From: an uncultured bacterium
Lineage (GTDB): Bacteria; Planctomycetota; J058
Length of the DNA: 48,112 nt
Assembly: GCA_937911525.1 (NCBI GenBank)
Contig: CALDQK010000927.1
Span: 1 to 48,112, forward strand
Reading direction: 5' to 3'
Part shown: one piece after another, positions 1 to 48,112 of the stretch
Numbering within the stretch: the stretch's first letter is position 1
How the letters are laid out: each line of letters opens with the position of its first letter
The notes under the pieces: model-generated
Databases searched by the model: none
Told to the model about the DNA's origin: nothing
Seen by the model: the letters and a program-made list of their open reading frames with translations, nothing else
Made by a program: the position numbers and the translations under genes

Positions 1-20
1 TCCCGGCGCCGGTCTACCTC

Positions 21-827
21 ATGGACCGCGCACAGGAGGACGCCAGCAGCCTGGGGATCTCGATCGTCGCTCGCTTCGGTTACTACGAGCCGCCCGCTCG
101 TGAGGGAGAGACGCGGCAGCGCCGCTTCGCGCGGCTCGACGCCCGGCGTGATCTCAAGCGCGGTGACTGGGTCGCAGACCCCGCCGCCAACCCCGTCGGG
201 CTTCACGAGGGGACCCGGGCGCCGAGCGCGCTGACCGAGGAGGCGACCCGCGAGCTGGACCAGATCGTCCAGCGAGAGGGGGCCGCCAAGGCCAAGCTCC
301 GCGCCCTGGCCTTCCTCTCTCGCTACTTCGAGGACGACTCGGTCACCGGCGAGCTCGGCCAGGACGAGCTCGCCGAGGATCGGATCGCTGCTCTCCAAAC
401 GCAGCTCGACGCGCAGGCCAAGGAGCTGAACTCGCTCCGCGTGGTCCTGGAGGGCTACGAGGCTGCCGAGGAGATCCGCCACCAGGACGAGAAGGCCGCC
501 TACCTCGAGGGTCTGCGCCAACAGTCCGCGGCGCTCAACGCCCCGATCGCCGCCGCCGACCTCAACGAAGTGGAGCGGCTCCTCGAAGGCGGCGACCTCA
601 AGACCGCCAAGGTTCTCGGCGAGGCCCTCCTCGCCCGCAGTCGAGCCGAGGGGCAGTCGGCGTTCACTCGCGACGAAACCACTGGGCTCGCAGCAGAGCC
701 CAAGGACCGCAAGAAGGCGTCCGTCGCCGCGCGCGTGAGCATGCTCCGCCGCCGCGGCTGGCGCGTCGAGACCAACCAGGACGGCACCGAGATCGTGCGG
801 GCCGCTCCGCGATCGGCAGGGAGGTAG
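21..827 (+). CDS. phage scaffold-like coiled-coil protein; frame open to window edge, possibly 5'-truncated
   Basis: The protein is Ala/Glu/Leu/Arg-rich with long helical stretches (ALQTQLDAQAKELNSLRVVLEGYEAAEEIRH). The reading frame has no stop from nt 3 onward, so it may continue upstream. It lies two genes upstream of a gpE-type capsid gene, the usual protease/scaffold slot. The function is positional inference. Confidence 0.45.
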   Translation: MDRAQEDASSLGISIVARFGYYEPPAREGETRQRRFARLDARRDLKRGDWVADPAANPVGLHEGTRAPSALTEEATRELDQIVQREGAAKAKLRALAFLSRYFEDDSVTGELGQDELAEDRIAALQTQLDAQAKELNSLRVVLEGYEAAEEIRHQDEKAAYLEGLRQQSAALNAPIAAADLNEVERLLEGGDLKTAKVLGEALLARSRAEGQSAFTRDETTGLAAEPKDRKKASVAARVSMLRRRGWRVETNQDGTEIVRAAPRSAGR

Positions 828-829
828 TC

Positions 830-1522
830 ATGCCCGCAGTCCCAGGCGTCTACAAGCAGGAGCTCGAGGATCGGCGCTACATCCTCACCGAGCAGGGGCT
901 CGTTCGAGGGCGAGCCGTGGTGCTCGACCGAGACGCCCGCAGTCCGATCGCCCCGGAGCACCAGATCGAGCCGGGGACGGCGATCGTCCGCCGGCGCGGC
1001 AGCCGACGCTTCGTTCAGGCGGGCCACCCGGACGGCGAGCACAACCAACCCGCCGCAGTCTCGAGCCTCCAACCCGCGGACCCGGCGTGGGCCAACACGC
1101 TGATCACCGTCTCTCTGGCCGACGGGCTGGGATTCCCTGTGTTGCTGGACGCGAACGCCGTCGACAACGCCGCGGTCCTCGACCAGCTCAACCAGGACCC
1201 GCCCTTCGCCGCCCAGTTCCTGGCCGACGAGGACACCAACGGCATGATCCGCGTCCGAACGCGGGACGCCGGCGCTGGCTGTCGGCTCCATGTGCAGGCT
1301 TCGATCCCGGCCGCCTTTGGCCCCAACGGCTCTGCCGCACACGGGCTCGACGCCGACTACCGACTGACGGACGGCTGGGCCGATCTGCTCGAGCTCGGCG
1401 AGGGGCCGACCCCCTACGTCGTGCCCACCGTCCTCGCTGGGCACTTCGACGAGTCCCAACTCCTCCACCTCACCCCTGAAGCGCGCGTCGTGCTGACCCG
1501 ACGCGGCTCGATCTTCGGCTAG
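830..1522 (+). CDS. hypothetical capsid-module protein (decoration/auxiliary slot)
   Basis: GGGAGG lies 5 nt upstream of the ATG, which starts 3 nt after the previous stop. GC3 is high. The gene sits between the scaffold-like gene and the major capsid gene, as gpD does in lambda. No motif was recognised. Confidence 0.5.
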   Translation: MPAVPGVYKQELEDRRYILTEQGLVRGRAVVLDRDARSPIAPEHQIEPGTAIVRRRGSRRFVQAGHPDGEHNQPAAVSSLQPADPAWANTLITVSLADGLGFPVLLDANAVDNAAVLDQLNQDPPFAAQFLADEDTNGMIRVRTRDAGAGCRLHVQASIPAAFGPNGSAAHGLDADYRLTDGWADLLELGEGPTPYVVPTVLAGHFDESQLLHLTPEARVVLTRRGSIFG

Positions 1523-1530
1523 GAGCCGGC

Positions 1531-2619
1531 ATGACCACGGCCATCGACGACCTGCTCTCGGTCGAGACGCTCACCGGCATGATCCAGACCTTCGCGGACC
1601 AGGCCGAGAATCGCAGCTGCTCCGCGCTCTTCTCCCGCGCGGCCCGCCCCCTCTACCCAGAGGGCGACTCCGCGAGCTGGGACGAAGTCGTCTTCTCACG
1701 TCACCTGGCGCCGGTCTCGGGCCCCGACAGCCCCCACACCCGTGCCAAGCGGCTGGGGCGTAGCAAGCGATCGAGCTCCATGGCCATGGTGAAGGTCTAC
1801 AAGGACCTCCCCTCCAGCCACCTGTTCCTCCAGCGCGCCCCCGGCTCGAACATGGCCGACGCCGAGGCCGTCCTGACCGCTGAGCTCGAGGACCTGGCGA
1901 ACCTGATCGCCAACACCAAGGAGTTCCTCGCTTGCGGCGCGCTCCTCGGGAAGATCGAGGTGAGCCCGCAGACCGTGCCGGGGAGCGACATCAACTTCAC
2001 GGTCGACTTCGGGAACAACAAGGCCGACGCACAGCAGGCGTGGAACGACCCCGCCGCTGAGATCCGCTCGAAGGAGATGCTGCGGATCAAGCAGCTCTTC
2101 AAGGACCAGTCGGGCATGCGGGCGGCGATCGGGATCACCGAGCCGACCGTCGAGGGCTACCTCGTCCAGAACGTGGAGATCCGCGAGTTCGCAAAGCAGC
2201 CCTTGGGCGCGGTGATTCTCCGCAACCTCAACCTGAGCGGCGTGAACCCGCAGTGGGAGATTCTGGCGGGCCTGAGCTGGCAGTTCACCGACGGGACCTA
2301 CAAGCCCGAGAACGCGGACGTCCAGCGCTACTTCCCCAACGACCACGTCGTCGTCCTCCCCGGGGAGAACCGGCTGCCCCAGGTCCTCGGCTGGGCGGAA
2401 GGGAAGGTCCACGTCCCGGCGGGACCGCTGGCGGCTGGTGCCCAGTCGGCCCTGAGCCTGATCCAGGAGCTGCGGGGCACCTACGCCTACGCCGAGGTCC
2501 GCACCGACCCCGTGGGGATCCGCGTCTACGCGGGCTGGTATGGCCTCCCCGTCGTCCTCAACCCCAACGCCGTCCTGACCTACCGAGTCGTCCCGCAGGC
2601 CGTCACCCCCGCCCCCTAA
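1531..2619 (+). CDS. major capsid protein, lambda gpE family (Phage_cap_E-like)
   Basis: The 362-aa protein has the size and C-terminal layout of lambda gpE. Compare YFPNDHVVVLPGENR..GWAEG and YAEVRTDPVGIRVYAGWYGLPVVLNPNAVLTYRV here with FLPDNTMVLGNTQARGLRTYGCI and YPKNWVTTGDPAREFTMIQSAPLMLLADPDEFVSVQL in gpE. An AGGAG RBS precedes the start. Confidence 0.75.
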   Translation: MTTAIDDLLSVETLTGMIQTFADQAENRSCSALFSRAARPLYPEGDSASWDEVVFSRHLAPVSGPDSPHTRAKRLGRSKRSSSMAMVKVYKDLPSSHLFLQRAPGSNMADAEAVLTAELEDLANLIANTKEFLACGALLGKIEVSPQTVPGSDINFTVDFGNNKADAQQAWNDPAAEIRSKEMLRIKQLFKDQSGMRAAIGITEPTVEGYLVQNVEIREFAKQPLGAVILRNLNLSGVNPQWEILAGLSWQFTDGTYKPENADVQRYFPNDHVVVLPGENRLPQVLGWAEGKVHVPAGPLAAGAQSALSLIQELRGTYAYAEVRTDPVGIRVYAGWYGLPVVLNPNAVLTYRVVPQAVTPAP

Positions 2620-2638
2620 CGCCCAAGGAGCGTGAACC

Positions 2639-3067
2639 ATGGCTTTCCAGCGTGGCCACGCGCTGGTGCCCAGCGTGGTGCGCGTGGTCCAACTCACCGG
2701 TGCCCAGGACCTCAAGAACCTGGAAGCGACCGGTGAGCTAAACCTCACCGACCTCCTGGTCACCGCGTCCGACGCGATCTTCGACAGGCTGGTGGCGGAC
2801 GGGCTTACTCCTGGGGCGCTCGCCAACCCCGAGGTCTACGAGCGCGCGGTGGCCTTCCAGTTCCTGGGGATCCTGGCCGCTCAGGGCTACCTCGACGGAC
2901 AGGAGACGGCCCAGTCCGTGGCCGAGCGCCAGTTCGAGCTCTCCGATCGCTACTACGAGCAGGTCCGTCCGCGCGTGCGCGGCGGCGACGCGCCGCGCAC
3001 GGCGACCGAGGCCATGCCCGAGGTCATGAACGTCACGCCGACCCCTCTCCTGGGAGGACGCCCGTGA
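2639..3067 (+). CDS. hypothetical head-completion/connector-slot protein
   Basis: The 142-aa ORF has an AAGGAG RBS and lies immediately downstream of the capsid gene. The function is assigned from position only. Confidence 0.5.
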   Translation: MAFQRGHALVPSVVRVVQLTGAQDLKNLEATGELNLTDLLVTASDAIFDRLVADGLTPGALANPEVYERAVAFQFLGILAAQGYLDGQETAQSVAERQFELSDRYYEQVRPRVRGGDAPRTATEAMPEVMNVTPTPLLGGRP

Positions 3068-4584
3068 TCTTCTCCGTTCGCGCCACGGCCGAGTCCTTCG
3101 CACGCGCGCTGCGCAAGGCCTGCGCACGTCTGCTCCGAGGCCGCGGGCCCCGGGTCCCTCACGACGGGACCCGGGGCCCGCCTCGCACGGAGGTTAGGCG
3201 GAAGGCCCAGCAAGTTGGTGGGGATCTGCTGCTCGTCGTGGCGGTCGCCGTCCTCTGTCAGGCCTGCTCCGCGCCAGAAGTCAGCGTCACGGTCGCGGAC
3301 CCGAAGGTCTACGGCGACGACACGGTCCTGCGACGGCTGGCCGAGCAGCGCGAGCAGCTCCCCGCCCTAGCGCGGGGGATTCGCGCTGGCGACTACCAGG
3401 AGGCCTTCGGCGTCCGACACGAGGAGCGGTCCCGCGCGACCTTCGGCGTCAACCTCGTGGACCCCGACGCCCCGGGGCCGACTCCGCCTCCCGAGCGCCG
3501 CGGGAGGAGGTGGCCGTGGTGGGCCGGAAGCTACACCGTCCCGCCGCTCCTCGTCCCTGGCCTGACGTCCAACCAGCAGCTGCGCCAGCGGGTCGACACC
3601 TCTCAGCAGATCGCGGCCTACGACCTCCTGTTCCAAGGCGACGCCCGCCTCCGCGATCGGCGTAGCCGCGTCGCCTTGATCCGGTTCGACCTCTCCTTCA
3701 ACCGCTACGTCGACCTCGGCGGACGCCGACGTTTCGCGGTCGTCGAGTTCCAGGTCCGTCCAAAGCACAAGGAGACCCCGCAGTTCTCGGTCTACCTGCT
3801 GAGCCCCGCCTACTCGGCCATGGTCAGCCAGGAGGCGGCGGTTCAGCAGTCGGTCAGCGAGTACGCCGCACAGGTGCTCGGCTCCTGGGGCGGGATCGGT
3901 GCCAACGGCAGCTACGGGAGCCGTGAGCGCCTCCGTGAGGAGTTCGAGGCGCTCCTGGAGACGCCGCTACAGTTCGCAGTTCATGACTCGCGGCGCCTCG
4001 AAGGAGGGGGACTCCGCTTCGCTTTTGCCTTCGGCCCACGACGACGCCTGATCGAGCGCGGCCGACTCAACCCGGCGCGATGGTTCGGCTCGGCGTACGA
4101 CCTGGCCTACGAGCTCCAGCCTGGCCCGCGCACCTGCCAAGCGCTCGTTGTGTTCCACGACGTCGCGCCAGACGCCCCGCTGGAGTTGGAGGTTCAGGTT
4201 CGCTCCGACGGCCGTCTCGTGGCCGAGGAGGAGGTCGACGTCGGGCTGGCCCTGCGGCCCTCCCTGGGCACCTTCGCCGTCGCATGCCCCCAGGGCTCGA
4301 GCACGAGACAAACCGCGCGGCTGCGGCTTTCGGCTGGCGTCCCCGGCGACGTCGTCCTTACGTCAGGTGCTGAGGGGCCGACCTTCTCGGCGGAGAGCCA
4401 GGTCTTCGTGGGGCAGCGCCGCGTCGAGCCACGGGACGTCCGGGTTCTTGGGAGAGGTCGGCTCGCGGTGCGCGTCCGTCCCGACCGCGCGCTCCGCCCC
4501 GGGATCTACACGGGCCGAGTCATTACGCCGGATCAACCAGACCTGACCTTCGAGGTGGCCGTCGAGAAGAGAGGAGAGCAATGA
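3064..4584 (+). CDS. membrane-anchored/secreted hypothetical protein in virion module
   Basis: A GTG start overlaps the previous stop (GTGA). A long basic N-terminal region precedes a single hydrophobic helix (LLLVVAVAVLCQACSAPE) and then about 430 aa with no recognised domain. There is no in-frame ATG/GTG/TTG between the hairpin and the helix, so the start is uncertain. Confidence 0.55.
   Translation: MIFSVRATAESFARALRKACARLLRGRGPRVPHDGTRGPPRTEVRRKAQQVGGDLLLVVAVAVLCQACSAPEVSVTVADPKVYGDDTVLRRLAEQREQLPALARGIRAGDYQEAFGVRHEERSRATFGVNLVDPDAPGPTPPPERRGRRWPWWAGSYTVPPLLVPGLTSNQQLRQRVDTSQQIAAYDLLFQGDARLRDRRSRVALIRFDLSFNRYVDLGGRRRFAVVEFQVRPKHKETPQFSVYLLSPAYSAMVSQEAAVQQSVSEYAAQVLGSWGGIGANGSYGSRERLREEFEALLETPLQFAVHDSRRLEGGGLRFAFAFGPRRRLIERGRLNPARWFGSAYDLAYELQPGPRTCQALVVFHDVAPDAPLELEVQVRSDGRLVAEEEVDVGLALRPSLGTFAVACPQGSSTRQTARLRLSAGVPGDVVLTSGAEGPTFSAESQVFVGQRRVEPRDVRVLGRGRLAVRVRPDRALRPGIYTGRVITPDQPDLTFEVAVEKRGEQ
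3143..3181 (+). promoter_or_regulatory. 16-bp perfect GC stem-loop (GCGGGCCCCGGGTCCC / tcacgac / GGGACCCGGGGCCCGC)
   Basis: Read directly: arms 3143-3158 and 3166-3181 are perfectly complementary around a 7-nt loop. It lies about 75 nt after the stop of the 2639-3067 gene and inside the 5' end of the 3064-4584 ORF. There is no T-tract. Confidence 0.6.
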
Positions 4585-5081
4585 GCCGCCTCCTGCCCCT
4601 GCTGCTGCTGGTCCTCGCCGGGTGCCAGCGGCCCTACCCGCTCGACGAGCGCTGGTGCCCGCTGGTGGAGGTCGTCGAGCGGCCCGACCTCTTCGTCTCG
4701 GACACGGTCACGACCACGATCGGGACCCGGATCTACGTCGCGAACCTCGACCTGTGGCTGCAGCGCTACCCGCCGGGCAGCGTCGAGCAGGAGGCGCTGC
4801 TCTCGCACGAGCGCGAGCACTCCATTCGGCAGCTCGAGGCTGGGCTCGGCCCGTGGCTGGCTCGTTACCTCAACGACCGCGATTTCATGTGGCGCGAGGA
4901 GCAGCTCGGCTGGGCCCTCGAACTCCGCCACCTCCGGGACGGTGGGCGCCCCGTCGTCCCGGCTGGCGTCGCGTTCACCCTCAACGGCTACCAGAACCTC
5001 AGCGGGACCATGGTGGGCTACGACGAGGCCCTGGCCTGGGTCGAGGCCGTCCTCTCCGGTTCGTGGAGCCCTGAGTCGTGA
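4581..5081 (+). CDS. lipoprotein with HExxH motif (putative Zn-metallopeptidase-like)
   Basis: The N-terminus MSRLLPLLLLVLAGC is a canonical lipobox (LAGC). An HEREH (HExxH) motif is present in ALLSHEREHSIRQLE. The start overlaps the upstream gene's stop as ATGA. Confidence 0.65.
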   Translation: MSRLLPLLLLVLAGCQRPYPLDERWCPLVEVVERPDLFVSDTVTTTIGTRIYVANLDLWLQRYPPGSVEQEALLSHEREHSIRQLEAGLGPWLARYLNDRDFMWREEQLGWALELRHLRDGGRPVVPAGVAFTLNGYQNLSGTMVGYDEALAWVEAVLSGSWSPES

Positions 5082-5497
5082 GCTTCCACGAGGACCTGAT
5101 CCCCCTGTTCAAGCGCGACCTGGCCGCGGTGCTGGCGGTGGTGCCCGATGCGATCTACGTCGGCGACCAGCCCCAGAAGATCACCCGCCAGGGCCTGGAG
5201 GTGTGGGTCGAGCCAGGCGCCGGGGGCGTCGCCCAGGTGGGCGCCCTCAAGGTCCACCCCTACGTGTTGCACGTCCGCCTGAAGACCCGCCGCGGGCCCA
5301 GCCTGACGGGGGCCGACGAGATCGCCCGGGTGAGGAGCGCGCTCGAGACCCTGCAGGCGCGCTACGACGGCGCCCGTCCCTTTGTCGCCGATCTCCCCCT
5401 CCTGCTGGCGGTCCAGGCCGAGGGCTCCTCGGTAGAGACCGACCCAGAGAGCGGCGCGCTCGACGGCAGCCTCCAGCTCAAGCTCCTGGAGGCCTAG
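5078..5497 (+). CDS. head-tail joining / tail-completion-like protein (DUF3168-like, weak)
   Basis: The 139-aa ORF starts with a GTGA overlap. Its size and pattern (AIYVGDQPQ ... HPYVLHVRLKT ... ADEIARVRSALETL) loosely resemble phage tail-completion proteins. Confidence 0.4.
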   Translation: MSFHEDLIPLFKRDLAAVLAVVPDAIYVGDQPQKITRQGLEVWVEPGAGGVAQVGALKVHPYVLHVRLKTRRGPSLTGADEIARVRSALETLQARYDGARPFVADLPLLLAVQAEGSSVETDPESGALDGSLQLKLLEA

Positions 5498-5498
5498 C

Positions 5499-7034
5499 GT
5501 GGCGGACCTGCGCAAGACTCCTGAGGCCTGGCAGCGCTTCGTCGGGCAGGAGTTGGTGGGGACGTTCCTCTCCGCTCTCCGCGAGCTCCAGGAGCTCGAG
5601 GACCGCTACCGAAAGCAGCGGACCCAGGTGCTGGCGCTGAACAACACCCTCCCCAGCGTGGCGGCGGGGCGACGCGTCACGCTCAAGGGCGTGCGCTTCG
5701 GCGTGAACACGACGCTGGGCGGGCTGATCTTCGCGCGGATCGCGGGCGCCCCGGGCTCGCGCACGGTCTCGCTCTACAAAGCGCCGGGCGCACCAGCCGC
5801 CGCGCTCGTCGCCGAAGGCCAGGGCGCGCCGGGCGCCGACGTCGCCCTCGCCCCGCGGCAGGGCTCAGGCCTCTCGGGGAGTTGGCCACTCCCGGTCGGA
5901 GCACAGGACACCGTCGGCGACACCCTGCAGCTCTTCCCCGTCCTCGACTGGCCGCTGCGCGTCCGGGCGGTGTGGGACGGCAAGAGCGAGAAGGACCTGG
6001 ACTCCCAGGAGGTCTTCCTCGCGGCCCTCAAGGGCGTCGCGCGGCGCATCCAGGGCGCCCGCCAGGTGCTCGCGGAGGCCCTGTTGCGCTTCAGCTCAGG
6101 CCACGGCTCTCGCGGCGCTGAGTTCCTTGAGCTCAGCACCAGCGCCGCGGTGACCGACGCGCGCGTGCGGGACCGCAGCGGCGCGGTCGCTCGGCGACGC
6201 GCGGGCTTCCTGCCTGCGCTCTCGGCCGCCATGGAGGAGGACAGCTTGGCCGGGGAGCAATCCGTGGTCGAGCGGCTTGTCGCCGCCAGCCCCGGCGTCT
6301 TCTCACCCAAGAACCGCGGCCAGGGGCGGCTCGACGCCCACCAGCCCCGCGAGTTCTGCGTGGCTGCCCGCTGGACGTTCCGCTGCGTCCGGGGCGAAGA
6401 CTCGGGACACGGCGGTCGCGAGGAGTTCGCGTGCACCGCGAAGGTCACCGGCGAGGACCGGACGATCCAGTTCAGCGGGGTCCGGGTCGGCCAGTCCTTC
6501 TCGGGGCCGGAGGGAATCGGCCCCTTCGTCCTCGAGCGCGTCTACACCAAGACCAAGGACGACCAGCACGAGCACCTCGCCAGGGCCAAGGAAGCTGCCG
6601 TAACGGGCGAGCGCTCGGGGAACACCGACGGTGGCGTCCTCTACTGGCGGATCGAGCAGCTCGGGAACATCTTCCGCGTCTACTTCTACCGTTCCGCGAA
6701 CCGCGCCCAAGGCGACCTCGTCGCCGAGGCCCAGGCGCCGGGCAGCGGGCTCCCCTTCGTCGCCACCGAGCGGCAGGTCTCCGGCCTGAACGTGGTCTGG
6801 CGGCTGGGGACCCGCCCACAGGACAGGGCCGAGGGCACCCTCGACTGCAACTTCTTCCGCGTCGAGAACCAGGCAGGCGTGCCCGACACCTTCGTCGTAA
6901 CGACCCGGATCCAGAGCGAGGGCCTGATCCAGAAGGTGCTGGTCGAGCAGCTCGGCGGGACGCTCCACGGGAAGCCCGCCGGCCAGGAGACCATCTCCGA
7001 CGACCACCTCCGAGCGGGAGTGCTCTTGCCATGA
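5499..7034 (+). CDS. hypothetical virion structural protein with internal duplication
   Basis: The 511-aa ORF starts at a GTG 2 nt after the previous stop. Two related segments are visible: SLYKAPGAPAAALVAEGQGAPG..SGLSGSWPL and VYFYRSANRAQGDLVAEAQAPGSG..VSGLNVVWRL. No known family was recognised. Confidence 0.6.
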   Translation: MADLRKTPEAWQRFVGQELVGTFLSALRELQELEDRYRKQRTQVLALNNTLPSVAAGRRVTLKGVRFGVNTTLGGLIFARIAGAPGSRTVSLYKAPGAPAAALVAEGQGAPGADVALAPRQGSGLSGSWPLPVGAQDTVGDTLQLFPVLDWPLRVRAVWDGKSEKDLDSQEVFLAALKGVARRIQGARQVLAEALLRFSSGHGSRGAEFLELSTSAAVTDARVRDRSGAVARRRAGFLPALSAAMEEDSLAGEQSVVERLVAASPGVFSPKNRGQGRLDAHQPREFCVAARWTFRCVRGEDSGHGGREEFACTAKVTGEDRTIQFSGVRVGQSFSGPEGIGPFVLERVYTKTKDDQHEHLARAKEAAVTGERSGNTDGGVLYWRIEQLGNIFRVYFYRSANRAQGDLVAEAQAPGSGLPFVATERQVSGLNVVWRLGTRPQDRAEGTLDCNFFRVENQAGVPDTFVVTTRIQSEGLIQKVLVEQLGGTLHGKPAGQETISDDHLRAGVLLP

Positions 7035-7237
7035 CCCAACGCCGAAACGCCGTGTCCCTCCGCGAGCTCGCCTTCGTTCGCGACGTCCTGATCCCACGCG
7101 CCTGGGTCCAAGGCGGGGAGGTCGACGAGCTCGTTCGGCTGCGCGCCCGGATCGACGCGATCTTCGCCGAGGTCGGACAGTCCGCGGCCGAGACCGGCGC
7201 GAGCGGGGAGGCGCCTCGTGCTACTGCAGCGGACTGA
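7031..7237 (+). CDS. small hypothetical protein (68 aa), translationally coupled
   Basis: The ATG at 7031 overlaps the TGA of the upstream gene (ATGA). It is the in-frame tail of ORF-track entry 6431..7237. It encodes MTQRRNAVSLRELAFVRDVLIPRAWVQGGEVDELVRLRARIDAIFAEV... Confidence 0.4.
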   Translation: MTQRRNAVSLRELAFVRDVLIPRAWVQGGEVDELVRLRARIDAIFAEVGQSAAETGASGEAPRATAAD

Positions 7238-7496
7238 GAACCCGGTCGTGAGCGGCGCGAGTCGAGCGCTCCTGGTCGTGACGCTCGAGCAGGCCGTCCT
7301 GTGCCGCGCGCCGCTGGGCGTTGATCCGCTGCTCTCGATCGAAGAGGAGCGCCCCACCTCCGAGGACGCCGAGCGCCAAACCAAGCGCCAGGGCGATCCG
7401 CGCGACCGGCGACCAGGGAGCAGGCGCGAGCGCCCGCGCCCGGCTCCTGCGGTAGTTTCGGCGTCGAGGCCGGCGAGGCCTGATCGTTGCTGGCAT
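7221..7496 (-). CDS. small single-pass membrane protein, antisense to the virion module
   Basis: The ATG is preceded on the minus strand by AGGAGG with a 6-nt spacer (gcAGGAGGcgcccaATG). An Arg-rich N-terminus is followed by one TM helix (IALALGLALGVLGGGALLF) and a polar tail. It occupies the only sizeable gap in the plus-strand gene array. Confidence 0.5.
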   Translation of the reverse strand: MPATIRPRRPRRRNYRRSRARALAPAPWSPVARIALALGLALGVLGGGALLFDREQRINAQRRAAQDGLLERHDQERSTRAAHDRVLSPLQ

Positions 7497-7588
7497 TGGG
7501 CGCCTCCTGCGCTCCCTGGCGACAGCAGGACACTACCTCGACCTGGCGGACACCCCAAGGCCGATCCAGGGGCCCACAGGCGGCGCCT

Positions 7589-8959
7589 GTGAAGCTCCAG
7601 CTGGAGATCCAGGGGCCCGCCGCGCCCTTCCGCTTCGACGTCCCGGGGCTCTTCGAGCCGCGGCTCGAGGCCTCCTGGAAGGAGGCCTCCAACCCACGGG
7701 AGGTCACCGAGGTCCGGGAGGTGTGGGAGATCCGCGGTGCTCGGCTCGTCTCGCCAGACGGGACGCAGGCTGCGCTCTGGTCGCGCTGGCGGGAATTCAC
7801 CGACCGGCTGCGCCAGCGCTCGGGGCCGCGCTGGGTGCGACTCGTTCGAGAACCCCAGGGCGCCCGAGAGGTTGTCTGGACGCTGGGGCCGCCCGAGTAC
7901 GAGGAGCTCAAGGTCGAGCGGCTCTCCGCCGGCGAAGACCCCCTCGCCCCCTCCGCCACCTGGAGCGTGCTGGCGAGCGTGACGCTCGTCGTCTCAGCAG
8001 CCCGCCGCCTTCAGGACGCTCGCGGGATCGTGGGCTGGGAGCAGGACGTCAGCTCGACCTTCACGCCCGGCGGGCTGCACGTCCTCGAGTGGCGGACGGA
8101 GCTCACGACCCGGGAGGGCACCTCGGCGGTCGAGAAGGCCCGCCAGTTCGGGCGGATCGACGTCCGCCCCTTCGGGGACCACTACTCCTACGACACCAAC
8201 GGCCCCGACGGGGTCGAGGTGACCGCTTTGGACGCCGACGAGGTGACGGGCCGCGTCCCGACGGTGGCCCTCGCTGTCTCCCGGATTCACCAGTGGGGCG
8301 TGCGGGTTGGCGCGATCGGGCCCGGCACGAGCCCGACCGAGGTGGGCTACTCGACGCGACGCAAGGTCGAGAAGGGGGAGACCCTGCGCGTCGTCCGCGC
8401 GTCCGCGCGGGGACCGGGCGCGCTGCGCTGGGTCGAGCTGCGCGAGCCGCCGGGCGCCAAGAAGAGCAGCGAGGTCTTCCATGAGGAGGCGGCGCGCTTC
8501 GCCGAAGGGGTGTGGACGTTCCAGGAAGACCCCGAGGAAGAGGACGACCCCGAGAGCGCCCTGAACCGCCTGGAGCTGCGGCTGGCGCTCTCTGGAGGCC
8601 ACGTCGGCTTCGACTTCGAGCCCGTTGTCGGTGGCTATGAGCCGGTCCTGTTCGAGGGCGCGATCCTGCCCTGGACGCTGACGGCCCAGGTCAAGGTCAA
8701 GAAGCGCGGAGGAGAGGGAAAGCCCGCCGATCTCCTCCTGCCCGGCGAACTCGGCGACCCGTGGCGCCTGGACCGTCAGGCCAGTCGCGAGAGCCTGCCC
8801 TACCTAGCCGAGCCGAGCAGCGAGCCCGACTCCAGGCTCTGGGCGCGGGACGCGACGCTGGTCTACCGCGCCGCACGCCGCCCTGACCGCTGGCCCTCAG
8901 AGGCGCTGAAGGACGCGCGCCCCGTGGAGAGCTACTGGCTCTCGGGGGCCCGACCATGA
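7589..8959 (+). CDS. hypothetical virion (tail-region) protein
   Basis: The ORF track gives 7487..8959 from a TTG that would overlap the antisense gene's start. The next in-frame start is GTG 7589 (VKLQLEIQGPAAPFRFDVPG...). No domain was recognised. Confidence 0.55.
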   Translation: MKLQLEIQGPAAPFRFDVPGLFEPRLEASWKEASNPREVTEVREVWEIRGARLVSPDGTQAALWSRWREFTDRLRQRSGPRWVRLVREPQGAREVVWTLGPPEYEELKVERLSAGEDPLAPSATWSVLASVTLVVSAARRLQDARGIVGWEQDVSSTFTPGGLHVLEWRTELTTREGTSAVEKARQFGRIDVRPFGDHYSYDTNGPDGVEVTALDADEVTGRVPTVALAVSRIHQWGVRVGAIGPGTSPTEVGYSTRRKVEKGETLRVVRASARGPGALRWVELREPPGAKKSSEVFHEEAARFAEGVWTFQEDPEEEDDPESALNRLELRLALSGGHVGFDFEPVVGGYEPVLFEGAILPWTLTAQVKVKKRGGEGKPADLLLPGELGDPWRLDRQASRESLPYLAEPSSEPDSRLWARDATLVYRAARRPDRWPSEALKDARPVESYWLSGARP

Positions 8960-9312
8960 GGCGCTTCCGACTCGACCTCCGCGCCGTCTTCCGCCGCTTC
9001 GGCAAGGAGGAGCAGCAGGCCTGGGCCGAAGCTGTCGCCGCTCAGAGCCCGAAGAAGACGCCTGACGACAAGGGCACGGGGGGCTCGCTCCCCGCCAAGC
9101 TCAAGGCGACCAGCGTGCTCAAGGTGCGTGCCTGGGGCTTCGCGCTCCAGCTCCACACGCTTGGCCAGAAGCTGACGTGGTTCGTGCGCGGCACCAAGCG
9201 ACAGAAGGCGCGCCCGGTGGAGGTCGAGACCGACATCGACGGACTCGCCGCCACCGTCGAAGCAGAAGCGCAGGCCCAATTCTCGGCCTGGGATCGGTCG
9301 AGCAATGCCTGA
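8956..9312 (+). CDS. hypothetical protein, tail-assembly-chaperone slot
   Basis: The 118-aa ORF starts with an ATGA overlap on the upstream gene. It lies two genes upstream of the tape-measure-like gene. Confidence 0.5.
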   Translation: MRRFRLDLRAVFRRFGKEEQQAWAEAVAAQSPKKTPDDKGTGGSLPAKLKATSVLKVRAWGFALQLHTLGQKLTWFVRGTKRQKARPVEVETDIDGLAATVEAEAQAQFSAWDRSSNA

Positions 9313-9481
9313 GGAGAGCAAGCGAGTCGTCGTGAAGGGCCTGAAAAAGGCGGAGAAGGAGTTCCAGAAGTATCTGCGCCTGCGGATCGGTGCAGAGAAG
9401 ACCGTGGCCCAGCTCGAGGAGGACCTAAAGGAGGCCCTGGCCGAGGTGGAGCGTCAGCTCGAGGAGGAGCGCCGTGGCTAA
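9305..9481 (+). CDS. small coiled-coil protein (58 aa), not in ORF track
   Basis: Hand translation gives MPEESKRVVVKGLKKAEKEFQKYLRLRIGAEKTVAQLEEDLKEALAEVERQLEEERRG followed by a stop. It overlaps the upstream gene by 8 nt and the downstream GTG start (9474) by 8 nt. GC3 is high except for AAA/AAG codons. Confidence 0.45.
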   Translation: MPEESKRVVVKGLKKAEKEFQKYLRLRIGAEKTVAQLEEDLKEALAEVERQLEEERRG

Positions 9482-10145
9482 GACGATCGTCCTGAACTTC
9501 GCCCTAAAGAAGCTGAAGGCGGCAGAAGAGGCCGCCAAGAAGATCCTGGTTTCGGTTCGCAAGAGCACCGACCTGAGCAAAGAGGAGCGGCGGGACCGGA
9601 GCAAGGCCGCGCGCGAGAGCCTCAAGGAGATCCGCGCACGGAGGCGCTTCGAGCAACGCCGGGCGAAGCTTCAAGGGCGCGCGAACGCACTCCGGGGCCG
9701 CGACCTCCTCGCCGCGAGCCGGGGGCGTTTCAGCGGGCTGTTCGGGACCGTCGGAGAGGCGCGCGAAAAGGGCGAGTCCTTCGCCAACGCGCTCTTCGGG
9801 GACGGCGAGATCTCCCAGAGCCTCCCTTCGTTGATCAGCGGCGTCGGGCAGTTCGTTCCCGGGCTCGGGCCCTTCATGACGCTCCTCGCTCCGCTGACCG
9901 AGAAGCTCCTCGGCCACCTCGAGGAGCGGCTGCAGCAGGAGCTGGCCAAGCAAGAGACCCGGCTGCTCGCCCGTCTTGAGGAGCAGCGTTTTCGCATGGA
10001 CTTCACCCGGCGCTTCAAAGAGGACCCGGCCTTCGCCCGGGAGCAGGCCCGCCAGGCGCTCGAACGCACCGTCGCCGAGGAGGCCAGGCTTGGGAAGCGG
10101 ATCCAGAAGACCACCGCCGACCTGGTCACCGACTTCGGGCTGTAG
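9474..10145 (+). CDS. short tape-measure-like protein (223 aa)
   Basis: The protein is highly helical and charged (KKLKAAEEAAKK, EERLQQELAKQETRLLARLEEQR). A central Gly/hydrophobic segment (LPSLISGVGQFVPGLGPFMTLLAPL) is present. It sits before the large distal proteins. The call is compositional and positional. Confidence 0.45.
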   Translation: MAKTIVLNFALKKLKAAEEAAKKILVSVRKSTDLSKEERRDRSKAARESLKEIRARRRFEQRRAKLQGRANALRGRDLLAASRGRFSGLFGTVGEAREKGESFANALFGDGEISQSLPSLISGVGQFVPGLGPFMTLLAPLTEKLLGHLEERLQQELAKQETRLLARLEEQRFRMDFTRRFKEDPAFAREQARQALERTVAEEARLGKRIQKTTADLVTDFGL

Positions 10146-10147
10146 CC

Positions 10148-12709
10148 ATGAGCGGGACCGTAGCGACCTACCAAGGCTTCCCGTGCCGCAGCGTGAGCTA
10201 CCGACGCACGCGCGGCTGGACCGCGGACACCTCGGAGGTGCTCCTTTTCGCGGCGGACTTCCCCCAGGGCTTTCAGTTTACGACCCCGGCGCCTGGCGAC
10301 CTGGCGCGGGTTCGTCTGCGCACCGCCCCCAAGCCAGACCTCAGCCCGATCCGCGTGGCCCAGGCGCAGCCGCCGCGACCGTTGCCGCGGCTCCGGCGTC
10401 TCGACTTCGCCGGTGCCCTCGTCATGGCGGAGGTCGACACCGAGGGGCGGGAATACGCGGTCGTGGTGGACCCGCTGTTCTGCGTGGCGCTGGAGACCGT
10501 CCGACGCAACGCGGATGGTTCGGTCGCGATCGCTCGCGCGCGCCTTGTCGACGCCCGCTTCTTCTACGCGCGCGGGTTCCTGCGCCGCTGGTCGTTCAAC
10601 CGCACCGACGCTGAGTCGAACTACGCCAAGGACAGCGTGAAGGAAGACGGCCAGGCCTTCTCCCTGGCCGAGATCGCGGGCCAGGTCGCGCAGGGGCTCT
10701 TCCTCCAGCCCAAGCTCAGCCATCGCCCGCAGGAGTGGGAGGAGACGCGCCCCGAGACCGAGTTCCGCCGCTTCTCCTCGGCCATGGCCGCCCTCGCCCG
10801 CCTCGCGCAGGACCATGGCACCGAGGAGCTGTCGCTGAACCTCGACGGCTCGGTCGCGCTCTACGAGCCGGGCGAGGGGAGGGTCGGCTACGCGCCCGAG
10901 GGGCGCGGCTCAAAAAACGAGGCCGATTTCCCCCGCGGGCTCCAGCTCTATCTGGAGGGGACGGGGCAGAGCCGAGGCGTCGAGGCGACCTATCCACCCG
11001 ACTGGGTTGTCGTGGTGGGCGGGCTCCGCGTGGCGACGGTCCGCATGGACGAGCTCGACCCGGTGCTCGTGATCGACAACGAGCCGATCCCCCTCACTGA
11101 GGAGGCCGTCCGCAAGCTGACGAAGAACAAGTACGGTCTGACCTGGCTGAAGAAGTTCGTGCTCGCCCCCCAGGCGTACCAGAACGCGGTGGACGTCGAC
11201 CCGCGAGTCGTCCTGCTCCTGCGCGAGCAGGCCTACCGCCTCTGGCGAATCCCGAAGGTCGAGAAGGAGATCACCCCCAAGGAAGAGGGCGGCAAGGCCG
11301 CTGCACAGGCCGGGCCCAAGCAGGGCCCGATCAGGGTCCGAGGCCCCAACGCGCACCTCCTCCCCCTCCGCGCCCGAGCCGAGACGACGGCCGGGAAGCG
11401 CCTCCCGATCCGGGTCGACGCCTACCGATTCGCGTCGGCGCACCGCGCCATGGCTCCGAGCCGGGAGGCCCAGCGGATCAACGCCCTCAAGCGAGAGCTC
11501 GAGGACCTCAAGCGCCAGGCTCAGTCCGCGGCTCGCCAGTCCGCCAAGCCCGACCCTTGGCACCGGCTCGACGCCTACTACCTGTTCCAGGACCGCTACG
11601 TGAGCCCGCGCCTGCTCTATGCGATCACGGGAGCGCGGAGTCACGGCGTCGCCTACGAGCAGTTCCAGCAAATGGTCTCGCGCGCACGCCTCGTGGATCG
11701 GATCAGCGAGGTCGCCCCCAACCTGGCCAGCCGCTACGACAGCGTCCTCGGCGAGCTGTTCCAGATCGAGCAGGAGTTCGGGGGCATTGGCCAGAGTCTC
11801 TATCAGTTGGCCAAGGAGGCGGTCGAGTTCGAGAAGCGGGTCGCCGAGTCGCGCAGCGCCCTCGAGACGCCCAACGAGGAGGCCAGGGAGCGGGCCCAGG
11901 AGCTGCGCGACAAGGTCAAGGACGAGCTGCGCGCGATCGATCGCCAGCGCCAGGAGCAGGGGACGCGGACCCAGATCGGGGCCCAGCGCCGCGCCAAGCC
12001 TCAGACGGCGGTCTTCATTCGCAACCTGCCCCGCCGCCTGGACCCTGGGGCGCGGCTCTACTCGGCCGAGCTCGGCGTGATCCAGACGAGCGACCTATCG
12101 GGCCACGTCGCCGAGGAGGGAGTGCCGGTGGCCGAGGTGACGAGCTTCGTTCCCAAGTCGCCCCTGGTCTACTTCGGCGCAGTCATGCGCCCGCGCGCGG
12201 ACACTGCGAGCAGGCGCCCCGTCACGGGTGCCAGCCAGTCCAAGAGCGAGACCAAGATCCCCGAGGTGCTCTCGGATACCGAGAGCTACTACGTCGCTGC
12301 GTTCCGGCGAGTTCGCGGCGGGCGTGCCGAACAGGTCGAGCTCAGCGCCGTGCCTGAGGGGCAGGGCGTCCCGCTTGATCGACCGGATCTCGTCGAGCTC
12401 GTCCCTCTCGAGGGCCGGAGCAATCGCCACAAGCTCGACGAGACGGGGCAGACCGTCGCTCGCGGACTCTTCAAGCGCGCTGAGCGGGTCGAGGCTGCGA
12501 AGTACTCGATCGCTCGTCCATGGCCCGTGAACACCGACGGCGTCGTCTCGGGCGTCCAGATCGTGCTCCGCCCCGGTGGCAAGGGCTACGTCACGACGAT
12601 CTTCACCGGTGGCGAGTCACCCACCCTCGACCCGCTCGGGCGCACGCGAGTACGAGTGCGCCGCGGCGGCCCCTCGGACGCCGCAGCGCGGGAGGGCTTG
12701 CTCCCGTGA
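10148..12709 (+). CDS. large hypothetical tail/baseplate-region protein (853 aa)
   Basis: A long ORF with uniform high GC3. A central charged coiled-coil region (RELEDLKRQAQSAARQ; EEARERAQELRDKVKDELRAIDRQRQEQ) is present. No catalytic motif was recognised. Confidence 0.6.
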   Translation: MSGTVATYQGFPCRSVSYRRTRGWTADTSEVLLFAADFPQGFQFTTPAPGDLARVRLRTAPKPDLSPIRVAQAQPPRPLPRLRRLDFAGALVMAEVDTEGREYAVVVDPLFCVALETVRRNADGSVAIARARLVDARFFYARGFLRRWSFNRTDAESNYAKDSVKEDGQAFSLAEIAGQVAQGLFLQPKLSHRPQEWEETRPETEFRRFSSAMAALARLAQDHGTEELSLNLDGSVALYEPGEGRVGYAPEGRGSKNEADFPRGLQLYLEGTGQSRGVEATYPPDWVVVVGGLRVATVRMDELDPVLVIDNEPIPLTEEAVRKLTKNKYGLTWLKKFVLAPQAYQNAVDVDPRVVLLLREQAYRLWRIPKVEKEITPKEEGGKAAAQAGPKQGPIRVRGPNAHLLPLRARAETTAGKRLPIRVDAYRFASAHRAMAPSREAQRINALKRELEDLKRQAQSAARQSAKPDPWHRLDAYYLFQDRYVSPRLLYAITGARSHGVAYEQFQQMVSRARLVDRISEVAPNLASRYDSVLGELFQIEQEFGGIGQSLYQLAKEAVEFEKRVAESRSALETPNEEARERAQELRDKVKDELRAIDRQRQEQGTRTQIGAQRRAKPQTAVFIRNLPRRLDPGARLYSAELGVIQTSDLSGHVAEEGVPVAEVTSFVPKSPLVYFGAVMRPRADTASRRPVTGASQSKSETKIPEVLSDTESYYVAAFRRVRGGRAEQVELSAVPEGQGVPLDRPDLVELVPLEGRSNRHKLDETGQTVARGLFKRAERVEAAKYSIARPWPVNTDGVVSGVQIVLRPGGKGYVTTIFTGGESPTLDPLGRTRVRVRRGGPSDAAAREGLLP

Positions 12710-15700
12710 GGAACCTTCCGCCCCGCGACGGAATCACTGCCACCGACCTCTGGGTCCCTGTGGACGCCACGGGCGAGGATTTCTACGCCCTGGGCCAGCG
12801 CTTCGGCACGCAGGTCGGCGTCCTCAGCGAGCTCCACGACGAGACGGGCCACCCCTACGTGCTCGTCGAGGGCACCGGCTTCTTCGACCCGCGCTCCCTC
12901 CGCTACCACCGCCTCCAGCGCCCGACGCCCACCGGGATCGAGGACAACCGCCTCGCGATCCAGATCCTGAACGACTACGAGGCCGAGTATCAGGACGTGC
13001 GGCCCGGGGACGCCCCCTTCGCGCAGCCCGAGTTCTTCACGGCCCAGAACCGGACGACGCGCGAAGCCGATACCAAGGGCCGAGTGGCGCTGCCCAGCTC
13101 CCACCGCCGGATCATTGACTCCGAGGACGACCGCTACGCATTGGCGCTGACCTGCCGCAGCGTCCCGCTCCAGGCCGCAGAGATCGAGATAGCCCCGGAC
13201 GAGCCCGACGCGGCCGCCCCAGACGCTGTGCCTGAGGGAATGGCCTTCAACGACGCTGGCACACGCAGCGGCACCCACGGCTCAGTAACCCAGACCGCCC
13301 CCTCGGTCTCGGTCGGCGGGGTGACCTTCTTCGGTGGCGCCGCGGTCTCGGCTGCGCGAAACGCCCTCGCTCAGGGCGGCAGCGTGGCGGACGCGGCTCG
13401 GGCGGCCAGCGCCGCGGCTCGGGGACTCCCCCCGCCCCCTCTCCAGGACGCCGGCACCCGAGAGCGCGGGAGCCAGACGGGCCCGACCGAGACTCGTGAG
13501 CCACCGCCCGAGCCCGATCGCAACCAAGGCGGCAGCGTCCCGCTCCTGAACCATCCCAAGGGCTACGTGTGGTCCGAGGCGGATCGGATCGGCCTCTTGG
13601 GGACACTCGTCGCCCCCGAGGGCGCTGGCGGCTCCTACTTCGCCGGTCGCGAGGGGACGCCGATCGGCCCGCTCCCGATCCGCCACGACGCCCAGTTCAC
13701 CATGGGGCCTGAGCTGGTCGGGCGGGTGGTGTTCGTCAGCAACGACGCCTCGGAGGTCCCGGAGGGTGCCGGAAAGCCGATCAAGGGCGAGCTGTGGGCC
13801 GATCGCGGCCGCGCCAACGTCGACACCGAACTCGGGCTCGAGACGCTTCAGTGGCGGCCCGTGATCCGTGTCGATGCCGACCTTCCTCCCAGCATGCCGC
13901 CTCCGCAGCCGCCGCCCTGGACCTGGCTCCCGCCGCCCCGTGAGGAGGAAGACGAAGACGACGAAGAGGAGGACAAGAAGAAGAAGATTCCGCCCAAGAA
14001 GCCGGGAGGGAAACCAAGCGGATCGGGCAAGAAGCCCCCCGTAGGCGAGGGCCCCGGGGTTAGCTCAGGCGGGGGAATCCTCGTGGCCGGCGGCGGCTTC
14101 ACGCCGATCCCCGTTCCACCGAGGCGCGAAACCTCCAACGGCAGGACCGGCGACGGAGACCTCGAGCCGATCGAGAACCCTCGCTCCCAGACGCGGGACT
14201 ACGAGGGGCCCGGTGAGCCGTGCCCCAACGCCACCGCAGGTGTCCTGGTCCACGCGCCCGGCACGTCCGTCGCCACGGGCAGCACGTCGGTCGGCGGCCT
14301 CCCCGTGATTCCGGTTCCAGGCGGATACATAGAGTTCTTCGGCCACCCCGGCCTGACGCCCGTGCCCGGCGGACTCGTCGTCGGCGGCGAGCAATCGCAC
14401 CGCCTGACTCTGGGGCTGCCCACGCCGCCTCGCCGTGGTGTGGGAGTGGATCCCGCACCAGGTCGTGTGCCTCGTGGGCGCCGAGTGCCAGGCGACGACC
14501 CCGGGCGAGTCCCGCTGGGCCTGCCGACTCCGCCTGGCGCCGGGATCGGAGTGGAGCCAGGCCCCGACGACGGAGTGCCGCGAGGCCGCCGTGTCCCGGG
14601 CGACGATCCCGGGCGCATTCCGTTGGGTCTCCCCGGGCGAAGAGGCCCGGGCCTCGGCTTCGAACCTCCCCTGGGAGGGGACCGAGGGATTCCCCGAGGC
14701 TACGAGGAGCGCCTGCAGCGGCGTCGCCGCCGAGAACGCGCTCGCCGAGCCCGAGAAGAGCGCGACCGTCGTGAGCAGGAGCGGATCGACGAGCTCGAAG
14801 ACCTGGAAGAGCGCGCGCGCGACGCCGGTCGCGAACGCCTCGCCAACCGCGTCGGTCGAGCACGCGAGCGCGTCGAGCGGCGCCGTCAGCGGCGAGAGGA
14901 TCGGCGTCGGCGTCGCGAGGAGTACAAGGAACGCAAGCGCCGCGAGCGCGAGGAGCGCCGGCGTCGCCGGGAGGAGCGACGCGCAGAGCGCCGACGCAAA
15001 CGCGAAGAGCGTCGCCAGCGGAGGAACCGGGAGCGCCAGGCCCGTAGGGATCGAGGAGAGGAGCGTCGGCGACCGCCGCAGGGCGGCTACATGATCGACG
15101 TCTCCAGCCCCGACGCCATGGAGCACAGCCTCGGCCGCCTGACCGCCGACGAGCGGGCGAAGTACGAAGAGGACAAGCGCAAGGAAGAGGAGGCTCGCCA
15201 GCGCTACCAGGCCACCTTCGGGGACTGGAACACGGCCAACACGCCCCTCGGATTCCTCGGCGCGCCGGGTGGACCCCGCTCCCTCGAGGGCTGGGCACAC
15301 CTCGCAACCTTCCAGGTCCGCGCCATGCAGCGGGTCGTCAACGGCGCCTTTGGTGGCCCCAGTTACCTGGCCGCGAACATCGGCGTCGTCCATCGCAACC
15401 GCCCAGGCAACCCTCCCGCAGGGTCACGGATCGGCGCACACTGGACTCCTCTTCCAAGAGAGCAACGCCTCAAGCTCTGCCGTGGTCAGGCCCCGCTCGA
15501 AGTCGTCTCTGTCCTCGAGGCCCCGGCCGGAACCGAGGTGGAAGCATGCGGCGGCGGGGTCCTTGAGGTCGTCCGTGAGCACCGCGGCGAGGGGTTGGTC
15601 ACGGACCCGCGGCCGCTGATCCTCCTGGAGAACGCCAGATCCCACAGCCCGGAGCTGATCGACGCCGACATGATCTCCGACGTCCAGCGCCGGTTCTACG

Positions 15701-16245
15701 TCGGGGCCGGAGCCGAGGTCACGGGCTCCAAGCTGCGGGCCTACTACCGGGCAGGGGAAACGGGCAACGTCTTCGAGATCGCGCGGACCGATCCAGCTAG
15801 CGGGACCGTTGTCGAGCGCCTCGTCCATGTCGACGTTAGGGATGGCGCCTTGGTCGCGGGACGGGGGATCGCGAGCTACGGGGGAATCCACGTTTGGGGG
15901 CAGAAGGGGCTGACCTTCCACCCGCCGCGCGGGGGGGGTGAGCTGTCCTACACGCTGGAAGGGACCCCAGAAGGCGTGCTGCGTTTGACCAGCGCGAACC
16001 CCAAGTCCCCTGTGACCCTTGGCGTCGATGGTCACCTCTCGGTCGCGGGTGACGCCTCGGTCTCAGGGAAGCTCTACGTGGCGGGCTCGATCGACCCGAC
16101 GGATCTTCAACTCACACCACAGGAGACGAACCCTGTCCCCCCCTCAAGCTATGGGATCTGGGTGTCTGATGGGACTACGCCAGGTACAAAGGAGGGCGGC
16201 CTCTACTACCAACGTGCTGGCTTCAGGATCCGTCTCGATGCGTAG
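12706..16245 (+). CDS. giant fibre-like protein (1179 aa) with Pro/Gly repeats and Arg/Glu-rich helix
   Basis: The in-frame GTG at 12706 overlaps the upstream TGA (GTGA); the ORF-track start at 12520 lies inside the previous gene. The protein contains an acidic/Lys tract, 35-36-aa tandem repeats and a ~124-aa R/E segment. Its C-terminal end (LSVAGDASVSGKLYVAGSIDPTDLQLTP) is reminiscent of phage tail-fibre tips. Confidence 0.65.
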   Translation: MRNLPPRDGITATDLWVPVDATGEDFYALGQRFGTQVGVLSELHDETGHPYVLVEGTGFFDPRSLRYHRLQRPTPTGIEDNRLAIQILNDYEAEYQDVRPGDAPFAQPEFFTAQNRTTREADTKGRVALPSSHRRIIDSEDDRYALALTCRSVPLQAAEIEIAPDEPDAAAPDAVPEGMAFNDAGTRSGTHGSVTQTAPSVSVGGVTFFGGAAVSAARNALAQGGSVADAARAASAAARGLPPPPLQDAGTRERGSQTGPTETREPPPEPDRNQGGSVPLLNHPKGYVWSEADRIGLLGTLVAPEGAGGSYFAGREGTPIGPLPIRHDAQFTMGPELVGRVVFVSNDASEVPEGAGKPIKGELWADRGRANVDTELGLETLQWRPVIRVDADLPPSMPPPQPPPWTWLPPPREEEDEDDEEEDKKKKIPPKKPGGKPSGSGKKPPVGEGPGVSSGGGILVAGGGFTPIPVPPRRETSNGRTGDGDLEPIENPRSQTRDYEGPGEPCPNATAGVLVHAPGTSVATGSTSVGGLPVIPVPGGYIEFFGHPGLTPVPGGLVVGGEQSHRLTLGLPTPPRRGVGVDPAPGRVPRGRRVPGDDPGRVPLGLPTPPGAGIGVEPGPDDGVPRGRRVPGDDPGRIPLGLPGRRGPGLGFEPPLGGDRGIPRGYEERLQRRRRRERARRAREERDRREQERIDELEDLEERARDAGRERLANRVGRARERVERRRQRREDRRRRREEYKERKRREREERRRRREERRAERRRKREERRQRRNRERQARRDRGEERRRPPQGGYMIDVSSPDAMEHSLGRLTADERAKYEEDKRKEEEARQRYQATFGDWNTANTPLGFLGAPGGPRSLEGWAHLATFQVRAMQRVVNGAFGGPSYLAANIGVVHRNRPGNPPAGSRIGAHWTPLPREQRLKLCRGQAPLEVVSVLEAPAGTEVEACGGGVLEVVREHRGEGLVTDPRPLILLENARSHSPELIDADMISDVQRRFYVGAGAEVTGSKLRAYYRAGETGNVFEIARTDPASGTVVERLVHVDVRDGALVAGRGIASYGGIHVWGQKGLTFHPPRGGGELSYTLEGTPEGVLRLTSANPKSPVTLGVDGHLSVAGDASVSGKLYVAGSIDPTDLQLTPQETNPVPPSSYGIWVSDGTTPGTKEGGLYYQRAGFRIRLDA
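14410..14703 (+). repeat. in-frame tandem repeat, about 2.8 copies of 105-108 nt (LGLPTPP..G.GV.P.P..VPRGRRVPGDDPGR.P)
   Basis: Copy 1 is 14410-14514, copy 2 is 14515-14622 and a partial copy 3 starts at 14623. The peptide units are LGLPTPPRRGVGVDPAPGRVPRGRRVPGDDPGRVP, LGLPTPPGAGIGVEPGPDDGVPRGRRVPGDDPGRIP and LGLPGRRGPGLGFEPPLGGDRGIPRGY. Confidence 0.8.
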
Positions 16246-16413
16246 CTGTCGCCAGCGGCAGCCCGGAGCCGCTCAGCGCTCTCTCTACCTCTACCAGGCC
16301 CGAGGGCGGCACCCTGACGGAGCCGGCTCCCTCGCCGGGAAGGAAGGGTAGCCCGCGAATGACGCGGTCCTGCCCGGCCAGAGTTGCGACCCTCGCCAAT
16401 CGACTGAGCGGGG

Positions 16414-16902
16414 CTATTCAACGAGCTCCACAGACTTCGCCTTGAGCTTCCCGCCCTCGATCTGCCCGTCGATCTTGGCGCGGAGTCCGCTCTTGCCGCA
16501 AAAGGGCATGGAGCCGAGCCCGTGGTCGGTGATCTCGACGAAGGCGCCGTCGATCTTGGCGTACTCGCCGCAGTGACCCACCGCAGGGATCGAGCAGCCG
16601 CACGCGACGTCGTAGACCTTGGCGCTTGCGGCCTTCGGCTGTGCAGGCGCCGCGGCCCCGTCCTCGGACACCGGGACCAGGTCCATCTTGCAGGTGGGGC
16701 AGGTCCCTGGCTTCGGCTGCTTGACCTGCGGGTGCATCGAACACGTCCACTGAGACGCAGCGGCTCCTCCCTCGGCGGCCGGCGAGGGGTCGGAAGCCGG
16801 GGCCTCGTTCGCCGGAGCGGGCTCTGCTTGCTGGGTGGGCTCGCTCGGGCAGCCAGCGCAGAGCAAGGCCGTGGCGAGGAGGACGGGGTAGAAGCGGTTC
16901 AT
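16414..16902 (-). CDS. periplasmic metal-binding lipoprotein with heavy-metal-binding zinc-ribbon motif
   Basis: The true start is ATG 16902 (MNRFYPVLLATALLCAGC) with GGAG 7 nt upstream; the ORF-track N-terminal extension overlaps cusA. The protein contains WTCSMHPQVKQPKPGTCPTCKMDLVPV and a Cys/His-rich C-terminal domain (CGCSIPAVGHCGEY...FCG). Confidence 0.7.
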   Translation of the reverse strand: MNRFYPVLLATALLCAGCPSEPTQQAEPAPANEAPASDPSPAAEGGAAASQWTCSMHPQVKQPKPGTCPTCKMDLVPVSEDGAAAPAQPKAASAKVYDVACGCSIPAVGHCGEYAKIDGAFVEITDHGLGSMPFCGKSGLRAKIDGQIEGGKLKAKSVELVE

Positions 16903-16925
16903 GAATGACTCCAGGTTGGGTGGGG

Positions 16926-21034
<4,109 letters not shown>

Positions 21035-21038
<4 letters not shown>

Positions 21039-23899
21039 TTCCCACCTCCCTTCTCGTCGCGCTCACGAACGGGGACGAGGTTCATGCCGCAGATCGGGCA
21101 CTTCCCGGGTCCTGGCTGACGAATCTGGGGGTGCATGGAGCAGGTCCAGCCTCCCGTCGGCTCCGCGGGGCGCGAGCTGGGCTGCGGCGTGGGCGCGGCG
21201 TCAGCCGGAGGAGCTGCTGCCGGGTCGCGTCCGGAGGCCGGGATCGACTCGACCTGCCGTCCGCAGCGCAACATGCGCGACCCGAAGTAGGGGTTGAGGA
21301 CCTGCTCTCCCTCCTGCAGCCAATCTGCGCCGCGGTTCCCGAAGGCCATGGGGCAGTGGAAGCGCCGCACCGAGCGTTGTGGAAGGTGCCCATAGCGGGA
21401 GACGACGGCGGTCAGCTTCGTCGAGAGGGGCTCGAACGCCTGGCGCTGGGCCTCCAATCCGGCTGCCTGTTCGAGGTTTTTCACATCGGCGAGCAATCCT
21501 GGGAGACGAGTCTGACGCCAAACGTCGCGGTCGGCCGAGGGGAGCTGAGCGGGGTCGACGCCCTCGAGCGCTCGGCGCAGCTCCGGAGCGCGGGTGGCTC
21601 CCGTCGCCTTGTCCTCGGCCAGCTCCCGCTGGAGGTTGAAGTAGGCCGCCAGCGCTCCGTCCAGCTGGCGGCGGAACGTGTCGAGACTGGCGCCAGAGTC
21701 CTGCCCGGGCGTCGGCGTCGGGCTTGGGGCTGGCGACTCGGGCTGAGCAGGGGGCTGACCGTGGCCCTCATGTCCCGGCGGTGTGGCGTGGTCATGGCCT
21801 TCATGACCTGTCGGTGCCGGCGTGGCCGGCTGCTGCGGGCGCTGTGGCTCCTCCCCCCGGGCCGGGAAGGTGGAGCGGACCTCACCGCAGCGGAGCATGC
21901 TGGCCCCGAAGAACGGGTTCTGAACCTCCTCGCCCCGCTGCAGCCAGCTCGCACCCTTGTTGTCGCGGGCCATGGGGCAGAACGCCTCGCGATAGACCCC
22001 TTGGGCGTGCCCGAATTGGCGCTCCACGTCGAGCGCGGCCTCAGCCAGGTCGGCGAAGCTCGCGCGCGCCGCATCAATGCTCTCCGCCGTGGAAATCGCC
22101 TCCGCCGCGTCGCGCAGGCGCTTCGCTTCGCGCATCCAGGCCATGTGCCCGTCGCCGCTGACGAGCTTCATGTCGACGCCTTGGATCGCCGTCGCGAGGA
22201 TGCTGGCCGCGGTCTTGGCCGCGGCCAGGTCGTCCCCCGCCAGGGCCTCCTGCACGGCCAGGTAGCCCTCATAGACGGGGCGCAGCGCCGCCAGGAACGC
22301 TGGCGTCGCTTCGTGGCGCTGGGTTTCTCGGCGGCCCGCCGGCGGGAGCATCATGCTCGGCCGCGCCTCGATCTGAAGTGCGCTGTCGATCTTGAAGGCC
22401 CCCTTCGTCACGACTAGGTCGCCCTCCGAGAGCCCCGAGCGGACGATGTAGAAGTCGCCGGCCCGAGGGCCGAGGACGATCTCCTGGCCGCGAAACGAGG
22501 GCTGATCGCCTGGCTGCTTCACGTAGACCAACGAACGGACCCCGGTCCAGAGCACCGCCGACGCCGGCACGACGAGCGGAGGCTTGGCTTGTGGGTCGCC
22601 CGTCCGGTGCAGGGACTCCGCGCGGACGAGGGGCATGCCGCACTGGTCGCACTGGCCCTGGGCGTCCTTGATCACGTCCCAGTGCATGGGGCAGATCCAC
22701 TTGCCGACCAAGCTCGGATCCAGGGTCTGCCCCTCGGCCTGGAGGGGAGCCTTCAACACCGCGCGGACGAACATGCCGGGCTTCAGCCGCCCGTCGGCGT
22801 TGGTCACGTTCAAGCGGACCTTCACCGTGCGGGTGTTGCCGGTCAGGACCGGGTCCACGAACACCACCCGCCCTTCGAAGGGGACGCCGGGATAGGACTC
22901 GGTCTCGAACTGGACCGTCTGACCGTACCGGACCCAGGGCAGGTCCGACTCGTAGGCGTCTAGCTGGACCCACACCTGGCTCAGGTCCGCGATCGTGTAG
23001 ACGCGCTCGCCCGTGTTGACGTAGTCGCCGGTGTTCTTGTTCTTGTGGACGACGATCCCGCCGATCGGCGCGCGGATCGTGATGTGGTCCGAGGTCCGAC
23101 CGCTGCGCTCGATCTCCTCGATCTGATCTCGCCCCAGCCCCCACAGCCGCAGCTTCTCGCGGGCGGATGCCACGGTCTGGTCGGCCGTCTCGAGCATCAA
23201 GCGGCTGCTACTCGCCTGCAGCTTCTTGCGGGCCTCGATCGCCTGCAGCAGCTCCTCCTGGGCGCTCAGGAGCTGCGGGCTGTAGATCTCGACCAGGTGG
23301 TCGTCCTTGCGGACGAGGGTGCCTGTGTAGTCCACGTACATGCGGTCGAGCCGCCCGGGGATCCAGGCCGTGATGTAGTTGAGCCGGGTCTCGTCGTAGT
23401 CGACCTTGCCCACCATGCGGACGTCGCGGGCGACGTCGCGTCGCCGGACGGGCTCAGTCTCGATCTCGGCCAACGTCACCGCGTTTGGCTGCAGCTTCAG
23501 CTCACGGGGGCCCGAGTCGTCACCGCCCTCGCCGACGGGGATCAAGTCCATGCCGCAGATGGGGCACTTCCCAGGCTTCGGGCTACGGATCTGGGGGTGC
23601 ATGGAGCACGTCCACACCGTGGGCTTGTCGTCCGCCGCGGTCTGGCCCTCGGCCGGGGGAGGCGAGGCCTCGGGCGAGGTCAGTCGCCCCAGGAGCAAGC
23701 CGACGAGGAGAAAGACCACCGCGCCCGCGACCCAGCGGGCTCGCTGCCAGCGCGGGGCTTCCGGTTCTGCGGGAGTCGGCTGCGGCGTCGGAGCCTTCGG
23801 CTCCTCCGCGGAGGCGGTCGGCTTGGTGTCGTCCGCCGCGTCGGCCGGCGTGGTGTCGTCTGCCGAGTCGGTCGGCTTGGGTTCGTCGTGGTTCGTCAT
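21035..23899 (-). CDS. cusB: CusB-like periplasmic adaptor fused to three metal-binding zinc-ribbon motifs and two DUF3347-like modules (954 aa)
   Basis: The MFP core is recognisable (hairpin, lipoyl and beta-barrel segments, e.g. IRAPIGGIVV, VWVQLDAYESDL). Three zinc-ribbon motifs are present: WTCSMHPQIRSPKPGKCPICGMDLIPV, WICPMHWDVIKDAQGQCDQCGMPLV and WTCSMHPQIRQPGPGKCPICGMNLVPV. Two FxCPM..W(L)Q..NP(F/Y)FG..MLRCG modules and a His-rich linker (GHEGHDHATPPGHEGHG) are also present. Confidence 0.85.
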
Positions 23900-23907
23900 G
23901 AAGACTC

Positions 23908-25284
23908 CTAGCGCTCGGACCGCGGCTTGAGGTCGGTGCCGGTGAGCATTTCCAGCTCGGCGAACGAGCGGACGCGATCGGCGAGGGCCCGCTCGCGGGA
24001 CAGGTGGAACTCGAGGAGGACGCGCTCGGCGTCCAGGACATCCAGGAAGTCGCCAGCGCCCGCCTCATAGGCGGCGGATGTGGCTTTCAGGGACTGCTCG
24101 GCCTTGGGCACGAGCGAGTCCCGGTAGAGGCGGAGCTTTCGCTCCGCATCTCGGTAGTCGAACAGGGCGCGGGCCGCGGACGCTTCGAGCGAGTTCTCGG
24201 CGTCCGCACGGTCGAGCTCGGCGGCTCGGAGACGCGCCCGCGCCTCCGAGACCGAGGATTCGTAGCGGCCGAACCAGATCGGCAAGCTGATCCCGAACTT
24301 GGCGATCATGGCGTCGTCGCCGCTCCCGGAGGGACGAACGCCCATGGCGTTGCGCACGGCCGGGCCGGTCTCGATGTACTCGAAGCCGAACATGAAGTCG
24401 GGCAGGTAGCTCTGCCACGCCAAGTCGACGCCGCGCTCGCGAGCCGAGATCTTGCGGTTGAGCTCCGCGAGGAGCGGGCTGTGCCGCTCGATCAGGGCCA
24501 GGACTTCACCGTCGGAGACCGCCAGCGACGTGGCGGGGACCGACGACGGCCAGGGGATCTCGAAGTTGGCGGGGACGTCCAGGAGCGAGCGCAGCCGGGC
24601 CACGTGGGGCTTGCGGGCGTCGTTGAGCGTGGCCAGGCGATCTTCCAACCGCCCGATCTCGACCTGCGCCTTGATCACGTCCCGGTGGGCCGCCTGCGCG
24701 CCAGCGCGGAACCGGGTCTGGGCGACGGACTCCCAGTGCCGGACCAAGGTCAGGGTCTCGTCCGTGACGGCGCGCTCGCGGGCCAGGTAGTAGTAGTCGG
24801 CGTAGGCCCGCGCGACCTGATACACGATCCGCAGGCGGACCGCGTCGGTCCTGGCCCGCGTCGCCTCGGACTCCTCCAGCGCCATGGCGCTCCGCTCGGC
24901 GAGCTTGCCGGGCCAGGGCACCATTTGGGAGACGCCGAACCGGTGTCGCTGCGGGCCGACGCGGGTCTCGACCTGCTCGATGAAGCCGCCGTAGGTCAGC
25001 TCCGGGTCGGGCAGCGAACGCGCCTGCGGCACCCGCTCGAGGTCTGCGCGCCAGCGCTGGGACTGGGCCTGCAGAGCCGGGTTGCGGCGCAGCGCGAGGG
25101 CGACGTAGTCCGTCAGGGTGCTGGCCGACGTCAGCGGCGCGACCTCCTCGTTCATGGGGCGAAAGCTGGCGTCGAGCTCGCTCCAATCGGTCCAGGCCGT
25201 ACGCTCCCGGTCGTAGGCGCAGCCGGCCAGGGAGAGGGACAAGACGGTCAGCGCGCCTGTTAGCGCGCACACGGATCGCGACAC
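23908..25284 (-). CDS. cusC: outer-membrane efflux factor lipoprotein (TolC/CusC family)
   Basis: GTG start with an AGGAGA RBS. The lipobox is LSLAGC. The protein is 458 aa with two OEP-type helical repeats, and its stop lies 8 nt upstream of the adaptor gene's start. Confidence 0.85.
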   Translation of the reverse strand: MSRSVCALTGALTVLSLSLAGCAYDRERTAWTDWSELDASFRPMNEEVAPLTSASTLTDYVALALRRNPALQAQSQRWRADLERVPQARSLPDPELTYGGFIEQVETRVGPQRHRFGVSQMVPWPGKLAERSAMALEESEATRARTDAVRLRIVYQVARAYADYYYLARERAVTDETLTLVRHWESVAQTRFRAGAQAAHRDVIKAQVEIGRLEDRLATLNDARKPHVARLRSLLDVPANFEIPWPSSVPATSLAVSDGEVLALIERHSPLLAELNRKISARERGVDLAWQSYLPDFMFGFEYIETGPAVRNAMGVRPSGSGDDAMIAKFGISLPIWFGRYESSVSEARARLRAAELDRADAENSLEASAARALFDYRDAERKLRLYRDSLVPKAEQSLKATSAAYEAGAGDFLDVLDAERVLLEFHLSRERALADRVRSFAELEMLTGTDLKPRSER

Positions 25285-25398
25285 GGTGCGTTCTCCTGCA
25301 CGTGGAAGGACGGGCGAGACGTCTGCTCGAGCTCGGGACGGACGTCGTCCTGAGCGCGCAGACGCCGGGGGCGCCGGGCGCTGCCCGGCGTCAACCGC

Positions 25399-25824
25399 CT
25401 AGAGCAGGAAGACGCGGTGAAGTAGGTGCAGCCTGTGTTTGCCAGGCGGGGGTCGCGGCCAACACGCAGAAGTCTGCAATCGGCGGTCTTGGGGGCTCGG
25501 GACGGCGGGAGGAGCCTCGAAAAGGACGAGCGCGAGCTGCCCGCAGTACGGCTCGCCGGTCGCAGGCAGCTTGCTGCCCGCAGCGTCCCCGAGGTCGAGC
25601 TTCGGGCAGTCGGGGCAGTGGTCGGGGGACTGGGCGCGCTCGTTCCGGTCGTCGTCTGCCTGCATGGCGCAGCAACCGTGAGCGCGCGGCTGAGGAGCCT
25701 CCGCCTGGCTGCAGAACAGGCCGTGATCTCCGCCCTGGCAGGCGCAGAGGTCGAGCTGCCCGATTCCTCCCGGAACGAGCAGGGTGACGATCAGGAGGAC
25801 GCTCAGGAGTCGCGCGCCGATCAC
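25399..25824 (-). CDS. secreted Cys/His-rich small protein (putative)
   Basis: The GTG start overlaps the kinase stop (GTGA). A signal-peptide-like N-terminus (LLSVLLIVTLLVPGG) is followed by CAC, FC, HGCCAM and HCPDCP motifs. GC3 is high over most of the ORF. The C-terminal third is low-complexity, so the true end is uncertain. Confidence 0.45.
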   Translation of the reverse strand: MIGARLLSVLLIVTLLVPGGIGQLDLCACQGGDHGLFCSQAEAPQPRAHGCCAMQADDDRNERAQSPDHCPDCPKLDLGDAAGSKLPATGEPYCGQLALVLFEAPPAVPSPQDRRLQTSACWPRPPPGKHRLHLLHRVFLL

Positions 25825-27677
25825 GAGGTGGCCTCGCGATCGGCCGTCACTTGGGCGCGGGCCAGGCGAGACTCGTCCCGCGCGCGAGCGTACTGGCGCT
25901 GGCGCGCGCGGATGCGGATCTCCGAGATCGCGCTCACGGCGACGCGCGGGTAGCTCGCGAAGCGGGGCTCGTAGTCGAGCACAGCGTGGTCGGCGCGCGG
26001 CGCCGGTTCGGCAGGCGTGGGGTCCTGGGGAGGCTCTACCGCGGGGGCGGACTCGGCCTCAGCGGCAGGCCCCTCGTCAGGGACGAGCTCCCGGAGTCGC
26101 GCGCGCCACCACATGTGGGCCCGCTGCTGGGTCCACGGCTGCGCGACCGCGATCCGCGCCAAGCGCTCGTGCAGGTCATCCACCGTCTGCGGCCGCAGGC
26201 GCGGGGTCTTGGCCAGGCAGTTGATGATCAGCTCTTCCAGTTCGGGAGGGATCGCCTGCCGTGTCTTCGCGCTCGGGATCGGCGGTGGAGCATGGACGTG
26301 GTCGGCGATGATCCCGGCCGCGGTGGACTGCTCGAACACCAGGTGCCCGGTCAGCAGCCAGTAGGCGACGCAGCCGATCGCGTAGACGTCGGCGCGGGAG
26401 TCGACCTCCGCGGGGCTCTTGGCCAGCTCGGGGGCCATGAAGGCAGGCGTCCCCACGACGTAGTCCGCGTCGCTCACGCGGGGGTCCTGCTCGGCGGGCT
26501 TCATGCGCCGCACGAGGCCGAAGTCGAGGACCTTGACGAAGTCGACCTGGTTGCCGACGTGGCAAGCCATGAGGTTCGAGGGCTTGATGTCGCGGTGGAC
26601 GAGCCCCGCGGCGTGCGCCTCGGACAGCGACTCGCACACCTGCCGCAGGAGGTAGATCGCGCGGGCAGGGGAGAGCGGGCCGAAGCGATCGACCAGCTCC
26701 TCCAGGTCGATCCCTTCGAGGAGCTCCATGGCGTAGTAGAGGGTGCCGTCGTCGGTGACCCCGTAGTCGTAGAGGCTGACGGTGTGCGGTGAGGTCAGGG
26801 CCGCGATCGTCTGGGCCTCGCGCTCGAAGCGCGCCAGGACCTCGCTCCGATCCTGGAGCGGCGGCGTCCCGTGGGTGCCGGTCGTCGGCAGGTGGACGAG
26901 CTTGACGGCCGCGGGCCGTGCCAACAGGGCGTGCTCCGCGCGCCACACCTCGCCCATGCCGCCGCGCCCCAGGAGCTCGACGAGGCGGTAGCTGCCGAGC
27001 TGGCGAACGGTGTCCCGGGCGGTCGTGGCGGCCGAGCCGAGGTCGAACACGAGCCACGCCGGGACCACCGCGAGGCCAGCGCAGACGTAGTAGGGGAGGA
27101 ACGTCTCGGCCAACACGGGGAGCCGCGGCAGGGCCTGGCCTTCCGCGAGGCTCCACACGAAGAAGACCGCGGGCGCCGTGGTCGCGCAGAGGGTCGAGAC
27201 GACGAGGCTGCGCAGCGGCCGGCTGGGAATCAGCAGGGGGAAGAGGAGGATCCACACGGCCAGCCACGACAGCTTGACGCCCACGCCCTGGAGGAGCATG
27301 TCGCCGGAGAAGGCGCAGACCGAGAGCACGAGCGCGCCGAGGAGCTGGTAGGCGAGCCCGACCTTGAGGGTCGTCCGCGCCGGCAGCAGCCGGCGCCAGG
27401 CGACGACCGCCATGCCCAGCGAGAGCAAGAACAAGACGGTCTGGGCGGCCAGGAAGTGGGTGAGGTGGTGGGGGGCCTCCCACCCGAGGGGTCCGTAGAG
27501 CACGAACGCGCTCAGGACGAGCGCGGCGACGACGCCGGCGAAGACGGCGCTCACCAGCGCCAGCCGGCGGTTCGACTGCTCGAGGAAGCGGCTGTCGAGG
27601 AGCGCGGACGTCGCAGAGCCCGGAGACGACTTAGCGTCCCTGTCTTCGACTCGCTCGCAGACGACCCCGACTCTCAT
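25821..27677 (-). CDS. membrane Ser/Thr protein kinase with N-terminal multi-TM domain
   Basis: About 6-7 hydrophobic helices span aa 40-230. A Hanks-type kinase follows, with GRGGMGEVW, AAVKL, HRDIKPSNLM, DFGLV and GTPAFMAPE. The C-terminal tail is Pro/Glu-rich. Confidence 0.9.
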   Translation of the reverse strand: MRVGVVCERVEDRDAKSSPGSATSALLDSRFLEQSNRRLALVSAVFAGVVAALVLSAFVLYGPLGWEAPHHLTHFLAAQTVLFLLSLGMAVVAWRRLLPARTTLKVGLAYQLLGALVLSVCAFSGDMLLQGVGVKLSWLAVWILLFPLLIPSRPLRSLVVSTLCATTAPAVFFVWSLAEGQALPRLPVLAETFLPYYVCAGLAVVPAWLVFDLGSAATTARDTVRQLGSYRLVELLGRGGMGEVWRAEHALLARPAAVKLVHLPTTGTHGTPPLQDRSEVLARFEREAQTIAALTSPHTVSLYDYGVTDDGTLYYAMELLEGIDLEELVDRFGPLSPARAIYLLRQVCESLSEAHAAGLVHRDIKPSNLMACHVGNQVDFVKVLDFGLVRRMKPAEQDPRVSDADYVVGTPAFMAPELAKSPAEVDSRADVYAIGCVAYWLLTGHLVFEQSTAAGIIADHVHAPPPIPSAKTRQAIPPELEELIINCLAKTPRLRPQTVDDLHERLARIAVAQPWTQQRAHMWWRARLRELVPDEGPAAEAESAPAVEPPQDPTPAEPAPRADHAVLDYEPRFASYPRVAVSAISEIRIRARQRQYARARDESRLARAQVTADREATS

Positions 27678-27689
27678 GGCCGACCGACG

Positions 27690-27705
27690 TGCAACTCATG
27701 TGCCG
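27690..27705 (-). promoter_or_regulatory. sigma54 (-24/-12) promoter for the kinase-cus operon
   Basis: The minus strand reads cGGCAC-atgag-TTGCA with exact GG-N10-GC spacing. The -12 element ends 12 nt upstream of the kinase ATG (27677), and there is no SD between them. Confidence 0.65.
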
Positions 27706-27786
27706 ACCACCGCTCCCCAGCGCTTGTCGCCTTGTCGGGGGTTCTGCCTCCAGAGTGGGCAGGGCATCTCCAACTCCTGGAGTTCA

Positions 27787-27808
27787 GGCATTTCAGATCT
27801 GAAATGCC
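27787..27808. promoter_or_regulatory. perfect 22-bp palindrome GGCATTTCAGATCTGAAATGCC, candidate enhancer-binding-protein site
   Basis: Read directly. It is centred between divergent -24/-12 elements, about 80-95 bp from each. The same core recurs at 40514-40527, with degenerate copies near 40471, 44105 and 44254. Confidence 0.6.
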
Positions 27809-27900
27809 GGGCTGGGAGGCCATTCACGGCCACGTGACGCCGAGCAGGTCCGGGTCGCGCAATCGCGAGGCGTCGGCCGGGGTTGGCAGGGAGGTGCTGG

Positions 27901-27916
27901 CGGATCGAGACTTGCA
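27901..27916 (+). promoter_or_regulatory. possible weak sigma54 promoter for the channel gene
   Basis: cGGATC-gagac-TTGCA has correct GG-N10-GC spacing and a perfect -12 box but a poor -24 box. The predicted transcription start falls just before the GGAGG RBS of the 27940 gene. Confidence 0.3.
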
Positions 27917-27939
27917 ACTACGAAACGCGAGGAGGTCCG

Positions 27940-28671
27940 ATGGCTGAGCGAGTGATCGAAGCACGCCCCGAGGGGGAGGAGCGCTGCACCGTCCTGCTGG
28001 TCGCCCTGCTGGGGCTGTTCCTCCTATGGCCGCTCTTGGGCTTGGGTCACGTAGGCTCCGCGCTGCTCGACCTGTTCGTGTCCGCGGCGCTGTTGCTGAC
28101 CGTCCGCGCCCTGCGAGGCCCAGGGCGCGCCGTGTTCCGCGCTGCCCTCGCGCTGTCCGTCCTGGCGATCGTCACGGCTGCAGGGAGCCACCTGCTCGGG
28201 GTGGCTTCGCTCCTGCCGCTGGGCCATGTGCTGGGGCTGCTGTTCTTCCTGCTCACGGGCGGCACCCTGCTCAAGCGCGTCCTGGAGCCGGGCCCCGTCA
28301 CGGCCAACCGCTTGGAGGCCGCGATCTGCGGCTACTTGCTCATCGGGTTGGGGTGGGCGCTCGTGTTCTCCCTCATGGAGCACTTCCAGCCCGGGGCCTT
28401 TCACGACCCAGCCGGAGGATCCCCGGAGAGCCACGCCGTGCTGGCGGGCTTCCCGCACTTGATCTACTACAGCTTCACGACCCTCACGACGCTGGGGTTC
28501 GGCGACGTGGTCCCGCGGAGCCCGTTCGCCAGGTCCCTCAGCACCCTGGAGGCGGTGGTGGGTCAGCTCTACCTCGCGCTGCTGGTCGCCAGGCTGGTGG
28601 GCTTGCACATCGCCCGGATCGCGGCCAGCGAGCAGACCGAGTGCCCGGCCCACCGCGAACCTGCTCAGTGA
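27940..28671 (+). CDS. K+-channel-like pore protein (Ion_trans_2 type)
   Basis: ATG at 27940 with GGAGG 5 nt upstream. Multiple TM helices are present, with a selectivity-filter-like TTLGFGD after a pore helix (IYYSFTTLTTLGFGDVVP). Confidence 0.75.
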   Translation: MAERVIEARPEGEERCTVLLVALLGLFLLWPLLGLGHVGSALLDLFVSAALLLTVRALRGPGRAVFRAALALSVLAIVTAAGSHLLGVASLLPLGHVLGLLFFLLTGGTLLKRVLEPGPVTANRLEAAICGYLLIGLGWALVFSLMEHFQPGAFHDPAGGSPESHAVLAGFPHLIYYSFTTLTTLGFGDVVPRSPFARSLSTLEAVVGQLYLALLVARLVGLHIARIAASEQTECPAHREPAQ

Positions 28672-29159
28672 CAGGGCTCGCCGCCGTCCGAGCTGCTGAG
28701 CGTGTCGACGAACTTGAGCCCCAGGCGCTCCAGCTCGGTCCGCGGGTCTTCTTGCTTGGCCTTGCCCCTGCCCGACCCGCTCGGGACGTCTCGCTCGGTC
28801 AGGGCCCGGAGCATGTCGAAGGAGCTCAGGATCCCGTGGACCTTCCCGTCCCGCACGATCACGAGGTGCCGGACGTGGTACTTGGCCATGAAGCGGGCCA
28901 CGAGCACCACGTCGACGGTCTCGGGCACGGTGTAGACCCGCCGCTGCATGACCTCCTTCACCGGGTGCCGGGCCTCGTCGCCCTGAATGTCCACGAAGTC
29001 CGCGCAGGTCACGATCCCGGCGAGGTAGTCCCAGTCGTCGACCACGGGGAGGGCGTGAAAGTCCTTGCCGCCCAGGATGCGGCGCACGCGCGCGATCGGA
29101 TCGGTCTCTTTGACTTTCACGACTTCGGTCGTCATGAGGTCACTGACTTTCATTGGCAT
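28665..29159 (-). CDS. CBS-domain pair protein
   Basis: Two CBS-type repeats are present (VSDLMTTEVVKV...ALPVVDD...GIVT; VKEVMQRRVYTV...HLVIVRDGKVHGILSSFDML). This is the last gene of the long minus-strand operon. Confidence 0.8.
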   Translation of the reverse strand: MPMKVSDLMTTEVVKVKETDPIARVRRILGGKDFHALPVVDDWDYLAGIVTCADFVDIQGDEARHPVKEVMQRRVYTVPETVDVVLVARFMAKYHVRHLVIVRDGKVHGILSSFDMLRALTERDVPSGSGRGKAKQEDPRTELERLGLKFVDTLSSSDGGEPCH

Positions 29160-30075
29160 TCCTCTCGGGGGCTCCGCCCTCCTCGGCCAGCACCTCGCTC
29201 ACCGCCGCGGCGAGCGCAGGCGCCAGCCCAATCTCATTGGTCGAATGCTCGATCGTGTCGCAAGTCACGATCTGCGCCGGGCCCGCGCCCTCCAGGGCCT
29301 GGAGGCCGTCGCTGGCGAAGACGGCGTGGATCCCCACGCACACCGTGGGCGGCATTCCGGCGCGGGCCAAGTGGCGCAGCGTTTCGACCATGGTCCGCGC
29401 GGTGGAGATGATGTCGTCGACCAGCACCGGGGTGTGGTCGCGGTAGCGGTCCACCTCAGGCACCGAGACCTCAACGTCCTTGTCCCCCCGCCGGACCTTC
29501 TCCAGCACGATGTGTGGGGCGCTGGCGAGCTCGGCGACCGACGAGACCCACTGCTCGCTCTCGCTGTCGGGGCCGACGAGCACGGGGCGCTCGACGTGCT
29601 CCCGGATCCAGTCGGCGACGGCCGGGGCTGCGTGGACGACGCGCGTCGGGATCGTGTAGCCGGACTCGGCGAGGGTCGCGTGGCGGTGCAGGTGGGGGTC
29701 GACCGTCACGAGCCAGTCGACCACCCGCGAGAGGAAGCGGCCGAAGTAGAGGCTCGTGATCCCTTCGCCGCTGTGGAAGCGCTTGTCCTGGCGCATGTAG
29801 GACAGGTAGGGCGCGACCAGGCCGACCCGGCGCGCCCCCAGGTCGCGCGCAGCCTCGGCCAGCATGACGAGGGGGACGACCTTCTCGTCGGGCTCATGCA
29901 GCGTGCACACCAACACGACCTCGCGGTCCCGGACGTCCGTTTCCAGGCGCACGTAGGTCTCGCCGTCCGGGAAGCGGCGCACCTCGGCGCTCCCCAACCC
30001 GCCCTCGAGCGCGGTCGCCAGGTCCGCCGCGAAGGCGTCGTTCCCGGGGAGGGCGAACACCAGCGGGAGGCTCAT
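29140..30075 (-). CDS. ribose-phosphate pyrophosphokinase (PRPP synthetase)-like protein
   Basis: Motifs present are RFPDGETYV, a VLVDDIISTARTM PRPP-binding loop and LVGPDSES. The start overlaps the upstream stop as ATGA and has a GGAGGAAGC RBS. Confidence 0.75.
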   Translation of the reverse strand: MSLPLVFALPGNDAFAADLATALEGGLGSAEVRRFPDGETYVRLETDVRDREVVLVCTLHEPDEKVVPLVMLAEAARDLGARRVGLVAPYLSYMRQDKRFHSGEGITSLYFGRFLSRVVDWLVTVDPHLHRHATLAESGYTIPTRVVHAAPAVADWIREHVERPVLVGPDSESEQWVSSVAELASAPHIVLEKVRRGDKDVEVSVPEVDRYRDHTPVLVDDIISTARTMVETLRHLARAGMPPTVCVGIHAVFASDGLQALEGAGPAQIVTCDTIEHSTNEIGLAPALAAAVSEVLAEEGGAPERNANESQ

Positions 30076-31619
30076 GCTTCCTCCTTGCCGAGCCGGACGA
30101 GGTCAGCCTCGCGCTCGAGGTAGTCGAGCGCATAGCCCAGCTCGCCCTTGGCTTGAGCGTGGAGCGTGAACAGCGGCTGCCCTGCCTCCACCGAGTCGCC
30201 GATGCCCACGTGCAGCTCGAGGCCCGCCGCCGGGTCGGCAGGCGCCCCGGCGAACTTGGCCACGCGCGACAGCCGCCGGTTGTCGAGCTCGAGCACCTGC
30301 CCTGCGCGCGTGGCTTCGACGGTGTGCGTCAACGCGGCGCGCGGGGGCTCACGAAGCCCGCCCTGGGCTTCGCAGATCGCCTGGAACTTGGACCAAGCGG
30401 CCCCGTCCTCCAGGACCCGCCGAGCCACGCGCGGACCTCCGCCCGCGCTGATGTTCGGCGAGAACTCCAGGACGGCGCCGGCGACGTCCAGCGCGCGCTC
30501 ACGCAGGTCGGCGGGGGCGTTCGGGTCGTTCTGGAGCACCGCCAGGACGTCGCGGGCCTCCAGGGCCGGCCCAAACCCCCGCCCGATCGGGCGCGAGCCG
30601 TCGGTGAGGAGCACGCGGACGTCGAGGTCGACCAGGCGACCCACGCCCTCCAGCAGGCGCCCGAGCTGCTGGGCCGTGTCGACGCTGCGGACCTTGGCCT
30701 TGGGCCCGTGGGGAATGTCGATCAGCACGTGGGTGGACCCGGCCGCTGCCTTCTTGGAGAGGACGGAGGCCACGAGCTGGCCGAGGCTGTCGAGGTCGAG
30801 CGCCCGCTCGACCCGGATCAGGATGTCGTCGGCAGGGCTGAGGCGGGAGCTCCCTCCCCACACCAGGCAGCCCCGCTCCCGCTCGACGACCCGGCGCATG
30901 GCGGCCTCGTCGAGGTCGACCGGCGCCAGGGTCTCCATGACGTCGGCGGTGCCGGCGGGCGACGTGATCGCGCGCGACGACGTCTTGGGGATCGTGAGCC
31001 CGCAGGCGGCTGCGACCGCGACGACGATCGGCGTCGTCCGGTTCCCGAGGAGCCCGCCCACGCAGTGTTTGTCGACGACGAGGTCGCTCTGCCACTCCAG
31101 GCGCTGTCCCGTGTCGATCATGGCTTGGGTCAGGGAGACGACCTCGTCGAAGTCCAGGGTGGCGGCGCAGGCCGTGATGAACGCGGACAGGTAAATGTCC
31201 GAGAGGCGACCGGCGACCACGTCCTCGACGACGTGCCGCATGGCCTCGCGCCCGAGGCGCTTGCCGTGGATCTTGCCGCGGATCGCGCCGTGCGACTCCA
31301 CGGCGGGCGCGTGGCGGAGGGTGACCTGGGTGCCCTCGCTGGCGTCGAGGCGACCCCACGCCGCCTCGGAGAGGCCCGCCTCGCCCGGCGCGAGGAGCCC
31401 TCCTGGGGTCGTCTGGTTGACGGTCGCCAGGATCGAGTGCCCGTTGGCGCTCACGAGCACCCGCGAGCGCGCCTGGAAGCCCTCGGCCCGGCAGACATGG
31501 CAGTCGCTGGGCATGTAGATCACGGCCTCCTGGTGGGTGTCGATCCCCAGGCGGCGCAGGGTGAGGGGGTGCTGCCCGTCCCCGTGCGCGTCGCAGCAGG
31601 ATGGTTCCTGGGCGGTCAT
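30072..31619 (-). CDS. thymidine/AMP phosphorylase family protein (long archaeal-DeoA-like form)
   Basis: The true start is ATG 31619 (MTAQEPSCC...), overlapping the MBL stop as ATGA. The protein has DKHCVGGLLGNRTTPIVVAVAAACGL and SSRAITSPAGTADVMETL glycosyl-transferase-family-3 motifs. An extra N-terminal domain brings it to 515 aa. Confidence 0.75.
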   Translation of the reverse strand: MTAQEPSCCDAHGDGQHPLTLRRLGIDTHQEAVIYMPSDCHVCRAEGFQARSRVLVSANGHSILATVNQTTPGGLLAPGEAGLSEAAWGRLDASEGTQVTLRHAPAVESHGAIRGKIHGKRLGREAMRHVVEDVVAGRLSDIYLSAFITACAATLDFDEVVSLTQAMIDTGQRLEWQSDLVVDKHCVGGLLGNRTTPIVVAVAAACGLTIPKTSSRAITSPAGTADVMETLAPVDLDEAAMRRVVERERGCLVWGGSSRLSPADDILIRVERALDLDSLGQLVASVLSKKAAAGSTHVLIDIPHGPKAKVRSVDTAQQLGRLLEGVGRLVDLDVRVLLTDGSRPIGRGFGPALEARDVLAVLQNDPNAPADLRERALDVAGAVLEFSPNISAGGGPRVARRVLEDGAAWSKFQAICEAQGGLREPPRAALTHTVEATRAGQVLELDNRRLSRVAKFAGAPADPAAGLELHVGIGDSVEAGQPLFTLHAQAKGELGYALDYLEREADLVRLGKEEA

Positions 31620-33004
31620 GACGTGCCTCCTCTCCGGGGGAGTTCCACCCGGTCGCCGTGCTCGGGGACGGTGCAGGGCCACCCCAGCTCGTCTGCGATG
31701 CGCTTTCGCAGCCCCTCGGAGCCGGTCGGCTCGCCGTGGGTGATGAACGTCCGCAGGGGCGGGCGCTCGAACCCGCCCAGCCAGGCCAAGATCTCGCGGT
31801 AGTCGGCGTGTGCAGAGAGCCCGTCGATGCAGGCGACCTCTGCGCGGATCTTCACCTGCCCGCCGTGGACCTTCACGGACTTCGCGCCGCCCAGGAGTTG
31901 CGCTCCACGGGTGCCGCCGGCCTGGAAGCCAATGAACAGGATCGTCGAGTTGCGATCCGGCGCGATGTGCTTGAGGTGGTGGAGCACGCGACCGCCAGTG
32001 AGCATGCCGCTCGCCGAGAGGACGATCCGGGGGTCCTTTCGGAGGTTGAGCTCCTTCGACTCGTCCACGCTCCGCACGTAGCGAGCGACGTTGCAGGTCC
32101 GCTTGCAGGTCGGCCCGTCGAGCCGGTGCTCTCGCATGTGCTTGCAGTAGATCTCCATGGCCGAGACCGCCATGGGGCTGTCCAGGAACACAGGCACGTC
32201 CGGGATCCGCTCCTCCGCCATGAGCTTCTGCAGCAGGTAGAGCAGGGCGTGGGCTCGCCCGACGGCGAAGGTGGGAATGAGCACGGCGCCTCCACGCTCG
32301 CACGTCTCCGCGACGACTTCAGCCAGGCGCTCCTCGACGTCGGTCTCCTCATGGAGCCGGTCGCCGTAAGTCGACTCGACCACCAGGTAGTCCGGGCGCC
32401 CGCCCGCGGCGGGCGGATACATGACCGGGTCGTGTGGGCGGCCGAGGTCACCGGTGAACAGGATCGAGCGCTCCGGGCCCGTGAAGCGGACCAGGGCCGA
32501 CCCGAGGATGTGACCGGCCGGCGCGAGGCTGAAGCTGAGACCCTGCTCGAGCTGGACGGCCTCGTCGAAGGGGACGGGCTCGAACTGCTCCAGCGCCACC
32601 TCCGCGTCCTCCTGGGTGTAGAGGGGCAAGGCGGGCTTGTGCTTCGAGAAACCCTTCTTGTTCGCGTAGCGGGCGTCGGCCTCCTGAATGTGGCCGGAGT
32701 CCCGCAGGAGCAGGCCGCACAGGTCCTGGGTGGCGTGAGAGGCGTGGATCGGCCCCTTGAATCCGTTCTTGACCAGCAAGGGCAGGTAGCCGCTGTGGTC
32801 GAGGTGGGCGTGGGTGAGGACGACGGCGTCGATCGTCTTGGGATCGACGGGCAGGGGCGCCCAGTTGCGGAGGCGCAGCTCCTTCCAGCCCTGGAACAAG
32901 CCGCAGTCGACCAGGACGCGCTTGCCGGACCACTTCAGCAGGTACTTCGACCCGGTAACCGTCCCCGTGCCGCCGAGAAATGTGAGCGTGGGGTTAGCAG
33001 TCAT
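31616..33004 (-). CDS. MBL-fold beta-CASP hydrolase (RNA-metabolising metallo-beta-lactamase family)
   Basis: Motifs present are HAHLDHSG (HxHxDH), a beta-CASP-type middle region and a C-terminal GLSAHAD. The RBS is GGAGGAG. Confidence 0.8.
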   Translation of the reverse strand: MTANPTLTFLGGTGTVTGSKYLLKWSGKRVLVDCGLFQGWKELRLRNWAPLPVDPKTIDAVVLTHAHLDHSGYLPLLVKNGFKGPIHASHATQDLCGLLLRDSGHIQEADARYANKKGFSKHKPALPLYTQEDAEVALEQFEPVPFDEAVQLEQGLSFSLAPAGHILGSALVRFTGPERSILFTGDLGRPHDPVMYPPAAGGRPDYLVVESTYGDRLHEETDVEERLAEVVAETCERGGAVLIPTFAVGRAHALLYLLQKLMAEERIPDVPVFLDSPMAVSAMEIYCKHMREHRLDGPTCKRTCNVARYVRSVDESKELNLRKDPRIVLSASGMLTGGRVLHHLKHIAPDRNSTILFIGFQAGGTRGAQLLGGAKSVKVHGGQVKIRAEVACIDGLSAHADYREILAWLGGFERPPLRTFITHGEPTGSEGLRKRIADELGWPCTVPEHGDRVELPRRGGTS

Positions 33005-33013
33005 GGCTCCTCC

Positions 33014-33304
33014 TCACTGAGCGGCGCACTGCGGGCACTCCTGCACGATCAGCCGGCACTTCGAGCAGTAGTGCACAGTCCCAGGCGGGGTGATCTCGTT
33101 GTTGTAGTCGACCTCGGTCTCGCACTTCGGGCACACGTGGCGATCGACGGTCAGAACCTCGAACACCGTGGTGCGGGTCTGCTCGCTGCAGCTCGGACAC
33201 ACCGGGCTCGCCTCCTCCTTCACTACCTGCCCCGGCGTCGCGCAACCTGGCAGACCCAGGCCGATCGCGAGCGCGGCCGCCAGCGTGAACGTCCTCCAGC
33301 TCAT
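33014..33304 (-). CDS. small lipoprotein with four CxxC pairs (8 Cys)
   Basis: The N-terminus is MSWRTFTLAAALAIGLGLPGC (lipobox), followed by CPSC, CPKC, CSKC and CPQC. A GAGGAG RBS is present. It is a paralogue of the 43686-43991 product. Confidence 0.7.
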   Translation of the reverse strand: MSWRTFTLAAALAIGLGLPGCATPGQVVKEEASPVCPSCSEQTRTTVFEVLTVDRHVCPKCETEVDYNNEITPPGTVHYCSKCRLIVQECPQCAAQ

Positions 33305-33314
33305 GAACTTCTCC

Positions 33315-34157
33315 TCACGGCGCCATGGCCGCGATGTGGCGCTGCGAGAGCACCTCGAGCATTTCCTGCGTGATCCCCTCCTGGCGAGCCTTGCGGAGCA
33401 CGCGCTCCTGCTCGGCGATCCGCCGCTCCGCGGACTCGTGGGCGCGGGTCATGCGCGCCAGGCGAACGCTGGCTTCTGCCCGCGCGCCTTCGCAGGCGGC
33501 GTGCAGGATGCGCGCGTGAGCGAGGAGCGACCGCGCGCGGGTGTGCGCGACGTCGGCGGGAGCGAACTGAGCCAGGGGTCGGGCGAGGGCTGCCCGCGCC
33601 TCCGCCAGCCCCGCGAGGTCGCTCCCGACGTCCCAGGAGGTCTCGACCTGGGGGCTCCCGCCGCGGGAGACCCCGGTGGCGGAGACGATGCACAGGCGCG
33701 TCCTGAGCCCCGCGTCCCCGACCTCAGCCTCGACGCGCTCGGCGAGCTCGACGGCGGCGGCCATGCTGGACGGCGCTGGCTCCTCCAGGCGGGGGACGTC
33801 GTCCGGGAGCAGGTCCAGCAGCCGCGCCCCACACGCCGCGAACAGGACGACCTGCTGCTCCTCGACCACCTGGAGCGCGGCGTCGGCCACCAAGCGGTTG
33901 AGACGTCCGCAGAGCCCGAGGTCCGTCCCCAGCGCGAGGACCGCGCAGGTGGCGGGGGGACGACGCCGGTGGCGGTCTTCCCAGCGCTGGACGCGCTCGT
34001 GGAACGCCTGGCTCCAGGCGAGCTGACGGCGCGTGTGGGCGACCTGCGCGTTCCAACGCAGGACCTGTGCCGCCGCCAGCGACCGGGTGGCGTGGGCGAC
34101 GTCGCGGAAGCTCCGCCACGCCTTGAGTCGCTCCTCCAGCGCCCGGACGGCCTTCAC
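33315..34157 (-). CDS. atpG: N-ATPase gamma subunit
   Basis: The 280-aa ORF is the last gene of an atpDCQRBEFAG-ordered cluster. Its GTG start overlaps the alpha subunit stop. A gamma-like helical N-terminus and C-terminus are present. Confidence 0.75.
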   Translation of the reverse strand: MKAVRALEERLKAWRSFRDVAHATRSLAAAQVLRWNAQVAHTRRQLAWSQAFHERVQRWEDRHRRRPPATCAVLALGTDLGLCGRLNRLVADAALQVVEEQQVVLFAACGARLLDLLPDDVPRLEEPAPSSMAAAVELAERVEAEVGDAGLRTRLCIVSATGVSRGGSPQVETSWDVGSDLAGLAEARAALARPLAQFAPADVAHTRARSLLAHARILHAACEGARAEASVRLARMTRAHESAERRIAEQERVLRKARQEGITQEMLEVLSQRHIAAMAP

Positions 34158-35689
34158 GTGGTCCTCCCCGCTGGCTGCGGCGCCAGCGCTGTCTCGGCAG
34201 CCTCCTTCAGGGCGTCGAGCTGGGCCTGGGGCGGGAGGTGCCCTTGCTCCAGCTCGCTCCAGGCGGCGGGATCGCGCTCACGCATGGCCGCCAGCGCCCG
34301 ATCCAGCGCGTCGTCCAGCTCGTCGACGGGGATCTGCGCGACAGCGTCGGTGTCGAGCGCGAGCACCTGCGCCACGGACTCGGCCCACCCCAAGGCTTCG
34401 CCTCGCTCCTGGCGCAACGCGCGGCGCACGCGACGCCCCCACTCGATCAGCTGCTGCGCCTCGCTCTCCAGGCGAGAGCCGAAGCGGGCGAAGACCTCGA
34501 ACTCGAGGAACTGGGCGTATTGGTTCTTCAGCGGCCCCGCCACGCGCTTGAGCGCCTGGGGCTGGGCCTTGCCGCCGACGCGCGAGACCGAGAGGGACAC
34601 GTCCACGGCCGGGATCTGGTCGGCAGCGGCCAGCGCCGTGTCGAGCCGGATCTGCCCGTCGGTGATCGACACGATGTTCGTGGGGACGAAGGCGGAGAGA
34701 TCCCCGGCCTGGGTCTCGACGATCGGGAGCGCGGTCAGGGAGCCCCCGCCGCTGGCGCGTCCGAGCTGGGTCGCCCGCTCCAGCAGGCGGGCGTGGGCGA
34801 AGAACACGTCCGCCGGGAAGGCCTCGCGACCTACGGGACGGCCGAGGAGGAGGGCCAGCGAGCGGTGGACGTGGGCGTGGGTCGTCAGGTCGTCGTAGAC
34901 GATCAGCACGTCGCGCCCGGCGCGCATCAGGTCCTCGGCCATGGCGGTGGCGCTGTAGGGGGCCAGGTGGATCAGCCCGAGCGGGTCGTCGGCGTCCGAG
35001 GTGACGACGAATCCGCGCTCCAGCACGCCAGCCGCGCGCAACCACTCGACGTTGGCGGCGACCTCGGCGCCGCGGCGGCCAACGGCGACGTAGATCGCGA
35101 CCACGTCGGGGTCCTGCGCGGCGAGGATGTCCAGGCAGAGCTCCGTCTTGCCGGTCGAGCGGTCTCCGACGATGAGCTGTCGCTGGCCCCGGCCCACGGG
35201 GATCATGGTGTCGAGGACGAACACGCCGGTCCGCAGCGGCCGCGAGACCGGCTCCCGCTCCTCGAGCGCGATCGGCGGCCCGTCCACCAGCACCCGGCGC
35301 CGGGCCCGCAGCGGCCCCTGGCCATCGCGTGGTTGGCCCAGCGGGTCGACGACCCGGCCGATCAGCTCGGGTCCCGCCGGGACGTCGAGCACGCGCCCCA
35401 GCCGGCGTACGGGGTCGCCGGCCTCGACCTGCTCGGGGTCACCCATGAGCACGAGGCGCATGACGTCGCGGGTGATCGCGTCCACCCGGGCCGCCACGCC
35501 GTTCACGTCCAACAGCTCTCCGGCGAGGGGCTCGTCCAGCCCGGTCGCCAGGGCGACCCCGTCACCCGCCCGGCTCACCCGCCCCAAGCGCACCAGGTCG
35601 ACGCGGGGGCGGGCGCGGTCCAGCCCGCGGCGAAGGCGCTCCAGCGCCTCCGCGCCTGACTGCTGGTGCTCCTGCTCGCGCTCGGTCAC
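34154..35689 (-). CDS. atpA: N-ATPase alpha subunit
   Basis: Walker A GDRSTGKT, DDLTTHA and typical alpha-subunit length and layout. Confidence 0.9.
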   Translation of the reverse strand: MTEREQEHQQSGAEALERLRRGLDRARPRVDLVRLGRVSRAGDGVALATGLDEPLAGELLDVNGVAARVDAITRDVMRLVLMGDPEQVEAGDPVRRLGRVLDVPAGPELIGRVVDPLGQPRDGQGPLRARRRVLVDGPPIALEEREPVSRPLRTGVFVLDTMIPVGRGQRQLIVGDRSTGKTELCLDILAAQDPDVVAIYVAVGRRGAEVAANVEWLRAAGVLERGFVVTSDADDPLGLIHLAPYSATAMAEDLMRAGRDVLIVYDDLTTHAHVHRSLALLLGRPVGREAFPADVFFAHARLLERATQLGRASGGGSLTALPIVETQAGDLSAFVPTNIVSITDGQIRLDTALAAADQIPAVDVSLSVSRVGGKAQPQALKRVAGPLKNQYAQFLEFEVFARFGSRLESEAQQLIEWGRRVRRALRQERGEALGWAESVAQVLALDTDAVAQIPVDELDDALDRALAAMRERDPAAWSELEQGHLPPQAQLDALKEAAETALAPQPAGRTT

Positions 35690-36414
35690 GCGGGCTCCTC
35701 GGCCGCGTTGGCCTCGTCCAGCTCGGTGAGCCAGCGCTTCAAGGCGGCCCCGGCGCTGGCGTCGACCTCCAGGTCGCGGAAGGCGAAGCGGACGCCGCCG
35801 ACCAGCTCCGGGTCGGCGTCGGTCTGGAGCGCGCAGCGGTCGTGGAGCACCTTGCCGACGACCTGCCGCACGTCGTCAGGGTCGGCGTCCGGGCTGGTCC
35901 AGAGGCGGACGGTGGCGTCCTGCGGCAGCGCCCCCGCCTCCAGGAGACGCCGCGCGCCCTCTCGGGCGTAGGCCGTGGCGATGCTCGTCTCCGACATGCC
36001 CGCCACGACCTTGGCGGCGCCCTGGACGGAGAGGGCCACCACCTGATCGCGCAGACTCTCCAGCGAGCGGAGGCGGGCGAGCTCGAGGTCCGTCTGGTGG
36101 CGTTCCCGCGCCTGGTCCATGTCGCGTCGAGCGGCGGCGACGATGTGCTCGGCCTTCTCCTCGGCCTCCCGGCGGACCTCCGCTCGCAGCCGCTCCCCCT
36201 CCTGCTCGGCGCCCGCGATCTTGGCCCGGTACTCGTCGCGCAGCGCGGCCGCCTCGGCCTGCTGCGCGGCGAGCTCGGCGTTGCGCTGCTCGATCTCGGA
36301 CCGGCGCGCGGCGAGGGCCTCGCGGACGGGTCGGAACAGGAAGCGGCCGAGCAGGACCATCAACACCACGAAGTTGAGGAGCTCGAACAGGACCAGGCGC
36401 CAGTCGATGGACAC
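35686..36414 (-). CDS. atpF: N-ATPase b subunit with delta-like C-terminal extension
   Basis: An N-terminal TM helix is followed by a long charged helix and an extra ~90-aa C-terminal domain. There is no separate atpH in the cluster. Confidence 0.75.
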   Translation of the reverse strand: MSIDWRLVLFELLNFVVLMVLLGRFLFRPVREALAARRSEIEQRNAELAAQQAEAAALRDEYRAKIAGAEQEGERLRAEVRREAEEKAEHIVAAARRDMDQARERHQTDLELARLRSLESLRDQVVALSVQGAAKVVAGMSETSIATAYAREGARRLLEAGALPQDATVRLWTSPDADPDDVRQVVGKVLHDRCALQTDADPELVGGVRFAFRDLEVDASAGAALKRWLTELDEANAAEEPA

Positions 36415-36423
36415 GTCGTCGAC

Positions 36424-36678
36424 CTAGGGGAGGAGGGGGTTGGCGAACAGGAGGATCAGCGCGATCACCAGGCAGTAGATCGCGGTCGACTCGACCATGG
36501 CCATGCCGACGAACAGCGTGCGGGTCAGGGTCGAGGCCGACTCTGGTTGCCGCGCGATGGCGTCCAGCGCGGCTGCCAGGCCGCGCCCTTCGCCGAGGGC
36601 AGAGCCGATCGACCCGAGCGCGACCGTGAACCCGGCCGTGGCGATGGAGATGAACGTGATCAGGGCTTGGTCGCTCAT
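36424..36678 (-). CDS. atpE: N-ATPase c subunit, Na+-binding type
   Basis: The true start is ATG 36678 (MSDQALITF...), giving 84 aa. ARQPE in helix 1 and [20 protein letters not shown] in helix 2 match the Q/E/S/T/Y Na+ site of the Ilyobacter tartaricus c ring. Confidence 0.85.
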   Translation of the reverse strand: [84 protein letters not shown]

Positions 36679-37355
36679 GCGGCCTCCTGGGGGGTGCGAT
36701 CGCGCCGCTCGACTTGAACGGCGGCCGCGATGTAGACGGCGGCGAGGATCCCGAAGATGTAGGCCTGGATCAGGCCAGTGAGCAGACCCAGCACGAGCAG
36801 CGGGACGGGCACCAGCACGCCCGCGACCAGCAGCACGATCGCCCCGATCATTTGTCCGCTCATGACGTTCCCGAACAGGCGGACGCAGAGCGCGAGGGTG
36901 CGCGTCAGCTCGCCGATGATGTTCAGGGGCAGCAGGATCGGGCTCGGCTTGGCGTAGCGGCGCAGGTACTCCCACAGGCCGTGTCGGCGGATCCCGAAGT
37001 AGGGGACGGCGACGAACACCACCAGGGCCAGGGCGACCGCGGTCGAGAGCTCGGCCGTGGGTGGCCGCAGGAAGGGCACCACCGAGAGGCAGTTGCTGAC
37101 GGCGATGAACAGCATCAGGGTCCCGATCAGCGACACGTAGGGCGTGGGGTCTTCCTCCACGACCTCCGAGACCGTCTGCTCGATCCAACCCGCGAACAGC
37201 TCGATCCCCGTCTGCCAGAGCGTGAGCCCCGAGGTCTGCAGCCGCCTGGATGCAAGGGCGCACAGGCCGACCAGGAGCACCGTGAGCCCGAGCGTGATGA
37301 ACACGACGTCGGGGACGTCCCAGCCGAGAATGGGGATCGTGAACTGCGGGTTCAC
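36675..37355 (-). CDS. atpB: N-ATPase a subunit
   Basis: The GTG at 37355 overlaps the atpR stop, with GGAGG upstream. A conserved LCVRLFGNVMSG (stator Arg) motif is present. Confidence 0.85.
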   Translation of the reverse strand: MNPQFTIPILGWDVPDVVFITLGLTVLLVGLCALASRRLQTSGLTLWQTGIELFAGWIEQTVSEVVEEDPTPYVSLIGTLMLFIAVSNCLSVVPFLRPPTAELSTAVALALVVFVAVPYFGIRRHGLWEYLRRYAKPSPILLPLNIIGELTRTLALCVRLFGNVMSGQMIGAIVLLVAGVLVPVPLLVLGLLTGLIQAYIFGILAAVYIAAAVQVERRDRTPQEAA

Positions 37356-37642
37356 GAGGTGACCTCCGCGGTCGGGTGGCCCTGTGACAGCCGCCAGCGC
37401 GCAGCGAGCCCGCCCAGGACGAAGCCCACCAGCCCGCCGCAGAGCGGGAGGAGGCCCCCGAAGCTCGAGGCGAAGAGCAGGCCCGCAGGCAGGGCGACCC
37501 GGAGGGGCGCGCCGAGGAGCAGGGACGCCGCGCTCTGCCGCTCGACCGCGCCTTCGACCCCCTTGAGGAGGAGCCGGGCGTGGACGGCCGCCGAGAGCGC
37601 GCCGGCCAGGAACCACAGCGAGACGATCAGCAGCGCGTTCAT
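37352..37642 (-). CDS. atpR: N-ATPase-specific small membrane protein AtpR
   Basis: The 96-aa protein has three hydrophobic helices with an intramembrane Arg. Its position between atpQ and atpB matches described N-ATPase operons. Confidence 0.65.
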   Translation of the reverse strand: MNALLIVSLWFLAGALSAAVHARLLLKGVEGAVERQSAASLLLGAPLRVALPAGLLFASSFGGLLPLCGGLVGFVLGGLAARWRLSQGHPTAEVTS

Positions 37643-38024
37643 GTCCCGTTCTCCTCAGCCTCCTGGATCGTCCTCCAGAAGAAGTAGCCGCCCATGCCCA
37701 GGCCCAGGAAGAGGAGGCCGATGGCCCAGGTGATCCCCGTGTCGAGGCGCATGTCGATCAGGTGACCCAGGAATGCCCCCAGGACCGGCGGCAGGGCGAT
37801 CAGCCAGCCGAGCGTCCCCACCTGGGCGACGGTCCGCCACAGGCTGCCCGCGGGCTCTCGTGAGGCCCTCAGGCGCTCGGTCTTCTGCCGCTCGATCCGA
37901 TCGATCAGCACGCGGTCGGTGGGATGGCGCGAGCGGGGGAGCCCCTCGTCCTCGGGGGCCTCAGGCTCCCCCTGGGGCGGCGTCGCCGGCTGCTGCGCGT
38001 CTTCCGGGCGAGGCGGGGACTCGG

Positions 38025-38028
<4 letters not shown>
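37639..38028 (-). CDS. atpQ: N-ATPase AtpQ (AtpI-like) membrane protein
   Basis: The GTG at 38028 overlaps the epsilon stop (GTGA). A Pro/Glu-rich N-terminus is followed by two TM helices (VGTLGWLIALPPVLGAFLG; ITWAIGLLFLGLGMGGYFFW). The ORF-track N-terminal extension lies inside atpC. The start is uncertain. Confidence 0.6.
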
Positions 38029-40376
<2,348 letters not shown>

Positions 40377-40401
40377 GCTTCCTCCAGTGCGCTGAACCGT
40401 G

Positions 40402-40417
40402 TGCACATTTCAGGCCA
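40402..40417 (-). promoter_or_regulatory. possible sigma54 promoter for the DUF2231/N-ATPase operon
   Basis: The minus strand reads TGGCCT-gaaat-GTGCA with exact GG-N10-GC spacing. The predicted transcription start is about 15 nt upstream of the 40376 ATG, leaving the GGAGG RBS in the leader. Confidence 0.4.
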
Positions 40418-40470
40418 CAGTCAGCAACGTGGCGCCGCCGTCCGCAGCGAACCCGCGAACCTGCGCTGCG

Positions 40471-40527
40471 TTTCAGGTCTGCAAGTTCCCCGTCCTCTGG
40501 GAAGCAGGTCCTGTTTCAGATCTGAAA
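40471..40527. promoter_or_regulatory. two copies of the TTTCAGATCTGAAA motif (40471-40484 degenerate, 40514-40527 perfect)
   Basis: TTTCAGGTCTGCAA matches 12 of 14 positions and TTTCAGATCTGAAA matches 14 of 14. The latter extends to GTTTCAGATCTGAAATGCC, matching the 27787 palindrome. Both lie between divergent -24/-12 elements. Confidence 0.55.
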
Positions 40528-40567
40528 TGCCACCCCCACACTCCCTTGTTAGAAGGTCGAGGTGCGA

Positions 40568-40582
40568 GGCACTCCAATTGCA
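40568..40582 (+). promoter_or_regulatory. sigma54 (-24/-12) promoter for the two-component operon
   Basis: GGCAC-tccaa-TTGCA is a consensus match with GG-N10-GC spacing. The -12 box ends 16 nt upstream of the sensor kinase ATG (40599). Confidence 0.7.
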
Positions 40583-40598
40583 ATTACCGTCGAGAGCG

Positions 40599-42137
40599 AT
40601 GACTGAGGACACGACGAACGGGGCGAGAGGTTGGCGGCTGGGTCTGCGCCACCGAATCCTCGTGCTCGTCTTCCTGGTCCCAGCCTCGGTCCTGGTGGTC
40701 GGCCTCCCGCTCCTGTTCGTCTCCCAGCACCGCAGGGCAGAGGCGGAGTTCAAGGACCGGCTTCGGTCTGAGGCAGACGTGCTGGCGCTGGCATTGGCGG
40801 ATCCTTGCGAGCGGGAGTGCCTCCATGAAGTGGAGCCTCCTGTTCAGCAGCTGCTGCAGAACGAGCCTGCGCTCATCTCCGTCGAGATCTTCGACCCCAA
40901 GAGCGGGACTCTGCTGGGCGCGTGGGGAGCGACGGGGCCAAAGCCAAGCGCGGCACAGCTCGGCAGTCCTGCGGGCAAGGTCTGGATCGAGGAGGAAGGA
41001 GAGGCGAACAGTGCGCTCCACGCTTCGGGGCACGTGTTCGCTGCCACCACGCCCCTCGCGACGAAGCGCTGGAAGGGCGAGGAACACCCCGTCCTGCGCC
41101 TGCGCGGCAACTCCCGCGCCTACAACGAGCGCGTGGTCCACATGCTGCTCCTGGCGTTGATACCGGGTGGCGTAGCAGGGGTCGGCGGGCTGCTCTTGGC
41201 GTTCTGGCTCAACCGGCGGCTGCGGAGCGCCGTGGCTTCGCTGCAGGATGCGACAGCGCGCATTGCGCGAGGAGAACTCACCGAGCGTGTGAACGTCCGC
41301 ACGGGAGACGAACTCGAGGACCTCGGTGAGGCCGTCAATCGGATGGCAACGGAGTTGGCGGAGCAGCGCGCCCGCTTAGACCGGAACGCGGAGGTCCTGG
41401 AAGAGAAGCTCAGCGCGCGCAGCCTCGAGCTCGAGAAGGCCAGGACCATTGCGGTCAACCAAGAGCGGATCGCGGCGATGGGAGTCCTTGCCGCGGGCGT
41501 CGCTCACGAGATCGGAAACCCACTCACCGCGATCTCTGCTGTCGTTCAGGGCATGCGCCGCCGAGAAGAGGGCGGCGGCAAGGTCGAGGTCCTGGCCGAG
41601 AACCTGGACCGAATTCGGCAGATCGTCCGCAGCTTGGTCGACTACGCCCGGCCCCCAGCCAACGACTGGCGTTCCTTGTCACTGAACGACCTGCTGCGCC
41701 GGACCTTGTCGCTGGTGAGCATGGACCCGCGCGCCAAGGAGGTCGACATGTCGACCGAGCTCGACCCGGAACTCCCCCGCGTCCGCTCCGTCGAGGACAA
41801 GGTCCAGCAGGTGTTCCTCAACCTGCTCCTGAACGCTTTGGACGCGCTGCCCGAGGGCAAGGGGCGGGTTCAGGTGACGAGCCGGAGCGAAGGCGATGAG
41901 GTCTGTGTACTCGTCGACGACAGCGGCCCCGGCGTGCCAGCCGAGCTGAAGGAGCGCATCTTCGAGGCCTTCTTCACGACCCGCGTGGAGCACGGCGGCA
42001 CGGGGCTGGGGCTCGCCGTGAGCGCGTCCCTGGCCGACGAGCTGGGCGGGCGCCTGGAGGTCGGAGACAGCCCGCTTGGCGGGGCACGGTTCACGCTGTG
42101 TCTACCCGTCAGCGCTTCGGAGGAGCGTGCCGTATGA
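40599..42137 (+). CDS. sensor histidine kinase (periplasmic domain-HAMP-HisKA-HATPase)
   Basis: The start was chosen at ATG 40599 (MTEDTTNG...). Two TM helices flank a ~150-aa periplasmic domain containing CERECLHE. Motifs are a HAMP region, an H-box VAHEIGNPL, an N-box LNLLLNALDA and a G-box GTGLGL. Confidence 0.85.
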   Translation: MTEDTTNGARGWRLGLRHRILVLVFLVPASVLVVGLPLLFVSQHRRAEAEFKDRLRSEADVLALALADPCERECLHEVEPPVQQLLQNEPALISVEIFDPKSGTLLGAWGATGPKPSAAQLGSPAGKVWIEEEGEANSALHASGHVFAATTPLATKRWKGEEHPVLRLRGNSRAYNERVVHMLLLALIPGGVAGVGGLLLAFWLNRRLRSAVASLQDATARIARGELTERVNVRTGDELEDLGEAVNRMATELAEQRARLDRNAEVLEEKLSARSLELEKARTIAVNQERIAAMGVLAAGVAHEIGNPLTAISAVVQGMRRREEGGGKVEVLAENLDRIRQIVRSLVDYARPPANDWRSLSLNDLLRRTLSLVSMDPRAKEVDMSTELDPELPRVRSVEDKVQQVFLNLLLNALDALPEGKGRVQVTSRSEGDEVCVLVDDSGPGVPAELKERIFEAFFTTRVEHGGTGLGLAVSASLADELGGRLEVGDSPLGGARFTLCLPVSASEERAV

Positions 42138-43483
42138 ACGTCAAAGGCGCGGTCCTGGTCGTGGACGACGAGCGCGCAATCCGCGAGGAGATCGGCGAAG
42201 CGCTGGAGGAAGCCGGCCATGAAGTCCGGCTGGCGCGAAACGCAGAGCAGGCGCTGGCCCTCCTGCGCGAGGCGCCAGCAGACGTCCTCCTCTCTGACTT
42301 GCGCATGCCGGGTATGGACGGTGTGGCGCTCCTCAAGGAAGTGCGGCGTGAGCGGCCGGAAGTGTCCGTCTTGCTCATGACCGCTTTCGCCTCGGTGGAG
42401 ACAGCGGTCGATGCGCTCAAGGCGGGTGCGTCGGACTACCTGCTCAAGCCGCTGGTGATCGACGAGCTGTTGACCAAGGTCGCGCACCTGCTGACCTTCC
42501 AGCACCTCTCGCGCGAGAACCGACGGCTCAAGGAGGAACTGTTGCGGAGCGGCGGCGAGTGCCACGTGGGCGCGAGCCCTGCCATGACCGAGGTTGCCCG
42601 GACCGTGGCCAGGGTGGCGCCGACCCGCTCCACCGTGCTGATCACGGGCGAGAGCGGCACGGGCAAGGACGTGGTCGCGAAGACCCTCCACCGCCTGAGC
42701 CAGTTGAGCGACAAGCCCTACGTGGTGGTCGATCTGGGCGCGATCCCCGAGGCGCTGTTGGAGTCCCTGTTGTTCGGGAGCGTGAAGGGTGCGTTCACCG
42801 GTGCGGCCGGCCGCAAGGGCCTGTTCCAGTCCGCGGACGGAGGGACGTTGTTCCTGGACGAAATCGGAAACCTGTCCCTGGAGGCGCAGGCGAAGCTGCT
42901 GAGGGCGATCGAGAGCGGCGAGGTGCTGCCCGTGGGTGGAACCCAGCCCGTGCGGGCCAAGTTCCGCCTGCTCGCGGCGACCAATCGTGACCTGGAAAAG
43001 GCCGTGGAGGCTGGGGAGTTTCGCCAGGACCTCTACTACCGCCTGAACGTGGTCCAGCTTCAGCTCCCGCCGCTTCGCGACCGCAGGGAGGACCTGCCGG
43101 GGCTGGCCCAGTGCCTGCTCACGAAGCTCAACGCCAGCTTGCGGACCAACTACTCGGAGGTCGACCCGGAGGCTTTGCTGCAGCTCATGGGCCACGACTG
43201 GCCCGGCAACGTCCGAGAGCTGCAGAACGTCCTGGAGCGGGCCATGGTCCTGGGAGACGGCATGACGATCCGCCCCGAGGACCTCCCCCTGGGCAAGGAG
43301 GAACCCGACGCGGTCGACATGGACCTCCGCCGCGCGGTCCGCCGTTTCGAACGAGGACACATTCAGCGCGCGCTAATCGCGGAAGGGTGGAGCCGCAAAG
43401 ACGCGGCCCGCAGCTTGGGTATCAGTACGACCTCGCTCTGGCGGCGGATGACCGAGTTGGGAATCGAGGAGCCAAGCGCCTAA
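42134..43483 (+). CDS. sigma54-dependent response regulator (NtrC family)
   Basis: The ATG at 42134 overlaps the kinase stop (ATGA). Motifs are REC (LLSDLRMPGMDG), AAA+ Walker A GESGTGKD, the GAFTGA loop and a C-terminal Fis-type HTH (AARSLGISTTSLWRRM). Confidence 0.9.
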   Translation: MNVKGAVLVVDDERAIREEIGEALEEAGHEVRLARNAEQALALLREAPADVLLSDLRMPGMDGVALLKEVRRERPEVSVLLMTAFASVETAVDALKAGASDYLLKPLVIDELLTKVAHLLTFQHLSRENRRLKEELLRSGGECHVGASPAMTEVARTVARVAPTRSTVLITGESGTGKDVVAKTLHRLSQLSDKPYVVVDLGAIPEALLESLLFGSVKGAFTGAAGRKGLFQSADGGTLFLDEIGNLSLEAQAKLLRAIESGEVLPVGGTQPVRAKFRLLAATNRDLEKAVEAGEFRQDLYYRLNVVQLQLPPLRDRREDLPGLAQCLLTKLNASLRTNYSEVDPEALLQLMGHDWPGNVRELQNVLERAMVLGDGMTIRPEDLPLGKEEPDAVDMDLRRAVRRFERGHIQRALIAEGWSRKDAARSLGISTTSLWRRMTELGIEEPSA

Positions 43484-43685
43484 GGCTTCTGGGCCCCGAC
43501 TTGCAAGCACACCTGGTCGAGGTGCGACGTCTGATTGGCACCCCTGCGGGCCTCCGGTACCCTGGCTCACGTCCATGGTCCGGGCCGCGGAGGTCGCCAG
43601 GTGCCGAAACCATGTGGCACGCTGTCTACCTCCGCGGGCAGTCGGCGTCAATCGGTTGGAGAGTGCGCCGTTCCGTCCCGAGGCC

Positions 43686-43991
43686 TCACTCCTTCTGGCA
43701 CAACCGGCACGGCTCGACGATCGCGTCGCACTTGTCGCAGTAGTGGACCGTCTCGTCGAACTCCGTCCCTGCGTCCATTGTCTTGCAACGAGGGCAGAAG
43801 TGTCTCTTGTAGGTGAGGCCTTCGAAGACGAATGTCCGCGTTTCGGTTCTGCACTCCGGACAGACCTGACTCGTGTCCTCAGAGACGAGCTCCCCAGGCG
43901 TTTGGCAGCCGGGTGCTGCCGAGATGAGCAGCCCTATGACGATCGGCAGCAACCAGCTCGTAGATCGTCGTTTCATTCGTCTCCACTTCAT
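43686..43991 (-). CDS. small lipoprotein with four CxxC pairs, paralogue of 33014-33304
   Basis: The start was chosen at ATG 43991 (MKWRRMKRRSTSWLLPIVIGLLISAAPGC); an alternative ATG is at 43976. Motifs are CPEC, CPRC, CDKC and CRLC. It aligns with the other lipoprotein through TPG..V.E..S.VCP.C...TRT.VFE.LT..RH.CP.C...TVHYC.KC..IV..C..C. Confidence 0.65.
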   Translation of the reverse strand: MKWRRMKRRSTSWLLPIVIGLLISAAPGCQTPGELVSEDTSQVCPECRTETRTFVFEGLTYKRHFCPRCKTMDAGTEFDETVHYCDKCDAIVEPCRLCQKE

Positions 43992-44104
43992 ACGAGTGCC
44001 TTGCCTACGATTCGGGTCCGGGCCAGGGTGAGAGGGACGCACGCCTCGGCCCAAACTCCGAAGGGCGGTTCTGAGGCGAAGGCCACGAGTGTAACGGGTA
44101 GGCC

Positions 44105-44118
44105 TTTCACGTCTGAAA
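44105..44118. promoter_or_regulatory. degenerate copy of the TTTCAGATCTGAAA motif (TTTCACGTCTGAAA)
   Basis: It matches 12 of 14 positions. It lies in the divergent intergenic region between the CxxC lipoprotein gene and the triple-repeat protein gene. Confidence 0.35.
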
Positions 44119-44253
44119 GTCCGAAACCTGGGTTCTGCCTTGCTGCGGCGAGCCCTGGAGCGCTGGCCCTCCAACCCGTTCCCTCTCATGCGACACCACT
44201 GCTTGCCGCACTTGGCAGGAGTTCCTACCCTCGAGCGCTCGAGGCCAGACGCA

Positions 44254-44272
44254 TTCAGATTTCACATCTGAA
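44254..44272. promoter_or_regulatory. split inverted repeat TTCAGAT-ttcac-ATCTGAA related to the palindrome family
   Basis: The 7-bp arms are perfect and use the same TTCAGA/TCTGAA half-sites, but with a spacer. It lies about 45 bp upstream of a -24/-12-like element. Confidence 0.4.
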
Positions 44273-44316
44273 AGGCACTTGCTCTCCCCCCAAACGGAGC
44301 AACGGCATCTCTGAAG

Positions 44317-44332
44317 TGGTCCCGAAGCTGCT
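44317..44332 (+). promoter_or_regulatory. possible sigma54 promoter for the triple-repeat periplasmic protein gene
   Basis: TGGTCC-cgaag-CTGCT has GG-N10-GC spacing. The predicted transcription start is about 24 nt upstream of ATG 44367, which has a CAGGAG RBS. Confidence 0.35.
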
Positions 44333-44366
44333 TAGGATCCGCTCCACCCCTAACTCAGGAGAACCC

Positions 44367-45101
44367 ATGCGCATTCAGCCACTTCCCTTCCTCCTCCTTC
44401 TGACCCTGTTCCTTCTGCCTGCCAGTGCCTTGGCTCAAGGCACGAAGGACACGGCGGCAGACCCATACACGCTGACGACCTGCCCGATCTCAGGCAAGAA
44501 GCTGGGCAGCATGGGGGATCCCGTCGTCAAGTCCTACGACGGACGAGAGGTTCGCTTCTGCTGCGGCGGCTGCGTTGGGACCTTCGAGAAAGACAAGGCC
44601 AGTCAATTCAAGAAGATCAATGACAAGCTGATCGCTGACCAGAAGGCCCACTACCCGATCCCTGTGTGCGTCGTTTCCAAGGAGTCTCTCATGGAGAACG
44701 GCGAAGACGCTGGCATCGATGTCGTCGTCGGGAATCGCCTGGTTCGCCTCTGCTGTGAGGGCTGCACGAAGAAGCTGCTCAAGAACCCCAAGAAGTACTT
44801 GGCCCGGCTGGATAAGGCGATCGTGAAGGTCCATCGCAGCAAGTACCCACTCGACACCTGTGTCGTGGGCGGCGGCAAGCTCGGCTCAATGGGCAAGCCC
44901 GTCGAGACCGTGATTGGGAACCGCCTGGTTCGTCTCTGCTGCAAGGGTTGCTTGCCGAAGCTTAAGGCCAACCCGCACAAGTATCTGCCGAAGCTTGACG
45001 CGGCGTGGAAGCACAAGGCGGGCGCGAAGAGCCCCCACAAGGGGCACGAAGGCCAAGGCCACAACAAGGGCGGTCACGACCACAGCAAGCACAAGCACTA
45101 G
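44367..45101 (+). CDS. secreted triple-repeat Cys-rich protein with His-rich tail (putative periplasmic metal binder, TRASH/YHS-like repeats)
   Basis: The start was chosen at ATG 44367 (signal peptide MRIQPLPFLLLLTLFLLPASALA). Three ~65-aa repeats each have (Y)P..(T)C...(G)KLGSMG..V....GR.VR.CC.GC...(L/F).K.P.KY. The C-terminal tail is HKGHEGQGHNKGGHDHSKHKH. Confidence 0.75.
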   Translation: MRIQPLPFLLLLTLFLLPASALAQGTKDTAADPYTLTTCPISGKKLGSMGDPVVKSYDGREVRFCCGGCVGTFEKDKASQFKKINDKLIADQKAHYPIPVCVVSKESLMENGEDAGIDVVVGNRLVRLCCEGCTKKLLKNPKKYLARLDKAIVKVHRSKYPLDTCVVGGGKLGSMGKPVETVIGNRLVRLCCKGCLPKLKANPHKYLPKLDAAWKHKAGAKSPHKGHEGQGHNKGGHDHSKHKH

Positions 45102-45120
45102 TAGGCGGACTAGGGATCCA

Positions 45121-45147
45121 GGCTGCCCGCCATTGCGGCGGGCAGCC
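45121..45147. terminator. bidirectional hairpin terminator between convergent genes
   Basis: The 11-bp perfect stem is GGCTGCCCGCC / attgc / GGCGGGCAGCC. It lies 20 nt after the 45101 stop and 56 nt after the sigma-factor stop on the other strand. Confidence 0.6.
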
Positions 45148-45202
45148 AGTCAGTCCGTCTAGGTCGCGGAGGTGACGAGGCGCCCGCCACGCTGTCTGTC
45201 TC

Positions 45203-45763
45203 TCAAGGACGGTGACCCCGGGGCTTCTTGCACGAGCAGTCCACGCAGCCATGCTCGGCGCACATACGGCAGAAGCCGAGGACCTCCTTGCGAAGGGCCT
45301 TTCGCGCCCGATGCACGCGCACCCCGGCGTTGTTCGCGGTGATCCCAACCTCCTGCGCGTAGTCTGCGAGCGACTTGCCCGCCAAGTCGACCTGCTCGAG
45401 GGCCATGGAGTAGTCGGGCTTCAGAGTGTCGACCAGGGCGCGGACGCACTGGCAGACCTGCTCGACGTGGCTCGGATTGGGCTCCGAGGCCTGCTCCAAC
45501 TGCTGGGCATATTCGGTGAGGCGGCGATCGGCGACCGCGGCGCGGCGGCTGCGGTCGATGATCGCGTTGCGCAGGACTCGATAGAACCAGGCGACGGCCG
45601 CCTCCTCGTCGCGGATCGAGTCGGCGCGCTCCACGGCTTTGGCCAGCGACTCCTGGAGGATGTCCTCAGCCAGGTCGCGGTCTCCCACCCGCCGCTCCAG
45701 GAACCCCAGGAACGCGCGTCGCTCCGCGAGCAGGCGGGCTGGGATACCCCCGTCGTCGGTCAC
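45203..45763 (-). CDS. ECF sigma factor with C-terminal Cys-rich extension (CorE-like)
   Basis: Region 2 (DLAEDILQESLAKA...WFYRVLRNAIID) and region 4 (ALEQVDLAGKSLADYAQEVGITANNAGVRVHRARKALR) are present. A linker CQC and a C-terminal FCRMCAEHGCVDCSCKK follow. There is no adjacent anti-sigma gene. Confidence 0.8.
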   Translation of the reverse strand: MTDDGGIPARLLAERRAFLGFLERRVGDRDLAEDILQESLAKAVERADSIRDEEAAVAWFYRVLRNAIIDRSRRAAVADRRLTEYAQQLEQASEPNPSHVEQVCQCVRALVDTLKPDYSMALEQVDLAGKSLADYAQEVGITANNAGVRVHRARKALRKEVLGFCRMCAEHGCVDCSCKKPRGHRP

Positions 45764-45863
45764 GGGCGACTCAACTCATGGCTAGGCAAGGGCATGGCGA
45801 ATTCCTGGCCCAAGTGTAAAGCCCCCAGAGGCGCTGCGTCTGCCCGGGTGAGAGGAGCAGACC

Positions 45864-48112
<2,249 letters not shown>

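Follow-up and report, generated by a model that had tools for sequence, protein, structure and literature searches.

Morons in the sense of Hendrix and Juhala lie in the late operons of temperate phages, as do lom and bor of lambda, gp15 of HK97 and cor of phi80 and N15, and Cor is a phage lipoprotein acting in superinfection exclusion. BepA and LoiP are periplasmic or lipoprotein proteases of the M48/M56 zincin type. Exclusion proteins, spanins and conversion genes have made envelope lipoproteins familiar in the late operons of phages. We know of no enzyme-like zincin lipoprotein that, together with a dedicated partner, has been described in a phage late-operon role, and to our knowledge almost no phage biology exists for uncultured Planctomycetota-like bacteria.

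Llp of phage T5, a lipoprotein of small size, blocks FhuA (PMC9586334). In phage P2, the Y-K-lysA-lysB-lysC genes are found between the capsid-completion genes (L and X) and the tail-completion genes (R and S); LysC is a lipoprotein, and lysC overlaps the tail gene R (PMC3091744). DUF4157, or eCIS_core (PF13699), has been named the 'PVC-metallopeptidase' (PMC8213781).

This study concerns two adjacent genes, A and B, in a contig from an uncultured bacterium; the whole stretch of 48,112 nucleotides that was analysed is called the window below. At a probability of roughly 60%, A-B is regarded here as an accessory moron-type envelope cassette of prophages from one Planctomycetota-labelled family and not as a set of virion or assembly parts. 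An initial annotation of the same DNA had seen two exported proteins inside a head-tail joining region and offered an envelope-associated step in assembly or release, superinfection exclusion or a spanin-like function as explanations; its interpretation is partly supported by the results.

Results

Both reading frames were found on the forward strand where the initial annotation had placed them (Table 1), and the overlaps of four nucleotides that it described were read in the sequence: a GTGA at 3064-3067 joins the stop of the upstream gene g2639 to the GTG start of A, an ATGA at 4581-4584 joins the stop of A to the start of B, and a GTGA at 5078-5081 joins the stop of B to the start of g5078. 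A GGGAGGA Shine-Dalgarno sequence lies 5' of the start of A, and GAGAGGAGAG stands just upstream of the start of B. The claimed chaining of the pair to its neighbours is indeed tight, and neither a sigma-70-like promoter nor an intrinsic terminator was found around the pair or elsewhere in positions 1-9500, a scan that does not extend to planctomycete promoter types. The GC3 values of A (0.84) and B (0.94) are like those of the neighbouring genes. There are 36 close homologues of A and 49 of B, and dN/dS (0.16-0.43 for A, 0.24-0.37 for B) does not exceed that of the capsid gene (0.39-0.43). A and B are real, conserved genes under purifying selection.

The capsid gene, which is of the lambda-gpE type, is the sole assignable neighbour and marks a phage structural module. 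For the products of 2639-3067, 5078-5497, 5499-7034 and 8956-9312, searches of Pfam, PHROGs, NCBIfam and PDB profiles returned nothing. A head-tail role for these neighbours, some of which had been labelled as connector-slot and tail-completion-like genes, is suggested only by their position after the capsid gene.

Table 1. Features of the locus, with nucleotide positions in the window.
Feature	Position	Strand	Basis
Major capsid protein	1531..2619	+	Pfam Phage_cap_E 1.5e-22; phrog_29 major head protein 7.4e-30
g2639, 142 aa, after capsid gene	2639..3067	+	Conserved in all paralogous clusters
Gene A, 506-aa lipoprotein-family protein	3064..4584	+	Homologue alignment, AF2
Fusion scar, first ~40 codons of A, 5' end of g8956-like gene	3064..3182	+	tblastn, DNA homology
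Perfect 14-bp inverted repeat, 7-nt loop, inside scar	3144..3178	+	Sequence
h-region and lipobox of A (DLLLVVAVAVLCQAC), Cys68 codon 3265-3267	3223..3267	+	Homologue alignment
Gene B, 166-aa lipoprotein, predicted minimal zincin (gluzincin-type) domain	4581..5081	+	Conserved lipobox, invariant motif, AF2
HEREH (H76-E77-R-E-H80), putative zinc-binding/catalytic site	4806..4820	+	Residues 76-80; invariance; hhalign
E106-E107 (MWREEQ), candidate third zinc ligand	4896..4901	+	Near-invariant or invariant; next helix in model
g5078, 139 aa, downstream of B	5078..5497	+	Gene orders
g5499, 511 aa, conserved structural-module gene	5499..7034	+	Gene orders
Divergent paralogue of g8956-like gene, 29-34% identical	8956..9312	+	tblastn

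By its sequence motifs, the family of A is one of lipoproteins. Cys68 is invariant in 21 of 21 aligned homologues, most of which have L-A-G-C and a start about 15 residues before the cysteine; the family motif reads M-x-R-L-...-L-A-G-C, and a PS51257-type pattern was found in 25 of the 36 homologues. The subclade of the window carries a non-canonical L-C-Q-A-C, with a cysteine at -3, and failed the strict lipobox pattern. Most failures among the homologues of A and B involve truncated N-termini or a proline or lysine near the box. The initial annotation ascribed a single TM/signal helix to A; its family has a classical lipobox whose invariant cysteine aligns with Cys68, and A is probably not merely TM-anchored. 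Its N-terminal part has a conserved hairpin/helix and then a Pro-rich disordered linker (~109-168); an alpha/beta domain (~200-340) with the motifs TPLQF, FAFAFGPRRR, NPARWFG and YELQPGPR and two Ig-like beta-sandwiches (~345-505) follow. The AF2 model (pLDDT 71.7) gave generic tandem-Ig matches only in Foldseek. Searches of Pfam, NCBIfam, PADLOC and PDB sequences returned no match to A, and PHROGs nothing but one sub-threshold match (phrog_34353, E 0.024).

The long basic N-terminus of A that the initial annotation pointed out is present in the window, where it spans 55 residues, but it is specific to this lineage and missing from the wider A family. Residues 3-40 match, by tblastn, the start of a g8956-like gene in the cluster C154 and six others, and most related clusters have this gene next after g2639. 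At the DNA level, C154 is homologous from the 3' end of g2639 to nt 3182, and homology resumes at 3254, within the signal peptide of A. By these DNA matches and an alignment of the N-terminal protein sequences, residues 1-40 are the beginning of an adjacent gene of head-tail type, fused in frame to A, a scar and not a family feature. Three independent assemblies carry the same fusion, and the identical 506-aa protein was found on 7 contigs, including ones that SPAdes and MEGAHIT had assembled from other ENA samples. The left breakpoint of the rearrangement falls at the 3' foot of the inverted repeat at 3144-3178; the RNA fold of 3120-3260 reaches -80.1 kcal/mol (z = -2.8), and homologous g8956-like genes retain a hairpin at this position, some of the changes in it being compensatory. 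The gene at 8956-9312 follows 7487-8959 in the cluster of the window only, other clusters being geneless there (L040 has a 170-nt gap), and it probably replaces the g8956-like copy destroyed by the fusion.

The fused A of the window is presumably exported, and its export may be compromised by the 55-residue N-extension and the odd L-C-Q-A-C. It could even be a decaying gene, in which export has been disabled because 40 foreign codons were joined on and the original start disappeared, so that B alone works; such decay is considered rather improbable. It would be in keeping with the long n-region and non-canonical lipobox, with the lack of an in-frame ATG, GTG or TTG from 3064 to 3238 and with the GGG that stands here for the start codon of the closest relative. 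On the other side, the frame is intact over 506 codons behind a good Shine-Dalgarno sequence, the protein is identical on all 7 contigs from several assemblies, the L-C-Q-A-C box is shared by the two closest fusion-free relatives, and dN/dS of A against its nearest relative is 0.16.

B is a lipoprotein of the SPII substrate type by its sequence features. Its N-terminus is MSRLLPLLLLVLAGC, with the lipobox LAGC and the codon of Cys15 at 4623-4625, and the PS51257-type pattern occurs in 45 of 49 close and 111 of 150 broad homologues. Cys15, H76, E77, H80, E106 and E107 are all invariant in the alignment of close homologues; among 42 diverse members of the family, H76, E77, H80 and E107 are invariant and E106 nearly so. 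The lipobox and HEREH of the initial annotation are confirmed here, the former by the conserved Cys15 and the latter as an invariant metallopeptidase-type motif across a very broad family (566 clusters, without annotation). Envelope targeting, which had been claimed for both products, agrees with the lipobox conserved in the A family as well as the B family; in hhalign the two families match in their signal-peptide/lipobox regions only (E 1.5e-4).

The AF2 model of B (pLDDT 90.5) has three strands, a helix with HExxH (68-87) and a helix with the glutamate pair (100-120), and on the criterion of HExxH plus a glutamate in the following helix B is predicted to be a zincin of the gluzincin type. 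The best Foldseek matches in the PDB were zincins but were not significant (VgrG2b, E 1.9; BepA, E 2.5, TMq 0.43; the thermolysin-like 1esp, E 5.4), nor was the best BFVD match, an uncharacterised phage protein (TMq 0.50, E 0.35). A PDB profile search gave no match. B stays below the Pfam gathering threshold for DUF4157/eCIS_core PF13699, with 13.2 bits (E 0.1) against 22 bits, and sub-threshold eCIS_core matches were seen in 5 of the 42 family members (best E 0.021). Genuine DUF4157 domains aligned with the B family in hhalign at E 5e-5 and 5e-6, compared with 0.3-0.8 for unrelated controls, and the HEREH of B pairs with the HELTH of these domains. B would be a very small zinc protease from a previously undescribed family with a faint similarity to DUF4157/eCIS_core.

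The order g2639, g8956-like, g5078-like, A, B, g5499 is common to ten clusters; an eleventh reads g2639, A, B, methylase, g8956-like, g5078-like, g5499, and the window shows a third order. The g5078-like gene lies upstream of A in most related clusters, unlike in the window. In most pair-carrying clusters g5499 directly follows B; g5078 intervenes in the window, and methylase, g8956-like and g5078-like genes do so in C477/L049. Retention of both genes in homologous clusters, on which the earlier reading depended, was seen in 12 of the 14 distinct clusters with the slot visible but not in two otherwise complete related ones, C726 and G276:C66 (= L028). The g5078-like gene directly abuts g5499 in G276:C66, and a methylase that adjoins the pair in C477 fills the slot in C726. 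One pair (G054:C114; L004) stands alone in a non-phage part of a chromosome, with lpxB on one side and a xanthine-dehydrogenase-like gene on the other. B-like genes occur without A in C1303 and others, and A-like genes alone near TA, Abi and PARIS-like genes. The cassette is mobile and dispensable.

The putative partnership of A and B is drawn only from their adjacency within one bacterial family; elsewhere the two protein families are separate.

The divergence of the pair (44-80% identity) is about that of the structural genes; this and its retention in 12 of 14 clusters indicate a long-standing resident and not a recent insertion. A pair kept for so long might serve the phage cycle itself. 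Prophages of the same lineage carry further cargo inside or beside their structural genes, namely LpxR, an OmpL-like porin and, in the same slot, a DNA methylase, as well as a multiubiquitin-E2 with JAB-ThiF (a ubiquitin-like defence system) and the Kiwa protein KwaB. With this cargo in the structural operon and the precedent of the P2 lysis module (PMC3091744), the initial description of the position as atypical for envelope proteins was overstated. Presence and absence among close relatives, at a boundary between conserved genes, is moron-like, and the sigma-70-like scan and GC3 revealed neither a promoter or terminator of its own nor a composition unlike the flanks.

Discussion

As an accessory cassette, A and B would both be exported and lipid-anchored in the host envelope, B as a lipid-tethered minimal gluzincin-type zinc metallopeptidase and A as its putative partner, either a target-binding adaptor or a substrate. 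Because the pair shares the strand of the late structural genes and is coupled to them in translation, it would be expressed in lytic growth at the least. Most likely, B would then remodel an envelope protein by proteolysis in the infected or lysogenic cell; if that protein were a receptor, its masking or destruction would result in superinfection exclusion and keep progeny from adsorbing to debris. An envelope-remodelling or phage-exclusion device is plausible, and superinfection exclusion by A-B is a possible, candidate role, for which T5 Llp (PMC9586334) is a precedent. Neither protein matched a described exclusion or defence family: PHROGs gave nothing beyond the sub-threshold phrog_34353 match of A, and PADLOC, Pfam and NCBIfam gave nothing at E <= 0.1.

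A more specific proposal, for which the odds appear low, sees in A-B a novel phage weapon against the envelope that is made with the late genes: a minimal zinc protease on a lipid anchor, targeted by its Ig-domain partner, would destroy the receptor of the phage itself, so excluding superinfection by enzymatic means and protecting progeny, or would cut outer-membrane tethers. If true, tether cutting would complete lysis in bacteria whose phages have no recognisable spanins, and the B family of 566 clusters would represent a widespread class, so far without annotation, of phage and host envelope proteases, distant kin of the eCIS 'PVC-metallopeptidase'.

A related but improbable role is that of a lysis accessory, in which A-B cuts the protein tethers between outer membrane and wall at release and substitutes functionally for spanins. 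Position, strand and coupling are like those of the P2 Y-K-lysA-lysB-lysC module, where lysC overlaps the tail gene R (PMC3091744); the scanned parts of these prophages yielded no recognisable holin, endolysin or spanin, most clusters keep the pair, and B looks like a hydrolase-type protein with an export signal. A 245-kb contig listed in IMG/VR carries a B-like gene, but a check did not confirm the contig as phage. Moreover, a holin or endolysin adjoins A-B in no cluster, two complete clusters have no pair, and the pair, or A or B singly, is found in non-phage chromosomal contexts. The i-spanin layout of TM and coiled coil is lacking in A, and B is no short Pro-rich lipoprotein. A spanin pair in the proper sense, as in the spanin-like function earlier suggested, finds no support: A is a lipoprotein of ~450 aa that bears Ig-like domains and lacks a C-terminal TM, B appears to be a globular zincin of ~150 aa, and holin and endolysin genes are not adjacent.

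It is also doubtful that the pair is lysogenic-conversion cargo, a host-derived envelope protease-adaptor pair whose gain for the lysogen would be physiological (surface-protein turnover, stress tolerance or nutrient acquisition, for instance), with no phage-phage conflict involved. The pair beside lpxB, the lone B-like lipoproteins in ordinary chromosomal contexts, the breadth of the B family (566 clusters) and the envelope-modifying LpxR and porin of the same prophages would fit such an origin. However, no promoter of its own was detected, the coupling to late structural genes favours expression in lytic growth, and the members of the A family found elsewhere among TA, Abi and PARIS-like genes lean to a role in conflict.

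An envelope-associated capsid or tail assembly step specific to these phages, the first of the earlier suggestions, is very improbable: the pair does lie in the head-tail part of the operon, coupled and mostly retained, and B does faintly resemble DUF4157/eCIS_core, a marker of phage-tail-like injection machines (PMC8213781), but tailed-phage particles assemble in the cytoplasm whereas A and B carry lipoprotein export signals, C726 and G276:C66 are complete without the pair, the slot varies, the pair stands alone in the chromosome beside lpxB, and B falls short of DUF4157 membership (13.2 bits, cut-off 22).

Read as an accessory cassette, A-B is a defined candidate for exclusion or release by means of a protease. 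Both families are missing from Pfam, NCBIfam, PHROGs and PADLOC, and that of B alone has 566 representative clusters and may be linked in evolution to DUF4157/eCIS_core, an unexplained domain. The locus also offers a view of the hot spots at which prophages of uncultured Planctomycetota-like bacteria carry cargo, and A illustrates that so striking a feature as a long basic N-terminus can be the scar of a recombination event instead of a functional domain.

Compared with DUF4157, B has the same succession of a strand G-x-x-I/V-Y-V/F, P-G/x-S, A-L-L-x-H-E-x-x-H-x-x-Q and an E-E/E-x-x-A helix, the profile likeness being local (~40 columns, hhalign E 5e-6 to 5e-5), and both are tied to phage-derived gene clusters. 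DUF4157 forms the cytoplasmic N-terminal domain of large proteins that are toxins or cargo; B, in contrast, is a lipoprotein that stands alone. With zincins of the BepA/LoiP type B would share a core of a small beta-sheet, HExxH helix and Glu helix (BepA, TMq 0.43) and the envelope location; it is much smaller, has no TPR or other domains, and its Foldseek E values are at least 1.9.

The P2 module likewise places envelope-targeted proteins, a lipoprotein included, at the head/tail junction on the same strand and overlapping structural genes, but A-B has no adjacent holin or endolysin and no spanin architecture, is dispensable and also occurs outside phages. Llp and Cor are lipoproteins encoded by phages, exported by Sec/Lol and active on envelope proteins of the host, as A-B would be; they are receptor binders of ~60-80 aa, whereas A has 450 aa and B 150 aa with a protease motif. 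Unlike classical morons, A-B showed no promoter, terminator or compositional contrast of its own, is old and kept in most relatives, and comprises two genes, one of them for an enzyme-like zincin; like morons, it consists of non-structural genes of variable presence between conserved structural ones, which often code for envelope proteins and have cargo hot spots nearby.

Gene structure and genomic context

Both open reading frames of the initial annotation, encoding protein A and protein B, were found as described, together with the GTGA/ATGA/GTGA overlaps (at 3064, 4581 and 5078) that chain them to their neighbours, and good Shine-Dalgarno sequences precede both. In A and B, respectively, GC3 is 0.84 and 0.94, close homologues number 36 and 49, and dN/dS against three paralogous clusters was 0.16-0.43 and 0.24-0.37, compared with 0.39-0.43 for the capsid gene and around 0.5 for the next structural gene. 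A and B are confirmed as real genes, and the comparisons indicate a pair that has been long kept and is under selection. Scanning of positions 1-9500 for sigma-70-like promoters and intrinsic terminators revealed neither.

The source bin comprises 10.2 Mb in 1342 contigs (90% complete, 6% contaminated), and the window is one entire 48-kb contig. Its phage structural module (Table) is followed by cellular genes, including Cus-type efflux, Ser/Thr kinase and ATP synthase genes. The capsid gene is the only one in the module that could be assigned to a family; PDB profile searches for the 'tail' roles of the neighbouring genes at 5499-7034 and 5078-5497 gave no match. Since the alignment with homologues of the 7487-8959 gene begins only at residue ~30-35, its actual start is probably near 7585.

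Table. Coordinates of features in the window, in other contigs of its genome bin (C) and in related loci (L).
Feature	Location	Strand	Remarks
Phage structural module	window 1-16245	+	
Capsid gene	window 1531-2619	+	Phage_cap_E 1.5e-22; phrog_29 7e-30
Protein A	window 3064-4584	+	506 aa
Perfect 14-bp hairpin	window 3144-3178	+	inside 5' coding region of g8956-like gene; foot is left breakpoint
Protein B	window 4581-5081	+	166 aa
Small conserved ORF (…AVSLRELAFVRDVLIPRAWVQGGEVDELVRLRARIDAIF…)	window 7037-7237		just 5' of 7487-8959; homologue in same position at L029 13919-14206
Divergent g8956 paralogue	window 8956-9312		found in the window's cluster alone
Solitary A-B pair	L004:3942-5950		between lpxB-like and xanthine-dehydrogenase-like genes
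LpxR lipid-A deacylase homologue	C96:2805-3647		Pfam 5.7e-62; lipobox-like N-terminus
OmpL-like beta-barrel porin	C96:12010-13221		2.8e-32; between portal-like and scaffold-like genes
N6/N4 DNA methyltransferase	C477:4615-5361; C726:19035-19775		Pfam 6.6e-33 (C477 copy)
XRE regulator, multiubiquitin-E2, JAB-ThiF	L029:10693-13537		second hot spot
Kiwa KwaB and TM partner	L032:5805-7584		second hot spot
755-aa Pro-rich membrane protein	C96:20964-23231		second hot spot
Three tandem genuine eCIS_core/DUF4157 domains	C319:8670-11819		frame open for ~1400 codons

The 'long basic N-terminus' noted earlier for protein A is indeed present in the 506-aa frame, but it is a recombination scar, as residues 3-40 match the N-terminus encoded by a 117-aa gene resembling g8956 (the window gene starting at nt 8956), which comes after g2639 in most related clusters. 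DNA homology to the closest paralogue, C154, spans the 3' end of g2639 together with the initial ~40 codons of the g8956-like gene, stops at nt 3182 and picks up again at 3254, within the signal peptide of A; in comparison with C154, the window lacks about 700 bp here. The hairpin at the left breakpoint is kept at the same place in paralogous g8956-like genes (L040, L044, L047, L030, L051), with some compensatory changes, and may act as an RNA element or as a hot spot for recombination. The possibility that the fusion is a chimera formed at the hairpin during assembly was rejected, because two assemblies of other ENA samples by different assemblers (SPAdes and MEGAHIT) each encode a 506-aa protein identical to A and flanked by the same neighbours. 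An internal start for A was also rejected, there being no in-frame ATG, GTG or TTG from 3064 to 3238. The divergent paralogue at 8956-9312 probably substitutes for the g8956-like copy lost by the fusion.

Two lipoprotein families

Homologues of A are 450-478 aa long and start ~15 residues upstream of an invariant cysteine (Cys68 in the window) with a classical M-x-R-L...L-A-G-C signal, so that A, judged from these sequences, belongs to a lipoprotein family. Its AlphaFold-type model (pLDDT 71.7) has four parts. A segment conserved at the N-terminus is followed by a Pro-rich linker predicted as disordered, then by an alpha/beta domain whose motifs FAFAFGPRRR, NPARWFG and YELQPGPR are highly conserved, and lastly by two C-terminal Ig-like sandwiches. 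Foldseek with A returned generic Ig tandems and nothing else. The named relatives of the gene are all Planctomycetota MAGs by title, apart from one Nitrospiraceae. The distant members, from the Nitrospiraceae MAG and several metagenome contigs (one labelled Heimdallarchaeota), also have lipoboxes and lie in non-phage, mobile-looking surroundings (TPS, TA genes, transposase, AbiTii and an AAA_15/DUF4435 pair). No B gene was found adjoining them; the genes 3' of the A homologue in the Nitrospiraceae MAG and at locus L069 were considered and rejected, neither being B-like. Neither A nor B had a usable match in Pfam, PHROGs, NCBIfam or PADLOC, PDB profile searches with queries of both families gave matches at chance level only, and a scan of IMG/VR for A gave no match.

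Close relatives of B share a conserved L-x-G-C lipobox, and in them Cys15, H76, E77, H80, E106 and E107 are invariant. An exhaustive profile search recovered 566 representative clusters at E <= 1e-3, of which 235 reach <= 1e-10 and 100 reach <= 1e-30; across 42 diverse members P27, T46, H76, E77, H80 and E107 are invariant while Cys15, Q84, Y96, F102 and E106 are nearly so. The AlphaFold model (pLDDT 90.5) shows three short strands, the HExxH helix and then a helix with the EE pair, a predicted layout corresponding to a minimal gluzincin. Foldseek against PDB and BFVD gave no significant match; the weak top matches in PDB were zincins (VgrG2b effector, BepA with TMq 0.43, and a thermolysin-like protease). 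With the Pfam eCIS_core domain (formerly DUF4157) B scored 13.2 bits, short of the 22-bit cut-off, and five of the 42 members had sub-threshold matches to it. When genuine DUF4157 domains of the window's own and related genomes were aligned and compared with B by hhalign, a local match of 39-40 columns appeared over a strand and the HExxH helix (E 5e-5 with the broad family, 5e-6 with the close one); unrelated controls gave 0.3-0.8. B therefore represents a previously undescribed family of zincin lipoproteins, whose kinship to the 'PVC-metallopeptidase', a domain whose own role is not established in the literature (PMC8213781), is distant at most. The genome has a gene with genuine domains of this kind (C319), and similar multi-domain genes are present in most genomes of the bacterial family.

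Distribution and gene order

The entire structural module is present in six or more paralogous copies in the bin, at 50-85% protein identity (C154/C1195/C611/C47/C794, C1282, C96, C477, C726 and C390), whereas related genomes have one or two copies each. The high number reflects either pronounced polylysogeny or the binning of a MAG with 1342 contigs. A Terminase_6N large-terminase gene upstream of the module in C96 identifies the clusters as prophages. B was found in 6 of 10 genomes of one bacterial family (Planctomycetota by NCBI titles), and further relatives occur in metagenomes.

The position of the pair varies. Ten clusters have the order g2639, g8956-like, g5078-like, A, B, g5499; one cluster (C477/L049) has g2639, A, B, methylase, g8956-like, g5078-like, g5499; and the window has a third, recombinant order. 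The pair is absent from C726, where the methyltransferase that adjoins it in C477 stands in its place in the same head-tail slot, and from contig C66 of the related genome G276, where g5499 follows the g5078-like gene after 16 nt. A solitary pair (L004, contig C114 of genome G054) has no phage gene within 4-10 kb, and solitary B-like genes occur at other loci. The IMG/VR scan for B found one 245-kb contig, whose phage nature was not confirmed by a PHROGs search, and the contigs encoding two distant B relatives are only ~1 kb.

Other cargo lies inside or beside the structural genes of this lineage, including LpxR, an OmpL-like porin, the methylase, multiubiquitin-E2 with JAB-ThiF, and Kiwa KwaB. 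Cargo also accumulates at a second hot spot, which separates the 5499-7034-type gene from the 7487-8959-type gene; in the window this interval holds almost nothing.

Possible role of the pair

By gene order and sequence, A and B form a dispensable accessory cassette that moves between slots and encodes two predicted exported lipoproteins. In the favoured overall reading (probability roughly 0.6), B would be a lipid-tethered zinc protease and A its Ig-domain partner, the two remodelling a protein of the cell envelope, whether in lytic growth or in lysogeny, and so bringing about exclusion or receptor destruction; this appears the most likely function. That the pair instead aids phage release seems improbable, and a purely host-beneficial function must be regarded as equally doubtful. 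The initial annotation was sound in its observation of the pair and less so in parts of its interpretation. The proposed assembly step is without support, given the clusters lacking the pair, the varying slot and the solitary copy beside lpxB; the accessory, movable, dispensable and long-kept nature of the pair rules out both a place in the virion and any necessity for assembly. A spanin-like function is ruled out by the Ig-like sandwiches of A and the zincin-like model of B.

Nor is the position exceptional, although it had been called atypical. The lysis module of P2, including a lipoprotein gene overlapping tail gene R, lies at a comparable junction, between capsid-completion and tail-completion genes (PMC3091744), and resembles the A-B pair in placing envelope-protein genes, one of them for a lipoprotein, amid head and tail genes. 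For remodelling of the envelope by A and B, the Llp lipoprotein of T5 is a non-enzymatic precedent (PMC9586334). Phage-borne envelope lipoprotein cargo is already known as a kind, of which the A-B pair, made up of two unannotated protein families, is a new form.

Follow-up and report, generated by a model that had tools for sequence, protein, structure and literature searches.

The window, meaning the whole stretch of 48,112 nucleotides analysed here, carries on its minus strand a run of six genes in the order six-transmembrane (6TM) kinase, small cysteine-rich protein, cusC, cusB, cusA and HMBD lipoprotein (Table 1). A CusA/CzcA pump, a CusB-type adaptor and an OEP factor lie in one operon, as in CusCBA-type systems. 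The original prediction had placed cusC, cusB, cusA and a metal-binding lipoprotein downstream on the same strand, and this order stands, with the correction that the gap between the small ORF and cusC is 114 nt (25285-25398), not 115 nt. The predicted junction of the first two genes was also found: the TGA stop of the kinase gene overlaps the GTG start of the 141-aa ORF by GTGA (cacctcGTGAtc).

Table 1. Features of the kinase-cus locus, with positions in the window.
Feature	Position	Strand	Basis or remark
Kinase ORF (618 aa)	25821-27677	-	six TM helices, then intact Hanks kinase
Kinase residues 1-229: cytoplasmic N-tail and uncharacterised six-helix membrane domain	26991-27677	-	AlphaFold
Hanks-type Ser/Thr kinase catalytic domain (residues 230-500)	26178-26990	-	PF00069, PknB-like fold matches
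Kinase C-terminal region	25821-26177	-	conserved PWTxxRAxxWW segment, disordered Pro/Ala linker, terminal basic helix
Small ORF (141 aa, predicted to be exported, seven-Cys)	25399-25824	-	GTG start
Two GC-rich hairpins directly 3' of the small-ORF stop	25331-25398	-	candidate CutF/CruR-type stem-loop or attenuator
CusC-type outer-membrane factor, lipoprotein	23908-25284	-	PF02321, 167 bits
CusB-type adaptor, 954 aa	21035-23899	-	three HMBD zinc-ribbon motifs and two DUF3347 modules; PF16576, 245 bits
CusA/CzcA-type heavy-metal RND pump, 1370 aa	16926-21038	-	TIGR00914, 754.8 bits against a 701 cut-off
HMBD-containing lipoprotein, last gene of the unit	16414-16902	-	
Sigma-54 -24/-12 element CGGCACatgagTTGCA	27690-27705	-	GG-N10-GC pattern, positional conservation
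Perfect 20-nt palindrome GCATTTCAGATCTGAAATGC	27788-27807	.	presumed enhancer (UAS) for NtrC-type activator
HAMP/HisKA histidine kinase and NtrC-type sigma-54 activator	40599-43483	+	in same island

The operon can be compared with CusCFBA of E. coli and with cusDCBAF and silDCBA of Cupriavidus metallidurans, which likewise encode a tripartite heavy-metal RND pump along with an exported protein of small size. In C. metallidurans, CusD and SilD are encoded first, as the small protein heads the pump genes here. The present operon differs from these systems in the size of its pump and in its adaptor, which carries HMBD and DUF3347 modules, as well as in the extra HMBD lipoprotein and the kinase. 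A match to the CusF family was not found among the operon proteins scanned.

Judged from the sequence, the cus transcription unit opens with the kinase gene and the small ORF, which would be co-transcribed with the pump genes: its only sigma-54 promoter and enhancer are situated upstream of the kinase, and neither a consensus promoter nor a U-tract terminator was found from there to cusC. From the kinase start to cusC, a scan of the window returned no sigma-54 element and no palindrome. Scans of the same interval for sigma-70 consensus promoters and U-tract terminators gave nothing relevant, although these are a weak test in DNA of 70% GC. An ORF at 28026-29411 on the plus strand, considered as a divergent regulator, is an off-frame artefact; the real gene there encodes a K-channel (27940-28671).

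Sigma-54 promoter and regulators of the island

The -24/-12 element lies 13 nt from the kinase start, counted from the C of GC to the A of ATG. A single strong sigma-54 promoter had been claimed for the operon. The element is indeed the only one found for the unit and is conserved in position, but as a pattern match alone it does not rise above chance. It is kept at seven places, namely the window and loci L018, L020, L021, L053, L054 and L077, where GG-N10-GC is found 12-13 nt before the conserved N-terminal Met. Such closeness to the ATG implies a leaderless or nearly leaderless kinase transcript, if transcription starts where the element suggests. The palindrome lies 83 nt upstream of the -24 element, and the window holds one exact and three 3-mismatch copies of it (0 expected from shuffles). 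It is presumed to be an enhancer common to the divergent kinase and K-channel promoters.

It had also been supposed that a classical regulator is absent. This does not hold, since the window encodes, at 40.6-43.5 kb, a histidine kinase with a HAMP domain and a sigma-54 activator of the NtrC type, whose presumed palindromic site precedes the kinase promoter. The regulator operon has its own sigma-54 element at 40567-40582 and a copy of the palindrome at 40511-40530, and rpoN is present in the genome (205.6 bits). All parts of a sigma-54 promoter system were found, that is, the GG-N10-GC element, the upstream enhancer, the activator and rpoN, and it is likely that the two-component system controls the kinase-cus promoter. 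With such a system in the island, the Hanks kinase comes on top of classical regulation and not in its place.

Control of metal genes by sigma-54 two-component systems is known from CorSR of Myxococcus xanthus and ZraSR of E. coli (PMC3707914). Common to these and the present island are the histidine kinase with an NtrC-type activator, the palindromic enhancer, the -24/-12 promoters before copper or other metal genes and the autoregulated regulator operon. In contrast to CorSR and ZraSR, the regulon here includes a Hanks-type kinase as the first cistron of the pump operon, and its promoters leave so little room before the start codons that nearly leaderless transcripts would be expected.

The small cysteine-rich protein and the hairpin after its gene

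The small ORF is conserved, as the original prediction required. Members of its family are encoded upstream of cusC or cusB in the window, in L009 and at about 13 further places (L010-L016, L018/19, L054, L055, L075, L076 and L077) ahead of Cus-type operons, and at nine or more of these (L010-L016, L075 and L076) no 6TM-kinase gene lies directly upstream. The family comprises 14 clusters, all in MAGs labelled Planctomycetota. GC content by codon position (0.76/0.51/0.82) follows a coding-type pattern, and dN/dS against an 86%-identical copy is about 0.43; the small protein is under purifying selection.

The protein begins with a putative Sec-type (SPase I) signal peptide, recognized by inspection only from the basic R5 and a 12-residue hydrophobic core. 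The predicted motifs CxC (C27, C29), HGCC (H49-C52) and HCPDCP (H69-P74) are present in what follows. Across the family C27, C29, H34, C38, C51, C52, C70 and C73 are invariant, and conservation extends over seven Cys, a single His, a single Asp and the tail at the C terminus, in the pattern D-L-C-x-C-x4-H-G-x2-C...C-C...C-x2-C-P. Small residues (G-G or A-G-G) precede the invariant DLCxC by 2-4 residues in over 20 homologues. The central part of the protein has low complexity, is rich in Pro and differs in length, and the homologues span 128-161 aa. The tail (PPPGKHRLHLLHRVFLL) is Pro-rich and basic, with 17 conserved residues and a shared V-L-R-L ending.

This layout recalls CutF of Rhodobacter capsulatus and the CutF-like proteins CusD, SilD, CopL, CruR and CzcI (Ozturk et al., mBio 2023, PMC9973294). 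Such proteins were defined by a length below 150 aa, an N-terminal Sec signal peptide and a PP motif no more than 15 residues from the C terminus, and by a metal gene downstream on the same strand, separated by less than 1000 nt with an intergenic stem-loop; OEP, CusB and CusA are their commonest downstream neighbours (PMC9973294). The small protein shares with them the length, the Cys/His metal motif in the mature part, the Pro-rich basic tail, the short intergenic region with a stem-loop, the same-strand copper gene downstream and probably the N-terminal signal peptide. By feature definition, it matches a CutF-like copper-sensing leader of the pump. It is the standard first gene product of Cus-type RND operons in this lineage, and would be a sequence-divergent analogue of the CutF/CusD/SilD-type leaders.

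There are several differences from the published examples. Seven Cys (CxC, CC, CxxC) replace the single CxxxC, and the PP motif, placed 15-17 residues from the end, is a borderline case for the published 15-residue filter (PPP at positions 17-15 in the window protein; PP at 14-19 in the homologues). The gene is preceded by a kinase cistron. A sequence match to DUF2946 is lacking: the DUF2946 HMM (PF11162, cut-off 23.7 bits) gave no match at E<=10 to eight family members, and a six-frame search of the whole genome found weak matches elsewhere and none at 25399-25824. Conversely, the family's own HMM misses the weak DUF2946-like ORF of this genome. The small protein has no Pfam match.

The hairpin also differs from the CutF-like arrangement in that it abuts the stop codon of the small ORF and does not clearly cover the ribosome-binding site of cusC. 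The 126-nt intergenic fold comes to -63 kcal/mol (z -2.4), and the first 70 nt to -45 kcal/mol (z -4.1). A hairpin of different sequence occupies the same position at 12 of 13 loci with a mean z of -1.7; the z-scores are modest at several of them, and GC-rich DNA folds easily. No U-tract accompanies the hairpin. It could act as an attenuator between the small ORF and cusC, or it could terminate transcription and so cut cusCBA off from the kinase promoter.

The kinase and its membrane domain

The kinase domain follows the membrane block, as had been predicted, with the Pfam Pkinase match (PF00069, 142 bits against a cut-off of 31.7) covering residues 230-499. Six or seven TM helices had been proposed; the AlphaFold model shows six, within residues ~40-212 (pLDDT 76.6 for the TM domain). 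The distribution of K and R obeys the positive-inside rule with N-in/C-in topology. K259, E287, HRD 361-363, N368, DFG 385-387, T410 and APE 415-417 are invariant in 12 homologues, and the kinase is predicted to be catalytically active. The full-length AlphaFold model is poor (pLDDT 53.6), and a Foldseek search with it returned kinase domains only. No substrate, FHA protein or phosphatase was identified near the kinase. The Thr/Ser-rich cytoplasmic N-tail of the CusB adaptor was considered as a substrate and dropped, because such tails occur with and without the kinase.

With PknB/Stk1 the enzyme shares a catalytic domain 30-35% identical, all catalytic and activation-loop residues and attachment to the membrane with a cytoplasmic kinase domain. 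The order is, however, reversed, the six-helix membrane domain being N-terminal and the kinase C-terminal. Instead of PASTA or other extracytoplasmic domains, it has only short periplasmic loops, and its gene is embedded in a metal-efflux operon. The PknB/Stk1 PASTA kinase profile NF033483 scored 241 bits against a cut-off of 450, with the match limited to the kinase part.

A Foldseek search of the PDB with a model of the TM domain gave no structural relative (best E 0.6, TM-score 0.35). Pfam searches with nine TM-domain sequences found no consistent family, and a 15.6-bit DUF2231 match of the window protein was treated as noise. The 6TM kinases form an unannotated family of 300 representative clusters at E<=0.001, with fixed architecture (6TM domain, then Pkinase, in 10 of 10 members scanned). 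They occur in 14 of 18 genomes of the class.

Within this family, only the closest clade sits in copper/metal islands. Co-occurrence with cus genes in other genomes, which the original prediction had put forward as a test, is found in L009, L055, L054 and L077, where, as in the window, kinase orthologues of 44-100% identity are followed by the small ORF and cusC(BA). Other orthologues adjoin genes for multicopper oxidase, P1B-ATPase, MerT-HMA or YHS/TRASH proteins. Places with at least 44% identity in the TM domain have metal contexts, and about 14 more distant paralogues have none within +/-9 kb. A locus search with the TM alignment retrieved three genome places only. Two periplasm-facing motifs of the window kinase, H-L-x-H-F (H72/H75) and C-A-F-x-G-D/E-M/L (C121/D126/M127), are confined to the metal-island clade with one exception, a correlation of motif and context that comes from one clade and represents few independent events.

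Alternative readings and a proposed mechanism

Several readings of the locus can be weighed. According to the original prediction, the kinase would pair in the periplasm, through its 6TM domain, with the secreted Cys-rich protein, and this translationally coupled pair would sense metal or redox state and control the pump post-translationally. The GTGA overlap recurs in L009 and L055, the small ORF directly follows the kinase in four lineages at 44-100% identity, and both proteins have periplasm-facing Cys/His residues. However, the two genes are not tied to each other. Besides the Cus operons that the small protein heads without a kinase gene directly upstream, there are kinase orthologues without the small protein in L020, L021 and L053, and five genes separate the two in L018. 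The distance between kinase and small ORF is 150 nt in L054 and 71 nt in L077, so the overlap is lineage-specific. The claim that the thiol-rich protein is the kinase's partner is thus not borne out, and we regard a sensing pair as very improbable. It is also quite unlikely, though slightly less so, that the kinase merely travels as a passenger in a mobile metal island, where it came to lie by chance from a large set of paralogous membrane kinases, and has a non-metal function. A genome can hold up to six paralogues of the family, mostly without metal neighbours, the island is ~96% identical between two genera while the adjoining DNA is 73% identical, which suggests mobility, and no substrate is evident. 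Nevertheless, the metal context is found at about 10 places, at 44-100% identity and with differing neighbours and orientations, the sigma-54 element of the island regulon is kept at fixed spacing at its seven places, and the His, Cys and Met residues that face the periplasm are, with one exception, found in this clade alone.

On the opposite side, the 6TM kinase might itself sense periplasmic Cu(I)/Ag(I) directly from within the membrane, by way of the clade's His, Cys, Asp and Met residues at the periplasmic ends of TM2 and TM3, and phosphorylate a pump component or the island's regulator. Direct sensing is a speculative and unlikely reading. As a tentative alternative, which we consider possible but on balance rather unlikely, the small protein might persist in the periplasm and chaperone or buffer Cu(I)/Ag(I) there, in place of CusF or in the manner of a metallothionein. 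It would pass metal to CusB/CusA, its tail docking on the pump or membrane, and would not act as a leader in cis. Seven invariant Cys and a His within about 50 residues might assemble a Cu(I)-thiolate cluster, and the missing CusF match, the strict association with the pump and the purifying selection would all suit such a role. Against it, the last 17 residues up to the stop are the best conserved part outside the Cys block, which is typical of arrest peptides; the variable low-complexity middle and the position-conserved hairpin also speak against it, and free Cys clusters oxidise readily in the periplasm. Moreover, CutF-like proteins built in this way work in cis, and no stable form of them can be detected (PMC9973294).

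We therefore favour, with a probability of about 0.6, a reading in which two independent modules, one consisting of leader and pump and the other of the kinase, are joined in one sigma-54-driven copper/silver stress operon. In the leader module, the small protein would be exported during synthesis, and its Cys/His cluster would bind periplasmic Cu(I) or Ag(I). The conserved 17-residue tail may hold the ribosome at the stop codon, and the paused ribosome would then remodel the hairpin right after the stop, tuning cusCBA expression in cis. In the other module, a clade of 6TM Hanks kinases would have been recruited into copper islands from the larger unannotated family. Its gene would be transcribed, essentially leaderless, from the conserved sigma-54 promoter, which the island's HAMP histidine kinase and NtrC-type regulator probably switch on via the palindromic enhancer. 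Since the kinase gene stands between this promoter and leader-cusCBA in this lineage, kinase and pump would be made together. The kinase may sense metal, or membrane or thiol stress induced by metal, at the membrane surface, and phosphorylate a cytoplasmic target as a second, post-translational layer of control. Against this reading stand the protein P0022 (L077), which keeps the kinase-leader-cusC order with the His pair absent, so that the pair is not needed for this association, and the wider family, which is not metal-linked, so that the membrane domain may serve as an anchor or sensor of a general kind.

Two-component systems, MerR or ArsR regulators and ECF sigma factors are the recognised controls of bacterial metal efflux, to which CutF-type leader peptides have lately been added. 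If the modules act as proposed, a single operon would combine three layers of control, namely a sigma-54 two-component switch, a CutF-like leader and a Hanks-type kinase whose membrane domain had carried no annotation. Several lineages conserve the kinase layer. To our knowledge, a copper-linked 6TM kinase has not been described before, and we know of no description of metal efflux controlled by Ser/Thr phosphorylation in bacteria. If the kinase is metal-responsive, it would extend Ser/Thr phosphorylation signalling to metal homeostasis and suggest a function for a family of ~300 sequence clusters. The small protein would add another unannotated, HMM-undetectable family to the CutF-like leaders, and its shared V-L-R-L ending may help to define the arrest motif.

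Gene order and predicted sigma-54 control of the copper island

The original prediction, that a kinase with several transmembrane (TM) helices and a Cys-rich exported peptide are the first genes of a Cus-type efflux operon, is correct as to gene arrangement: the genes follow one another on the minus strand of the ~70% GC window, and a codon-position GC pattern of coding type is seen in every gene of the run, the small ORF included. A gap of 114 nt separates the small ORF from cusC. While this observation was confirmed, its interpretation was supported only in part.

Features of the copper island and related loci (positions in the window unless a homologous genome place, L, is named)
Feature	Position	Strand	Remarks
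Kinase, 618 aa	25821-27677	-	
Small protein, 141 aa	25399-25824	-	GTG start overlaps kinase TGA (cacctcGTGAtc)
cusC	23908-25284	-	
CusB-type adaptor, 954 aa	21035-23899	-	three HMBD and two DUF3347 modules
CusA/CzcA pump, 1370 aa	16926-21038	-	
HMBD lipoprotein	16414-16902	-	
Sigma-54 -24/-12 element CGGCACatgagTTGCA	27690-27705	-	conserved position before orthologues
Perfect palindrome GCATTTCAGATCTGAAATGC	83 nt upstream of CGGCACatgagTTGCA		three degenerate copies elsewhere in window
K-channel-like gene	27940-28671	+	Ion_trans_2, TLGFGD filter; divergent from kinase, enhancer common to both
beta-CASP, thymidine-phosphorylase-like, PRPP-synthetase-like, CBS cassette	28665-33004; L018 12180-16521		
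Further start-proximal sigma-54 elements	40567-40582; L020 9973-9988; L021 9973-9988; L053 1842-1857, 3781-3796; L054 752-767; L077 3983-3998		

By itself, the element CGGCACatgagTTGCA is statistically unremarkable; it is credible because it is conserved before the orthologues. A GG-N10-GC element lies 12-13 nt before their conserved N-terminal Met at L020, L021, L018, L053, L054 and L077 (for L018 and L054, an in-frame Met other than the annotated start), and this spacing would leave a transcript leader of at most 1-2 nt. Sigma-54 elements 11-17 nt before starts precede the kinase gene at seven places, the multicopper oxidase gene of L053 and the histidine kinase gene of the window, so that sigma-54 transcripts of this lineage appear to be leaderless or nearly leaderless. 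Leaderless transcripts are atypical of sigma-54 promoters.

No copy of the palindrome is expected in the window by chance. One of the degenerate copies precedes an operon for a HAMP/HisKA histidine kinase and an NtrC-type activator (40.6-43.5 kb), and rpoN was found in the window's genome. It was thus wrong to claim that the operon is without a two-component regulator; the Hanks-type kinase supplements classical regulation and replaces none of it. Between the kinase start and cusC, neither such a sigma-54 element nor the palindrome was found. Therefore, if cusCBA belongs to the regulon, it is read through the kinase gene.

The island DNA is ~96% identical between the window's genome and G009, a related genome of another genus in GTDB. 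For the phage-like gene that abuts the island, identity falls to 73%, and in G009 the two are separated by 44 kb (window 16245-16414 set against G009:C4:112161-112753 and 156322-158390). Either the island was transferred recently, or the window's contig, C927, was mis-binned (genome contamination 6.4%).

The six-helix kinase and its metal-gene context

The kinase is of the Hanks type, its six-helix membrane domain is undescribed, and it is part of a predicted sigma-54 copper regulon. Its Pkinase domain covers residues 230-499 (Pfam, 142 bits), and K259, E287, HRD 361-363, N368, DFG 385-387, T410 and APE 415-417 are invariant in 12 homologues; judged from these residues, it should be an active enzyme. 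Of the six or seven TM helices originally proposed, both AlphaFold runs gave six (~40-61, 72-94, 100-124, 138-149, 154-179 and 186-212). The N-tail and the loops following TM2, TM4 and TM6 are rich in Lys and Arg, which indicates an N-in/C-in topology, the three periplasmic loops being short. In Pfam the membrane domain matched no consistent family, and in the PDB it had no structural counterpart (Foldseek, best E 0.6). It is no orphan, for 1.84 billion representative proteins, searched exhaustively, gave 300 clusters at E<=0.001; in nearly all clusters the match is N-terminal in a protein of 500-600 aa, and in all ten members scanned a Pkinase domain follows directly or the protein is a fragment. 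The domain occurs in 14 of 18 genomes of the window's GTDB class, with up to six paralogues per genome. A survey of Planctomycetota kinases reported some with many TM helices, and described neither this six-helix family nor a copper link (PMC11032199).

The link to copper genes holds for the kinase's own clade. The order kinase, small ORF, cusCBA is found in the window, G009 (L009/L072) and L055; L054 (kinase ~63-68% identical) has kinase, small ORF, cusC and cusB, and L077 (44%) has kinase, small ORF and cusC. In L053, a multicopper oxidase gene lies 3' of the kinase, which is preceded, like that of the window, by CBS and K-channel genes. The L020 kinase adjoins a CBS protein gene, near genes for a P1B-ATPase, a TRASH/YHS protein, a histidine kinase/NtrC pair, a K-channel and an OEP, and in L021/L065 MerT-HMA and Czc-type pump genes are divergent from the kinase. 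In L018/19, beta-CASP, thymidine phosphorylase, Prs, CBS, small ORF and cusCBA follow the kinase gene, the first of the run, on its strand, and V-ATPase, YHS and DUF2231 genes lie upstream. Two paralogues (~50% identity; L056, L057) lie a few kb from P1B-ATPase or CusA-like genes. A set of 22 metal-island query proteins gave no match within +/-9 kb of ~14 paralogues at <=46% identity; the neighbours of P0023 (39%) are other signalling genes. All genomes compared are MAGs of uncultured organisms. Many loci are mutually related, so that the metal contexts represent few independent events.

Two motifs are confined to metal-island members: H-L-x-H-F lies where TM2 reaches the outer face, and C-A-F-x-G-D/E-M/L where TM3 does. 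The L077 kinase is the exception and has the second only. This clade-specific split of motif and context is a lead towards metal sensing, short of proof. Given the His, Cys, Asp and Met on its periplasmic face, it is plausible that the kinase directly senses metal or thiol stress, but this is speculative and of fairly low probability.

In several islands the beta-CASP/CBS cassette is found together with the kinase and cus genes, in differing gene order; in L018 it is this cassette, and not the cus genes, that the kinase leads. CBS, channel and kinase genes are grouped in this way in L053 too, and in part in L020.

The small exported protein and the proposed mechanism

The small ORF is real, as its coding composition and a dN/dS of ~0.43 against an 86%-identical copy show. 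Homologues at 30-48% identity retain D25, C27, C29, H34, G35, C38, C51, C52, C70, C73 and P74, together with the tail PP-x-(K/R)(R/L)(R/H)HLxLxVLR(L/C/F)-stop. Only 14 clusters of homologues, none of them named, were found in a collection of 5.8 billion proteins.

The small protein CutF is exported by the Sec route, carries a Cys motif and has a C terminus that is basic and rich in Pro; copper on the nascent chain delays the ribosome, a downstream stem-loop opens and the next gene is translated (Ozturk et al., mBio 2023, PMC9973294). "CutF-like" proteins are a group defined by features, which takes in CusD, SilD, CopL, CruR and CzcI, and their commonest downstream neighbours are OEP, CusB and CusA genes (PMC9973294). 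The small protein agrees with this group in length, metal motif and neighbourhood. Its putative signal peptide was recognised by inspection only, and its PPP, 15-17 residues from the C-terminal end, is borderline for the definition. A GC-rich hairpin starts a few nt after the stop (z -4.1 in the window); hairpins of unrelated sequence occupy the same position in 12 of 13 loci, with a mean z of -1.7 in GC-rich DNA, which often forms hairpins. Since the DUF2946 HMM did not detect the protein and its own family HMM found no second member in the window's genome, it is CutF-like by features and no DUF2946 member. On these features, the small ORF can be assigned as a new, unannotated addition to the CutF-like leaders.

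The following order of events is proposed as the most likely. Copper or silver stress would activate the histidine kinase and NtrC-type regulator of the island, and the regulator, bound to the palindrome, would fire the divergent sigma-54 promoters suggested by the motifs, one for the K-channel and the other for the unit of kinase, leader, cusCBA and lipoprotein. Within that transcript, the nascent exported leader may detect periplasmic metal, and its tail and the hairpin would set the amount of pump, both by analogy with CutF/CruR. The kinase, co-produced with the pump, would enter the same membrane and phosphorylate a putative cytoplasmic target.

It had been proposed instead that kinase and small protein form one sensing pair. 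This is disfavoured because the two genes also occur independently of one another, and the constant partner of the small protein is the pump, not the kinase: the small ORF leads Cus-type operons in L018/19, L054, L055 and L077, and in L010-L016, L075 and L076 it heads them with no 6TM-kinase gene directly upstream and other regulators adjoining. It is possible that the small protein acts as a stable chaperone rather than as a leader. The kinase could also be a passenger of the island, but its promoter is conserved and the metal context recurs, which argues against this.

In L010, which has no kinase, a TTGACAGG...CCTGTCAA dyad (~10020-10090) and a divergent helix-turn-helix gene lie upstream of the operon of small ORF (9972, minus strand) and cus genes. 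Upstream regulators differ again in other loci, and thus the leader-pump module seems to exchange its transcriptional regulators from one lineage to another. Elsewhere in the window's genome (G000:C403:24200-24520, L080), a weakly DUF2946-like ORF (17.5 bits) has a signal peptide and CC and CGDC motifs and terminates in L-R-L-R-C-stop. Downstream of it are a hairpin and a lipoprotein gene, and the ORF probably encodes a second CutF-like leader, unrelated to the small protein.

Follow-up and report, generated by a model that had tools for sequence, protein, structure and literature searches.

The window examined in this work, by which we mean the whole stretch of 48,112 nucleotides of planctomycetal DNA, encodes a HAMP histidine kinase and an NtrC-type activator in the company of a cargo of the Cu/Ag type (Table 1), namely HMBD, YHS and TRASH domains, a CusA-like pump and a CPC-type P1B-ATPase, to which the orthologous contig L003 adds a multicopper oxidase. 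The gene identities given in a preliminary description of this DNA were all right, both for the cargo (the kinase and CusCBA-like operon, the Ion_trans_2 channel, the N-ATPase-type/nucleotide-metabolism operon and the Cys/His-rich exported proteins) and for the HAMP kinase and NtrC-type activator, whose GAFTGA loop and Fis-type HTH are confirmed. The homologues of the CusA-like pump are found in Planctomycetota and are labelled as Cu(I)/Ag(I) efflux proteins by their sources. A myxobacterial origin of the contig, which belongs to a MAG of Planctomycetota, was considered and rejected in view of these homologues. Orthologues of the K+-channel-like protein adjoin the kinase-regulator pair in four other contigs (L003, L007, L010 and L129).

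The block headed by the DUF2231 gene, which encodes a His-rich membrane protein, continues with N-ATPase-type genes and includes a 96-aa ORF, a beta-CASP metallo-hydrolase, an archaeal-type thymidine/AMP phosphorylase, a PRPP-synthetase-like protein and a CBS protein. Because these genes overlap or abut, they presumably form a single operon. The order of the ATPase genes (beta-epsilon-gene1-x-a-c-b-alpha-gamma, with no delta subunit) fits an N-ATPase in which AtpQ corresponds to gene1, and the match to ATPase_gene1 (TIGR02230), with 49.7 bits, exceeds the cut-off of 46.7. No family was matched by the 96-aa ORF, which occupies the position of AtpR. The NCBIfam alt_F1F0 models are the top match for the beta and b subunits and lie a few bits off the top for a and c; since all subunits stay below the thresholds of these "alternate F1F0" models (e.g. 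beta with 583 bits against 752), we call the operon N-ATPase-type rather than a certified member of that family.

The regulator comprises the Response_reg, Sigma54_activat (PF00158, E = 4.5e-64), AAA_lid_14 and HTH_8 (PF02954, E = 1.8e-09) domains, with GAFTGA present in the translation, and ZraR is among its closest relatives of known structure (1ojl, E = 2.8e-74). The segment LGISTTSLWRR of its HTH is invariant in 13 clusters of orthologues and differs in the next-closest activators. In the periplasmic domain of the sensor kinase, C70-x3-C74, H141, H145 and W158 are invariant among the seven orthologues aligned. The gene rpoN does not lie in the 48-kb contig. Beside the CPC-type ATPase there is a sigma factor with CQC after region 2 and the Cys-rich tail FCRMCAEHGCVDCSC. 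The CorE-like (ECF44) group is marked by CxC in the stretch from sigma-2 to sigma-4.2 and by a Cys-rich domain at the C-terminus (PMC4937300), and by these motifs the protein is CorE-like.

Table 1. Genes, predicted promoters and putative enhancer sites of the window, in order of position
Feature	Position	Strand	Remarks
Efflux operon	16414-27677	-	Pfam; presumably one transcript
Small HMBD protein	16414-16902	-	Efflux operon; Pfam
CusA-like RND pump	16926-21038	-	Efflux operon; Pfam
CusB-like adaptor with HMBD and DUF3347	21035-23899	-	Efflux operon; Pfam
Outer-membrane factor (OMF)	23908-25284	-	Efflux operon
141-aa Cys-rich protein	25399-25824	-	Efflux operon
Ser/Thr kinase	25821-27677	-	First gene of the efflux operon
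Promoter CGGCACATGAGTTGCA	27690-27705	-	Predicted, strong; would drive the efflux operon (Ser/Thr kinase, 141-aa protein, OMF, CusB-like, CusA-like and HMBD proteins)
Enhancer site 1 (putative), GGCATTTCAGATCTGAAATGCC	27787-27808	.	Perfect 22-bp palindrome; common to two divergent promoters; 36.9 bits
Promoter CGGATCGAGACTTGCA	27901-27916	+	Predicted; channel gene; -24 element non-consensus
K+-channel-like protein (Ion_trans_2)	27940-28671	+	Pfam
DUF2231-led block, about 16 co-directional genes	28665-40376	-	Pfam, NCBIfam
Promoter TGGCCTGAAATGTGCA	40402-40417	-	Predicted; DUF2231-led operon
Enhancer site 2a (putative), TTTCAGGTCTGCAA	40471-40484	.	25.5 bits; 43 bp from site 2b
Enhancer site 2b (putative), TTTCAGATCTGAAA	40514-40527	.	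29.1 bits
Promoter AGGCACTCCAATTGCA	40567-40582	+	Predicted, strong; sensor kinase and activator; autoregulation proposed
HAMP histidine kinase	40599-42137	+	Pfam; alignment of 7 orthologues
NtrC-type enhancer-binding protein	42134-43483	+	Receiver, AAA+ with GAFTGA, Fis-type HTH; proposed binder of the palindrome
Promoter TGGGCCGAGGCGTGCG	44038-44053	-	Weak candidate; small Cys-rich lipoprotein gene (43686-43991)
Enhancer site 3a (putative), TTTCACGTCTGAAA	44105-44118	.	27.7 bits; 59.5 bp from candidate promoter 44038-44053
Enhancer site 3b (putative), TTTCACATCTGAAA	44260-44273	.	26.7 bits; 51.5 bp from promoter 44317-44332
Promoter TGGTCCCGAAGCTGCT	44317-44332	+	Predicted; exported YHS/TRASH His-rich protein (44367-45101)
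CorE-like (ECF44) sigma factor	45203-45763		Adjoins CPC-type P1B-ATPase; Sigma70_r2 and r4_2

The palindrome and the promoters around it

The perfect 22-bp palindrome described earlier between the Ser/Thr kinase and channel genes is present exactly as reported. It is the longest perfect palindrome of the window, and one of at least 22 bp appeared in only one of 100 first-order Markov simulations. Its 14-bp core, allowing up to three mismatches, occurs five times (at 27791, 40471, 40514, 44105 and 44260) against 0.24 expected, a count reached in none of 100 shuffles. The claim that the core recurs only in the two other promoter-type intergenic regions also stands: all five copies fall within three divergent intergenic regions (27678-27939, 40377-40598 and 43977-44366), which together make up less than 2% of the window. 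When the window was scored with a matrix built from 23 sites of orthologous loci, the distribution was bimodal, the five sites reaching 25-37 bits and the next best match 12.4 bits, i.e. the level of shuffled sequence. Upstream of the ECF-sigma/P1B-ATPase pair (45764-45863) the matrix scan revealed no site above noise. The consensus can be written as GGCW-TTKCAGATCTGMAA-WGCC, with TT.CA and TG.AA invariant.

Around these sites we predict six -24/-12 promoters. Two of them combine a consensus-grade -24 GG and -12 GC with 10-nt spacing; the other four are weak by comparison with the E. coli consensus, and nonetheless their deviant, gene-specific forms are kept between contigs. Exact GGCAC-N5-TTGC occurs only twice on both strands of the window (96 kb of strand), each time less than 100 bp from a site and facing the adjacent gene. 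One of these matches is the minus-strand element that had been noted to the left of the palindrome, at a distance of 82 bp; it is the joint top -24/-12 match of the window, and in L003, L007, L012 and L129 it is kept, always 12-13 nt before the start codon of the kinase operon. The weaker plus-strand element noted to the right was likewise found, 93 bp away and with a non-consensus -24 part. In L003 and L010 the channel orthologues are likewise preceded by the form GGATC-N5-TTGC; in the window the element is followed by AGGAGG and then by the ATG at 27940. Measured from the centre of site 1, the -24 GG is 93.5 bp away in the kinase-operon promoter and 104.5 bp away in the channel promoter.

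At the sensor-kinase gene, GGCAC-N5-TTGC precedes the start by 13-16 nt in most orthologous loci that cover the region, GGCAC being replaced by GGCAT in L001 and L009 and by GGTCC in L005. The form TGGCC-N6-TGTGC before the DUF2231 gene is kept in L001, L012 and L130, and the form TGGTYC-N5-YTGC before the YHS gene, together with a TAG downstream of it and the ribosome site CAGGAG, in L003, L005 and L129. The least secure of the six is the candidate at 44038-44053, which is without orthologous support. Scans of the three intergenic regions returned neither terminator-like matches nor sigma-70-like hexamer pairs, the latter scan being weak for a non-model, high-GC phylum.

Orthologous contigs and helical phasing

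Orthologous kinase-activator pairs, 59-90% identical and located on contigs with rearranged gene order, allow the sites to be followed between loci. The motif TTKCA-N4-TGMAA is present in all nine independent contigs that cover the DNA upstream of the kinase gene; its copies are intergenic and lie upstream of conserved -24/-12 promoters, before a shuffled set of the same genes. The scan from which the matrix was built gave 23 matches in 172 kb of orthologous loci. Site 1 has its counterparts in the same kinase/channel spacer of L007 and L012, and L130 has a pair of sites separated by 43 bp, as sites 2a and 2b are. On the other hand, the paralogous YHS genes of L007 and L131 have no site. Two of the nine contigs, L129 and L130, were added once the matrix was complete and served as a prospective test; their sites and promoters were found where predicted. 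As a negative control we used the DNA, of 60% GC or more, that flanks non-orthologous activators taken from a scan of a genome collection (at most 48% identity among the matches listed), and 465 kb of such DNA contained no match to the motif. It must be noted that the loci were chosen via the regulator, so that its co-occurrence with the motif is partly built in, a circularity of which only the negative control and the site positions are free. No DNA-binding protein other than the activator is common to the orthologous loci.

The distances from the centre of a site to the -24 GG span 47.5-104.5 bp and cluster at about 49.5, 61, 70.5, 82, 92 and 104.5 bp, in classes approximately 10.5-11 bp apart, which places the sites on one helical face relative to the promoters. 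A Rayleigh test at a period of 10.5-11 bp gave p ~1e-5, a value that treats orthologous promoters as independent and rests on promoter candidates of our own choice; the distances from L129 and L130 alone gave R ~0.8 and p ~0.005-0.009.

The proposed switch and alternative readings

We propose, with a probability of roughly 0.8, that the NtrC-family activator encoded at 42134-43483 uses the palindrome as its upstream activating sequence and drives the sigma-54 promoters of a regulon. According to this scenario, the HAMP histidine kinase would sense a periplasmic signal, most likely Cu(I) or Ag(I), by means of the domain with the invariant CxxxC and two invariant His residues, and would phosphorylate the receiver domain of the activator. 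Dimers of the activator would occupy the palindromes, with centres approximately 75 to 130 bp ahead of the transcription starts, form the AAA+ ring, loop to the sigma-54 RNA polymerase bound at the -24/-12 promoters and open the complex. The five sites in the three divergent intergenic regions would thus serve six promoters, and the regulon would comprise the Ser/Thr kinase and CusCBA-like efflux operon, the K+-channel-like gene, the DUF2231-led N-ATPase/nucleotide-metabolism operon, the genes for two exported Cys/His-rich metal-binding proteins and the kinase-activator operon itself. The link between regulator and palindrome, already suggested in the preliminary description, is now backed by footprinting across nine contigs, the negative control, the phasing and the prospective test, all of them computational. 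It counts against this assignment that the first region has a single palindrome, while many enhancer-binding proteins use at least two sites.

The geometry of the site invites a different view, in which it is the operator of another factor encoded elsewhere, a CRP/FNR-type dimer or a metal-responsive repressor acting at sigma-70-type promoters, and the -24/-12 matches are incidental. Dimers of the CRP/FNR type bind 5-N4-5 palindromes and exhibit helical phasing at class I promoters, and TTTCA-N4-TGAAA has the geometry of FNR-type boxes. Moreover, the sequence is not confined to this system: a search of metagenomes with the 20-mer GCATTKCARRTCTGAAATGC returned 35 loci, none of which carries the regulon. 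L098 and L110 represent one orthologous site, upstream of a VIT1 transporter gene, and L104 and L114 another, with a sigma-54-like promoter at 105.5 bp and before a gene for a Cys/Met PLP enzyme. Identical 20-mers in such unrelated contexts imply that other proteins are presumably able to read the sequence, which therefore does not by itself identify its binder. As a test the search is insensitive, since only two of the 23 known sites match the strict 20-mer and some of the source samples are absent from the collection. The activators encoded beside 20-mer matches in L119, L105 and L099 were considered as possible bearers of the same recognition helix and rejected, as their helix differs. However, none of the orthologous loci fetched encodes a factor of the kind required, while the activator is always there; in diverged contigs the gene-specific -24/-12 elements stand at fixed distances from their start codons, exact GGCAC-N5-TTGC occurs in the window only at two places that flank sites, and the regions lack sigma-70-like hexamer pairs, as far as the scan can tell in this phylum. 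We consider such an operator improbable.

Perfect palindromes can also fold, and some of the metagenomic copies resemble RNA signals: eight of the 20-mer loci belong to one AT-rich lineage in which the 20-mer lies between A- and T-runs in the manner of a bidirectional terminator, and several other contigs have it behind a stop codon. That the palindromes of the window are hairpins of RNA or DNA (terminators, attenuators or REP-like repeats) rather than protein-binding enhancers is nonetheless very hard to believe. The five sites are located between divergent gene starts, so that no gene ends there, and on either side the predicted -24 element lies between site and gene, so that transcripts would not include the sites. 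TT.CA and TG.AA are invariant, in contrast to the variable central 4 bp and flanks, a pattern expected of dimer contacts and not of a conserved stem. In addition to the lack of terminator-like matches, Rfam scans of the window and of 20 loci with the 20-mer found nothing relevant.

A reading that retains the sites and questions only the signal deserves more attention, although we still regard it as unlikely: the pair may respond not to copper or silver but to another thiophilic metal, to periplasmic redox or thiol stress, or to envelope stress, with the metal genes being only a part of its output. Our proposal for the signal draws solely on the cargo and on the invariant CxxxC and His residues of the sensor, and the presence of a rotary ATPase, a K+ channel, a protein kinase and nucleotide/glycogen enzymes in the regulon suggests a broader response to ion or energy stress. 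The ZraSR system, too, is now seen as an envelope-stress system (PMC4987338). Against this, the kinase-activator pair is constantly accompanied by HMBD, YHS and TRASH proteins, the CusCBA-like pump, the CPC-type ATPase and the multicopper oxidase.

Relation to described systems and significance

Literature searches found no paper describing the motif (all matches to the motif string were on unrelated topics), and those on N-ATPases in connection with copper or sigma-54, on DUF2231 and on enhancer-binding proteins in Planctomycetes likewise yielded no earlier account of the system. Pairs of the CusRS/CopRS type sense copper and silver in the periplasm and control a CusCBA-type pump and periplasmic metal-binding proteins. 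Their regulators are of the OmpR type, bind direct repeats next to sigma-70 promoters, and use neither an AAA+ ATPase nor sigma-54. The role proposed here matches the physiology of CusRS/CopRS, but the regulator is of a different class, NtrC-type rather than OmpR-type.

Closer parallels are CorSR and ZraSR; the proposed switch is of an ordinary kind, comparable to both of them, and it is the regulon that is new and has not been described before. CorSR of Myxococcus xanthus is encoded in a copper gene cluster and activates copper-tolerance genes with predicted sigma-54 promoters (PMC3707914), while a P1B-ATPase there is under the control of a CorE-type ECF sigma factor (PMC4937300), a setting which recurs in the window with its CorE-like sigma factor adjoining the CPC-type ATPase. 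The phylum differs (Planctomycetota here, Myxococcota there), as do the regulons: a multicopper oxidase, CopA and a cytochrome for CorSR, as opposed to CusCBA, a channel, a kinase and a rotary ATPase. The myxobacterial activators are at most 46% identical among the matches listed and are found without the sensor domain, the motif or nearby metal genes. No enhancer site was defined for CorR in that study (PMC3707914). ZraSR (HydHG) of E. coli and Salmonella is likewise a metal-linked pair with an NtrC-type regulator and with divergent sigma-54 promoters, including its own, in one intergenic region; it answers Zn/Pb and envelope stress, controls little more than zraP and zraSR, and the enhancer motif of ZraR is listed as not known (PMC4987338, Table 1). 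Unlike in ZraSR, no ZraP-like partner was seen here.

A further lead is the resemblance of the palindrome to the upstream activating sequence of FhlA, CATTTCGTACGAAATG (PMC4987338, Table 1), which contains the half-site CATTTC/GAAATG as does CATTTCAGATCTGAAATG. Both serve sigma-54 activators as enhancer sites (putatively so in our case), and the HTH regions of FhlA and of the window activator have K.AA..LG...T.L..RM..LGI in common. However, CATTTC and GAAATG are separated by 6 bp here and by 4 bp in the FhlA site, and FhlA, 41% identical over the AAA+ and HTH regions, is a formate-sensing activator with a GAF domain and not a response regulator.

If our reading is right, it provides a testable regulatory code for an uncultured lineage of Planctomycetota, a phylum in which regulation is almost unexplored: a putative enhancer of 14-22 bp, six promoters and one sensor-activator pair. 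It would also define a candidate enhancer motif for a copper system of the sigma-54 type, for which none is given in PMC3707914. By strong "guilt by association", the regulon links DUF2231, HMBD, YHS and TRASH proteins, the K+ channel and the Ser/Thr kinase to metal stress.

The less ordinary part of the system is its cargo: the N-type ATPase operon (V/A-type in sister contigs), the K+ channel and the Ser/Thr kinase. In L001 and L009 the V/A-type ATPase occupies the same slot behind the DUF2231 gene, the enhancer and the promoter. We tentatively suggest, as a possibility with the odds rather against it, that the response to copper/silver stress includes an auxiliary rotary ATPase as an integral and co-regulated component, in one regulon with a K+ channel, a membrane Ser/Thr kinase and enzymes that mobilise nucleotides or glycogen. 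The link to metal stress concerns above all this ATPase, be it of the N- or the V-type, and as the role of N-ATPases is still debated, it offers a concrete condition under which to examine them. If true, ATP-driven ion pumping would sustain the gradient for the RND pump while metal stress cripples respiration, and the N-ATPases would gain a physiological role beyond salt tolerance.

The palindromic sites and their conservation

The perfect palindrome GGCATTTCAGATCTGAAATGCC, which the preliminary description had placed at 27787-27808, has the sequence and coordinates reported there; it is the longest perfect palindrome of the 48,112-bp window (69.8% GC), and one of such length arose in only one of 100 Markov simulations. 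With up to three mismatches its 14-bp core is present in five copies (27791, 40471, 40514, 44105 and 44260) against 0.24 expected, a number reached in none of 100 shuffles of the window. The position matrix built from 23 sites of orthologous loci, which is invariant at TT.CA/TG.AA, gives these five sites 25-37 bits, and the sixth-best window position obtains 12.4 bits, the level of shuffled sequence. All five lie within three intergenic regions (27678-27939, 40377-40598 and 43977-44366) that have gene starts in both directions and together make up less than 2% of the window, as expected from the earlier claim that the core is limited to promoter-type regions. The palindromes are almost certainly functional protein-binding sites. 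The window contains only three other perfect palindromes of at least 16 bp, among them the 16-bp CCTCGAGCGCTCGAGG, 16 bp upstream of the site at 44260.

A protein search with the activator retrieved a discrete group of orthologues (13 clusters, 59-90% identity), beyond which identity drops to about 53%. Contigs (designated L below) were fetched for 11 of the 13 clusters, and nine independent loci with DNA upstream of the kinase were used for footprinting (L001, L003, L005, L007, L009, L010, L012, L129 and L130); the contigs L131 and L132, which start within the kinase gene, were left out. The gene order varies among these contigs and the companion families are constant: a CusCBA-like pump, a Ser/Thr kinase, a channel, DUF2231, CBS and YHS/TRASH proteins, a CPC-type P1B-ATPase, an ECF sigma factor, and a phosphorylase with a PRPP synthetase; L003 additionally has a multicopper oxidase. 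The motif TTKCA-N4-TGMAA occurs in intergenic DNA ahead of companion genes in 9/9 loci, L005, L129 and L130 having one or more copies in which one arm deviates at a single position. When up to one arm mismatch is allowed, there are 23 hits in 172 kb of orthologous contigs and none in the control loci of at least 60% GC (465 kb), drawn from 80 loci that a genome scan listed around non-orthologous activators. The co-occurrence of activator and motif is partly built in, because the loci were chosen via the activator; this choice has no bearing on the negative control, on where the sites lie or on the phasing.

Predicted sigma-54 promoters and helical phasing

When the whole window was scanned with a simple weighted match to TGGCACG-N4-TTGCW, the elements at 27690-27705(-) and 40567-40582(+) shared the top score. 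They are the only exact occurrences of GGCAC-N5-TTGC on either strand, and both lie less than 100 bp from a palindrome and face the adjacent gene. Four further candidates, at 27901-27916(+), 40402-40417(-), 44317-44332(+) and 44038-44053(-), are weak when judged against the consensus, which is that of E. coli. For three of the four the deviant form is kept in diverged orthologous contigs: GGATC-N5-TTGC precedes the channel in the window, L003 and L010, TGGCC-N6-TGTGC precedes DUF2231 in the window, L001, L012 and L130, and TGGTYC-N5-YTGC precedes the YHS/TRASH gene in the window, L003, L005 and L129. Neither terminator-like hairpins nor sigma-70-like hexamer pairs were found in the three regions, the latter by a scan that is weak for a non-model, high-GC phylum.

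The distance from the site centre to the first G of the -24 GG of the faced promoter falls into classes of 47.5-51.5, 58.5-62.5, 70.5, 79.5-83.5, 89.5-93.5 and 104.5 bp, successive classes differing by one helical turn. For the first 23 pairs the Rayleigh test gave R = 0.65-0.68 and p ~1e-5 at 10.5-11 bp, statistics subject to the non-independence of orthologous promoters and to the analyst's own choice of candidates. L129 and L130 were fetched only after the matrix and the phasing classes had been fixed. Sites of 27.1, 25.2 and 23.6 bits precede the channel-kinase-activator operon, the YHS/TRASH gene and the Ser/Thr kinase gene in L129, and in L130 the interval from DUF2231 to the sensor kinase contains two sites spaced by 43 bp, exactly the spacing of 40471/40514 in the window, with the expected promoter forms flanking the pair on both sides. 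The seven distances from these two contigs alone gave R ~0.8 and p ~0.005-0.009. By these distances the sites would all be on the same side of the helix and precede the predicted starts by about 75-130 bp, the placement that looping between an enhancer-bound AAA+ activator and the sigma-54 holoenzyme requires.

In all orthologous loci covering the region the kinase-activator operon has a strong -24/-12 element 13-16 nt ahead of its start codon, and in five contigs 12-13 nt separate the end of the -12 element of the Ser/Thr kinase promoter from the start codon, so that the predicted transcripts would be leaderless or have leaders of only 2-6 nt. A ribosome-binding site is absent from these predicted kinase leaders; normal AGGAGG-type sites precede the channel, DUF2231 and YHS genes. 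Another -24/-12-like element, TGGGCCCCGACTTGCA, lies 7 bp past the activator stop codon and points into the 3' end of the convergent lipoprotein gene, with no enhancer site nearby. Where the outer-membrane-factor gene opens the efflux operon, in L003 and L010, it is preceded by a conserved leader (..TTCGCCGYGAGGAGCTGACGGTCAGC..).

The putative regulator, its signal and related systems

The Response_reg, Sigma54_activat, AAA_lid_14 and HTH_8 domains and the GAFTGA loop bear out the earlier assignment of the activator to the NtrC family; among solved structures it is closest to NtrC4 and NtrC1 of Aquifex and to ZraR. All orthologous loci encode it, and they share no other DNA-binding protein. 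Its HTH reads GWSRK.AA..LGISTTSLWRR in 13/13 orthologue clusters, with the LGISTTSLWRR part invariant, and the next-closest activators have LG[VL]S.SSLYRK at the same stretch; the invariance of the HTH corresponds to that of the motif. As far as sequence analysis reaches, the proposal that this protein binds the palindrome and co-activates the island is supported, and we put at roughly 0.8 the probability that the neighbouring activator binds the palindromes and drives the sigma-54 promoters.

The palindrome sequence alone is not diagnostic of the system. A metagenome search by the 20-mer alone yielded 35 loci, none of which has the regulon and many of which come down to a small number of lineages, a terminator-like element of AT-rich genomes among them; the search is insensitive, since the strict 20-mer covers only 2 of the 23 bona fide sites. 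Two contigs of 64-65% GC unrelated to the window (L098 and L110) share an orthologous 20-bp palindrome about 60-85 bp upstream of VIT1-family (Fe/Mn transporter) genes, within a conserved non-coding stretch of about 120 nt that has no Rfam match and no -24/-12 element; it could be the operator of another regulator or an RNA element. In L104 and L114 the palindrome follows a TPR gene, precedes a PLP enzyme of Cys/Met metabolism and lies 105.5 bp from a near-consensus sigma-54 promoter, TGGCACGCCTGCTGCA. The distance falls in a spacing class seen in the window, and the palindrome may thus be a related enhancer of a different lineage.

The N-terminal region of the kinase (40599-41220) matches no sensor domain of Pfam; in seven orthologues this periplasmic domain has invariant C70-x3-C74, H141, H145 and W158, located between the two transmembrane segments. 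Because of the invariant Cys/His residues and the Cu/Ag-type cargo, Cu(I)/Ag(I) would be the somewhat favoured signal; redox or envelope stress may be what is sensed instead.

The system is built like a classical sigma-54 two-component regulon. By analogy, its closest functional counterpart is CorSR of M. xanthus, a HAMP kinase and sigma-54 activator within a copper cluster, beside the CorE sigma factor (PMC3707914). The window likewise has a CorE-like ECF sigma factor beside a CPC-type ATPase (PMC4937300), the CQC motif (CxC) and Cys-rich C-terminal tail recalling CorE/ECF44, and it shares with ZraSR the divergent, autoregulated promoter layout (PMC4987338). No enhancer motif is defined in the CorSR study (PMC3707914) or listed for ZraR (PMC4987338). 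The half-site CATTTC/GAAATG of 27787-27808 is that of the E. coli FhlA enhancer CATTTCGTACGAAATG (PMC4987338), but the spacer is 6 bp rather than 4 bp; the HTH segments LGISTTSLWRRMTELGI and LGLKRTTLLSRMKRLGI also match at the T.L..RM..LGI positions. This resemblance is a lead, not a test. The literature searched contains no description of the motif and no link of such a system to N-ATPases, DUF2231 or Planctomycetes.

Genes of the island and the rotary ATPase cargo

The earlier gene calls were borne out by Pfam and NCBIfam (see table).

Features of the metal island and of the orthologous loci
Feature	Position	Strand	Remarks
Membrane Ser/Thr kinase	left of 27787-27808	minus	Pfam/NCBIfam
141-aa Cys-rich protein	left of 27787-27808	minus	
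Outer-membrane factor	left of 27787-27808	minus	Pfam/NCBIfam
CusB-like adaptor	left of 27787-27808	minus	HMBD, DUF3347; Pfam/NCBIfam
CusA-like RND pump	left of 27787-27808	minus	1370 aa; Pfam/NCBIfam
Small HMBD protein	left of 27787-27808	minus	Pfam/NCBIfam
Ion_trans_2 channel	right of 27787-27808		Pfam
Co-directional block	40376 down to 28665	minus	~16 genes; Pfam/NCBIfam
DUF2231 membrane protein	in block 40376-28665	minus	His-rich
ATPase operon	in block 40376-28665	minus	beta-epsilon-gene1-x-a-c-b-alpha-gamma, without delta
beta-CASP hydrolase	in block 40376-28665	minus	
Thymidine/AMP phosphorylase	in block 40376-28665	minus	archaeal-type
PRPP-synthetase-like protein	in block 40376-28665	minus	
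CBS protein	in block 40376-28665	minus	
HAMP histidine kinase, then response regulator	from 40599	plus	Pfam
Small Cys-rich lipoprotein gene versus exported YHS/TRASH protein	flanking 43977-44366		His-rich tail (YHS/TRASH)
ECF sigma factor	45203-45763	minus	CQC between regions 2 and 4.2; Cys-rich C-terminal tail FCRMCAEHGCVDCSC
P1B-ATPase	45864-48110	plus	YHS, two HMBD domains, CPC, DKTGT; divergent from ECF sigma gene
Sensor-kinase promoter-to-start stretch	40567-40601		
Ser/Thr-kinase start/-12 stretches	window 27677-27705; L003 2756-2784; L007 7395-7422; L012 1142-1170; L129 7334-7362		
16-bp palindrome CCTCGAGCGCTCGAGG	44229-44244		
-24/-12-like element TGGGCCCCGACTTGCA	43490-43505	plus	
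Outer-membrane-factor leader	L003 12470-12572; L010 8550-8651		
Palindrome with sigma-54 promoter	L104 1045-1174; L114 596-725		
Palindrome before VIT1-family genes	L098 2606-2625; L110 7582-7601		
Major capsid protein	1531-2619		PF03864, phrog_29

There is no enhancer site between the ECF sigma factor and the P1B-ATPase genes, so the latter is probably under the ECF sigma factor rather than the two-component system. The contig, which the window covers in full, is placed in Planctomycetota because the relatives of its CusA (cluster members of at least 90% identity and one of 87%) come from Planctomycetota MAGs; the proteins of cultured Tautonia and Rhodopirellula are 66-68% identical. A prophage-like block (1-16300), which includes the major capsid protein, adjoins the island; Pfam, NCBIfam and PHROG gave no significant match for the remaining large ORFs on its plus strand, which reach 1179 aa.

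The regulon is unusual in its cargo. "Alternate F1F0" NCBIfam models are the top match for the beta and b subunits and a few bits off the top for a and c, all below the curated cut-offs, for which reason we call the ATPase only N-ATPase-type. This ATPase belongs to the DUF2231-led operon of the window, of which 33315-40376 is the stretch compared here. In L001 (1-8199) and L009 (1-8198) DUF2231 is followed instead by a V/A-type ATPase operon (subunits A, B, D, I and c-ring), with two YHS proteins ahead of the ATPase genes and with first gene, promoter form and enhancer as in the window; in L012 the operon continues after DUF2231 with nothing but the phosphorylase, PRPP-synthetase and CBS genes. 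The presence of two unrelated rotary ATPases in one regulatory slot suggests that ATP-driven ion pumping may be part of the response.

Follow-up and report, generated by a model that had tools for sequence, protein, structure and literature searches.

An exported eight-cysteine lipoprotein family associated with copper efflux genes in Planctomycetota, a candidate periplasmic Cu(I)/Ag(I)-binding module

What is known of periplasmic copper handling comes almost wholly from proteobacterial Met/His proteins, such as CusF, CopC and PcoE. Small envelope proteins also participate in metal and thiol signalling: zraP is divergent from zraSR and is sigma-54 dependent, and the lipoprotein NlpE, which has a CxxC motif, first received its name from copper homeostasis. 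Proteins with four CxxC pairs are known from the double zinc ribbon families PF07191 and DZR, which are cytoplasmic and have no signal peptide. A review of bacterial copper homeostasis names CusF, CopI, CopG, CueP and others, and nothing of the eight-cysteine kind described below; CopG (CxCC motif, thioredoxin-like) and CueP are Cys-using periplasmic copper proteins linked to copA/cusCBA, and they matter mostly under anaerobic conditions (PMC7558416). Bufferins are Sec-exported peptides that contain Cys, carry an MNIO modification, bind copper and have a link to copper stress (bioRxiv 10.1101/2025.01.10.632315). A full-text literature search returned no description of a protein like the ones reported here, and the CorSR/curA operon of M. 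xanthus has no 8-Cys lipoprotein.

The contig analysed in this work (48,112 nt, referred to as the window) carries two genes of this kind, both on the minus strand. lipoA (33014..33304) encodes a 96-aa lipoprotein precursor with CxxC pairs at residues 36-39, 58-61, 80-83 and 90-93, and a GAGGAG Shine-Dalgarno sequence is located 6 nt 5' of its ATG. lipoB (43686..43991) encodes a 101-aa precursor which also has four CxxC pairs; an alternative start at 43976, with GGAG in front of it, corresponds to the start point of the orthologue P0005. The original prediction took the two products for paralogues, roughly 40-50% identical by eye, and quoted a shared motif string (TPG..V.E..S.VCP.C...). The BLASTP identity is 45% (E 8e-27) and the string is recovered in the family alignments. 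GC content at third codon positions is 0.89 in lipoA, 0.76 in lipoB and 0.81-0.91 in the neighbouring genes, and the differences between lipoA and its 95%-identical orthologue in another MAG are either synonymous or confined to a variable loop. Since GC3 is neighbour-like and the substitutions are distributed in this way, the data point to translated genes under purifying selection.

The genome to which the window belongs (G000) is a 10.2-Mb MAG, 90% complete and split into 1342 contigs; a whole-MAG search found lipoA and lipoB as its only two copies. A near-identical island is present in another Planctomycetota MAG. Orthologues of lipoA occupy the same slot in G230/L045 (95% identity) and in the metagenome contigs L037/L038 (73% identity), while an orthologue of lipoB (75% identity) was found at positions 626-922 of a TARA contig (L057) in the same NtrC / lipoB / YHSx3 arrangement. 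The NtrC, histidine kinase and YHSx3 genes flanking lipoB on this contig are 94-97% identical to those of the window, and outside its Cys scaffold lipoB evolves much faster than its neighbours. Codon 50 of lipoA (33155-33157) codes for Val (GTT). This position is Gly in 41 of the 51 aligned family members and Gly (GGC) in the 95-98% identical orthologues of lipoA (G230, P0001), a two-base difference that reflects either a real variant or an assembly error.

Both precursors have the export signal and lipobox Cys originally predicted for them. The lipoA signal consists of MSWRTF, 16 hydrophobic residues and L-P-G-C21, and that of lipoB of six K/R, 19 hydrophobic residues and A-P-G-C29. Using [LVI][ASTVI][GAS]-C at the cleavage site as the lipobox criterion, we found the features of a lipoprotein signal (charged n-region, h-region and lipobox) in both proteins, with Pro at -2 being atypical. 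Across the family, the G at -1 is present in 46/51 members and the C in 50/51. Tat export was rejected, as judged by eye: there is no twin-arginine consensus S/T-R-R-x-F-L-K, the lipoA signal being devoid of RR and the signals of the lipoB clade having RR-S-x-x-W without the hydrophobic F-L-K context. From these signals we infer that lipoA and lipoB products are Sec-exported periplasmic proteins which would be lipid-anchored. The lipobox Cys is directly followed by Q-T-P-G (window positions 33229-33243 and 43892-43906), which is kept in 32-42 of the 51 members, is unusual for a lipoprotein tether and is absent from the Sec-type multi-module relatives described below; it may be a sorting signal or a part of the functional site.

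Word-indexed protein search returned few members of the family and a locus search with narrower alignments just one genome locus and nine metagenome loci. The family was recovered by an exhaustive phmmer search of 1.84 billion representatives (50%-identity clusters), which returned 55 clusters with E <= 1e-3, 14 of them reaching E <= 1e-10. An alignment of 51 sequences shows six of the eight Cys in every member and the last two in 50/51, so the four CxxC pairs of the original prediction are conserved among homologues as it required. A T-R-T motif follows knuckle 1, and a His is found two residues before knuckle 2 in 28/51 members and before knuckle 3 in 37/51. Knuckles 2 and 3 are joined by a loop of variable length, and the spacing of knuckles 3 and 4 is just 6 residues. 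One member, P0058, lacks knuckles 2 and 4, a single case which may be a sequencing artefact; deduction of Cys pairing from degenerate members was abandoned, with P0058 as the only such sequence.

No Pfam or NCBIfam model reaches its cut-off for lipoA or lipoB, and the public names of family members are limited to 'hypothetical protein', from Lentisphaerae/Victivallales MAGs. Together with the lack of a PDB relative in the searches detailed below, this agrees with the earlier statement that the family is not a recognised one. Lentisphaerae/Victivallales and Planctomycetota members place its taxonomic range inside the PVC group. A search of 401 genomes of the phylum shows a patchy distribution: strong matches are confined to three other genomes, the genus is represented by two further genomes that gave none, and weaker matches come from two families (f37 and f89). 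In the phylogenetic tree lipoA and lipoB belong to two well-supported clades (99/94 and 99/96), each having its own conserved context.

lipoA is the eleventh gene of a compact operon. It is preceded by a DUF2231 gene and the N-type ATPase genes atpDCQRBEFAG (33315..40376, minus strand), and followed by genes for a beta-CASP metallo-beta-lactamase (MBL), a thymidine-phosphorylase-like, a PRPP-synthetase-like and a CBS protein. Its position between atpG and the MBL gene was indicated from the beginning; lipoA starts 10 nt after the former and ends 9 nt before the latter. lipoB lies tail-to-tail with the gene of an NtrC-type sigma-54 activator, which together with a sensor histidine kinase (HAMP-HisKA-HATPase) occupies 40599..43483 (plus strand); the pair is the predicted regulator of both lipoprotein genes. 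On the other side of lipoB, also as described originally, is a divergent gene whose secreted product has three YHS/TRASH-like repeats as well as a His-rich tail (44367..45101, plus strand). Then come an ECF sigma factor gene (45203..45763, minus strand), whose product has a Cys-rich C-terminal tail, CRMCAEHGCVDCSC, and the gene of a Cu-type P1B ATPase (45864..48110, plus strand; TIGR01511 509.6 bits vs cut-off 397), cut by the window end. A CusA/CzcA-family RND pump of 1370 aa and a long CusB-like adaptor are encoded at 16926..23899 (minus strand; TIGR00914 757 bits vs cut-off 701). The slot after cusA in the window (16414-16902, minus strand) is occupied by the gene of a different, 162-aa lipoprotein with an LLCAGC lipobox, an HMBD-like WTCSMHP...CPTCKM stretch and an additional Cys cluster; NCBIfam gave no match to this protein.

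At least 13 of about 15 distinct contexts of the 8-Cys gene include CusA/CusB, a Cu-type P1B ATPase, YHS/TRASH, DUF2231, HK/NtrC or a Cys-tailed ECF sigma factor. In seven metagenome contigs (L039, L040, L048, L049, L053, L055 and L056) the gene is located directly 3' of cusA. Two copies follow cusA in L039 and L055, the L039 arrangement is repeated in L040, and in L049 the order is cusA, 8-Cys gene, P1B ATPase gene. The copy after cusA in L053 (8001-8286) contains in-frame stops or a frameshift and is either a pseudogene or affected by a sequencing error. Tandem paralogue pairs are common (L043, L050, L052, L055, L039). The 8-Cys gene adjoins that of a P1B ATPase in five genomes (G305, G203, G281, G296, G251), and in the first of these it is found after cusBA, between the P1B ATPase gene and an HMA-like sequence. 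An HK-NtrC pair adjoins it in G098, where the HK-NtrC-lipo genes are next to cusBA, and in L057. In G322 the gene is located between ECF/P1B and YHSx3, the adjacency of YHSx3 and the ECF sigma gene being common to G322 and the window. In L041 a member is found 3' of an ECF sigma gene, and the lipoA-slot operon of L037/L038, which come from a sediment metagenome, also includes a YHS gene. The region 5016-11315 of L041/L042 contains a lipoB-clade gene along with ECF sigma, thymidine-phosphorylase-like, PRPP-synthetase-like and Ser/Thr kinase genes; therefore, the nucleotide-salvage and kinase companions of the island recur elsewhere, without the N-ATPase. A Lentisphaerae locus with two tandem copies has no metal genes within 9 kb, and none were seen in the short contig L058.

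G000 has about seven CusA/CzcA and three Cu-P1B genes scoring above the cut-offs in 10.2 Mb, which leaves only about 2% of its sequence at 10 kb or less from such a gene. The linkage of the family to Cus/CopA/YHS genes thus appears to be far beyond chance, as an estimate rather than a formal test and with related contigs not being independent. A second long-type CusA is encoded in contig C908 of the same genome (2388-6407; open frame of 1422 aa, 748 bits), with no 8-Cys gene at this locus.

A sister subfamily carries the same type of module in a different setting. These proteins begin with a standard Sec signal, lack a lipobox and contain 8-Cys modules as tandem pairs or triplets; profile-profile comparison by hhalign relates the modules to the lipoprotein family with a probability of 98.2% and E 2.8e-14. 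Two positions before knuckle 2 there is an invariant Met in the sister modules and mostly His in the lipoproteins, a His/Met swap which is typical of Cu(I) ligands. Many of the sister proteins also have an N-terminal His-rich stretch (HKHSEK...PEH) after the signal peptide. Their genes are located between copA and outer-membrane factor/cusBA genes, or at most 1.5 kb from cusA, cusB or a P1B ATPase gene. Such loci (L028:1363-1896, L035:9375-10780 and the comparable L006-L027) come from two further families of the phylum, one of the loci adjoining a multihaem cytochrome gene. Because two different export signals are found on one module, the sequences indicate that the 8-Cys module works outside the cytoplasm.

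We propose that the mature domain of about 70 aa, an eight-cysteine module made of four CxxC/CPxC knuckles and two semi-conserved His, binds soft metal ions through its thiolates, most likely Cu(I)/Ag(I). In that case lipoA and lipoB products would serve the Cus-type RND pump and the Cu-P1B ATPase as a buffer or chaperone in the periplasm, in a role comparable to that of CusF, and could hand the metal over to CusB/CusA; the adjacent sensor kinase and sigma-54 activator would switch on both genes along with the efflux machinery. Metal binding, the identity of the metal and its transfer to CusB/CusA are all deduced from sequence and gene context. We give this interpretation, in which periplasmic Cu(I)/Ag(I) is bound or chaperoned through thiolates for the efflux machinery, about an even chance of being correct. 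Soft metal binding is suggested because of the strict Cys conservation on an exported module with a His/Met position beside a knuckle, and because the module is multiplied in secreted proteins and shows near-obligatory Cus/CopA/YHS linkage. The guess of a periplasmic Cu/Ag-handling role that the original prediction offered is backed by the neighbourhood in many unrelated contigs and by the secreted multi-module sister proteins encoded in copA/cus operons. In the six carrier genomes searched (G000 and five others) CusF (PF11604) was not found, which also counts in favour. Against it, four CxxC pairs more often form Zn(Cys)4 sites with a structural role or, in extracytoplasmic proteins, disulfides. 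lipoA is located in an N-ATPase / beta-CASP / nucleotide-salvage operon rather than in a pump operon, one Lentisphaerae locus is free of metal genes, and the -24/-12 element in front of lipoB is weak. Known periplasmic Cu(I) chaperones, moreover, mostly use Met/His (PMC7558416).

The palindrome TTTCA-N4-TGAAA occurs five times in the window vs 0.05 expected, and all five sites are within three intergenic regions: at 27791, before the kinase/cus operon and a K-channel gene; at 40471-40484 and 40514-40527, in the region separating the N-ATPase and HK/NtrC operons; and at 44105..44118 (TTTCACGTCTGAAA) and 44260..44273 (TTTCACATCTGAAA), between lipoB and the YHSx3 gene, where the original prediction had already pointed to palindrome-type sites. 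These are predicted to be binding sites (UAS) of the neighbouring sigma-54 activator. GG-N9-TGCA elements are found at the expected distance in the cus region, in the N-ATPase/HK-NtrC region and before YHSx3. Pattern searches returned the sigma-54-type promoter candidate TGGCCTGAAATGTGCA (40402..40417, minus strand) for the DUF2231 / N-ATPase / lipoA / MBL operon and the -24/-12 candidate GGTCCCGAAGCTGCT (44318..44332, plus strand) for the YHSx3 gene, for which the 44260 palindrome is the predicted UAS. The lipoB candidate TGGGCCGAGGCGTGCG (44038..44053, minus strand) was not returned by the -24/-12 pattern searches and was read directly from the sequence; GG-N9-TGC is kept in it, with 4 mismatches to the consensus. 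The predicted UAS at 44105 would lie about 83 nt upstream of the lipoB transcription start deduced from this element, a geometry like that of the other promoters, and sigma-54 control of lipoB is proposed on these grounds. Since palindromes and -24/-12-type elements precede both paralogues and the pumps, lipoA and lipoB plausibly belong to one sigma-54 regulon with them.

Such control would also suit a regulatory accessory, i.e. a lipoprotein whose cysteines sense periplasmic metal or thiol oxidation and which modulates the neighbouring kinase in the style of NlpE/CutF-CpxA or ZraP-ZraS, with no metal delivery to a pump. A thiol-redox sensor was also named as an alternative in the original prediction. 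Genes of the lipoB clade do adjoin HK-NtrC in the window, L057 and G098, the L041 member is found behind an ECF sigma gene, and both window copies are located behind the predicted sites of the activator, similarly to zraP. However, the commonest position of the family is directly after cusA with no regulator nearby, tandem pairs of paralogues are frequent, and the secreted versions with 2-3 modules resemble capacity (binding) proteins rather than sensors. We consider a regulatory function unlikely, even if it is the strongest competitor of the metal-binding interpretation.

Another alternative is purely structural. The eight Cys could hold two Zn(II) or form four disulfides in a small rigid domain that would be a protein-protein adaptor of the envelope, e.g., for tethering or assembly of the RND pump or N-ATPase, and would leave the transported metal unbound. 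The CPxC pattern agrees with this, as all sub-threshold matches are to zinc ribbons: PF12773 (DZR) gives the best Pfam scores, 16.6 bits for lipoA and 17.8 for lipoB vs cut-off 27.3, PF07191 gives 10.6 and 12.0 vs 25 bits, and the rest is zinc-finger noise. The tandem-module relatives pass PF07191, a 'double zinc ribbon' family, on summed score (34.8 and 28.7 bits vs cut-off 25). A sequence profile search of the PDB found generic zinc-ribbon matches with E >= 0.005, the best being the TFIIS-type ribbon 1qyp (E 0.005). Structure prediction was of low confidence, AlphaFold giving pLDDT 60 for full lipoA (17 sequences; about 67 in the domain) and 55 for mature lipoB (23 sequences), and the best Foldseek match of the lipoA model to the PDB has E 0.95. 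On these sub-threshold matches and models, the zinc-ribbon or rubredoxin fold that had been suggested for the knuckles is a putative one. Among the best 25 of 27 / 26 Pfam families for the two proteins (E up to 10) there are no rubredoxin (PF00301) or thioredoxin-fold families, no CusF (PF11604), CopG or CueP, and no LTXXQ or NlpE families; the only 'rubredoxin-like' match is zf-ChsH2 (E 1.9).

The periplasmic disulfide-forming enzymes DsbB and VKOR gave no match in G000 (90% complete), nor in four of the five other carriers, one of them a complete genome. VKOR is present in all three other searched genomes of the family to which the window belongs, with 2-4 matches each, and in 22% of the phylum. 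Because the three family relatives all have VKOR and the MAG is fragmented, absence of VKOR/DsbB from G000 is probably an assembly gap. The argument that the host has no disulfide machinery was downgraded for this organism, where disulfides are possible given VKOR in its relatives, and it holds for family f37, which carries the module and has VKOR in 0/11 genomes, DsbB being likewise absent from its one complete genome that was searched; this speaks against the structural explanation. The fast evolution of non-Cys positions seen in lipoB counts in favour of a structural role, but surfaces that evolve fast make a specific docking partner less likely. Ligand binding is the better fit for the repeated modules of the secreted proteins and for the conserved His/Met next to the knuckles. 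A structural role is likewise unlikely and comes second among the competitors of metal binding. Finally, a redox protein, with CPxC as a thiol-disulfide couple or a rubredoxin-like Fe site, which reduces Cu(II) to Cu(I) or repairs envelope proteins mis-oxidised by copper, seems very unlikely: CPxC is the active-site motif of thiol oxidoreductases too, copper stress leads to non-native disulfides in the periplasm and the fourth knuckle is predicted at a helix start (in the low-confidence AlphaFold models), but a thioredoxin fold would not fit into so small a domain, the thioredoxin-fold and rubredoxin families are missing from the Pfam matches listed above, and an electron donor of the DsbD/CcdA type is no regular neighbour.

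Overall, the metal-binding interpretation assigns to lipoA and lipoB a role of a known kind, that of an accessory metal-binding protein of efflux operons, and it is the module itself that is new. A more far-reaching version of it, which we propose tentatively and regard as less probable than not, is that the 8-Cys module represents the first exported zinc-ribbon-like all-thiolate domain for periplasmic Cu(I)/Ag(I), a PVC-superphylum counterpart of CusF that would be used either as a single lipid-anchored copy or as secreted 'sponges' of 2-3 modules, with the lipoA clade fixed in the N-type ATPase operon. A Cys-only exported module accompanying Cus pumps and CopA in Planctomycetota and Lentisphaerota would demonstrate a chemical solution different from the Met/His one, probably suited to low-oxygen habitats; the Planctomycetota carriers include a small-genome lineage that has multihaem cytochrome neighbours. 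It would also name a recurrent 'hypothetical protein' of metal-resistance islands and give it a testable function. The position of the lipoA clade between atpG and the beta-CASP hydrolase gene, if this version is true, would tie the enigmatic N-type ATPase to the metal-stress response and provide a handle on its co-regulation with copper efflux genes.

Comparison with the known systems sets the family apart from each of them. Bufferin genes are accompanied by those of an MNIO (DUF692) enzyme and a DUF2063 partner, unlike the 8-Cys genes: neither domain was found among the called neighbours of eight family members or the window genes scanned, and identity with a bufferin or RiPP precursor was rejected because no MNIO neighbours were found. 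PF07191 (Zn_ribbon_6) and PF12773 (DZR) proteins, e.g., E. coli YfgJ, likewise have about 70 residues and eight Cys in four CxxC pairs, but their spacing is unlike that of the 8-Cys family with its closely placed knuckles 3 and 4. ZraP-ZraSR of E. coli and NlpE/CutF-CpxAR similarly combine a metal- or thiol-responsive envelope protein with an adjacent two-component system, while most 8-Cys members, unlike ZraP and NlpE, to which they have no sequence similarity, follow cusA rather than adjoin a regulator. CopG and CueP are precedents for thiolate copper binding outside the cytoplasm, with folds and motifs different from those of the 8-Cys family. CusF, encoded in cusCFBA of E. coli, is an OB-fold beta-barrel with a Met2His + Trp site, soluble and with no sequence relationship to the 8-Cys proteins, which have eight Cys in four CxxC pairs and are predicted to be lipid-anchored. 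Both are small, exported and encoded in or beside a Cus-type RND operon, and the presumed role is common to them: to catch periplasmic Cu/Ag and pass it to CusB/CusA (PMC7558416).

Follow-up and report, generated by a model that had tools for sequence, protein, structure and literature searches.

In Escherichia coli, ZraR binds the spacer between the divergent zraP gene and its own zraSR operon, activating both and thus autoregulating its own synthesis (PMC8249747, PMC7657598). The CorSR system of Myxococcus xanthus combines a periplasm-sensing HAMP kinase with a sigma-54 activator, and acts through several putative sigma-54 promoters to control copper-handling genes (the CorSR/curA regulon, with a P1B ATPase and an oxidase), alongside the Cys-rich ECF sigma factor CorE (PMC3707914). 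For Planctomycetota, bulk predictions have placed sigma-54 promoters 5' of genes for ZraR-like regulators (PMC12316311).

Here, we analyzed a window of 48,112 nucleotides (i.e., the whole stretch of DNA under study), in which a 222-bp gap separates a DUF2231 gene, followed by N-ATPase genes, from the divergent genes of a sensor kinase and an NtrC-class activator. The closest analogue of this gap is the bidirectional sigma-54 region between zraP and zraSR (HydHG) of E. coli. Our comparisons of sequence indicate that the gap is probably a bidirectional sigma-54 control region, with shared activator sites and autoregulation of the two-component operon.

RESULTS

Sequence elements of the 222-bp gap

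The gap extends from the ATG of the DUF2231 gene (40376, minus strand) to the ATG of the kinase gene (40599, plus strand). A first-pass annotation had placed four elements in it, and both the elements and the length of the gap were reproduced in the sequence at the same positions. The features are as follows:

40380–40385, minus strand: Shine-Dalgarno sequence GGAGGA, preceding the DUF2231 ATG
40402–40417, minus strand: sigma-54-type -24/-12 element TGGCCTgaaatGTGCA, upstream of the DUF2231 and N-ATPase operon
40471–40484: site 2, candidate enhancer, a 12/14 copy of the palindrome, TTTCAGGTCTGCAA, between the two predicted promoters
40514–40527: site 1, candidate enhancer, perfect palindrome TTTCAGATCTGAAA, between the two predicted promoters
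40567–40582, plus strand: sigma-54-type -24/-12 element aGGCACtccaaTTGCA, upstream of the kinase/activator operon

In both -24/-12 elements, the GG and GC are exactly 10 nt apart. The plus-strand element has one mismatch to TGGCAC-N5-TTGCA, for which just two such matches exist in the 48 kb, and it scores 10/12 against the extended consensus TGGCACG-N4-TTGCW, as does only one other element of the window (27690–27705). Both of these best-scoring elements (40567 and 27690) lie in palindrome-bearing intergenic regions, shortly upstream of a start codon. The minus-strand element deviates from the consensus (GGCCT/GTGCA); it has three mismatches and scores 9/12, and with 24 equally good matches in the window it is not significant alone. 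Support for this element comes from its conservation in two close relatives, namely L001 (the closest genome, a metagenome-assembled genome annotated as Planctomycetota, with a kinase 91% identical to that of the window) and L094 (a 94–96% identical sibling of the window with the same gap), as well as from a near-identical element 5' of a DUF2231 homologue in contig L095. It also resembles TGGCTCgaaatGTGCT, the promoter of the TRASH gene in L081.

A scan of the gap with the E. coli consensus, which may miss promoters at 70% G+C, returned no sigma-70-like promoter, and neither a terminator nor an Rfam family was found in the gap. Given these scans, we rejected a structured RNA, a terminator, or a sigma-70 promoter as explanations of the region. 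Inspection by eye of the stretch between site 1 and the plus-strand promoter for an IHF site (WATCAR-N4-TTR) gave no convincing match, and rpoN is absent from the 48-kb window.

The palindrome recurs upstream of sigma-54-type elements

Searching the window for TTTCA-N4-TGAAA with up to three mismatches yielded five matches, against 0.24 expected, and none of 100 shuffled sequences reached five. The five palindromes are spread over three intergenic regions, and each is upstream of GG-N10-GC (-24/-12) elements. Outside the 222-bp gap, the palindromes, elements, and associated genes are:

16926–25284, minus strand: Cus-type RND operon, downstream of the Ser/Thr kinase gene
25821–27677, minus strand: Ser/Thr kinase
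27690–27705, minus strand: sigma-54-type element CGGCACatgagTTGCA, ending 12 nt before the Ser/Thr kinase ATG
27791–27804: palindrome, part of the perfect 22-bp GGCATTTCAGATCTGAAATGCC, between the Ser/Thr kinase and channel-like genes
27901–27916, plus strand: sigma-54-type element cGGATCgagacTTGCA, upstream of the ion-channel-like gene
27940–28671, plus strand: ion-channel-like protein
43686–43976, minus strand: zinc-ribbon lipoprotein
44038–44053, minus strand: sigma-54-type element, upstream of the zinc-ribbon lipoprotein gene
44105–44118: palindrome TTTCACGTCTGAAA, centered 59.5 bp from the GG of the minus-strand element
44260–44273: palindrome TTTCACATCTGAAA, centered 51.5 bp from the GG of TGGTCCcgaagCTGCT
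44317–44332, plus strand: sigma-54-type element TGGTCCcgaagCTGCT, upstream of the TRASH/YHS gene
44367–45101, plus strand: secreted protein, three TRASH/YHS repeats plus His-rich tail

We considered whether the palindromes act as RNA or DNA structures (hairpins, terminators, or a dispersed repeat) rather than as protein sites. The copy at 27786–27808 is a perfect 22-bp palindrome for which a hairpin is possible, but the arm sequence TTTCA/TGAAA is itself conserved, not mere complementarity, the flanks are non-palindromic at the other copies, the sites are upstream of predicted transcription starts, and they show neither a terminator-like T tract nor an Rfam match. A structural role is thus very improbable, and we treat the palindromes as candidate protein-binding sites. 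A further hit, TTTCAGTTCTGGAA, which lies inside the channel gene of several loci, was rejected as a regulatory site and treated as coding-sequence conservation.

The layout of the 27791 locus, with the palindrome between the Ser/Thr kinase and channel-like genes, is shared with L084. On the minus strand of this locus (16926–27705), genes for the Ser/Thr kinase, a 141-aa unknown protein, an OEP, an HMBD-CusB-like protein, and an AcrB-family pump are co-oriented 3' of the element at 27690–27705, as they are in L084; these genes may constitute a single ~10.7-kb operon of the regulon.

Other parts of the window showed the following. The segment 43484–45200, which includes two palindromes along with the genes of the zinc-ribbon lipoprotein and the TRASH/YHS protein, has a G+C content of 0.60–0.65 versus ~0.70, and is missing in L001, where the activator gene directly precedes the genes for an ECF sigma factor and a P1B ATPase; it has the appearance of a regulon module that was inserted or deleted. 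Next to it in the window, a Cys-rich ECF sigma factor gene (45203–45763, minus strand; tail CRMCAEHGCVDCSCKK) is divergent from a gene for a P1B ATPase with YHS and HMBD domains (45852–48110, plus strand), and the gap between these two genes has no palindrome. We take this sigma factor to resemble the CorE-type metal-sensing sigma factors of Myxococcus. The far end of the window (1–16000) encodes a homologue of phage major capsid protein E (1531–2619) followed by several large open reading frames lacking a Pfam match, and looks like a prophage.

The adjacent sensor kinase and NtrC-class activator

The two-component operon consists of:

40599–42137, plus strand: sensor histidine kinase (TM, PDC/sCache-like periplasmic domain, TM, HAMP, HisKA, HATPase)
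42134–43483, plus strand: NtrC-class response regulator/enhancer-binding protein, the start of which overlaps the kinase stop (ATGA)

The activator has the architecture REC, sigma-54 AAA+, and Fis-type HTH (Pfam PF00072, PF00158, PF25601, PF02954), and it carries the hallmarks of its class: a PF00158 match with an E value of 4.7e-64, a GAFTGA loop, the Walker A sequence GESGTGK, and HTH_8. Its recognition helix, GISTTSLWRR, is invariant among the six activator orthologues with a complete C terminus, which fits the conservation of the palindromic DNA motif. In L001, a TAG codon (12817–12819) takes the place of the TTG (Leu428) directly before this helix in the window, with the downstream frame intact; a sequencing error of the metagenome-assembled genome or a nonsense mutation of recent origin would account for it.

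With respect to named systems, the activator scored below the NCBIfam cut-offs for AtoC (425 bits versus 714), NtrC (403 versus 559), and ZraR (369 versus 760), and the kinase below that for ZraS (177 versus 479), although ZraS ranked second among the matches of the kinase and ZraR third among those of the activator. Equivalog identity with ZraSR, AtoSC, or NtrBC was rejected for this reason. An orthologue of Myxococcus CorSR had also been considered, prompted by the base composition, the presence of a Ser/Thr kinase, and an ECF sigma factor like CorE; this was set aside, since the closest genome is annotated as Planctomycetota and the operon organization differs, and CorSR serves as an analogue only.

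The start codon of the kinase is fixed by its conserved N terminus. Three motifs of its periplasmic domain (40716–41153), DPCxRxCLxE, EEG, and H..GH, do not vary in any of the orthologues. An AlphaFold model of the sensor (pLDDT 82) predicts a PDC/sCache-like fold with the CxxxC within a long N-terminal helix. Identification of the signal from this fold was rejected, because the model, though confident, matches generic PDC/sCache domains only.

Conservation of the palindromes and promoter elements at orthologous loci

With the sensor half of the kinase as query, only seven database proteins were retrieved, six of which are orthologues with 56–69% identity in the sensor region. Among genome matches, all except L001 cover the generic kinase core only, mostly at ~25–35% identity. 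All comparators are metagenomic contigs, and orthologous sites are statistically non-independent. In six diverged lineages with the orthologous pair, the palindrome is intergenic with a GG-N10-GC element downstream, and precedes the same gene families, i.e., those of the kinase, Ser/Thr kinase, ion-channel-like protein, TRASH/YHS protein, DUF2231 protein, and Cus-type RND efflux. The contigs L081 to L090 share as conserved neighbors a channel-like gene, in many cases immediately 5' of the kinase gene, a TRASH/YHS gene with small unknown genes, and genes for a CBS protein, the Ser/Thr kinase, and a P1B ATPase; a Cus-type RND operon is among the conserved neighbors in L084 and L085. On the control side, exact palindromes numbered 3 in 80 unrelated kinase loci, and 78 of 80 loci with DUF2231 relatives (372 kb) had none, the exceptions being L094 and L095.

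No palindrome was found within 230 bp of the kinase promoter in L084. In L081, an IS21-type element (IstB; 1400–1772) with short direct repeats lies just 5' of the channel-like gene; the sigma-54-like TGGAGTcgtccTTGCG is retained there, and the palindrome found at the corresponding position of L087 and L089 is missing.

Comparison of the gap with that of L001 revealed a footprint-like pattern. From the DUF2231 side to the kinase side, identity was 94% for the minus-strand element, 53% for the 53-bp spacer, 100% for site 2, 66% between the sites, 93% for site 1, 88% for the 39-bp spacer B, 94% for the plus-strand element, and 100% from the -12 element to the ATG. L094 agrees with this footprint: site 2 is 100% identical in both relatives, and site 1 is kept in both but for one central base.

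These comparisons support all of the proposals of the first-pass annotation on function, namely two divergent sigma-54-type promoters, palindromes that are sites of the adjacent enhancer-binding protein, and autoregulation of the two-component operon. The activator shows the NtrC-class hallmarks, palindromes and GG-N10-GC elements recur 5' of shared gene families at six diverged orthologous loci, and the four elements of the gap stand out by footprint-like conservation in close relatives.

An alternative is that the palindromes are operators of another regulator (a repressor or a stress regulator), that the GG-N10-GC elements are fortuitous, and that transcription starts at unrecognized sigma-70 or ECF-type promoters. 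The promoter types of this lineage are uncharacterized, so that the E. coli-based sigma-70 scan is weak negative evidence; moreover, an ECF sigma factor gene is nearby (45203–45763), and the minus-strand element is no better than the 24 chance matches in the window. Against this, GG/GC spacing and position relative to start codons are kept across lineages despite a change of GGCAC versus GGTCC, and the palindrome accompanies orthologues of this activator, the recognition helix of which is invariant, and is rare otherwise. We consider such an alternative unlikely, and favor the adjacent activator as the protein that would bind the palindromes.

Geometry of the candidate enhancers and predicted short leaders

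Distances were measured between the center of a palindrome and the first G of the GG. They are 47.5 bp (plus-strand element) and 104.5 bp (minus-strand element) for site 1, and 61.5 bp (minus-strand element) and 90.5 bp (plus-strand element) for site 2. The two sites are 43 bp apart, i.e., about four helical turns. The proximity of site 1 to the plus-strand promoter, initially noted as closer than for classical upstream activating sequences, is real and typical across the regulon: palindrome-GG distances are 48.5–62.5 bp at most orthologous promoters, with 70–105 bp at the Ser/Thr kinase and channel loci. Several regulon promoters have one detectable site each, 48–62 bp from the GG; as one site is enough at those promoters, each of the two in the gap may mainly serve the nearer promoter. 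Eighteen palindrome-GG distances (from the window, L001, L081 to L089, and L095) fall within one half of a helical turn, with a Rayleigh R of 0.61 at 10.5 bp and 0.74 at 11 bp, the values being non-independent and the promoters hand-chosen. This phasing is only suggestive of a face-of-helix constraint on short-range activation.

Between the end of the -12 element and the ATG there are 13–16 nt at the histidine kinase gene of four lineages and 11–12 nt at the Ser/Thr kinase gene of five loci, in each case with no Shine-Dalgarno sequence. The stretches between the -12 element and the kinase ATG are:

Window, 40583–40598 and 27678–27689
L081, 8464–8475
L084, 9931–9943
L085, 9477–9489
L087, 8122–8134

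In L084, L085, and L087, the GG-N10-GC element ends 13 nt before the kinase ATG. In the window, the predicted start of the plus-strand promoter is at about 40593, 6 nt before the ATG; so short a leader, lacking a Shine-Dalgarno sequence, would be unusual and counts against this promoter. Because the -12 elements end 11–16 nt before the ATG, near-leaderless sigma-54 transcripts (2–6 nt) are predicted for both kinases; a literature search on leaderless sigma-54 transcripts turned up nothing specific. The minus-strand promoter, with its predicted start near 40391, has a predicted leader of ~14 nt that includes GGAGGA; at the DUF2231, TRASH, and channel genes, the distance from promoter to ATG is long enough for a Shine-Dalgarno sequence.

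The DUF2231 and N-ATPase operon

The genes on the minus-strand side of the gap are:

39852–40376, minus strand: DUF2231 membrane protein (Pfam PF09990), first gene of the operon
About 33315–39850, minus strand: N-ATPase genes for beta, epsilon, AtpQ, AtpR-like (96 aa), a, c, b, alpha, and gamma
33014–33304, minus strand: zinc-ribbon lipoprotein (96 aa), terminal gene of the N-ATPase operon

The N-ATPase genes are in the order atpD-C-Q-R-B-E-F-A-G, with no delta subunit gene. The c subunit contains GSALGEG and MVESTAIY, i.e., the Na+ ligands (ESTxxY) plus a second membrane Glu. The "alternate F1F0 ATPase" models of NCBIfam were the top match for beta and b and the second or third for a and c, all with scores under the cut-off (583 versus 752, 226 versus 302, 114 versus 131, and 83 versus 225). 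According to the gene calls on sister contigs, L091 among them, atpD begins 19 nt past the DUF2231 stop; this spacing indicates that the DUF2231 and N-ATPase genes form one operon. The terminal 96-aa protein is a paralogue, with 46% identity, of the zinc-ribbon lipoprotein at 43686–43976 that is predicted to be palindrome controlled, and homologues adjoin the TRASH gene in both L084 and L088.

Linkage of an N-ATPase to this two-component system is confined to one lineage (the window, L001, L094, and L091 to L093), and the orthologue contigs L081 to L090 have no N-ATPase. The N-ATPase was therefore rejected as a conserved partner of the system, given also that in L095 the DUF2231 gene is followed by an OEP gene. 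In L095, which is from the same metagenome as L083 and whose DUF2231 protein is 65% identical to that of the window, a P1B ATPase gene is followed by palindrome TTTCAGGACTGAAA (3877–3890), the element CGGCCTtgcatGTGCG (3964–3979), the DUF2231 gene (4001), and the OEP gene (4535); the palindrome is 81.5 bp upstream of CGGCCTtgcatGTGCG. An OEP (outer-membrane efflux) gene usually comes first in an RND operon. Such an operon is divergent from the kinase gene in L085, with a palindrome between them, which is the layout of the window with the RND operon replacing that of the N-ATPase. The order in L095, where palindrome and element precede the DUF2231 gene and then the OEP gene, indicates that the DUF2231 promoter module is ancestral to the regulon. 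Judging from these arrangements, the N-ATPase operon was apparently captured by the regulon, replacing an efflux operon behind the same promoter module.

The restricted linkage and the weak consensus fit of the minus-strand element would also be expected if only the kinase/activator promoter depended on the activator and sigma-54, with the DUF2231 and N-ATPase genes transcribed independently and the minus-strand element and site 2 non-functional there. However, these two elements are 94% and 100% conserved in L001 versus 53% across the 53 bp between them, a homologous element and palindrome precede the DUF2231 gene in the distant L095, and the 61.5 bp between site 2 and the GG fits the 58.5–62.5-bp class of other regulon promoters. 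Control of only one side of the gap is accordingly quite unlikely in our estimation, and activation of both divergent promoters remains the preferred reading.

DISCUSSION

Proposed mechanism

The sequences themselves show the motifs, a recurrence beyond chance, and the conservation and spacing of these motifs. Binding by the adjacent activator, sigma-54 dependence, the transcription starts, and the type of signal are inferred, and can be combined into the following model. The membrane kinase (40599–42137) would sense a periplasmic signal and phosphorylate the NtrC-class activator (42134–43483), dimers of which would occupy the two TTTCA-N4-TGAAA palindromes and assemble an active AAA+ ring. 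This ring would then remodel sigma-54 RNA polymerase pre-bound at the two outward-facing -24/-12 elements. The minus-strand promoter would drive the DUF2231 gene, the nine-gene N-ATPase operon, and the small zinc-ribbon lipoprotein gene, and the plus-strand promoter would drive the kinase/activator operon, resulting in positive autoregulation from a probably nearly leaderless mRNA. The same activator is predicted to control four more promoters at the two other loci of the window, those of the Ser/Thr kinase, channel-like, TRASH/YHS, and zinc-ribbon lipoprotein genes, and the Cus-type RND efflux operon may be controlled along with the Ser/Thr kinase gene upstream of it.

We propose heavy-metal or envelope-ion stress as the signal, on the basis of the predicted functions of regulon genes (TRASH/YHS proteins, HMBD-CusB RND efflux, and P1B ATPase) and of the invariant CxxxC and His residues of the sensor. 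A bolder combination of these ideas, which we put forward tentatively and judge to be somewhat doubtful as a whole, is that the N-ATPase operon is a genuine output of metal or envelope stress via a captured module that heads a Cus-type RND operon elsewhere, with both kinases essentially leaderless and the enhancers short range and phased. If so, N-ATPases would play a role in metal or ion-stress defense.

The analysis defines, from sequence, a motif, a promoter set, and a core regulon for an uncharacterized two-component system whose known occurrence is restricted to uncultured bacteria of marine and sediment origin. The analysis provides a testable regulatory link for the N-ATPase, the physiological role and regulation of which are poorly understood, and for which our literature search found no description of sigma-54 or two-component control. 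It also offers a natural case of apparent operon capture by a pre-existing promoter module, and predicts leaderless sigma-54 transcripts together with unusually short, phased enhancer-promoter spacing.

Comparison with known systems

Classical upstream activating sequences lie at about 80–150 bp. As at the sites of NtrC, NifA, and PspF, inverted repeats are found upstream of -24/-12 elements, with two sites on the same helical face and an AAA+ GAFTGA activator. In contrast to those systems, the nearest site here is centered ~72 bp before the predicted start (~72–87 bp at most regulon promoters), no IHF-like site was recognized, and several promoters have a single detectable site.

The N-ATPase operon resembles the described atpDCQRBEFAG operons (Dibrova et al. 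2010, PMC2881411) in its gene order, the absence of delta, AtpQ- and AtpR-like proteins, and the Na+ ligands plus extra Glu of the c subunit. It differs from them in having a co-transcribed DUF2231 gene first, a zinc-ribbon lipoprotein gene last, and a predicted sigma-54 activator-dependent promoter. CorSR is encoded within a nine-gene co-directional operon for which no palindromic enhancer has been described, whereas the genes here form a divergent pair with palindromes.

The ZraSR system is the nearest parallel, in that a target gene and the operon of the regulator itself have a shared enhancer between their promoters, a likeness that here holds at the level of sequence. ZraSR responds to metal and envelope stress, and a signal of this kind is what we deduce for the present system. 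The two are nevertheless non-orthologous, with the periplasmic sensor known from only seven database proteins; the divergent target here is a DUF2231 and N-ATPase operon rather than a ZraP-like periplasmic chaperone; and the motif, TTTCA-N4-TGAAA, is newly inferred, with a putative regulon of at least six promoters in the window.
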